A stretch of 20,975 nucleotides of DNA, taken from a virus. Taxonomy: Duplodnaviria > Heunggongvirae > Uroviricota > Caudoviricetes. The notes beneath the pieces were generated by a model, which was given only the letters and a program-made list of their open reading frames with translations, did not search any database and was not told the origin of the DNA. Location of the stretch: positions 1 to 20,975 of the IMG/VR virus record IMGVR_UViG_2728369187_000006. The stretch is one strand, 5' to 3'. A program made the position numbers and the translations under genes. Of the stretch, positions 1 through 20,975 are shown piece by piece; within the stretch, counting starts at the first letter, position 1; every line of letters starts with the position of its first letter.

Positions 1-753
1 GTCCAGCCCCATCTCAAGGATCATCGGGCGGTGAGCATTGCCAAGCCCGGTGTGACGCTCCTCAAAATCTTTCTTCAGGCGCTCATAAGCCTGATCTGAC
101 AGCGTCTGCTCTGTACGCAACACACCCGACGTCACCGCGCCATTGCTGAACAGTCTGGCCCCGTGCTCTTCGGTCGCTGCCGCCAGCGATATTGCCTCGC
201 GGGCATAGGCGATGGGATTCAGCCCCACCAGTCCGTCCAGCGTCAGCGTGCGCACATGCCAGATATCCTCCTGGCTCAGTACATCCGTGGAGCCATCCGG
301 GAATGTGACCTGATAGACCGGCTCCCAGCTACTGTTAAGCTTCGGTACCACACTGCCGGGATCGACGGGCAGCAGTTCAGCCACTTCGCCAAATGCTTTC
401 ACTTTGTAGGCGTAAAAGTTTCCCCGCAGGCACAGACAGGTGACCACCAGCTCCCAGAACTCCTGCGGCGTCATATAGCCATTGGGATGCGTGGAGATCA
501 GCTTATGCAGACGTTCGCCAGTGGCTCTCTGCTTCAGGCTGCCGTTCAGGTGATACAGGTTGCAGGGCAACATCCCGACCGACTCCGCCAGCACCCTGAC
601 ACAGGAAAAAACCGCCGTCAGTCGCATGGCCCGCTGGCTGCTGATCTGCTTTCCGGTATAGGTGTCGTAGGACAACCCGATAGCATCCGCCAGCTCTGCT
701 GGCGTGGTCACCGGTGCGTCACTTTTTCGTTGAAATAATCCCGAAAAGAACAC
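1..753 (-). CDS. Phage portal protein, HK97-like family; N-terminal part only, gene continues past the left window edge
   Basis: Hand translation of the minus strand gives an open frame from a GTG at 753..751 to position 1 ([27 protein letters not shown]...MRLTAVFSCVRVLAESVGMLP...) that resembles HK97-type portal N-termini from memory. It lies directly downstream of the large terminase. Start codon is uncertain (GTG 753 or ATG 627). Confidence 0.75.
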   Translation of the reverse strand, partial: MFFSGLFQRKSDAPVTTPAELADAIGLSYDTYTGKQISSQRAMRLTAVFSCVRVLAESVGMLPCNLYHLNGSLKQRATGERLHKLISTHPNGYMTPQEFWELVVTCLCLRGNFYAYKVKAFGEVAELLPVDPGSVVPKLNSSWEPVYQVTFPDGSTDVLSQEDIWHVRTLTLDGLVGLNPIAYAREAISLAAATEEHGARLFSNGAVTSGVLRTEQTLSDQAYERLKKDFEERHTGLGNAHRPMILEMGLD

Positions 754-935
754 TATTTACCTCCGCCGACAGACAGCTGTGTACGATCGAGATATCGCGC
801 CACCAGCCACGACCAGAACAGGCACAGCGCCCCGGCAACAACAAAACCCGCCGGGGGATAAATCAGCCAGGCACCATATGCCAGCAAAAGCGCACCCAGC
901 ACGCCCACCAGAGGCGCGAGAATCAGCATGATCAT
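753..935 (-). CDS. Small hydrophobic hypothetical protein between terminase and portal
   Basis: 60-aa ORF with one long hydrophobic stretch, tightly packed between the large terminase stop (947) and the portal start. No recognisable family. Confidence 0.35.
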
Positions 936-946
936 AATTACCTCAG

Positions 947-2680
947 TTAAAGCGAGCGGATCCCGTAGGACTCAATGTGGTCAGACAGCGTGTCTTCTTT
1001 CTCGTACAGCATGGCTCTGCCAACCGCCATAATCAGCGTAACTGCACCATCGATTTTGTTTTCCGCCTGCTCTTTGACGGGTTTCACCACGTCATCGTTA
1101 CCCGGAATGGTTTTGCCGACCACGTTGCCGATACACCAGGTCATGATGGGATTGCCGTCATGATGAAAGCGCCCCGATTCAATTGCCGCTTCCAGCTCTT
1201 TCATCGGGTCGGACATGTTGGTGTAGTTCTGAATGATAGTGATGGGGTTCAGGTCTTCATCAGCAAGGTCATGTGACAACCCGGTCGCCCCGAAGGGGTC
1301 GATGGGTGACTCACTGACCGGGCTGATTTTGTTCGCCGCTTTGGCCTCCTCGAGGATGTAGCGATAATCCACCTCCGCACCATCGGTAACGGTCAGAACG
1401 CCCATTTCCACCCATTTCTGAAAGCGTTCGGCTGTCCGTCGATCTTCATTTTTCTCGACGCTGTACACCGTGTCATATGGTACCCAGAAACGCGGGGCCA
1501 CACTGTAGTAATGCGTTTTACCGTCAATCTCGCGGGTATAAAGTCGCGCCATGCTGTTCATATCCAGCTTACGCGCCAGGTCAAAGGCCAGAATGCACGG
1601 CTGCCCCTCGAACTGCTCAAGGGTCAGTGATTTATCCTCGCAGATCTGCCAGCTCACCAGGTTGAAATACGCCGAACGCGCCGACACCCAGATATTGAGG
1701 TGTTTTGTTTTAAAGACGTTTGCCAGACGGGCGTTATTTTTCGCACGCTGCTGCTGACTTAACAAAAATTCGCGATAAACCGACACGCCAATATTTGGAT
1801 TGGCTTTTTCCAGCACCTGCGGGTCGGTCCAGTCGTCACCTTCATCAACGGTATAGATGATCCCGAACAGTTCATCGTTGGGTACCGAACCGTTGAGCAT
1901 CTCGATGACTTCCCGCCGTTTGTCGTAGCACGGCCCCTCAATGTTGTACCCGGCGGTAGTGATAGCCCACATCAGTGGCTGACGTCGCGCCCCCATCCCG
2001 GTAAGCATCGTGGTGTAAAGCGCATCTGTGGCGTGCTCGTGATATTCATCCACCACCGCACAGTGGGGTGATGAACCATCACCGGGGTTACCAATCAGCG
2101 GTTCAAACCGCGCCCCATCCTCCGGACGGTTCATGTTTGAGGCGTTAACCTCAATCCCGAACGCTTCCGTCAGCATGGGTGTGCGTTTACACATCAGTCG
2201 CGCCGGGCGAAAGACTTCCCACGCCTGTTTCTCTGTCGTGGCACCGGAATACACTTCCGCGCCGAACTCGTTATCACAGGCAAAACAATACAGGGCAACA
2301 CCGGCAGAGATTGCCGATTTGCCGTTCTTACGGGGGATTTCGGTATACACCTCCCGGAAGCGGCGCAGCCGGGAGCCTTTATTGACCCAGCCAAACGCGC
2401 AGCAGATCACAAAGAGCTGCCACGGCTCCAGCGTGATGGGCATCCGTTTAAATGCCCACTCACCCTTGGTGTGCGGCAACAGCTGAATAAATTTGGCGGC
2501 CCGTTCAGCCAGATCCTTGTCGAAGCGGTAACGAAACGACTTACTTTTTTCCGCCATCAGGTCATCAAGATGGCGCTGGCAGGCCTGAATCACAAACTGG
2601 CAGGCCACAATCTTTCCGCGCACGACATCCCGGGCATACTGATTGGCAGCATTTACGTTGGGGTAAGATTTCCGGCTCAT
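947..2680 (-). CDS. Terminase large subunit
   Basis: 577-aa ORF whose sequence and length fit phage large terminases (ATPase plus nuclease). Its 5' end overlaps the small-terminase stop (2677..2680), suggesting translational coupling. Confidence 0.88.
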
Positions 2681-3180
2681 GACTCGATAATTTTCAGAAA
2701 CGGGTTAGTGGCTTTCTTCTTCCCCGCCAGGCCAATCAGACGCTGGCGGCTGCTGGGGTCGAGTCCGAGCATTGCCCCCGTACTGCTCATCTCGGACTCC
2801 TGTTCTTTTTTGGCGGTCAGCTCCGGATTTTTGACCATGCCGCCCATTGCACCGGTGATGGTGTTGCCCTGTCTGGCAATATTTTTCACGGCACGTCGCC
2901 AGAACTCATAGGCCACGCACCACCGCTCAAGCACTGCGAGGTCAGTCACGCACAGCAGGCCCTGACCGCAGAGTTCTTTGGTTGTCAGTTGCCACATGAT
3001 CGTGGCGAGAGGAAGCTCTTCTTCAGCGAACCACTCCGGTGGCTCAACACCTTTGATGGGCGTAAAAACAGGTTCATCTTTGTTCAGGGCTCGCTTGCCG
3101 GGGTTTCCGGCCAGCGCCTTGCGCGCCGTTGGCTTAGGGCGACGCCCGGAACGCCCCACCGTTCCAGCCATATGCGGCAC
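2677..3180 (-). CDS. Terminase small subunit (P27-like family)
   Basis: 167-aa ORF immediately upstream of the large terminase. Basic N-terminus ([22 protein letters not shown]) resembles P27-family small terminases from memory. Confidence 0.8.
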
Positions 3181-3296
3181 TCCTGGTTAAATTTCATTTT
3201 TCGCGGGTATAAAAAAACGATGGGGCGGGCAGTCCTGAAGACGTCAGGGTACAGAGATTTGACCCGCCCCTCCCCTCTGGCAGTGGGAACTGGTTC
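3181..3296. other. Candidate cos region between HNH endonuclease and small terminase
   Basis: Non-coding gap holding a G/C-rich inverted repeat (GGGGCGGG ... CCCGCCCC) inside AT-rich flanks. In HK97-like phages cos lies between the HNH gene and terS, and lambda cosN is similarly GGGCGG-rich. Exact cut sites cannot be determined from sequence. Confidence 0.35.
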
Positions 3297-3647
3297 TTAC
3301 TTCAGCCGTTCACGAGCCGTCTTCGTCTTATGACACGGCCAGCACAGGCTCTGCAGATTGCTGTCTGAATCTGTGCCGCCATGCGCTTTAGGAATGATGT
3401 GGTCAACGGTTTTCGCCTCACGCACCACACCAGCACGCAGACATAACTGACATAAACCTTTGTCACGCTTCAGGACACGCACGCGGATACCGTCCCACTT
3501 CGAACCATAACCGCGCTGATGACGGGATTGTCCTGGCTTGTATTGTTTCCAGCCTTCGCTTTTGTGGCTTTCACAATAGCCTGACGGATCAGTGGTGGTT
3601 TGGCGGCAGCCGCGAACGCGGCAGGCTTTTGGGGTTCGTGGGGGCAT
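3297..3647 (-). CDS. HNH endonuclease (terminase-associated)
   Basis: 116-aa ORF with cysteine pairs and an HNH core (VDHIIPKAHGGTDSDSNLQSLCWPCHKTKT), directly upstream of terS as in HK97-like packaging modules. Confidence 0.85.
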   Translation of the reverse strand: MPPRTPKACRVRGCRQTTTDPSGYCESHKSEGWKQYKPGQSRHQRGYGSKWDGIRVRVLKRDKGLCQLCLRAGVVREAKTVDHIIPKAHGGTDSDSNLQSLCWPCHKTKTARERLK

Positions 3648-3897
3648 AAAACCTCCAATGGTTGAAAGGTGATAGTCCGATAATTAGGCTACTGCGTGCC
3701 ATATTTAACACAACAGCTGAATATTAGGTGCTGATGGTTTACCTGCTCATTTATACAAATAATATATAACTAATCGATAATTTTTTGTATTTCACCTAGA
3801 GTCCTAAGGTTTCACCATTCTGGTCCTTCCATACAATCTAAAAAAATAATAATGTAGACATCGCCGTAATTATGCGGTTTATACCCATAGGTGATTT

Positions 3898-4182
3898 ATG
3901 CCAGAAGTTACAGGTTCTCTCGAAAAAGGATTCGAGATCAAAGAAACTATCTCTGAATTGGTATTTAACCAAGAGGGTTTGGTTATTGACCATTCAGTAC
4001 AGGTTGATGGTGTTACGCATCGTATCGTCAAATATGACAATAATGGTAGCGTCGCCATCCGCTATGATACTGATACAGGTAGCAATTTTTCGCTATCACT
4101 GAACAATGTAAAACTCAAAATGACTGACAACAATGATCCTAAGAATACAGTAACTGCTACGTTCTCAAGGAACGATGGCTAA
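3898..4182 (+). CDS. Hypothetical small protein (moron candidate), opposite strand to the surrounding late genes
   Basis: 94-aa ORF in a visibly AT-rich island, with AGGTGA 3 nt before the ATG and an intrinsic terminator just downstream. No family recognised. Confidence 0.5.
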   Translation: MPEVTGSLEKGFEIKETISELVFNQEGLVIDHSVQVDGVTHRIVKYDNNGSVAIRYDTDTGSNFSLSLNNVKLKMTDNNDPKNTVTATFSRNDG

Positions 4183-4188
4183 TGACAA

Positions 4189-4215
4189 GGGGCGCTTCGG
4201 CGCCCTTTTATCTTA
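4189..4215 (+). terminator. Rho-independent terminator after the moron ORF
   Basis: GC stem GGGCGC-TTCG-GCGCCC followed by TTTTATCTTATT, read directly from the sequence. Confidence 0.7.
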
Positions 4216-4297
4216 TTCAAACCTCAACATAAATTACAATAAATAAGATGCATAGGTTATTATCAAGCGACTTAACCATTCTGGACTTAATTGTTTC

Positions 4298-4558
4298 TCA
4301 TCTTAATTCCATAGAGTGATTTTCTATTTTACGTATATCAGCCTTATCTCGATTGCATTGTCCAAGGGCTGATAACAGACTCACATTTAAATTAAAACTG
4401 GCCCCATATGTCAGCGGTTCTGGAATAACTGGTTGTGGGGTTTCAGCGGTCAGACTCACCGGTAGTGGTATCGCCGGAACTTGTACGTAAACTGTCCGCG
4501 AACTTCCGCAACCGGTCAGCAGCGGCAGCAGGCACAGGACGTGAAGCACAATCATCAT
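4298..4558 (-). CDS. Rz1: Rz1-like o-spanin lipoprotein, overlapping the 3' part of Rz in another frame
   Basis: Internal start (MMIVLHVLCLLPLLTGCGSS...) gives a signal peptide with lipobox LTGC and a proline-rich mature part, in the +1 frame relative to Rz. Start codon choice is uncertain. Confidence 0.55.
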   Translation of the reverse strand: MMIVLHVLCLLPLLTGCGSSRTVYVQVPAIPLPVSLTAETPQPVIPEPLTYGASFNLNVSLLSALGQCNRDKADIRKIENHSMELR

Positions 4559-4835
4559 CCGCAACAGCCACTTTGATATCTTCCTGGGTTCTCTGTGACT
4601 CCAGTGCGATCTGCTGTTTTGCATGCTGGTTAGCCTCCAGAACTGTATTGATGATTTGCATTGATTGCAGGCCGTTATTAGTAATGGCAGTTGCTGATTC
4701 AGCATTTCGTACAGCCTCATCAGCGCGTTTCTTTTCGTGCTGATATTTGCTGTAGTAGTGGTTGGCAGACCAGATAAAAGAACCAATGACAGTAACGAAG
4801 AATGCAGCGATAACCAGCTTATAGCTCAACTTCAT
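4443..4835 (-). CDS. Rz: Rz-like i-spanin
   Basis: 130 aa with an N-terminal TM segment (LVIAAFFVTVIGSFIW) and a charged, coiled-coil-like periplasmic part, immediately downstream of the endolysin. Confidence 0.75.
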   Translation of the reverse strand: MKLSYKLVIAAFFVTVIGSFIWSANHYYSKYQHEKKRADEAVRNAESATAITNNGLQSMQIINTVLEANQHAKQQIALESQRTQEDIKVAVADDDCASRPVPAAAADRLRKFADSLRTSSGDTTTGESDR

Positions 4836-5295
4836 TTACCACCCCACCAGCCTCTTTAAACCGGGCAATCAGGTCACCGATTTTATGTTCATACTGACCG
4901 TAACCAGCACCCGGCAAAGAAGCCCAGATATTACTGCAACGGTCGATTGCCTGCCGGATATCGCCGCGATCAATCATAGGTAAAGCGCCACGCTCTTTAA
5001 TCTGCTGCAATGCCACAGCATCCTGGCTTTTTGGAGAGAAGTCTTTCAAGCCAAGCTGCTTACAATAAGCATCCCACCAGCGTGAAAGAATCTGATAACG
5101 ACCAGCTGCTGTTGATTTAAGTTTCGGGTTTAGTGTGACAAGTTTGCGAGGATGATCGGAGTAATCAGTGAATAGTTCGCCTCCGACAATAACGTCATAA
5201 CCGTAGTTACATGTCGGTTGCCGTCCGTTATCCGTTCCTTCTGACCATGCCACCATATCGAGGAAAGCTTTACGCTGGGAATTTAGTACCTGCAT
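4819..5295 (-). CDS. R: Endolysin, lambda R-type lytic transglycosylase
   Basis: 158 aa, near-identical from memory to lambda R (QRKAFLDM.AWSEGTDNGRQ...GYDVIVGGELFTDYSDHPRKLVTLNPKLKST.AGRYQ.LSRWWDAY...). Confidence 0.93.
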   Translation of the reverse strand: MQVLNSQRKAFLDMVAWSEGTDNGRQPTCNYGYDVIVGGELFTDYSDHPRKLVTLNPKLKSTAAGRYQILSRWWDAYCKQLGLKDFSPKSQDAVALQQIKERGALPMIDRGDIRQAIDRCSNIWASLPGAGYGQYEHKIGDLIARFKEAGGVVNEVEL

Positions 5296-5298
5296 AAA

Positions 5299-5625
5299 TT
5301 ACTCCTTAGAGCCACCAAACTTGTTACCGATTACTCTCATTGCAGCCCCACGAATTGCATCGACCCCGATCAGCCCCACCCCACCACCAATGGCAACAGA
5401 AAGCGATTTAGGCCATCCGACATACTCAAGAGCGGATGCAAAAGTCAGCGTCAGAGCACCACAGAGCAAAATCTCGAGCGTTTTTCGTTTCCAGCCACCA
5501 CCACTGCCAAAATAGGCAATACGTAAACCAGCCATAACGATCGACATAATCACTGCGCCCAGCGGTGTGTCTCCACGCCACCAGCTCTGGACCAACTCCA
5601 GCCAAGTATTTGGGTTATGAGGCAT
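5299..5625 (-). CDS. Putative holin (class I-like, three hydrophobic segments)
   Basis: 108-aa ORF with three predicted TM segments immediately upstream of the endolysin. Not lambda S by sequence; called on position and topology. Confidence 0.62.
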   Translation of the reverse strand: MPHNPNTWLELVQSWWRGDTPLGAVIMSIVMAGLRIAYFGSGGGWKRKTLEILLCGALTLTFASALEYVGWPKSLSVAIGGGVGLIGVDAIRGAAMRVIGNKFGGSKE

Positions 5626-5764
5626 TTGTAGTTATCTCTCACCTCGCTAATACAGCAGGTGCAAATTGAGGGAACATCATGTACCGCAAATCAGAAGCGG
5701 AAACGTCAAAGAAGCCGAACCAATGGATAACTGCGGAATAGGCAAGGACCAACGAATCCCCAGC

Positions 5765-5799
5765 CCCAGAAACGACAAAACCCGCTCGACGGCGGGTTT
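5765..5799 (-). terminator. Intrinsic terminator on the minus strand, candidate tR'-like late terminator
   Basis: Stem AAACCCGC / GCGGGTTT (5778..5785 and 5792..5799) with loop TCGACG; on the minus strand it is followed by TTTTGTCGTTTCT. Sits about 140 nt upstream of the holin start. Confidence 0.5.
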
Positions 5800-5844
5800 A
5801 AGCTGTGTGGCGAAGTAACCACTCTTAACAGATTACAATGTTTT

Positions 5845-5873
5845 TTGCGTACGCGTTAGCATTTTCGTAAAAT
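5845..5873 (+). promoter_or_regulatory. Candidate sigma70 promoter for the cargo operon
   Basis: TTGCGT (5845..5850), 17-nt spacer, TAAAAT (5868..5873), about 30 nt upstream of the 5905 ATG. AT-rich context, so chance matches are likely. Confidence 0.3.
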
Positions 5874-5904
5874 ACATTACCTTGCAACCATTTCAGTATA
5901 AAAA

Positions 5905-7695
5905 ATGAGCACAGAATTAAAACTAAAGAAAATTATGGCATCGTCTAAAATTGAGCCATTTATTAGACATATTCGTTTTCCTTTTTTTAAAAACCTTGCA
6001 GAGGGTAGCAAGATTGATTTTGAGTATCCAATTACAGCATTAGTTGGTCAAAACGGAACCAATAAAAGTTCTGTTTTAAGAGCCCTATTCGGTTCTCCAA
6101 ACAACTATTCTCTGGGTAGCTTATGGTTTTCTACAGATGTAGATGAGATTAAAGATGGTGGTCGTTCTAGATTTATTTATGGATATTATGACAAAGCTAC
6201 TGATTCAATTGTTGAAGTAATTAAAACTCGAATCTCTAAAGAAAATGATCCTGATTACTGGGAACCATCCAGACCATTAAAATCCGACAACATGGCTCCA
6301 ATGCCTAGTACAAAAATCTCAACCAATCAACTAAGGACTAGGTGGAAAGCTATTGACAAAAATGTAATATATTTAGATTTCAGAGCAACTATCAGTGCAT
6401 TTGATAAGTTCTTTTATCACTCTGATTTTCATACATACCCTAAGAAAGATTATCTTAGAAAACGCAGTCAGATGCTAAAAGACATTATAGATAACGATCT
6501 TAAAAAATATCAACCTCATAAAGGAAAAAAAGACAAGCTATTTGTTAACACTTTATTAGAAAAAAGTAAGGTAGAGGCAATCAGCAAGATTTTAGGTCGC
6601 AAATACACAAGCATCCGCCTTATTGAACATAGCTTATTCACTAATGACAAAGCTCCCACAATTATTCTTCAATCAGAAAACTTAAAATATTCTGAAGCTT
6701 TCGCAGGCAGTGGGGAATTTGCTGTATCTATATTAGTGCATAAACTAATGGATAGCCCTGATGCATCTTTAATTCTGCTAGATGAACCTGAAGTATCACT
6801 TCACCCTTCTGCTCAATGTCAATTGATGGAATTTTTATCAGAACAAGCACTTAAAAAGAAACATCAAATTGTCATATCCACACATTCATCAACAATAGTA
6901 AAAGACTTGCCTAAAAATGCCATAAAATTATTCTGTCTGAATGATAAAATAGGAAAGGTTGATGTTCTTCAAAATGTCAGCCCAGAAGAATCTTTCTTTA
7001 TTCTTGGTGAACGCATTGATAAAAGAACCGTTATTGTAGAAGATCGGTTAGCGAAGAGGTTTGTAGAAAAGGCGCTTAAAGCGGGTGGTGAAGCATTATT
7101 AAACTCCTTCGAAGTAAAACATGTTCCTGGAGGAGCGGGAAGTATTCTTCAAACTTTGGCTGTGCCTTTATGTGTTGCCAATGTTAAAAACGTTATTTTC
7201 TTATTAGATGGTGACCAATCGAGAACTGATGATTATCCAACTTCTGATTCCATACCAGAAAATCAAAACACAAACCTTCAAAACATCATAAAAGAAATAA
7301 CCAATCAAGATATAAAATTTAGTTGTGATGGTTCTAATGGCTCATCAAATAACAATCAAAAATACAAAATGCAAAGAAATTTTATCGATTTCATCCACGA
7401 TAAAATTGCTTTTCTTCCTGTTTATACTCCTGAAGCATTTCTTATTGAGAATGTTCATGGTGATTATAAAGAATATAAAGATCAAATCCCCAAAAACATT
7501 CAAGATGCTAAAGAAATCACCAAAGAACTTTGTAAGTTAGACACAGGGTTGGAAAACGTTACCAGTGACGATATCTTTGAAACACAAATCAGAATTCTTA
7601 ATAAAATACCAAATAATCATGAAGTGTTAACAAAAACTCGAGAGTTGCTGCAAATCTTTTTAGATAATGATACTATCAGACCAAGAGTGAGGTAG
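5905..7695 (+). CDS. OLD-family-like ABC ATPase with putative C-terminal TOPRIM nuclease domain (cargo gene 1)
   Basis: 596 aa. Variant Walker A (ALVGQNGTNKSSVLRAL), Walker B with LHP (SLILLDEPEVSLHPSAQ) typical of AAA_21/OLD ATPases, then TOPRIM-like motifs (TVIVEDRLAKRFVE, glycine-rich PGGAGS, DxD-like FLLDGDQ). AT-rich. Family assignment is by eye, not by HMM. Start may instead be ATG 5935. Confidence 0.7.
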   Translation: MSTELKLKKIMASSKIEPFIRHIRFPFFKNLAEGSKIDFEYPITALVGQNGTNKSSVLRALFGSPNNYSLGSLWFSTDVDEIKDGGRSRFIYGYYDKATDSIVEVIKTRISKENDPDYWEPSRPLKSDNMAPMPSTKISTNQLRTRWKAIDKNVIYLDFRATISAFDKFFYHSDFHTYPKKDYLRKRSQMLKDIIDNDLKKYQPHKGKKDKLFVNTLLEKSKVEAISKILGRKYTSIRLIEHSLFTNDKAPTIILQSENLKYSEAFAGSGEFAVSILVHKLMDSPDASLILLDEPEVSLHPSAQCQLMEFLSEQALKKKHQIVISTHSSTIVKDLPKNAIKLFCLNDKIGKVDVLQNVSPEESFFILGERIDKRTVIVEDRLAKRFVEKALKAGGEALLNSFEVKHVPGGAGSILQTLAVPLCVANVKNVIFLLDGDQSRTDDYPTSDSIPENQNTNLQNIIKEITNQDIKFSCDGSNGSSNNNQKYKMQRNFIDFIHDKIAFLPVYTPEAFLIENVHGDYKEYKDQIPKNIQDAKEITKELCKLDTGLENVTSDDIFETQIRILNKIPNNHEVLTKTRELLQIFLDNDTIRPRVR

Positions 7696-7698
7696 ATA

Positions 7699-8739
7699 AT
7701 GGCTAAAAAGATACACGTTTACGATTTCTTTTCCGGCTGCGGCGGAACCAGTGTAGGCCTAAAAGCGGTGGGAATGGAAATTATTTTCGGTTTAGATATT
7801 GATCTAGACTCCGCTAACACCTTTAAAATGAATAATCCATTTGCACATTTTATCAATGGTGATATCAAAGATACACACGTTGAGGAAATTAAGCATCTGG
7901 TTTGTGCGTCAACACAAAGCAAAGCTCTAACCCTATTTTGTGGTTGTGCTCCATGTCAACCATTCTCGAAACAAAATAAAATACGGAACGAGGATGATCC
8001 GAGAAAAGATCTGCTTACTGAGTTTGCACGGTTTGTCTCTTATTATACGCCAGACTTTGTACTGGTAGAGAATGTACCAGGAATCCAAAATGTCGATATT
8101 AACAATGGAAATTTCCAGAAATTTCTTGAGGTTTTAGCACATCATCACTACAACGTTGATTTTGGTGTGATTCCTGCGTTGTGGTTCGGGGTTCCTCAAA
8201 CACGTGAACGTTTTGTTTTACTGGCGTCAAAACACACGAATATTAAGCTTCCATCACAAACTCATGATGGATTAAAAACTCCGTATGCAACTGTCAGAGA
8301 CTGGATCGGCGGATTACCTCCTATTGCTGCCGGTGAAACTCATAAAGATGTTATGGATCATACAGCAGCCAAACTATCTGATCTAAATATTAAACGTATT
8401 AAAGCGACTCCTGAAGGAAAAGGTAGAGAATCTTGGCCTGAAGAACTTATACTAAAATGCCATAAAAAATATAAAGGGCATACTGATGTTTATGGACGGC
8501 TTTCTTGGGACAAACCAGCAAGTGGATTAACAACTAGATGTATAAGCTATTCGAATGGACGTTTCGGACATCCAGAGCAAGATAGGGCTATTTCTGTTAG
8601 AGAGGCTGCGTTATTACAGACTTTCCCATTAGACTATTCCTTCACAGGCTCTTTAGTCTCGAAAGCCAAACAGATAGGGAATGCAGTCCCTCCCAAGATG
8701 GCTGAAGCTCTTGGAAGGGCTATCATCGCATCACTTTAA
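7699..8739 (+). CDS. DNA (cytosine-5)-methyltransferase (cargo gene 2)
   Basis: 346 aa with canonical m5C motifs: I (FSGCGG), IV (PCQPFS), VI (ENVPG), VIII (QTRERF), X (GNAVPP). Starts 4 nt after the upstream stop, with GAGG inside the upstream gene end, so likely translationally coupled. Confidence 0.9.
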   Translation: MAKKIHVYDFFSGCGGTSVGLKAVGMEIIFGLDIDLDSANTFKMNNPFAHFINGDIKDTHVEEIKHLVCASTQSKALTLFCGCAPCQPFSKQNKIRNEDDPRKDLLTEFARFVSYYTPDFVLVENVPGIQNVDINNGNFQKFLEVLAHHHYNVDFGVIPALWFGVPQTRERFVLLASKHTNIKLPSQTHDGLKTPYATVRDWIGGLPPIAAGETHKDVMDHTAAKLSDLNIKRIKATPEGKGRESWPEELILKCHKKYKGHTDVYGRLSWDKPASGLTTRCISYSNGRFGHPEQDRAISVREAALLQTFPLDYSFTGSLVSKAKQIGNAVPPKMAEALGRAIIASL

Positions 8740-8749
8740 AAGCGGAGCC

Positions 8750-9106
8750 CTAGAGGGCTTCGCCTAACAATAATAGAATACCTGATATAAACCCTATAGC
8801 TCCCTGAAGCTCTTTTCTAATTGCTCCATCAGAGCATTTTCTTTTCTTAGCAATGGTGCGTAATGAGATACCAATCACAAAATGAGCAATGATCAGCTCA
8901 TATTCTTCTGGTTTATACTTCCGCAGGCGGGCGACACAGCCATCAATCATGATGCCTTCATCATCATCGCACTGAATCCGGGACTTTCTGCCATGAGGTA
9001 AAAGCCCCTTGAAGCCAGCGGCTACCGGTTGCCAATCCACACCACTGTTCTCTGCCGCAGCCCACGCTCCCCAACGGTCTAATACTTCATACATATCACA
9101 CATCAA
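8750..9106 (-). CDS. Late-gene antiterminator Q-like protein
   Basis: 118 aa with the VLDRWGAWAA...WQPVAAGFKGLL...RIQCDDDEG motif recalled from the prophage antiterminator-Q family. Sits at the expected position after the nin-like region. Confidence 0.7.
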   Translation of the reverse strand: MMCDMYEVLDRWGAWAAAENSGVDWQPVAAGFKGLLPHGRKSRIQCDDDEGIMIDGCVARLRKYKPEEYELIIAHFVIGISLRTIAKKRKCSDGAIRKELQGAIGFISGILLLLGEAL

Positions 9107-9120
9107 CTTTCTCCACCAAA

Positions 9121-10116
9121 TCAGGCTAGCACACCAATTGCCAACGCACGGTCGATAAAACGAAATATCAGCTCCAGCTGGGAGCCATACTTCTCTTCAA
9201 ATGCCACGGTATCCGCATGCAGCTCGTCGTGATGCTTTCTGCACAAAGGCAACACAAAGAGGTCATGCGCTTTTGTACCCATTCCACCCTGACCGTGGCC
9301 TATCAGGTGGTGGGGATCATCAGCAGGTTTTCCACAACATGCGCACGGCTGCGTCTTAACCCAGCGCGTGTACTTTTCATTAACCCAGCGGCGACGTTTT
9401 GGGCGTAACATAAAAGACTCCGGCGACTCCGGATCCACTTTCAGCGCCAGCACCTTTTTCGCCTTATCCTGGATGATGCTGGTGGCAGGAACCGAAGGCA
9501 CCAGGTCACTTTCCCGGGTGACAGATGGCACAACAGGCTTCGGTAATCTCAGTGCCTTACGGGCTGCACTTTCCGGTAAGGCATCCGCCAGATCATTACG
9601 AACCAGCCACCAGCACAGTTCCGGCATTGTCACAACGTGACTATCATCAAAACCGAGATCCCGACGCACAACAGACAACACCCAGCGGGCACAGTTATCC
9701 GTTGCCATTGATTCCAGCCGTTCCGTGAACTGATCGCGCAGCTGGTTATCACAGTGCCAGCACAGACGGATTGCGCCCGGAGCGTGTCGCATTGTGGTAA
9801 TGTTCTCGCTGTGCCAGTCGGAATGAGGCCACTGACAGCCCTTTTCACGAAGTAACCAGCTTTCAAGACATTCCACGCCACCAGCACGACGGATCACTGC
9901 CTCATTGCGGAACACGGCCCGAACGGCAGGATCATCCACCAGCGGTTGTGATGCCGCCGGAACTGCACCACTGGCGAAAGATGAATAACGTTCCGGCTCA
10001 GGCTCCAGCAGGACACGCCCCTGCATAAACAGGGGCATCAACTCTGAACCTGGCCTGAACAATACGATCCCCATACGCGGGGCAACTTCAGGGGTCAGTA
10101 GTGCTCTCACGGTCAC
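9121..10116 (-). CDS. DUF968-family protein (YdfU-like), C-terminal Cys/His-rich putative nuclease-like domain
   Basis: 331 aa with C-terminal CACCGK...HHLIGHGQGG...CRKHHDELH. Resembles DUF968 proteins of E. coli lambdoid prophages from memory. Confidence 0.7.
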   Translation of the reverse strand: MTVRALLTPEVAPRMGIVLFRPGSELMPLFMQGRVLLEPEPERYSSFASGAVPAASQPLVDDPAVRAVFRNEAVIRRAGGVECLESWLLREKGCQWPHSDWHSENITTMRHAPGAIRLCWHCDNQLRDQFTERLESMATDNCARWVLSVVRRDLGFDDSHVVTMPELCWWLVRNDLADALPESAARKALRLPKPVVPSVTRESDLVPSVPATSIIQDKAKKVLALKVDPESPESFMLRPKRRRWVNEKYTRWVKTQPCACCGKPADDPHHLIGHGQGGMGTKAHDLFVLPLCRKHHDELHADTVAFEEKYGSQLELIFRFIDRALAIGVLA

Positions 10117-10117
10117 C

Positions 10118-10927
10118 TCAATGAACGGTATCGAGCAGCTTTAACAGCTCAGGGAATCGGGATTCGAAGAAATGCGGCTGCGTCTCGCGCGGATTTGCGG
10201 GACTGGTGATATTCTTGCCGAACATGCAGCCTTTCGCTGTCAGCGACCAGAATTTTTTGATGTTGTTAATCGCGGTACGGCTGTATCGTTCGCGCTGCTC
10301 GACGATCCCCAGCTTCACCATCTGGTGATATGCCTGATTAGCTGTCAGGCGGATACCATACTGCTTCAGCAGTGCACTCAGTGACAGCGTGGGGCGGCTT
10401 GAGCCATCAGGCGCGTCAGCAGGAGCATCAATGGCATAGCGCGGTGCCAGATTCGGTAAGCCAACAGCCTCCTGGAGTTTCTGACAGGCACCAAGCACTG
10501 AAGAGTTAGACAGGTTTAATTCCCGGCGCATAAAGTCCAGCAGAATCACACCAGCCTGCATCTTGTCAGCAGCCTGTCCGGATAATTTTTCCGGTGCGCT
10601 GGTTACCATGTCGAAAGTACGGATCACCTTCAGATGGAATGACGGGCTGATCCACATTGCATAGGCATACACCAGTTCTTTGCAGACATACGTCCCCTGG
10701 TTATTTCCGCCATTAATGACGCTAACTTGTTGATTTTGTTCCAGAGGCGGAATTCCACCCTCGGTGAAAAGTTGTTCAATCAATTCACAGGTTTGCTTAT
10801 TGGAGAGCCAGTATTTCGGGCGGTTTTTTTGTTCTCCCCCGGCTGCCCTGTGCAGATCGTTCAGGCTGTAACGCCCATAAGCATCACGACGAACTTCAAT
10901 ACCATCAATGACCATCAGATTATTCAT
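10118..10927 (-). CDS. KilA-N domain protein (putative antirepressor-like)
   Basis: N-terminus (MNNLMVIDGIEVRRDAYGRYSLNDLHRAAGGEQKNRPKYWL) matches the KilA-N domain pattern; 269 aa. Confidence 0.75.
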   Translation of the reverse strand: MNNLMVIDGIEVRRDAYGRYSLNDLHRAAGGEQKNRPKYWLSNKQTCELIEQLFTEGGIPPLEQNQQVSVINGGNNQGTYVCKELVYAYAMWISPSFHLKVIRTFDMVTSAPEKLSGQAADKMQAGVILLDFMRRELNLSNSSVLGACQKLQEAVGLPNLAPRYAIDAPADAPDGSSRPTLSLSALLKQYGIRLTANQAYHQMVKLGIVEQRERYSRTAINNIKKFWSLTAKGCMFGKNITSPANPRETQPHFFESRFPELLKLLDTVH

Positions 10928-10946
10928 ACTTCGTTTCTCCTCTTAA

Positions 10947-11336
10947 TCAGGCGGCTGCACCCGCCGTTTTCTCGTACTTACTGATAGTGATCTCGACCTT
11001 CCCTCCCGGGATAACCGGTCCCCACTCCACCAGCATTCTTTTCACCTGACTGTCGTCTTCCCACACACCCGCGTGGGTCAGGGCGTCAAACAGCGCCTTG
11101 TTATAGTTGTCCAGATCGCGGATCCGGTTATCCGGAGGAAACAACACGATCTCCACTGAAGCAGGTGCCGACGTTGGTTTCGGCAGACGACGTAACTGCT
11201 CAACTATTGCTGCGCACGCCGCGCTCTGGAATTTTCGCCCCGCCGCGCTTATCAGACTCTTACCAGCAAACGCCCCTTTGTTGGGGTGTCGCCAGTACGT
11301 GTTCACGCTGGGCGGGAAAGGCAAGATCAGCTTCAT
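10947..11336 (-). CDS. rusA: Holliday junction resolvase RusA
   Basis: 129 aa, MKLILPFPPSVNTYWR...DLDNYNKALFDALTHAGVWEDDSQV is the RusA signature; typical nin-region gene. Confidence 0.88.
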   Translation of the reverse strand: MKLILPFPPSVNTYWRHPNKGAFAGKSLISAAGRKFQSAACAAIVEQLRRLPKPTSAPASVEIVLFPPDNRIRDLDNYNKALFDALTHAGVWEDDSQVKRMLVEWGPVIPGGKVEITISKYEKTAGAAA

Positions 11337-11659
11337 ACTTTCAGGCCTCTCTCATGTAACCAGTGGGCTGCACGCAGCCTGGCGTTTTCCTCACCGGCAA
11401 GCAGTGCGCGGATAATCCCGACCGCCTCGCTGTCGTCGTCCTTCACCGCGGTATGAAGCGTTATCCCCCGGGCCACGCCACGCTTTATCGTGATGACGCC
11501 TTTTTTCTCCAGTGCACGAAGATGCTCTACCGCTGCATTCACTGAACGGTATCCCAGCATGGTTGCCACCTCCTGATTGGTTGGCGGAAAGCCACGCTCT
11601 TTCTGGTAAGAAATCAGCATATCCAGCACCTGCTGCTGGCATTGAGTTAACGTCGTCAT
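11333..11659 (-). CDS. LexA DNA-binding-domain-like protein lacking the S24 peptidase domain
   Basis: Start taken at the internal ATG 11659..11657, which overlaps the upstream TGA as ATGA. LTQCQQQVLDMLISYQKERGFPPTNQEVATMLGYRSVNAAVEHLRALEKKGVI resembles the LexA N-terminal winged helix. Only about 108 aa, with no Ala-Gly/Ser/Lys protease module. Confidence 0.65.
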   Translation of the reverse strand: MTTLTQCQQQVLDMLISYQKERGFPPTNQEVATMLGYRSVNAAVEHLRALEKKGVITIKRGVARGITLHTAVKDDDSEAVGIIRALLAGEENARLRAAHWLHERGLKV

Positions 11660-12309
11660 GCCGCCATCTCCCTGACCAGTTTTTCCGCCTGCTGGCAAAC
11701 CTGCACCAGAAAGGCTTCACCACATGCCTCAAGTTCATCGCGCCCGATGTAGCTGATTGCCGGTCCCTTCCAGGTCTTGTCGAAAACAGCAATAGCACCA
11801 GCGAAGAAAGCGCCTGTCGGCACCTGCTTCTCATCCTTCGGGATAAACCAGGCAGGCAGTTCAAAACCAATACGCCCGCGAATAAAAGCAATATGGTCCG
11901 CATCTTCCGGCCACCACACTTCGCTGGTGGCAGCTTTGATCAGGAAAACATAGCGCCCGCCCTTATCACGCATGGCACTGGCATGTTTCATGATGTAACG
12001 CATGCCGGTGATGTATTGCCCCTCATGCTGACTGGCGCGGCTGTATGGGGGATTACCAAAGGCAGCACCTTTAAGCTCCGCAAGACGTTCTGACCAGTCA
12101 TGCGCCAGCGCGTTATCTTCCGCCGTGTAATACGCGGCACATTTGGCGTTATCACCGTCAGTAAACAGATCCAGAACAAACGGGCCAAACAGGGTGTTAA
12201 TTCCCCAGAAAATGTTGTCCGGCGTGCGCCACTGATCGCCCACTTCCTTCAGTTCATGGGCTGGTTTGTTCCGCAGTTCCACCAGCGCCTGGCAATATTT
12301 ATTACTCAT
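11656..12309 (-). CDS. Phage N6-adenine DNA methyltransferase (Dam-like)
   Basis: NPPY motif (AAFGNPPYSRA) and overall resemblance to phage Dam MTases. Start at ATG 12309..12307 overlaps the upstream stop (TAATG); the ORF-track start at 12342 is less likely. Confidence 0.8.
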   Translation of the reverse strand: MSNKYCQALVELRNKPAHELKEVGDQWRTPDNIFWGINTLFGPFVLDLFTDGDNAKCAAYYTAEDNALAHDWSERLAELKGAAFGNPPYSRASQHEGQYITGMRYIMKHASAMRDKGGRYVFLIKAATSEVWWPEDADHIAFIRGRIGFELPAWFIPKDEKQVPTGAFFAGAIAVFDKTWKGPAISYIGRDELEACGEAFLVQVCQQAEKLVREMAA

Positions 12310-12803
12310 TAAGCCCCCACGTAATTCCCTGACAGATACCACTCTTCACCCGATGCAGCGCGCTTGCTGCTTTTCCGTAAGCACCGCTCACGACGCGCCA
12401 GAAAATTGTTTCGTTCTGGCTGGGAGTGGCTTTCACGGAATGCCGCCATCCACACGGTTGCAGCACGACGGTATAAGCCCCTGGACTCCAGTTCTTCAGC
12501 CTGGCGGGTCAGGCACAAAATCACCCGGTGATCGTTAGTGCCGACATAGAAATTGCGCACAGGTCTGGTTTCACGAACTGGTTGTGGTTCCGGCTCCTGC
12601 GCTCTCTCAGTCAGGCGCGGGAAATGTCTGCGTGTATCCCCTTCACAACGGTGAGCCACACGCCCACTCTGACGTAACTTGCTTGCTGACTGCAGAACGC
12701 GCTGCCGTGAGTAACCTGCAAAAGCATCCGCAATGTCTCCGGAAGTACACCCCGGATGGGCTTCAATGAATTTCTGAACGTCATTTAACAGACTCATGAT
12801 CAC
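12309..12803 (-). CDS. Hypothetical regulator with PerC-like C-terminal motif
   Basis: 164 aa. C-terminal AEELESRGLYRRAATVWMAAF...RRERCLRK resembles PerC-family activators from memory. Occupies the slot where lambda has the helicase loader P. ATGA overlap with the upstream initiator gene. Confidence 0.5.
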   Translation of the reverse strand: MIMSLLNDVQKFIEAHPGCTSGDIADAFAGYSRQRVLQSASKLRQSGRVAHRCEGDTRRHFPRLTERAQEPEPQPVRETRPVRNFYVGTNDHRVILCLTRQAEELESRGLYRRAATVWMAAFRESHSQPERNNFLARRERCLRKSSKRAASGEEWYLSGNYVGA

Positions 12804-13741
12804 CCCCTGAATCCTGCCGGGATCTGGCTGTAGTCCACGTTGTCGTAACTGGATTTGAAGTACGGGTCTTCGCGTTTTTCGGTGTACGTGCTTACGGACG
12901 GCGATAAGCGCAGGGAAAGCTCATCCCATTTTTCCCGCAGCTTCGACGGGCTGAGCACGTTACGGCACCAGAACGGATCGCGGCTGACGCGGCTGTACAT
13001 CTCGCAGATTTGTTTGTGAGTACGACCATCCTGCACACACATCAGGCGAATTTCGTTTGCCCAGGCTGTCCAGTTCGGTTCTTTGGGACGAACCACCTCG
13101 CCGTCACATTCGGCAGCCTGCTCGTACAGGGCGATGATTTTTTTCCAGAGCCACTGTGCGCAGGTCAAATCATCCTGCGTTCCCCACTGGCGCTTTTTAG
13201 GGCTGAATACAACCGCATCAGGATGGCGAGTTAAAAAATCCTGTTCAGCCGTCTGCGTGTCCGGTTGCGAAGCGTCCGGACGAGAAGGTTTTTTATCTGA
13301 CGGATCATGTTTTGATTTTACTGACGGATCCCCGCCAGATTCTGACGGGTGAAAACCCGCTTTTTTGCCAGATTTCGACGCATCAAATTTTGACGGGTCA
13401 GATTTTGATGCGTCAGATTTTGACGGGTCAGAATCTGACAGTTGAGAAAATGCCGCTGCCTGAAGCTTCACAACGTTAAGCTGATAAACATTCGACGCAT
13501 TGCGGTTACCCTGGCGACGCGCCTTACGCGTTAACCAGCCTTCTGCTTCCAGCCGTGCGATAGCCGTTCTGACGGTACTCATCCCCGCGCCAATCTGACG
13601 GGCAATGGTTTCAATTGATGGCCAGCACACACCTTCGTCATTACTGAAATCAGCCAGGCGGGCCATAATTGCCACGCTGGATAATTTCATGCCTGACGCT
13701 GCGCAACCATCCCATACATAGCCGGTTAATTTAGTGCTCAT
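12800..13741 (-). CDS. Replication initiator protein (O-like; N-terminal HTH, internal iteron-encoded linker)
   Basis: 313 aa. N-terminal winged-helix-like segment (VAIMARLADFSNDEGVCWPSIETIARQIGAGMSTVRTAIARLEAEGWL). Central repetitive linker (DPSKSDASKSDPSKFDASKS) is encoded by the iteron repeats, as in lambda O. Confidence 0.75.
   Translation of the reverse strand: MSTKLTGYVWDGCAASGMKLSSVAIMARLADFSNDEGVCWPSIETIARQIGAGMSTVRTAIARLEAEGWLTRKARRQGNRNASNVYQLNVVKLQAAAFSQLSDSDPSKSDASKSDPSKFDASKSGKKAGFHPSESGGDPSVKSKHDPSDKKPSRPDASQPDTQTAEQDFLTRHPDAVVFSPKKRQWGTQDDLTCAQWLWKKIIALYEQAAECDGEVVRPKEPNWTAWANEIRLMCVQDGRTHKQICEMYSRVSRDPFWCRNVLSPSKLREKWDELSLRLSPSVSTYTEKREDPYFKSSYDNVDYSQIPAGFRG
13290..13440. repeat. 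Iteron-like direct repeats (candidate phage origin) inside the initiator gene
   Basis: About eight copies of a (T/A)YTGACGG-like unit at 14-24 bp spacing (for example tctgacgg at 13296, 13341; tttgacgg at 13389, 13419), read directly. Confidence 0.65.
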
Positions 13742-13750
13742 GACCGACCT

Positions 13751-14089
13751 CTATTTCCCTGAATTTACGACGAAACTGTTCGAGCGGACTGAAGCACTCA
13801 TGCTCATAGCCTTCGCGGAGGTAGATAACCCGTTGTGTTTCCGGTTCCCAACGAATGACTCTGACGGGCACTCCGTAGTGATCTTTGAACCAGCGGTTAA
13901 CTTGTCGCAAAGGACTGTCTCCTTCTGCCGGTTGAAATCACCCACAGCCCACTCTGCAAAGCTGTGGGTTACAATTTCCCTGTCACCTGGTACATTTACT
14001 GCATAGCAATACTCCACCTTCGCTTTTCCACCCGGTACAGGAAGCGCAATCAGTTGCGAGCGACGGTAGTGTGTTGTTAAACTGTTCAT
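13751..14089 (-). CDS. Hypothetical protein, apparently frame-disrupted, or two small overlapping genes
   Basis: The 112-aa ORF is protein-like for its first ~55 aa, then turns Ser-rich and low-complexity. Another frame over 13746..13931 reads as a convincing protein ([59 protein letters not shown]), with AAGGAG 8 nt before an in-frame TTG. An 8-bp hairpin (13941..13968) sits at the junction. Confidence 0.35.
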
Positions 14090-14649
14090 GCGTTAGTTTC
14101 TCCACAGTCACGACACGCCACGGCGCCCGGAGCTGCACACTCGCGGGCGTCATTACTTTCTGAAATGCAAAAGATTTTGTAGACCAGTGCTGCATGCTCC
14201 TGCAGCTTCGAAATTGAGAGATATAGCTCGTCGTTAATTGCTGTTTTCTCATGCGGTTCCACTACACCGTCTTCGATTGCTGAACGAATCTGTTTTGAAT
14301 AACTGCCGATCTGTTCAATGACTTCCAGCAGACGCTGGTTAATATCGGCGTTGTCCACATCCTCGACGTCAGGAAGAGACACAAATACGCCATTTGCAGA
14401 CTGCGCCACAGCATCAGCAATGAAGTGAGTGCCACCAGCACGCTGTAAAACCATTGCCCATCCCAGCGGAAAAATCTGATCGCCATCTGCACGAAGGCGG
14501 TTGAATAAAGCGTTCTCTGTTACATCCAGCCAGTCAGCCGCTTCAGCGTAACCACCCGGCAACGCCGCGATAGTTTTTCTGACAGCTTTCACGTACCACT
14601 CAGGCTGTTTTTCTATTTTCCAGTGATGCTTACCCACGATTAGCCTCAT
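14086..14649 (-). CDS. CII-like / YdaT-like phage regulatory protein
   Basis: 187-aa ORF directly downstream of the cro-like gene, as in cI-cro-cII and racR-ydaS-ydaT arrangements. Family assignment is from memory and position only. Confidence 0.6.
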
Positions 14650-14680
14650 CGTTCTGTGGTTAAAAATTGAAAGTGTTCTG

Positions 14681-14881
14681 CTAATCTTTCGGATAGATAT
14701 CCGGTCTTAAGTCAGATTTCGTAATTGCACCTGACGTGCATTGCTCAAGTTTTTTAGCCAGCACAAAACTGGCTTTTTTATAGCCATTGAAAACCAGCCG
14801 TAAGTAGCCAGGTGTTGAGCCAACTTTTCCGGCCAACTCGCCCTGCTGTTCTTTGGTTAAAGAGTCCCAATACGCTTTCAT
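14681..14881 (-). CDS. cro: Cro-like HTH repressor
   Basis: Small HTH protein (QGELAGKVGSTPGYLRLVFNGYKKAS) divergent from cI. Start at ATG 14881 is preferred because GGAGG lies 8 nt upstream; the ORF-track start at 14905 lacks an RBS. Confidence 0.75.
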   Translation of the reverse strand: MKAYWDSLTKEQQGELAGKVGSTPGYLRLVFNGYKKASFVLAKKLEQCTSGAITKSDLRPDIYPKD

Positions 14882-14971
14882 ACAATATGTACCTCCGGTG
14901 TACATATTACATGATTAAAATGAACCTTCAAGATACTTGTACCTTAACGGTACAAGGGTTTTAATTTCGTT
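14882..14971. promoter_or_regulatory. Immunity control region (OR-like): two palindromic operators plus divergent pR-like and pRM-like promoters
   Basis: Palindromes ATGTACCTCCGGTGTACAT (14887..14905) and CTTGTACCTTAACGGTACAAG (14936..14956). Minus-strand TTGAAG-N16-TAATAT upstream of cro; plus-strand TTGTAC-N17-TTAATT ending 5 nt before the cI ATG (near-leaderless). Confidence 0.65.
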
Positions 14972-15646
14972 ATGAAAACAATCCATGACATCCGGCGGTC
15001 TAACGCCAGAAAACTGAGAGATGGTGTTGGCGGGAATTCTTCCTTTGCCACTATGATTGATCGCGAGCCAACCCAGACCAGCAGGTTTATGGGAGATGGT
15101 GCTACTAAAAATATCGGTGACAGCATGGCACGACACATCGAAAAATGTTTCGACCTGCCTGTCGGATGGCTCGATCAAGAACACCAGACAACCAACATCA
15201 CAAAAAAACCTGATGTTTCAATCACTAATAAACAAATCACATTAGTCCCTGTCATATCATGGGTACAGGCCGGAGCATGGAAAGAAGTTGGATATTCTGA
15301 GGTTGATTTGAGCACAGCAGAAACGTATCCCTGCCCTGTACCCTGTGGGGAAATGACTTATATCTTGCGGGTGATAGGTGATTCAATGATTGATGAGTAC
15401 CGCCCGGGAGACATGATTTTTGTCGATCCTGAAGTACCTGCCTGCCACGGTGACGACGTTATTGCATTGATGCACGATACAGGTGAAACCACCTTCAAAA
15501 GGTTGATAGAAGATGGGACACAGCGTTATCTCAAAGCGTTAAACCCAAACTGGCCTGAGCCTTACATTAAGATCAACGGTAATTGCTCTATAATTGGAAC
15601 TGTGATTTTCTCAGGAAAACCAAGAAGATACAAAATCAAAGCCTAA
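14972..15646 (+). CDS. cI: cI-like repressor (N-terminal DNA-binding domain plus C-terminal S24 LexA-like autopeptidase)
   Basis: 224 aa. C-terminal S24 features: Ala-Gly cleavage-site candidate (WVQAGAWK), Ser nucleophile context (VIGDSM), downstream Lys. Divergent from the cro-like gene across the operator region. Confidence 0.85.
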   Translation: MKTIHDIRRSNARKLRDGVGGNSSFATMIDREPTQTSRFMGDGATKNIGDSMARHIEKCFDLPVGWLDQEHQTTNITKKPDVSITNKQITLVPVISWVQAGAWKEVGYSEVDLSTAETYPCPVPCGEMTYILRVIGDSMIDEYRPGDMIFVDPEVPACHGDDVIALMHDTGETTFKRLIEDGTQRYLKALNPNWPEPYIKINGNCSIIGTVIFSGKPRRYKIKA

Positions 15647-15658
15647 TCAATGTTTATG

Positions 15659-15682
15659 AACCTGCTTCGGCAGGTTTTTTTA
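15659..15682 (+). terminator. Rho-independent terminator after cI
   Basis: ACCTGC-TTCG-GCAGGT stem followed by a run of 6-7 T. Confidence 0.75.
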
Positions 15683-15685
15683 TAC

Positions 15686-15720
15686 TTGACAATGTACCCT
15701 TGAGATACATAATGTACCTA
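15686..15720 (+). promoter_or_regulatory. pL-like early-left promoter with overlapping operator repeats (OL-like)
   Basis: TTGACA (15686..15691), 16-17 nt spacer, CATAAT/ATAATG (15708..15714). AATGTACC repeats at 15691..15698 and 15711..15718 share the TGTACC half-site seen in the OR region. Confidence 0.65.
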
Positions 15721-15817
15721 AGAGAAACAACAAACAGGCAGGACGCCCACGAAGTAGCCGCCGGTGGCGTATGAATGACCGGATGATTCGTTAAATACTA
15801 TGTGTAAGAGAGCGCAA

Positions 15818-16021
15818 ATGAACCGTTATTTCACATGCTCGTTTTGTGGCGCAAACGAGCTGCAGGCAAAAAAAATCATCGCCAAAGGCGGAAAAGATGA
15901 AGTTGCTATCTGCTCTGAGTGCGTAGTCTTGTGTGTCGGGGCATTAATCAATATCAGCACAACTATTCAGTTCACACCAAATGAGAATGCGCCTTTAGAT
16001 GCGCGGAAATCTGGAGGTTAA
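15818..16021 (+). CDS. Small protein with ClpX-type C4 zinc-binding-domain-like motif
   Basis: MNRYFTCSFCGANELQAKKIIAKGGKDEVAICSECVVLCVGAL aligns by eye with the E. coli ClpX N-terminal ZBD ([31 protein letters not shown]), including all four Cys. AAGAGAG RBS upstream of ATG 15818. First gene downstream of the pL-like promoter. Confidence 0.65.
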   Translation: MNRYFTCSFCGANELQAKKIIAKGGKDEVAICSECVVLCVGALINISTTIQFTPNENAPLDARKSGG

Positions 16022-16029
16022 AGAACAAA

Positions 16030-16305
16030 ATGAAAGTCCAGATTTTAAACAATAGTGGTGAAGTCGTTTGGTCATACGACATAGCCGCTCCTGTAGATCA
16101 GAGCGGCGATAGCTGGACCAATGGGAAACATCAGATTATGGCTGGAGTTGTGTTCTCTTTACGCCGTGCTTTAGAACAGGCTGAAGTCTTTCCATCAGAC
16201 CCTGAATGGAAATGGCCTTTTTCTATTTGTCCAAATTCGGAGAGTACATTTCAGAAAATTGGTCAGAAAGTCGCACTCGAAGAGCATCAGCCAACTGTTT
16301 CCTGA
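16030..16305 (+). CDS. Hypothetical protein (early-left operon)
   Basis: 91-aa ORF with a strong GGAGG RBS 8 nt before the ATG. Its 3' end overlaps a convergent minus-strand ORF, so the true C-terminus is uncertain. Confidence 0.55.
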   Translation: MKVQILNNSGEVVWSYDIAAPVDQSGDSWTNGKHQIMAGVVFSLRRALEQAEVFPSDPEWKWPFSICPNSESTFQKIGQKVALEEHQPTVS

Positions 16306-16468
16306 TTTTTTCAGGTAACTCGTCGGCATCGCAGAAACAACAACGCTCGATCATGTTGAAAGCCGATTCGTAGAACTGTTTTTGCTGAGTGTCGCTGAGA
16401 CAGGAAAAGAGCGACGTTACGATGATTTTATTAATTGCATTATCAAGTTCTTTTTCATCAAAAGTCAT
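16223..16468 (-). CDS. Hypothetical small protein, convergent and overlapping the previous gene
   Basis: 81-aa ORF with AAGGAAAA RBS upstream of its ATG and a protein-like sequence including a CCFC motif. Conflicts over 83 nt with 16030..16305; one of the two may be mis-called. Confidence 0.4.
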   Translation of the reverse strand: MTFDEKELDNAINKIIVTSLFSCLSDTQQKQFYESAFNMIERCCFCDADELPEKIRKQLADALRVRLSDQFSEMYSPNLDK

Positions 16469-16724
16469 TTGATTTTCCTTTTATGTATACGGGCTTAAAA
16501 GGATACCACCGAGCCTGAAGTGGTGAAAAGACAGGCACATAACAGCTAAGTATTTTCAACCAGAGAGAATCCTTAGCGTTGTGGTGAATGCGGCTCAGCG
16601 CACGCGGGTTAAGGTTGAGGCTGACAGTCGACCTTCTGTGGATACCCACCCGCCTGGTGTGCAACCTTCGCCAGGCACCGGGAGGCACCCGGCACCACAA
16701 CTTTATGCTGTGTGTAGTCTTGGC

Positions 16725-16770
16725 GGTACCAGCTTGTACCCTTGCTTCCGGCTGGTACCGTCCTTTTTAC
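16725..16770 (+). terminator. Candidate intrinsic terminator / structured element in early-left non-coding region
   Basis: 9-bp stem GGTACCAGC / GCTGGTACC (16725..16733 and 16751..16759) with a 17-nt loop, followed by GTCCTTTTTAC. The loop and stem carry CTTGTACC and GGTACC, the same half-site as the operators. Confidence 0.4.
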
Positions 16771-16981
16771 AAAACAGAGAAGAGCATCACCGGACGACGG
16801 GCTCATAACCCAATCCATCCGGGCGGCTGCCACCGCAGGTGTTCTTCTCTGTTTTGTGGAGAAACTAACCGCCCCTACGGGGGCATTTATGGAAATGTAA
16901 TTGACTCAATAATCGCCGGACGGTGAGGGCTTCCTTTTACCCGAATTCAACGCGGTGCAGTGCATATACGTGGAGAACAAA

Positions 16982-17518
16982 ATGTCATTTATTAAAACTT
17001 TTTCCGGGAAGCATTTTTATTATGACAAGATAAATAAAGACGACATCGATATTAACGATATCGCGGTTTCCCTTTCAAATATCTGTCGCTTTGCCGGTCA
17101 TCTTTCGCACTTCTACAGCGTCGCCCAACATGCGGTTCTTTGCAGCCAGCTGGTGCCGCAGGAATTTGCTTTTGAAGCGTTAATGCATGATGCAACAGAA
17201 GCGTATTGCCAGGACATTCCCGCACCACTGAAACGCCTTCTTCCTGACTATAAACGGATGGAAGAAAAAATAGACGCCGTAATCCGTGAGAAATACGAGT
17301 TACCCCCAGTTATGAGTACACCCGTGAAATATGCCGATCTCATCATGCTGGCAACCGAACGCCGCGATCTCGGGCTTGATGATGGCTCTTTCTGGCCTGT
17401 ACTGGAAGGCATCCCGGCAACAGAGATGTTCAACGTGATTCCACTGGCACCGGGTCATGCCTACGGGATGTTTATGGAACGTTTTAACGATTTATCGGAG
17501 TTACGCAAATGCGCATGA
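16982..17518 (+). CDS. HD-domain phosphohydrolase
   Basis: H...HD metal-binding pattern (SVAQHAVL ... ALMHDATEAY). Start at ATG 16982 is preferred (GGAGA RBS) over the ORF-track start at 16955. Confidence 0.75.
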   Translation: MSFIKTFSGKHFYYDKINKDDIDINDIAVSLSNICRFAGHLSHFYSVAQHAVLCSQLVPQEFAFEALMHDATEAYCQDIPAPLKRLLPDYKRMEEKIDAVIREKYELPPVMSTPVKYADLIMLATERRDLGLDDGSFWPVLEGIPATEMFNVIPLAPGHAYGMFMERFNDLSELRKCA

Positions 17519-17871
17519 ATGTTTTCGAAATGGAAGGGTTTCTTCGCGGGAAATGTGTACCGCGAGATCTGAAAGTGAACGAAACAAATGCTGAGTACCT
17601 GGTACGTAAATTCGACGCGCTTGAAGCTAAATGTGCGGCACTGGAAAACAAAATAATACCAGTGTCAGCTGAACTGCCACCAGCAAATGAAAGTGTTCTG
17701 TTATTTGATGCTAATGGAGAAGGCTGGCTGATTGGCTGGCGTTCTCTCTGGTACACCTGGGGACAAAAAGAAACCGGAGAATGGCAGTGGATATTTCAGG
17801 TCGGGGACCTTGAAAACGTCAATATCACTCACTGGGCAGTAATGCCAAAAGCACCGGAGGCTGGAGCATAA
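17509..17871 (+). CDS. DUF551-like phage protein
   Basis: Trp-rich C-terminus ending ITHWAVMPKAPE resembles the DUF551 THWMPLP signature from memory. Overlaps the HD gene end by 10 nt. Confidence 0.65.
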   Translation: MRMNVFEMEGFLRGKCVPRDLKVNETNAEYLVRKFDALEAKCAALENKIIPVSAELPPANESVLLFDANGEGWLIGWRSLWYTWGQKETGEWQWIFQVGDLENVNITHWAVMPKAPEAGA

Positions 17872-18176
17872 TGACCACATTTACCAATAAAGAACTGATT
17901 AAAGAAATCAAAGAACGAATCAGCAGCCTAGAGGTTCGAGACGATATTGAGCGCCGTGCTTATGAAATCGCACTCGTATCTCTGGAAGTAGAGCCAGATG
18001 AACGCGAAGCCTATGAATTATTCATGGAAAAGCGTTTCGGTGACTTAGTAGATCGTCGGAGAGCAAAAAACGGCGATAACGAATACATGGCATGGGATAT
18101 GACTCTCGGTTGGATCGTCTGGCAGCAACGAGCTGGTATCCATTTTTCAACAATGACACAGCAAGAGGTGAAATAA
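17871..18176 (+). CDS. Hypothetical protein (exo-xis-region-like accessory gene)
   Basis: 101-aa ORF with a charged, protein-like sequence in the int-proximal accessory region. No family recognised. Confidence 0.55.
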   Translation: MTTFTNKELIKEIKERISSLEVRDDIERRAYEIALVSLEVEPDEREAYELFMEKRFGDLVDRRRAKNGDNEYMAWDMTLGWIVWQQRAGIHFSTMTQQEVK

Positions 18177-18274
18177 TGGAGCCATACAGCCTCACACTCG
18201 ATGAGGCCTGTTCATTGCTCAATGATATCCAGACCTACCATCGCCGCATCAATGCGGCTTTTTCTTGCGTGTAA
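18176..18274 (+). CDS. Very small hypothetical ORF (32 aa)
   Basis: AGAGGTG RBS 6 nt upstream; ATG overlaps the upstream stop (TAATG). Too short for a confident call. Confidence 0.3.
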   Translation: MEPYSLTLDEACSLLNDIQTYHRRINAAFSCV

Positions 18275-18290
18275 TTGCGGAGACTTTGCG

Positions 18291-18509
18291 ATGTACTTGA
18301 CACTTCAGGAGTGGAACGCTCGCCAGCGACGCCCAAGAAGCCTTGAAACAGTTCGTCGATGGGTGCGCGAATGCAGGATATTCCCTCCTCCGGTTAAGGA
18401 TGGAAGAGAGTATCTGTTCCACGAATCAGCGGTAAAGGTTGACTTAAATCGACCAGTAACAGGTAGCCTTTTGAAGAGGATCAGAAATGGGAAGAAGGCG
18501 AAGTCATGA
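18291..18509 (+). CDS. xis: Excisionase Xis (lambda-type)
   Basis: 72 aa from the internal ATG 18291 (MYLTLQEWNARQRRPRSLETVRRWVRECRIFPPPVKDGREYLFHESAVKVDLNRPVTGSLLKRIRNGKKAKS), matching lambda Xis from memory. Overlaps the int start as in lambda. Confidence 0.92.
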   Translation: MYLTLQEWNARQRRPRSLETVRRWVRECRIFPPPVKDGREYLFHESAVKVDLNRPVTGSLLKRIRNGKKAKS

Positions 18510-19557
18510 GCGCCGGGATTTACCCCCTAACCTTTATATAAGAAACAATGGATATTACTGCTACAGGGACCCAAGGACGGGTAAAGAGTTCGGATTAGGC
18601 AGAGACAGGAGGATAGCAATTACTGAAGCAATACAGGCAAACATTGAGTTATTTTCAGGACACAAACACAAGCCTCTGACAGCGAGAATCAACAGTGATA
18701 ATTCTGTTACGTTACATTCATGGCTTGATCGCTACGAAAAAATCCTCGCCAGCAGAGGAATCAAGCAGAAGACACTTATAAATTACATGAGCAAAATTAA
18801 AGCAATAAGGAGGGGGCTACCTGATGTTCCACTTGAAGACATCACCACAAAAGAAATTGCAGCAATGCTCAATGGATACATAGACGAGGGCAAGGCGGCG
18901 TCAGCCAAGTTAATCAGATCAACACTGAGCGATGCATTCCGAGAGGCAATAGCTGAAGGCCATATAACAACAAACCCGGTCGCTGCCACTCGCGCAGCAA
19001 AATCAGAGGTAAGGAGATCAAGACTTACGGCTGACGAATACCTGAAAATTTATCAAGCAGCAGAATCATCACCATGTTGGCTTAGACTTGCAATGGAACT
19101 GGCTGTTGTTACCGGGCAGCGAGTTGGTGATTTATGCGAAATGAAGTGGTCTGATATCGTAGATGGATATCTTTATGTCGAGCAAAGCAAAACAGGCGTA
19201 AAAATTGCCATCCCAACAGCATTGCATGTTGATGCTCTCGGAATATCAATGAAGGAAACACTTGATAAATGCAAAGAGATTCTTGGCGGAGAAACCATAA
19301 TTGCATCTACTCGTCGCGAACCGCTTTCATCCGGCACAGTATCAAGGTATTTTATGCGCGCACGAAAAGCATCAGGTCTTTCCTTCGAAGGGGATCCGCC
19401 TACCTTTCACGAGTTGCGCAGTTTGTCTGCAAGACTCTATGAGAAGCAGATAAGCGATAAGTTTGCTCAACATCTTCTCGGGCATAAGTCGGACACCATG
19501 GCATCACAGTATCGTGATGACAGAGGCAGGGAGTGGGACAAAATTGAAATCAAATAA
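18487..19557 (+). CDS. int: Site-specific tyrosine integrase Int (lambda-type)
   Basis: 356 aa, essentially lambda Int from memory (MGRRRSHERRDLPPNLYIRNNGYYCYRDPRTGKEFGLGRDRRIAITEAIQANIELF...), followed directly by the att site. Confidence 0.95.
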   Translation: MGRRRSHERRDLPPNLYIRNNGYYCYRDPRTGKEFGLGRDRRIAITEAIQANIELFSGHKHKPLTARINSDNSVTLHSWLDRYEKILASRGIKQKTLINYMSKIKAIRRGLPDVPLEDITTKEIAAMLNGYIDEGKAASAKLIRSTLSDAFREAIAEGHITTNPVAATRAAKSEVRRSRLTADEYLKIYQAAESSPCWLRLAMELAVVTGQRVGDLCEMKWSDIVDGYLYVEQSKTGVKIAIPTALHVDALGISMKETLDKCKEILGGETIIASTRREPLSSGTVSRYFMRARKASGLSFEGDPPTFHELRSLSARLYEKQISDKFAQHLLGHKSDTMASQYRDDRGREWDKIEIK

Positions 19558-19660
19558 TGATTTTATTTTGACTGATAGTGACCTGTTCGTTGCAACAAAT
19601 TGATAAGCAATGCTTTTTTATAATGCCAACTTAGTATAAAAAAGCAGGCTTCAACGGATT
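19558..19660 (-). other. attL (BOP'): lambda core GCTTTTTTATACTAA flanked by phage P' arm and bacterial B arm
   Basis: Minus strand reads TGAAGCCTGCTTTTTTATACTAAGTTGGCATTATAAAAAAGCATTGCTTATCAATTTGTTGCAACGAACAGGTCACTATCAGTCAAAATAAAATCATT. The core is at 19631..19645, and the B half matches lambda attB (TGAAGCCTGCTTTTTTATACTAA). Confidence 0.9.
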
Positions 19661-19691
19661 CATTTTTCTATTTCATAGCCCGGAGCAACCT

Positions 19692-20975
19692 GTGAACACA
19701 TTTTCAGTTTCCCGTCTGGCGCTGGCATTGGCTTTTGGCGTGACGCTGACCGCCTGTAGCTCAACACCGCCCGATCAACGTCCTTCTGATCAAACCGCGC
19801 CTGGTACCTCTTCTCGCCCGATTCTGTCGGCAAAAGAAGCGCAGAATTTCGATGCTCAACACTATTTTGCATCCCTGACACCAGGTGCGGCAGCGTGGAA
19901 TCCTTCCCCGATTACCCTGCCTGCGCAACCTGACTTTGTTGTCGGCCCGGCGGGTACTCAAGGTGTAACGCATACCACGATTCAGGCGGCGGTAGATGCG
20001 GCAATTATCAAGCGCACCAACAAGCGCCAGTATATTGCCGTGATGCCTGGTGAGTATCAGGGAACGGTATATGTCCCTGCCGCTCCGGGTGGAATTACTC
20101 TGTACGGTACAGGTGAAAAACCGATTGATGTGAAGATTGGGCTTTCCCTTGATGGGGGCATGAGCCCTGCCGACTGGCGTCATGACGTCAACCCGCGCGG
20201 CAAATATATGCCAGGTAAACCAGCGTGGTATATGTACGATAGCTGCCAGAGCAAACGCAGCGACAGTATCGGCGTTCTCTGCTCTGCGGTCTTCTGGTCA
20301 CAAAACAATGGCCTGCAACTGCAAAACCTGACCATCGAAAACACGCTGGGCGATAGCGTAGATGCAGGTAACCATCCGGCGGTGGCACTGCGTACTGATG
20401 GCGACAAAGTGCAGATCAATAACGTCAACATTCTCGGTCGTCAAAATACCTTCTTTGTCACCAACAGTGGTGTGCAAAACCGTCTGGAAACCAACCGTCA
20501 GCCGCGTACTCTGGTGACCAACAGTTACATTGAAGGGGATGTGGATATCGTTTCTGGTCGCGGCGCAGTGGTGTTCGATAACACCGAATTCCGCGTGGTG
20601 AACTCACGTACTCAGCAAGAAGCGTATGTGTTTGCACCGGCTACGCTGTCTAACATCTATTACGGTTTCCTCGCCGTAAACAGCCGTTTCAATGCTTCCG
20701 GTGATGGCGTGGCGCAACTGGGTCGCTCGCTGGATGTTGATGCCAATACCAACGGTCAGGTGGTGATCCGTGATAGCGCCATCAACGAAGGTTTTAACAC
20801 GGCGAAACCGTGGGCCGATGCGGTGATTTCCAATCGTCCATTCGCAGGTAACACCGGCAGCGTTGACGATAGCGACGAAATACAACGCAATCTGAATGAC
20901 ACTAACTACAACCGCATGTGGGAATACAATAACCGCGGCGTGGGTAGTAAAGTGGTTGCAGAGGCGAAGAAGTAA
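19692..20975 (+). CDS. ybhC: Host YbhC, pectinesterase-family outer-membrane lipoprotein (acyl-CoA thioesterase)
   Basis: 427 aa with GTG start, signal peptide and lipobox (LTAC). Recognised from memory as E. coli YbhC, the gene next to attB-lambda. Complete in window, stop at 20973..20975. Confidence 0.88.
   Translation: MNTFSVSRLALALAFGVTLTACSSTPPDQRPSDQTAPGTSSRPILSAKEAQNFDAQHYFASLTPGAAAWNPSPITLPAQPDFVVGPAGTQGVTHTTIQAAVDAAIIKRTNKRQYIAVMPGEYQGTVYVPAAPGGITLYGTGEKPIDVKIGLSLDGGMSPADWRHDVNPRGKYMPGKPAWYMYDSCQSKRSDSIGVLCSAVFWSQNNGLQLQNLTIENTLGDSVDAGNHPAVALRTDGDKVQINNVNILGRQNTFFVTNSGVQNRLETNRQPRTLVTNSYIEGDVDIVSGRGAVVFDNTEFRVVNSRTQQEAYVFAPATLSNIYYGFLAVNSRFNASGDGVAQLGRSLDVDANTNGQVVIRDSAINEGFNTAKPWADAVISNRPFAGNTGSVDDSDEIQRNLNDTNYNRMWEYNNRGVGSKVVAEAKK

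Follow-up and report, generated by a model that had tools for sequence, protein, structure and literature searches.

A putative modular RNA cassette with STnc100-like and tRNA-like modules in the early-left operon of an SfV/e14-like lambdoid prophage

The early-left operon and the structured region

The DNA analyzed here, referred to as the window, is the complete 20,975-nucleotide stretch of a Caudoviricetes record (IMG/VR IMGVR_UViG_2728369187_000006, positions 1 to 20,975). A repressor gene encoding a Peptidase_S24 protein (14972-15646) and a terminator (15658-15677) are directly followed in it by a pL-like promoter matching 11 of 12 consensus positions. This promoter lies outside the region under study and is given for context only; judging by its sequence, it would drive the operon in which that region lies. 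The features framing the region are the following:

15686..15713, + strand: pL-like promoter, TTGACA-16-CATAAT
16223..16468, - strand: counter-oriented phage gene of 81 aa (phrog_3311, E=3e-55 over 81/81 residues), with an AAGGA ribosome-binding site before its ATG
16469-16982, + strand: non-coding, structured stretch of ~500 bp
16505..16539, no strand assigned: 35-nt block, 94% identical to lambda 34394-34428 and present also in P22, HK620 and others
16885..16982, + strand: yfdR leader, with GGAG at 16972-16975 and the yfdR ATG at 16983

The placement of this stretch in an early-left operon by the first-pass annotation is upheld by the succession of S24 repressor, terminator, promoter, small genes, structured region, yfdR, xis and int; the same order, with either yfdR or yfdP, is common to the window, SfV, e14, O157, LLS, phiNP and sal3. 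The reading of the left neighbor had to be corrected, as 16223-16468 is a genuine gene on the - strand that matches phrog_3311 over its full length, in the slot held by sieB in lambda and P22. In all the phages that carry it, the 35-nt block is located a short distance upstream of the counter-oriented gene (anti-pL strand), and on the - strand it contains TTTTCA, an 18-nt spacer and TG-n-TATCCT, suggesting that it may be part of that gene's promoter; its own fold is not significant (z = -0.65). The yfdR leader is a separate mosaic module, which matches independently upstream of yfdR in CPS-53-type prophages, and its fold is not significant either (z = 0.06).

The ~500-bp stretch had been described as G/C-rich, structured and free of convincing protein-coding frames. 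Its G+C content is 0.51-0.57 across 16450-16900, compared to 0.41-0.47 in the flanks, and fold prediction on both strands of 16500-16900 yielded z-scores against shuffled sequence of -6.6 for the + strand and -3.9 for the - strand. The stretch is thus structured as described, on the + strand. In a scan of the window against Rfam, no family reached its gathering score; apart from STnc100, matched over its full length but below threshold, and DicF, matched weakly, the hits at E<=10 (MIR1094, ar7, hairpin ribozyme and others) were rejected as noise. None of 150 novel ncRNA sequences of EDL933, reported from uninduced cultures, matches the locus. The e14 counterpart of the stretch, annotated as ymfH, is listed in the 'YmfT iModulon' with intE, xisE and other e14 ymf genes (PMC12132413), a grouping that suggests expression together with the other prophage genes, and the papers that mention ymfH hold operon-level expression data only.

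An STnc100-like domain followed by a DicF-like terminator hairpin

The left half of the region, hereafter module 1, comprises the following elements:

~16548-16771, + strand: STnc100-like sRNA module, consisting of a 5' hairpin, a closed multi-hairpin domain, a linker and a terminator
16578..16701, + strand: structured domain, a 9-bp closing helix round five hairpins
16702..16720, + strand: single-stranded linker UUUAUGCUGUGUGUAGUCU, with core UGCUGUGUGUAGUCUUGG
16721..16768, + strand: intrinsic terminator, a 13-bp G+C-rich stem with a 17-nt loop and U5

Module 1 matches the Rfam STnc100 model (RF02076) over its entire length (positions 1-206/206) with 43.4 bits (E=5e-8), the gathering score being 47 bits. 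Sub-threshold matches to this model are also found in SfV, e14, Salmonella phage sal3 and Qin, and homologues score 29-39 bits. The earlier suggestion that the region could encode a small RNA is therefore supported for this half, where the match ends in the very hairpin that had been singled out as terminator-like. The closing helix of the domain is formed by GUUGUGGUG (16578-16586) and CACCACAAC (16693-16701), and the hairpins within it include UGCG-GCUCAG-CGCA and CCGGG-AGGCA-CCCGG. The closing helix and the first hairpin are kept among relatives, with compensatory changes in phage P1, Qin and the canonical STnc100 consensus. The stem of the AGGCA hairpin covaries when read by eye (CCGGG/CCCGG, CCUGG/CCAGG, GGUGG/CCACC), the alignment tool scoring two invariant pairs only. 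With closing helix, internal hairpins, AGGCA-loop hairpin and 3' terminator all present, the similarity in sequence and architecture indicates that module 1 is a divergent relative of the STnc100/PasD prophage sRNA family. PasA, PasB and PasC were discarded as identities of the locus, PasB being located among structural genes and PasA and PasC near lysis genes.

STnc100 copies are transcribed in EHEC, where one has been confirmed by Northern blot (PMC5331693), and PasD, for which a common origin with STnc100 has been proposed, is Hfq-dependent (PMC8550237; bioRxiv 10.64898/2026.05.13.724894). Module 1 may likewise be transcribed and rely on Hfq. No convincing promoter was found in the window immediately 5' of the sRNA, which would consequently be made only from pL or by read-through.

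The terminator-like hairpin, originally placed at 16725..16770, has a perfect 10-bp stem (16724-16733/16751-16760) that grows to 13 bp in the MFE fold (16721-16763; fold z = -3.4), and this G+C-rich hairpin is followed immediately by T5 at 16764-16768. Across 21 homologues the stem covaries by eye (UACC/GGUA, CGUC/GACG, CAUC/GAUG, CGCC/GGCG) and is always followed by U5-7. A consensus terminator scanner missed the hairpin because its 17-nt loop exceeds the limit of 8 set in that program. The U-tract in the window has just five U, a point against the cassette reading favored below. The preceding linker is a candidate seed, and its core UGCUGUGUGUAGUCUUGG is kept across genera even where the upstream domain is a different one. 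A pairing of this seed with the single-stranded tail of the downstream module (GGAGAAACUAACC) was considered and dropped, since by our own reading it shows some complementarity, lacks covariation and is broken by the change found in locus L136.

The 5' half of the terminator (UUGGCGGUACCAG) resembles DicF (UUUGGCGGUAUCAG), and the DicF model (RF00039) scores 19.4 bits at 16709-16763, its gathering score being 48 bits and true DicF reaching 76.7 bits. In Qin of K-12, dicF is immediately preceded by a GUUGUGG...CAAC domain, located between ydfC and dicB, after which another STnc100-like domain follows. On these grounds of sequence and order, the cassette is the counterpart of the dicF locus. As to ftsZ, it was rejected as a target: the pairing of DicF AGUUUUACUCCG with ftsZ CGGAGAGAAACU was recovered, no equivalent pairing was seen for the window RNA, and its duplex energies over the whole sequence were no better than those of shuffles.

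The inverted repeat and the three-way junction it closes

The right half of the region, hereafter module 2, begins where the terminator ends and contains the following features:

16769..16857, + strand: three-way-junction RNA with helices P1, P2, P3 and P4 (covariance model R1, 64.6 bits)
16769-16788 with 16838-16857, + strand: helix P1, the inverted repeat reported earlier
16790-16796 with 16816-16822, + strand: helix P2, compensatory pairs at 5/7
16799-16801 (GGG) with 16809-16811 (CCC), + strand: helix P3, paired in 100% of sequences
16802-16808, + strand: loop CUCAUAA, closed by P3
16823-16826 with 16833-16836, + strand: helix P4
16798..16811, + strand: anticodon-arm copy CGGGCUCAUAACCC, identical to E. 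coli tRNA-fMet positions 28-41 in the same folding register
16858..16884, + strand: conserved single-stranded tail GGAGAAACUAACC and hairpin GCCCC-UACG-GGGGC, whose sequence varies while its pairing is kept

The two arms of the inverted repeat, ACAAAACAGAGAAGA (16769-16783) and TCTTCTCTGTTTTGT (16843-16857), pair perfectly over 15 bp across 59 nt, just as the first-pass annotation had it, and with 84% complementarity the repeat can be followed over 25 nt. We estimate that chance alone would produce ~0.002 repeats of this kind in 21 kb, and the element by itself folds with z = -7.6. This perfection belongs to the E. coli type and is not general, for the helix carries a mismatch in 19 of 24 aligned homologues. 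Absent from the earlier description were the three-way junction that the repeat closes, with its arm resembling that of initiator tRNA, the DicF-like character of the terminator hairpin and the correspondence to the dicF locus. An internal loop of AC opposite AAUC completes the junction.

In alignment A1, which spans at least 12 enterobacterial genera, 94% of cells are paired, compared to at most 53% with the partners slid, and nine pairs show compensatory changes, although some covariation counts are inflated by shared ancestry, homologues being confined to Enterobacterales. Covariation in P2 persists in versions from Klebsiella, Raoultella and Pantoea that have unrelated flanks. Furthermore, the conserved G-U pairs of the junction work on the + strand only; read from the opposite strand, or in a cruciform of DNA, they would be A-C mismatches. 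The strand-specific G-U pairs and the compensatory changes identify the repeat as an RNA helix and speak against the recombination site that had been offered as one of its explanations.

P1 comprises 20 pairs, or 25 with the U-tract extension, and only 6-7 bp in the Klebsiella type. RNase III processing sites, such as those of the lambda N leader and sib, consist of a double-stranded helix of ~20 bp or more, and with a Klebsiella-type helix of just 6-7 bp RNase III processing cannot be the conserved function. The hairpin in the 3' tail has no U-run and is hence not a terminator; the tail might be a cleavage site or a 5' stabilizer of the downstream mRNA. Internal pairing of the CUCAUAA loop was also examined and rejected, as the window contains no complement to it apart from the element itself and the UUAUG of the linker is not conserved.

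The 14 nt of CGGGCUCAUAACCC are identical to the anticodon stem-loop of tRNA-fMet and fold into a stem capped by a 7-nt loop that includes U33. The comparison sequence, which we take to be that of tRNA-fMet, is 100% identical to an annotated tRNA-Met gene with ~4 copies per genome. The CAU is kept in all but 2 of 56 distinct sequences; these homologues were retrieved through the P1 flanks, with no selection on the loop, and were used in place of a first set of loci obtained by exact match to the loop motif, for which loop invariance is circular. ARAGORN detected no tRNA or tmRNA in the window or on the element of locus L006, and the Rfam tRNA model (RF00005) gave no match at E<=10 in the window or at E<=0.05 in the loci. 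The window also lacks a 7-bp acceptor stem and a 3' NCCA, having instead the 20-25-bp helix and no CCA; only the Klebsiella/Raoultella type has them. In Klebsiella phages, the element belongs to a late tRNA array, in which it follows a tRNA after a 5-nt spacer; it is 72 nt long with a 6-7-bp acceptor-like stem, and its end reads (A/G)CCA in all but one of 16 sequences. In the defective prophage e14, the CAU loop and the AGGCA hairpin of module 1 are both mutated, which fits a function needed by an active phage.

Of 5426 complete E. coli genomes, 2488 contain the junction, and in nearly all loci it directly follows a terminator or a tRNA. The two modules occur independently of each other: the domain of module 1 is missing in loci L020, L094, L134 and L148, which retain terminator and junction. 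Their positions also vary, the GUUGUGGUG domain beginning ~10 nt after a strong promoter in the L063 type and the junction ~30 nt after a promoter-like site in Mixta. An STnc100-type domain and the junction are linked in three arrangements, namely that of the window, that of phage P1 and Pantoea PA-1, and twice in the same phage, a single contig of which carries one junction copy in the early-left region and another in a late tRNA array. The junction has no Rfam family or annotation, and a literature search that included sequence strings found no paper describing it; it is apparently an undescribed folded RNA.

Interpretation, competing readings and known systems

Taken together, these data lead us to favor, with a measure of confidence that leaves ample room for error, the reading of the region as a modular cassette of non-coding RNA, made up of an sRNA and a tRNA-like RNA and read on the + strand within the pL operon of a lambdoid prophage of SfV/e14 type. 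For module 1, the likeliest role is that of an sRNA whose terminator doubles as an attenuator of the operon. Once pL fires, polymerases stopping at the module 1 terminator would release an sRNA of ~220 nt, which may be trimmed further in the manner of DicF, and the same terminator would attenuate the downstream genes from yfdR through xis and int. Module 2, which we infer to be most likely a tRNA-like trans-acting or processing RNA, would be transcribed only by polymerases that read through, and would fold into the three-way junction, its long closing helix corresponding to the inverted repeat and its conserved arm displaying an anticodon stem-loop of initiator-tRNA type. As a stable tRNA-like RNA, it could be excised by double-strand-specific or tRNA-processing nucleases, separating the sRNA from the mRNA, or it could act in trans on something that recognizes the anticodon arm of tRNA-fMet.

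A specific form of the latter option, to which we assign a low probability, is that the junction is a phage-made mimic of the tRNA-fMet anticodon arm acting in trans during lytic growth, either as a decoy for nucleases that cut this arm or by binding the 30S P site, IF3 or MetRS and thereby reprogramming translation initiation. VapC toxins of Shigella and Salmonella are reported to cut the anticodon stem-loop of tRNA-fMet (Winther and Gerdes 2011, cited in PMC7180214). If the junction is such a mimic, its recurrent linkage to STnc100 domains would reflect a two-part tRNA-like system. Shigella and Salmonella, which bear VapC, are the hosts of SfV, SfII and ST64B.

The first-pass annotation had also raised RNA-based antitermination, in which the cassette or one of its modules would be a cis-acting processive element, similar to HK022 put or Bacillus EAR, allowing pL read-through without an N protein. 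To our knowledge, no antiterminator is known for this operon, and no N-like protein was recognized, the analysis finding only a CII-like protein and a late antiterminator of the Q type (8750-9106, - strand). Expression of xis and int moreover requires polymerase to get past a strong intrinsic terminator in the operon, and the promoter-proximal positions of the L063 domain and the Mixta junction resemble that of putL at the 5' end of the pL transcript (PMC9378689). The cassette shares with put its nature as a structured RNA in the early operon of a lambdoid phage lacking N-dependent antitermination. However, it lies 860 nt downstream of pL, a blastn search with 11-nt words detected no similarity to HK022, and put is described as a V of two stem-loops in 73 nt (PMC9378689), as opposed to a closed five-hairpin domain or a three-way junction. 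The modules behave independently, with the domain missing where terminator and junction stay, and the junction is located downstream of the terminator rather than upstream. In Klebsiella phages, the junction is found in a Q-controlled late operon, in which a further antiterminator should be unneeded, and canonical STnc100 RNAs accumulate as terminated species of ~200 nt (PMC5331693). We therefore regard antitermination as improbable.

Less probable still is that the junction represents a decayed tRNA gene or tRNA-derived recombination debris, passive or serving as a recombination or attachment site at the DNA level. Phage integrases frequently target tRNA genes, the anticodon arm is identical to that of tRNA-fMet, the Klebsiella form resides within a tRNA array with a CCA end, and T-arm-like hairpins occur in related leaders. 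Against this origin, four helices are maintained by compensatory changes across genera, the conserved G-U pairs become mismatches on the other strand or in a cruciform, and the sequences of the arms are kept in three unrelated genomic contexts, twice within one phage; in addition, a distance of 1.6 kb separates the junction from int, so that it is not located at the end of the prophage, and neither ARAGORN nor the Rfam tRNA model recognizes it. Lastly, a decayed or unrecognized protein gene is barely conceivable: in many genomes RefSeq does place a CDS, called 'hypothetical protein' or ymfH, on the homologous stretch, but the largest frame (16588-16926, 112 aa) has no Pfam or PHROG match, its homologues contain frameshifting indels (-1, +1, +20, -8) and in-frame stops, substitutions are evenly spread over codon positions with no third-position bias (18/17/15, 9/11/11 and 24/29/29), and arm 2 changes in length by numbers of nucleotides not divisible by three, so that the earlier judgment of no convincing protein holds and, from its sequence, the ymfH CDS of K-12 looks spurious.

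The significance of the modular cassette is unequally divided between its parts. The sRNA half by itself would be an ordinary new member of a known family. The junction, in contrast, is carried by almost half of complete E. coli genomes and has never been annotated as RNA, often being covered by a spurious CDS named ymfH or 'hypothetical protein'; if functional, it would constitute a new class of tRNA-like RNA in temperate-phage biology. A functional cassette would also provide a handle on the organization of the early-left transcript in lambdoid phages without N (SfV, ST64B, e14 and Stx2c types), and would assign DicF, one of the first sRNAs to become known, to a broader family of cassettes built from a domain, a seed and a UUUGGCGG terminator, with interchangeable seeds.

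Among known systems, module 1 shares with STnc100/PasD the closing helix with GGUGAAU, the internal hairpins, CCGGG-AGGCA-CCCGG, the helix-closing CACC, the linker and the terminator, as well as a prophage-borne, multi-copy presence in E. coli, and differs from STnc100 in its middle hairpins. The STnc100/PasD RNAs are expressed and Hfq-associated, with ~160-240 nt, as known from other copies. Canonically they are found in the late region, close to Q and the lysis genes (bioRxiv 10.64898/2026.05.13.724894, PMC12370729), in contrast to the position of module 1 between repressor/pL and xis-int. The cassette also suggests that STnc100/PasD-type domains are mobile RNA modules serving in sRNAs and in 5' UTRs alike.

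The similarity to DicF encompasses location in the early-left operon of a lambdoid prophage, behind the repressor and small genes and ahead of further early-left genes, a GUUGUGG-type domain upstream, an intrinsic terminator at the end and a terminator hairpin starting with UUUGGCGGUAYCAG. Unlike DicF, the window hairpin lacks the ftsZ-complementary loop AGUUUUACUCCG, and Qin, unlike this phage, holds its second STnc100-like domain in the slot of the three-way junction. DicF was reportedly found by Faubladier et al. in 1990 to be released through termination and RNase III/E processing. Lambda 6S RNA (pR'-tR') and StxS of Stx phages are short terminated leader transcripts that act as sRNAs; as in these, a promoter-proximal or mid-operon terminator would here yield an sRNA unless read through, combining attenuator and sRNA source, in this case within the early-left operon and not behind the Q-dependent late promoter pR'.

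Compared to a tRNA, the junction has no D arm and no T-loop, its anticodon arm is extended by a 7-bp helix and the AC/AAUC internal loop, the acceptor of the E. coli type is replaced by a 20-25-bp helix without CCA, and tRNA and tmRNA models miss it. The tRNA-like domain of tmRNA, the RNase P-processed C4 precursor of P1/P7, the thrS operator and PKI of dicistrovirus IRESs are tRNA-like elements or anticodon-arm mimics. Similarly to these, the junction is a non-tRNA RNA that presents a tRNA feature, here the 7-nt CUCAUAA loop closed by three G-C pairs, as in tRNA-fMet.

Operon setting and coding status of the region

The window represents a lambdoid prophage, its nearest relatives being phages SKA5, SfII and SfV (98-99% identity). 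The first-pass annotation had placed a structured, G/C-rich and protein-free region in the early-left operon, an assignment that is correct because of both the gene order on the + strand and the makeup of the opposite operon, which contains cro-like, CII-like, replication, RusA and Q genes. The window yielded no recognisable N-like protein. The features of the early-left side are:

14972-15646, + strand: S24 (LexA/cI-type) repressor
15658-15677, + strand: the repressor's terminator
15686-15713, + strand: sigma-70 promoter match, 11/12 positions
between the promoter and phrog_3195, + strand: ClpX-zinc-finger-like small protein
16030-16305, + strand: phrog_3195, a real gene on the left flank
16223-16468, - strand: phrog_3311, a real gene on the left flank
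16548-16771, + strand: Module 1, the STnc100/DicF-like sRNA module
16769-16857, + strand: Module 2, the three-way-junction RNA
right of the non-coding region, + strand: yfdR, HD-domain 5'-deoxynucleotidase, a real gene
after yfdR, + strand: DUF551 protein, then excisionase, then integrase

Annotation shows the same succession of repressor, non-coding stretch (0.4-1 kb), yfdP/yfdQ/yfdR, xis and int in six relatives: SfV, e14, one O157 prophage, LLS, Citrobacter phage phiNP and 118970_sal3 (sal3), a Salmonella phage. On the early-right side, SfV (locus L002, 1282-1470) and sal3 (L011, 98-286) carry C4 antisense RNA and isrK, a P1 immI-type immunity module, for which the window gave no match at gathering thresholds.

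The composition of the region agrees with the earlier description (G+C 0.51-0.57 vs 0.41-0.47 in the flanks), and folding of 16500-16900 against shuffled sequence gave -174 kcal/mol (z = -6.6) for the + strand and -158 kcal/mol (z = -3.9) for the - strand. Its largest ORF, 16588-16926, has no family in Pfam or PHROG and no conserved frame: the homologues in e14, SfV, sal3 and one O157 prophage show indels of -1, +1, +20 and -8, stops in frame, and substitutions spread evenly over codon positions (18/17/15, 9/11/11, 24/29/29 and 25/31/34). These frameshifts, stops and lack of codon-position bias exclude a decayed gene, and the region is non-coding. The K-12 ymfH annotation (L001 4079-4390) spans the e14 counterpart, consisting of a decayed sRNA module and the junction; because the homologues keep no reading frame, ymfH is probably a mis-annotation and not a real gene. 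This prophage, e14, is defective: its junction loop reads UUAAUAA in place of the CAU form, and Module 1 has a mutated AGGCA hairpin, the remainder of the stretch being ~92% identical.

A 35-nt block at 16505-16539 is 94% identical in lambda (L004 1395-1429), P22 (L005 2501-2535), HK620, VT1-Sakai and this prophage, with unrelated flanks, and also occurs in e14 (L001 about 4003-4037). It lies just upstream, on the anti-pL strand, of differing counter-oriented genes (sieB, ymfI or phrog_3311) and abuts the annotated sieB promoter in P22. The window's - strand reads TTTTCA, 18 nt, TG-n-TATCCT, with the start codon of phrog_3311 ~25 nt further on. The block of phage LLS stands ~20 nt after pL, with no counter-oriented gene near.

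The STnc100-like module and its relation to DicF

The earlier proposal that the region could encode a small RNA is supported by Module 1. The Rfam scan of the window returned no family at its gathering score; at permissive thresholds, 16548-16771 (+) matched positions 1-206 of 206 of the STnc100 model with 43.4 bits (E=5e-8), just under the gathering score of 47, and homologous positions of SfV, e14, sal3, phage P1 and K-12 Qin scored 29-39 bits. In the predicted fold, a 9-bp closing helix (GUUGUGGUG / CACCACAAC) encloses five hairpins, and the module ends in the terminator-like hairpin already noted in the first pass, a perfect 10-bp stem (16724-16733 / 16751-16760) that reaches 13 bp in the fold and has T5 directly 3'.

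When this domain is compared across phage P1, Qin, Klebsiella, Buttiauxella, Pseudocitrobacter and the STnc100 consensus, three elements persist (closing helix, first hairpin, AGGCA-loop hairpin), and the middle hairpins are replaced freely. The closing helix carries compensatory changes (e.g. GUUGCGGUG / CACCGCAA in phage P1). By our reading, the AGGCA stem also covaries (CCGGG/CCCGG, CCUGG/CCAGG, GGUGG/CCACC); the alignment tool scored only two invariant pairs in it. A single-stranded linker follows 3' of the closing helix, and its core UGCUGUGUGUAGUCUUGG is kept in several genera despite differing upstream domains. The terminator stem covaries by eye (UACC/GGUA, CGUC/GACG, CAUC/GAUG, CGCC/GGCG), with U5-7 directly after it in every homologue compared.

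The 5' half of the terminator, UUGGCGGUACCAG, matches DicF weakly, at 19.4 bits. The ydfC-dicB gap of K-12 Qin (L173 4043-4609), 567 nt of non-coding sequence, belongs to the early-left operon, with the dicA repressor upstream of it, and holds, in order, a GGUUGUGGCAA...GCUGCAAC domain (about 4250-4365) directly upstream of dicF, dicF itself (76.7 bits), and a second STnc100-like domain (4433-4642, 34 bits) that forms the dicB 5' UTR and reaches the start codon. The first of these is nearly identical to one domain variant that precedes the junction in prophages of E. coli. Since dicF is flanked by two STnc100-type domains, the DicF precursor would itself be an STnc100-like RNA, and the order of elements in the Qin gap makes Module 1 the counterpart of "domain plus DicF" in position and architecture. 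Orthology with DicF was rejected: Module 1 lacks the loop through which DicF base-pairs to the ribosome-binding site of ftsZ (AGUUUUACUCCG / CGGAGAGAAACU), and predicted Module 1-ftsZ pairing was no better than with shuffled sequence. The picture that emerges is a cassette family composed of a domain, a variable seed and a terminator beginning UUUGGCGG.

In related prophages the pL leader is long and non-coding and carries further tRNA-like pieces 5' of the GUUGUGGUG domain (L003 3760-3850, O157 prophage; L011 3070-3150, sal3), namely hairpins with the canonical T-loop sequences CUGGUUCAAUUCCAG and GUCCGUUCGAUUCGGAC followed by ACCGG. Four viral contigs (L063, L079, L084 and L130) have a strong promoter (TTGACA-18-TACATT) and an operator-like palindrome ~10 nt upstream of this domain, and Mixta locus L139 (1530-1600) has a strong promoter (TTGATT-18-TATAGT) and an operator-like palindrome ~30 nt upstream of the junction; in these loci the early-left transcript would have the RNA modules at its very 5' end.

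A three-way-junction RNA with an anticodon-like arm

The inverted repeat of the first-pass annotation has fully complementary arms, ACAAAACAGAGAAGA (16769-16783) and TCTTCTCTGTTTTGT (16843-16857), 59 nt apart, with complementarity reaching 25 nt at 84%; it forms helix P1, which closes the junction. Homologues were retrieved with the exact core motif, from viral contigs and one genome per species, and with the P1 flanks alone, which avoids circularity on the loop and yielded 56 distinct sequences. An alignment was made of 24 sequences from species genomes and viral contigs, with named sources that include Escherichia, Citrobacter, Enterobacter, Kosakonia, Phytobacter, Pseudescherichia, Leclercia, Mixta, Buttiauxella, Pseudocitrobacter and Erwinia. 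In it, 94% of cells are paired in the four helices, compared to at most 53% with partner columns slid, and nine pairs show compensatory changes, counts that partly reflect shared ancestry, all homologues being from Enterobacterales. The 15-bp perfection, real in the window, is an E. coli peculiarity, as one helix position is mismatched in 19/24 sequences. Several pairs are G-U, one being U-G in 23/24 sequences; because these would mismatch on the - strand or in DNA, the junction is a + strand RNA.

Arm 2 (P4) is 14 to ~45 nt long, only its base pairing being kept. The conserved part is arm 1, in which a 7-bp P2 is followed by an internal loop (AC facing AAUC) and then by three G-C pairs that close the loop CUCAUAA. 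Five of the seven P2 pairs are compensatory, including Klebsiella, Raoultella and Pantoea versions with unrelated flanks. The segment CGGGCUCAUAACCC (16798-16811) equals positions 28-41 of E. coli initiator tRNA, i.e. the anticodon stem-loop with its three G-C pairs; the initiator sequence used is 100% identical to the tRNA-Met gene present in about four copies in every genome. Among the 56 P1-flank sequences, CAU is retained in nearly all, with loop variants CUCAUUA, CCCAUCA and UUCAUAA, and CUCCUAA in two. The junction is not a tRNA: it has neither D arm nor T-loop and is undetected by ARAGORN and the Rfam tRNA model.

In Klebsiella/Raoultella phages, arms 1 and 2 are closed by 6-7 bp only (UGGCCUG / CAGGCC), giving an element of about 72 nt that ends in (A/G)CCA in 15/16 sequences and begins 5 nt past a tRNA 3' end, in an array downstream of Q. 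A covariance model of arm 1 (R1) scored 48-66 bits for all junction versions, its E-values being rough. Klebsiella phage contig L107 holds two copies (6066-6103 and 14620-14657), one in the early-left position with the long helix and one in the late tRNA array that is short and ends in CCA. The R1 search returned no copies in lambda, P22 or Qin, and weak ones in phage P1, each just upstream of an STnc100-like domain. Fourteen non-enterobacterial matches to the 18-nt motif lack the helices and are apparent chance matches.

Phage P1 (L009 1672-2128, between a tRNA-Thr gene and tciA) has two tandem units of an arm-1-like hairpin (loop GUCAUAU or UUCAUAU, with AAUC) and then a GUGGUGAAU...CACC domain, the second hairpin being enclosed by a AAGAGCAUUCU/AGAAUGCUCUU helix that resembles the P1 helix of the junction. 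The order is identical in Pantoea phage PA-1 (L007 2500-2720). The 18-nt motif also matched a tRNA-fMet-like gene in a Gammaproteobacteria MAG (L162 3660-3730), in which the anticodon arm is directly followed by AAUCC and the 3' acceptor strand, the T arm missing.

Proposed role and comparison with known elements

Taken together, these data establish the + strand as functional, the helices and their covariation, the modular distribution and the early-left operon context. At nearly all loci the junction comes directly after an intrinsic terminator or a tRNA, so that it would be transcribed mainly on read-through, i.e. during lytic development. Upon derepression, pL transcripts would arrive at the cassette, and some would end at 16764-16768 to give an STnc100/DicF-type sRNA with the conserved linker as its likely seed, this terminator also attenuating yfdR through int. 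Read-through transcripts would contain the junction; RNase III could plausibly act on its long P1 helix, and its tRNA-like geometry could suit a tRNA-processing enzyme, and either route could part sRNA from mRNA. Together with the small covarying hairpin that follows it, the single-stranded tail GGAGAAACUAACC might offer a place for cleavage and leave the downstream message with a protective hairpin at its 5' end. This conserved tail (16858-16870) looks like the ribosome-binding region of ftsZ, GGAGAGAAACUAUG, and shows partial complementarity to the linker of the sRNA (UAGUCUU), with no covariation seen. Because processing alone leaves the near-invariance of the anticodon-like arm unexplained, we favour a stable RNA recognised by a reader of the tRNA-fMet anticodon arm. 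Speculative roles are a ligand of MetRS or of the 30S P site, or a decoy for VapC-type toxins; in Shigella and Salmonella, VapC toxins cut tRNA-fMet in its anticodon loop (PMC7180214).

One attractive alternative is an antiterminator that acts in cis, like put or EAR, since the phage lacks N and in some relatives the modules start within 10-30 nt of a promoter. Against it, the cassette is not similar to put, some loci retain the terminator but dispense with the domain, and the junction is placed after the terminator and found in Q-controlled late operons too. That the junction is tRNA debris or a DNA recombination site, the latter raised in the first pass, is contradicted by helix covariation, by G-U pairs that fit one strand only and by the junction being conserved in three contexts that are unrelated to one another.

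Module 2 has no Rfam family (window scan, gathering and permissive thresholds) and occurs in 2488/5426 complete E. coli genomes, where it is annotated as nothing or "hypothetical protein"; a literature search did not find its sequence string, and a keyword search on prophage tRNA-like anticodon-arm mimics gave no description of it. As kinds, tRNA-like elements and anticodon-arm mimics are already known. STnc100 is a multi-copy prophage sRNA with 11 copies transcribed in EDL933, one of them Northern-confirmed (PMC5331693), and a common origin with the Hfq-dependent EPEC sRNA PasD has been proposed (2026 preprint, bioRxiv 10.64898/2026.05.13.724894). The EDL933 novel-ncRNA list, from uninduced cultures, does not include the cassette locus. 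Module 1 is a divergent member or variant of this known sRNA superfamily in a new operon position, the early-left operon, in contrast with the known STnc100/PasD copies near Q and the lysis genes.

Follow-up and report, generated by a model that had tools for sequence, protein, structure and literature searches.

Heteroimmune phages that carry the integration module of lambda have long been known, 434 and HK97 among them, and SfV-like prophages have been reported at several sites. HK97, a siphovirus, differs in its immunity, replication, Q and packaging alleles from the sequence considered here, a 20,975-nucleotide stretch of IMG/VR record IMGVR_UViG_2728369187_000006 (hereafter, the window). 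In the SfV-like lambdoid myoviruses SfV, SfIV, SfII and vB_EcoM-720R4, by comparison, gene order is shared with the window, and nucleotide identity to it is 95-97% in the packaging, lysis, nin-like, replication and immunity regions. The site used by lambda is recognised as a hotspot of prophage insertion (PMC3603311). The lambda prophage at gal-bio has its attL at the same ybhB/ybhC site, with int at the ybhC (gal-side) junction in the same orientation as in the window. Literature searches on ybhC, prophage and attB gave only general reports or reports on other phages, for example a P22-like phage integrating upstream of ybhC, and a search on vB_EcoM-720R4 gave unrelated papers only.

The right-hand part of the window is very probably an attL (BOP') together with a lambda/HK97-type integration and excision cassette, carried on an SfV-like prophage at the lambda site. 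This agrees with the initial annotation in so far as it described a mosaic prophage with a lambda-type integration module: the cassette is of lambda/HK97 type, on a body 95-97% identical in nucleotides to SfV and 720R4. The donors that it proposed for several of the modules fared less well.

An attL at the lambda attachment site

The attachment region and host flank comprise the following features.

19558-19630: P' arm, between the int stop and the core
19554-19584, minus strand: whole set of Int arm-type sites, exact lambda matches AAATCATTAT, CAGTCAAAAT and AGGTCACTAT
19554-19563, minus strand: P'3
19565-19574, minus strand: P'2
19575-19584, minus strand: P'1
19593-19605, minus strand: predicted H' IHF-binding site TATCAATTTGTTG, an exact match in a region identical to lambda
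19631-19645, minus strand: 15-bp common core GCTTTTTTATACTAA, the attL (BOP') crossover point
19634-19640: 7-bp overlap TTTATAC within the core
19646-20975, plus strand: bacterial flank, comprising the B arm, the remaining ybhB-ybhC intergenic region and ybhC
19692-20975, plus strand: ybhC

The locus reads as attL (BOP') at attB-lambda because the phage cassette, with xis, int, the P' arm and the 15-bp core at 18291-19645, joins the bacterial B arm and ybhC at 19646. The core occurs once in the window against zero copies expected from shuffles. Homology to lambda and HK97 ends exactly at 19645, which corresponds to lambda position 27724, the first base of the annotated core; at this point phage homology stops and K-12 homology starts, inside the ybhB-ybhC intergenic attB. 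From the core on, the host flank runs colinear with the unoccupied site of K-12 MG1655 (97.0% nucleotide identity over 1330 nt), and ybhC is annotated by RefSeq in matching genomes. The insertion point, in the lambda attachment site, precedes ybhC by 46 nt, and the colinearity of core, B arm and ybhC with K-12 confirms the proposed placement of the prophage at attB-lambda beside ybhC. Lambda (NC_001416, 27724-29126) has an identical 15-bp core, P'1-3 and H', names which, for the arm-type sites P'1, P'2 and P'3, we take from established knowledge of lambda attP. The 88-nt att part between int and the end of the core (19558-19645) had 0 mismatches to lambda and 0 to HK97.

The xis-int cassette

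Two overlapping genes precede the attachment region.

18291-18509, plus strand: xis, excisionase, 72 aa (Pfam Exc, PF07825, 3.9e-41)
18487-19557, plus strand: int, lambda-type tyrosine integrase, 356 aa (Arm-DNA-bind_1 and Phage_integrase)

The xis stop overlaps the int start (18487-18509). Int consists of an N-terminal arm-DNA-binding domain followed by core-binding and catalytic domains (Arm-DNA-bind_1, 7.1e-33; Phage_int_M/SAM_1; Phage_integrase, 2.9e-40), its catalytic residues R212, K235, H308, R311, H333 and Y342 are all intact, as in lambda, and it carries the lambda rather than the HK022 core-specificity residues (N99, S282, G283, R287 and E319). Amino acid identity of Int was 99.2% to lambda (three residue changes: A114V, H164P and I248V), 99.7% to HK97 (one residue) and 74.6% to HK022, and Xis was 100% identical to HK97 and HK022 and 98.6% to lambda, with G59S as the sole difference.

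From the xis start to the core end (1355 nt), the window had 25 mismatches to lambda (98.15% identity), these lying within xis-int, and 12 to HK97 (99.1%). The matching HK97 segment (NC_002167, 21230-22686) starts 100 nt ahead of xis, 54 nt farther upstream than the homology to lambda, and runs for 1457 nt to the core end at 99.2% identity; it includes an identical Xis, core, P' arm and upstream terminator-like hairpin. Outside the cassette, HK97 matched the window in nucleotides only in the endolysin (82.8%) and over 105 nt at 75%. The cassette is, by alignment, a lambda/HK97-type module that groups with the HK97 allele rather than with that of lambda, because it has fewer mismatches to the former. 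HK022 was rejected as the cassette donor given its more distant Int and a nucleotide homology that ends at 19584, before the core. The initial annotation had read Int, Xis, the P' arm and the core as lambda itself, which holds for the att part (100% identical) and not for xis-int, which is nearer HK97. It would have given up this reading had the int-attL segment proved not to be lambda-like, and at 98.15% identity to lambda the segment is lambda-type.

The prophage body

Gene assignments in the remainder of the prophage were based on Pfam and PHROG.

1-18188, minus strand unless marked: prophage body, resembling the SfV, vB_EcoM-720R4 and e14-like lambdoid phages
1-753, minus strand: portal N-terminus
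753-935, minus strand: ymfR-like
947-2680, minus strand: terL
2677-3180, minus strand: terS (P27 type)
3297-3647, minus strand: HNH
4443-4835, minus strand: Rz
4819-5295, minus strand: endolysin
5299-5625, minus strand: holin
8750-9106, minus strand: Q
9121-10116, minus strand: DUF968
10118-10927, minus strand: KilA-N
10947-11336, minus strand: RusA
11656-12342, minus strand: Dam
12309-12803, minus strand: PerC/YfdN
12800-13741, minus strand: O-like initiator
14086-14649, minus strand: CP76-type CII-like
14681-14881, minus strand: cro
14972-15646, plus strand: cI
16955-17518, plus strand: yfdR
17509-17871, plus strand: 120-aa ORF
17871-18176, plus strand: yfdT

Lambdoid gene order with SfV-type alleles was found over most of 1-18238. 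Nucleotide identity to 720R4 was 97.0% over 1-3650 and 95.7% over 9131-14150, and that to SfV was 96.5% over 1008-3238, 97.0% over 9131-12875 and 96.0% over 16871-18238. The comparisons indicate that the body is that of an SfV / vB_EcoM-720R4 / e14-like lambdoid phage and not of an HK97 relative. SfV itself differs in that its integrase is unrelated and its excisionase is different (no significant match to those of the window), its Q gene and Q-holin interval are not those found here, where Q is a short Q-family antiterminator, and its portal is only 25.8% identical in amino acids to the 720R4/e14-type portal of the window. All phage genes in the window are intact ORFs with lengths as in the viable phages SfV and 720R4. 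yfdP-yfdQ, present in 13 of the 13 relatives compared, is absent here through a 1.28-kb deletion.

By its alleles, the immunity region is that of SfV: cI and Cro are 99.6% and 100% identical to their SfV counterparts in amino acids, and the operator-like palindromes between cI and cro are like those of SfV and unlike lambda OR. A relation to lambda is retained within cI, which keeps an intact S24 autocleavage domain (Pfam); this C-terminal domain is ~35% identical to that of lambda cI, so that, of the proposal that repressor and operators are unrelated to lambda, the part on the operators stands and the part on the repressor needs qualifying. The same proposal for the replication genes was too strong: over 216 aa, the initiator (313 aa) shares 30.6% of its residues with lambda O (E 1.8e-26), of which it is a distant homologue.

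The endolysin, described in the initial annotation as lambda's own, is 85% (nucleotide) and 86.7% (amino acid) identical to lambda R; the endolysin of HK97 shares 88% and SfV R 93.7% of its amino acids. It is best classed as an SfV-type allele within the lambda R family, and lambda was rejected as its donor. The neighbouring holin and Rz are likewise SfV-type and 24-35% identical to those of lambda.

The packaging genes are 96-97% identical in nucleotides to those of SfV and vB_EcoM-720R4 and fall into the Pfam families HNH, Terminase_4 (P27-type small terminase), TerL and Phage_portal. TerL and the portal are recognisable homologues of the HK97 proteins (25.5% identity, E 1.7e-29, and 30.7%, E 2.4e-29, respectively), TerS gave no significant hit to HK97 and the packaging genes had no nucleotide match to that phage. 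The description of this module as HK97-like is thus accurate at the family level, at which the architecture is shared, and not at the level of sequence, and HK97-like phages (Hendrixvirinae) were set aside as its source. That the module is not lambda's was correct: no homologues of Nu1, A, W or B were found by tblastn, and late-gene control (Q) is likewise not that of lambda.

Among 22 lambda proteins besides Int and Xis, tblastn matches were obtained for O (30.6%), the cI C-terminal domain (35%) and R (86.7%) only; N, cII, cIII, cro, P and Q, as well as the four packaging genes named above, had no homologues in the window by this search. At the nucleotide level, lambda matched the window at 18243-19645, in the endolysin (395 nt at 85%) and in one 35-nt stretch only. 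With immunity, antitermination, replication, terminase and head genes that differ, the prophage is not phage lambda itself (Lambdavirus lambda).

The junction upstream of xis and a putative pI motif

Three features lie between yfdT and xis.

18176-18274, plus strand: 32-codon ORF spanning the junction between the SfV-like body and the cassette
18243-18268, plus strand: terminator-like hairpin GCCGCA-TCAA-TGCGGC with TTTTTCTT after it, shortly before xis (terminator scan)
18265-18278, plus strand: TTGC-N6-TTGC repeat, the sole copy in the window, identical in sequence to lambda and HK97

In the alignments, homology switches between the SfV-like body and the HK97/lambda-type cassette at ~18189-18219. 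SfV and the prophage of strain C4 match the window up to ~18219, HK97 matches it from 18189 and lambda from ~18243, leaving ~31 nt (18189-18219) that are common to all three backbones (SfV-type, torI-type and HK97). A 32-aa gene has been called at the place matching the junction ORF in the related prophage L017. The hairpin proper occupies 18243-18258, and the HK97 record has a putative terminator annotated at the homologous position (22612-22631).

The TTGC-N6-TTGC repeat, which we take to be the motif recognised by CII at the lambda promoter pI, seems to have come in with the cassette. No lambda-type CII is encoded in the window, in which a CP76-type CII-like protein (187 aa) is the only one present. 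Because the pI motif of the cassette fits lambda CII, yet no lambda-type CII is encoded, there is a slim chance that Int synthesis during lysogenisation by this widespread lineage uses a different, undescribed route. Transcripts of the early-left operon might read through the hairpin at 18243-18258 and so express int or, alternatively, pI might be cross-recognised by the unrelated CP76-type CII-like protein. If true, this would be a natural example of regulatory rewiring following a module swap.

Related prophages and their frequency

The int-attL-ybhC junction was present in 1919 of 5426 complete E. coli genomes (~35%), and an identical yfdT-xis junction in 39 of them, whereas none of 50,697 phage records spanned the latter. 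A megablast search with the whole window found no place covered to at least 80% in the same 5426 genomes (best, 79% covered at 96.9% identity). The exact Int sequence (V114 allele) was listed in 4300 blocks of the assembly collection, and all 10 of the 10 places shown were SfV-like early regions adjoining ybhC.

Two prophages between ybhB and ybhC, in SCU-482 and L017, are 99.4% identical to the window over 16871-20975, and the yfdT-xis junction of SCU-482 is 100% identical. Across SCU-482, GF60 and many other strains, prophages at this site have the same xis-int-attL and SfV-like backbone and differ in their lysis, Q, immunity or moron modules. The GF60 prophage runs, in order, ybhB, attR, gtr genes, Mu-like tail, head, early genes, xis, int, attL and ybhC. 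In its attR, the core lies at L005 6583-6597, the B' arm matches K-12 without a difference, and the P arm is of lambda type, sib region included (87% identical to lambda and 91% to HK97). An attR had been predicted next to ybhB and downstream of the tail genes; in GF60 it does lie beside ybhB, but gtrA, gtrB and glucosyltransferase genes sit between it and the tail genes.

Strain C4 has a body 98.8-99.4% identical to that of the window (99.4% over 1-10717) and a torI-type excisionase at the same junction. In this strain, a tail sheath gene adjoins the head genes. GF60 and C4, whose packaging genes are 96.7-99.4% identical to those of the window, encode a tail sheath, a tail tube, a Mu-like baseplate and an HK97-family prohead protease. 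The Mu-like contractile tail is known from these relatives, the tail region lying outside the window.

Proposed mechanism and alternative explanations

Because the cassette is near-identical to that of lambda, its mode of action can be proposed by analogy. During integration, Int would bind the core-type sites as well as its arm-type sites, which are P'1-3 in this attL and P1 and P2 on the opposite arm; with IHF at H', it would exchange strands between attP and attB within the 7-bp overlap. Recombination of attL with attR, which excises the prophage, would depend on Xis and, at the P arm of attR, on Fis and IHF. At the far end of an SfV-like prophage integrated in this way, we would expect ybhB, the B' arm TTTTTACCTTCCCGTTTCGCTCAAGT, the core TTAGTATAAAAAAGC and a lambda/HK97-type P arm. 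The cassette was probably joined to the SfV-like body by recombination in the short shared sequence just upstream of xis; recombination in sequence shared between backbones would make the integration module exchangeable.

A different parentage, in which lambda's own int, xis and att and its own R endolysin were joined to HK97-related packaging genes, draws on the high identity of Int, Xis and the att part to lambda (99.2%, 98.6% and 100%), on an endolysin of the lambda R family (86.7% aa) and on HNH, TerL and portal proteins with detectable HK97 homologues (TerL, E 1.7e-29; portal, E 2.4e-29). Against it, the cassette is nearer HK97 (12 versus 25 mismatches, with homology starting 54 nt farther upstream), the endolysin is closest to SfV (93.7% aa, against 85% nucleotide identity to lambda) between an SfV-type holin and Rz, and the packaging genes, without a nucleotide match to HK97, are 96-97% identical to SfV and 720R4. 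We regard this parentage as highly improbable, and for the endolysin and packaging module the alignments already contradict it. A defective, locked-in remnant, with intact int, xis and attL and yet no excision or particles, is unlikely: every phage gene in the window is intact, at the lengths seen in SfV and 720R4, as are the Int catalytic residues, all att sub-sites and the S24 autocleavage domain of cI. What could be read as decay is the 1.28-kb yfdP-yfdQ deletion relative to all relatives compared, the frameshifts and IS elements in related prophages at the site (e.g., SCU-482), the absence of this mosaic from isolated phages (no phage record spans yfdT-xis) and the fact that only half of the element is visible, attR and the tail half lying outside the window.

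The remaining alternative concerns origin only and is compatible with the function proposed above, namely that the hybrid arose in place, through recombination between an incoming SfV-like phage and a lambda/HK97-type prophage, or the remnant of one, resident at attB-lambda; the cassette would then come from the site and not with the phage. The shared sequence at 18189-18219, common to SfV-type, torI-type and HK97 backbones, would allow this, related prophages at the site differ module by module, and a lambda-type int at the site in 35% of genomes means that resident recombination partners are on offer. Against this, GF60 has a lambda-type far arm as well, adjoining SfV-like gtr genes, and the V114 Int allele travels with SfV-like early regions in 10 of 10 places sampled; both observations are consistent with a free phage lineage bearing the cassette. 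Origin in place is conceivable, if somewhat doubtful.

Significance

The arrangement is ordinary, common and already known, and its importance beyond strain bookkeeping is small. Site competition and heteroimmunity, the significance suggested for it in the initial annotation, are valid points, but they are textbook biology; 35% of complete E. coli genomes have a lambda-type int at the site. For the prophage itself, we infer recombination activity, inducibility and heteroimmunity to lambda; the SfV-type repressor should not confer lambda immunity. With attB-lambda occupied, lambda or CRIM-type attP vectors would presumably need the hybrid attL/attR or secondary sites, and the resident Int and Xis could act on such vector inserts upon induction. 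For superinfection, the candidate defence genes that the prophage carries at 5905-8739 may outweigh the occupancy of the site.

Gene content of the window

The ORF map and homology searches, with genes assigned from Pfam and PHROG, showed that the window is prophage for about 19.6 kb and host DNA thereafter.

Gene map of the window (coordinates, strand, feature)
1-753, -, portal, N-terminal 251 codons (left end of the window)
right after portal, -, small ymfR-like gene
947-2680, -, terL
2677-3180, -, terS, P27-type
3297-3647, -, HNH gene
4443-5625, -, Rz, endolysin (4819-5295) and holin
8750-9106, -, Q antiterminator, short
between Q and the initiator, -, in this order: DUF968, KilA-N, RusA, LexA-like repressor, Dam, PerC/YfdN
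12800-13741, -, HTH replication initiator
14086-14649, -, CP76-type CII-like gene (187 aa, PF06892)
beyond the CII-like gene, -, cro
14972-15646, +, cI
between cI and xis, +, small early-left genes, then yfdR and yfdT
18243-18258, terminator-like hairpin (terminator scan), with a T-run after it, downstream of the segment shared among backbones
18265-18278, pI TTGC-N6-TTGC motif (lambda CII-recognition repeat), after the hairpin
18291-18509, +, xis
18487-19557, +, int
between int and ybhC, core on -, intergenic att region
19692-20975, +, ybhC (host), GTG start

An SfV-like prophage body

The sequence places the prophage body in the SfV-like lambdoid group. Kinship of this group with the cryptic K-12 prophages e14 and KplE1 is indicated by RefSeq gene names of the ymf and yfd series. 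SfV-like elements have been described as lambdoid phages with myovirus tails that occupy five different E. coli integration sites, and the lambda site as a heavily used intergenic hotspot (PMC3603311). Related prophages of E. coli GF60 and C4, with packaging genes matching those in the window at 96.7-99.4% identity, continue with an HK97-family head and then tail sheath, tail tube, and Mu-like baseplate genes. The packaging genes had been called HK97-like in the initial annotation, which holds for their architecture (HNH, Terminase_4, TerL, and Phage_portal in Pfam) and for detectable homology (TerL 25.5% aa, E = 1.7e-29, and portal 30.7% aa identical to HK97); however, they have no nucleotide similarity to those of HK97, and the alleles match SfV and Escherichia phage vB_EcoM-720R4 at 96-97% nt identity.

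The endolysin, previously read as that of lambda, proved closer to SfV R (93.7% aa identity) than to lambda R (85.3% nt, 86.7% aa), with 88.0% aa identity to the HK97 endolysin. Holin and Rz are 94.6% and 85.3% identical to those of SfV versus only 24-35% to those of lambda. Replication genes described as unrelated to lambda include an initiator that is a distant homologue of lambda O (30.6% over 216 aa, E = 1.8e-26). The same description of the repressor and operators was right in part: the cI-cro intergenic palindromes resemble the putative SfV operators and not lambda OR, and cI and Cro are 99.6% and 100% aa identical to SfV, but cI does share its S24 domain, and that alone, with lambda cI (~35%). 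Immunity, as read from these alleles, is that of SfV.

Relative to SfV, vB_EcoM-720R4, and all 13 related prophages compared, yfdP and yfdQ (DUF2303; ~1.28 kb) are absent at 16868-16882, with the breakpoint flanked by a pair of similar GC-rich hairpin-like sequences.

The xis-int-attL cassette

The initially flagged interval, 18291-19660, opens precisely on the ATG of xis and extends 15 nt beyond the att core. Among 50,697 phage records (megablast), the best match to 18150-19700 was HK97 (99.2% over 1,457 nt), followed by 434 (98.4%) and lambda (98.1%). Int, Xis, the P' arm, and core had been taken for lambda itself; this stands for the att part, since no mismatch to lambda or HK97 occurs in the 88 nt between the int stop and the core end, but xis-int is nearer HK97, with an ungapped comparison over 1,355 nt (xis start through core end) giving 12 mismatches to HK97 versus 25 to lambda. 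Int has the substitutions A114V, H164P, and I248V relative to lambda Int, and only A114V separates it from HK97 Int; catalytic residues R212, K235, H308, R311, H333, and Y342 are unchanged, as are N99, S282, G283, R287, and E319, which separate lambda from HK022 core specificity. Xis is identical to HK97 and HK022 Xis and carries G59S relative to lambda Xis, whereas HK022 Int is just 74.6% identical and HK022 DNA homology ends at 19584, short of the core. A tblastn search of the window with 22 other lambda proteins gave matches for O, R, and the C-terminal domain of cI only.

The window has a single copy of the 15-bp core, GCTTTTTTATACTAA, located at 19631-19645 (minus strand; 0 expected in shuffles), and the P'1, P'2, and P'3 arm-type sites (19554-19584) and H' IHF site (19593-19605) match lambda exactly. 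Lambda/HK97 homology stops at 19645, equivalent to position 27724 in lambda, where the annotated core begins, and from 19646 onward the window runs colinearly with the unoccupied ybhB-ybhC site of K-12 and with ybhC (97.0% over 1,330 nt); the structure is therefore attL (BOP'), confirming the proposed insertion at attB-lambda beside ybhC. As in a lambda lysogen, int lies beside the ybhC (gal-side) junction. Since only 46 nt separate the crossover core from the GTG of ybhC downstream of it, the prophage substitutes for the native upstream sequence of ybhC. int and ybhC are co-oriented with 134 nt between them (19558-19692), and ybhC could receive read-through transcription leaving int.

The lambda integration/excision pathway is the most likely function, given how nearly the cassette matches this best-studied of site-specific recombination systems. 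Int and IHF would recombine attP and attB across the 7-bp overlap, excision would proceed between attL and attR with dependence on Xis and Fis, and induction would probably follow RecA-stimulated autocleavage of the S24-domain repressor. From the observed identities and site anatomy, we infer a recombination-active, inducible prophage that would be heteroimmune to lambda. The pI CII motif arrived with the cassette; the window encodes no lambda-type CII, and its CII-like protein belongs to an unrelated family, CP76.

Exchange of the integration module

Alignment of the window with SfV, C4, GF60, HK97, and lambda revealed SfV-type sequence up to ~18219, HK97-type from 18189, and lambda-type from ~18243, such that ~31 nt (18189-18219) are common to the SfV-type, torI-type (C4), and HK97 backbones. 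This segment lies at the start of a 32-codon ORF (18176-18274) that overlaps the yfdT stop and spans the junction. The first ~45 nt of the ORF are conserved across backbones with three integration modules (SfV int, torI-type, and HK97/lambda-type), which suggests a linker sequence used in cassette exchange. HK97 has a putative terminator annotated at the position of the hairpin. The C4 body is 99.4% identical over 1-10717 and 97.5% over 10842-14661, and past the junction it carries a torI-type excisionase (L008 26215-26415) in place of the lambda-type cassette. This is direct evidence for cassette-wise exchange of the integration module at the junction. The C4 body carrying that excisionase is 98.8-99.4% identical to the window; the fetched stretch downstream of the excisionase lies beside upaE, an adhesin gene, and has no annotated integrase, possibly marking a decayed end.

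Distribution and the other prophage end

A 400-nt probe covering the int 3' end, attL, and ybhC start matched at ≥80% coverage in 1,919 of 5,426 complete E. coli genomes, the others matching from the core onward only. The exact Int protein was indexed in 4,300 blocks of the assembly collection, and all 10 places listed were SfV-like early regions beside ybhC. The yfdT-xis junction occurred in 39 genomes (100% identical in SCU-482) and was spanned by none of the 50,697 phage records. SCU-482 and another related prophage (L017) are 99.4% identical to 16871-20975, and no complete E. coli genome matched the window at ≥80% coverage. Lambda-type xis-int is also found in vB_EcoP-720R6, named as a podovirus, and integration upstream of ybhC has been shown for a P22-like phage (bioRxiv 10.64898/2026.05.19.726188). 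By these sequence comparisons, the xis-int-attL feature itself occurs essentially unchanged in many sequenced genomes; the prophage is a new combination of known modules in a very common lineage, a real but ordinary observation.

The other prophage end lies outside the window. In a relative, the GF60 prophage located between ybhB and ybhC, the attR predicted beside ybhB is present, with gtr genes interposed. Its core (L005 6583-6597) adjoins a B' arm identical to K-12 and a P arm (87% to lambda over 274 nt, 91% to HK97 over 215 nt) that includes sib and the sites P1 and P2, beyond which lie SfV-like gtrA, gtrB, and glucosyltransferase genes and then the tail module.

Variable islands

Between the HNH gene and Rz, the segment 3650-4440 (~41% GC) is variable, with other genes in relatives; a 94-aa ORF there (3898-4182, +) had no Pfam-independent PHROG or PADLOC match. 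Between Q and holin, and oriented against the genes on either side, is a low-GC island (5905-8739, + strand; 33-39% GC versus ~50-55% around it). Its products are a 596-aa AAA_15/AAA_21 ATPase (PADLOC HEC-04, 1.9e-36; ATPase-Toprim_I-B, 1.1e-24), labelled 'ATP-dependent nuclease' in RefSeq, and a 346-aa C5 cytosine DNA methyltransferase. The pair is a candidate OLD-like nuclease/methylase defence or restriction-modification-like moron. It was also present in prophages of E. coli A21, DLI.6n, and C4, and GF60 has a KwaB-like Kiwa gene at this position.
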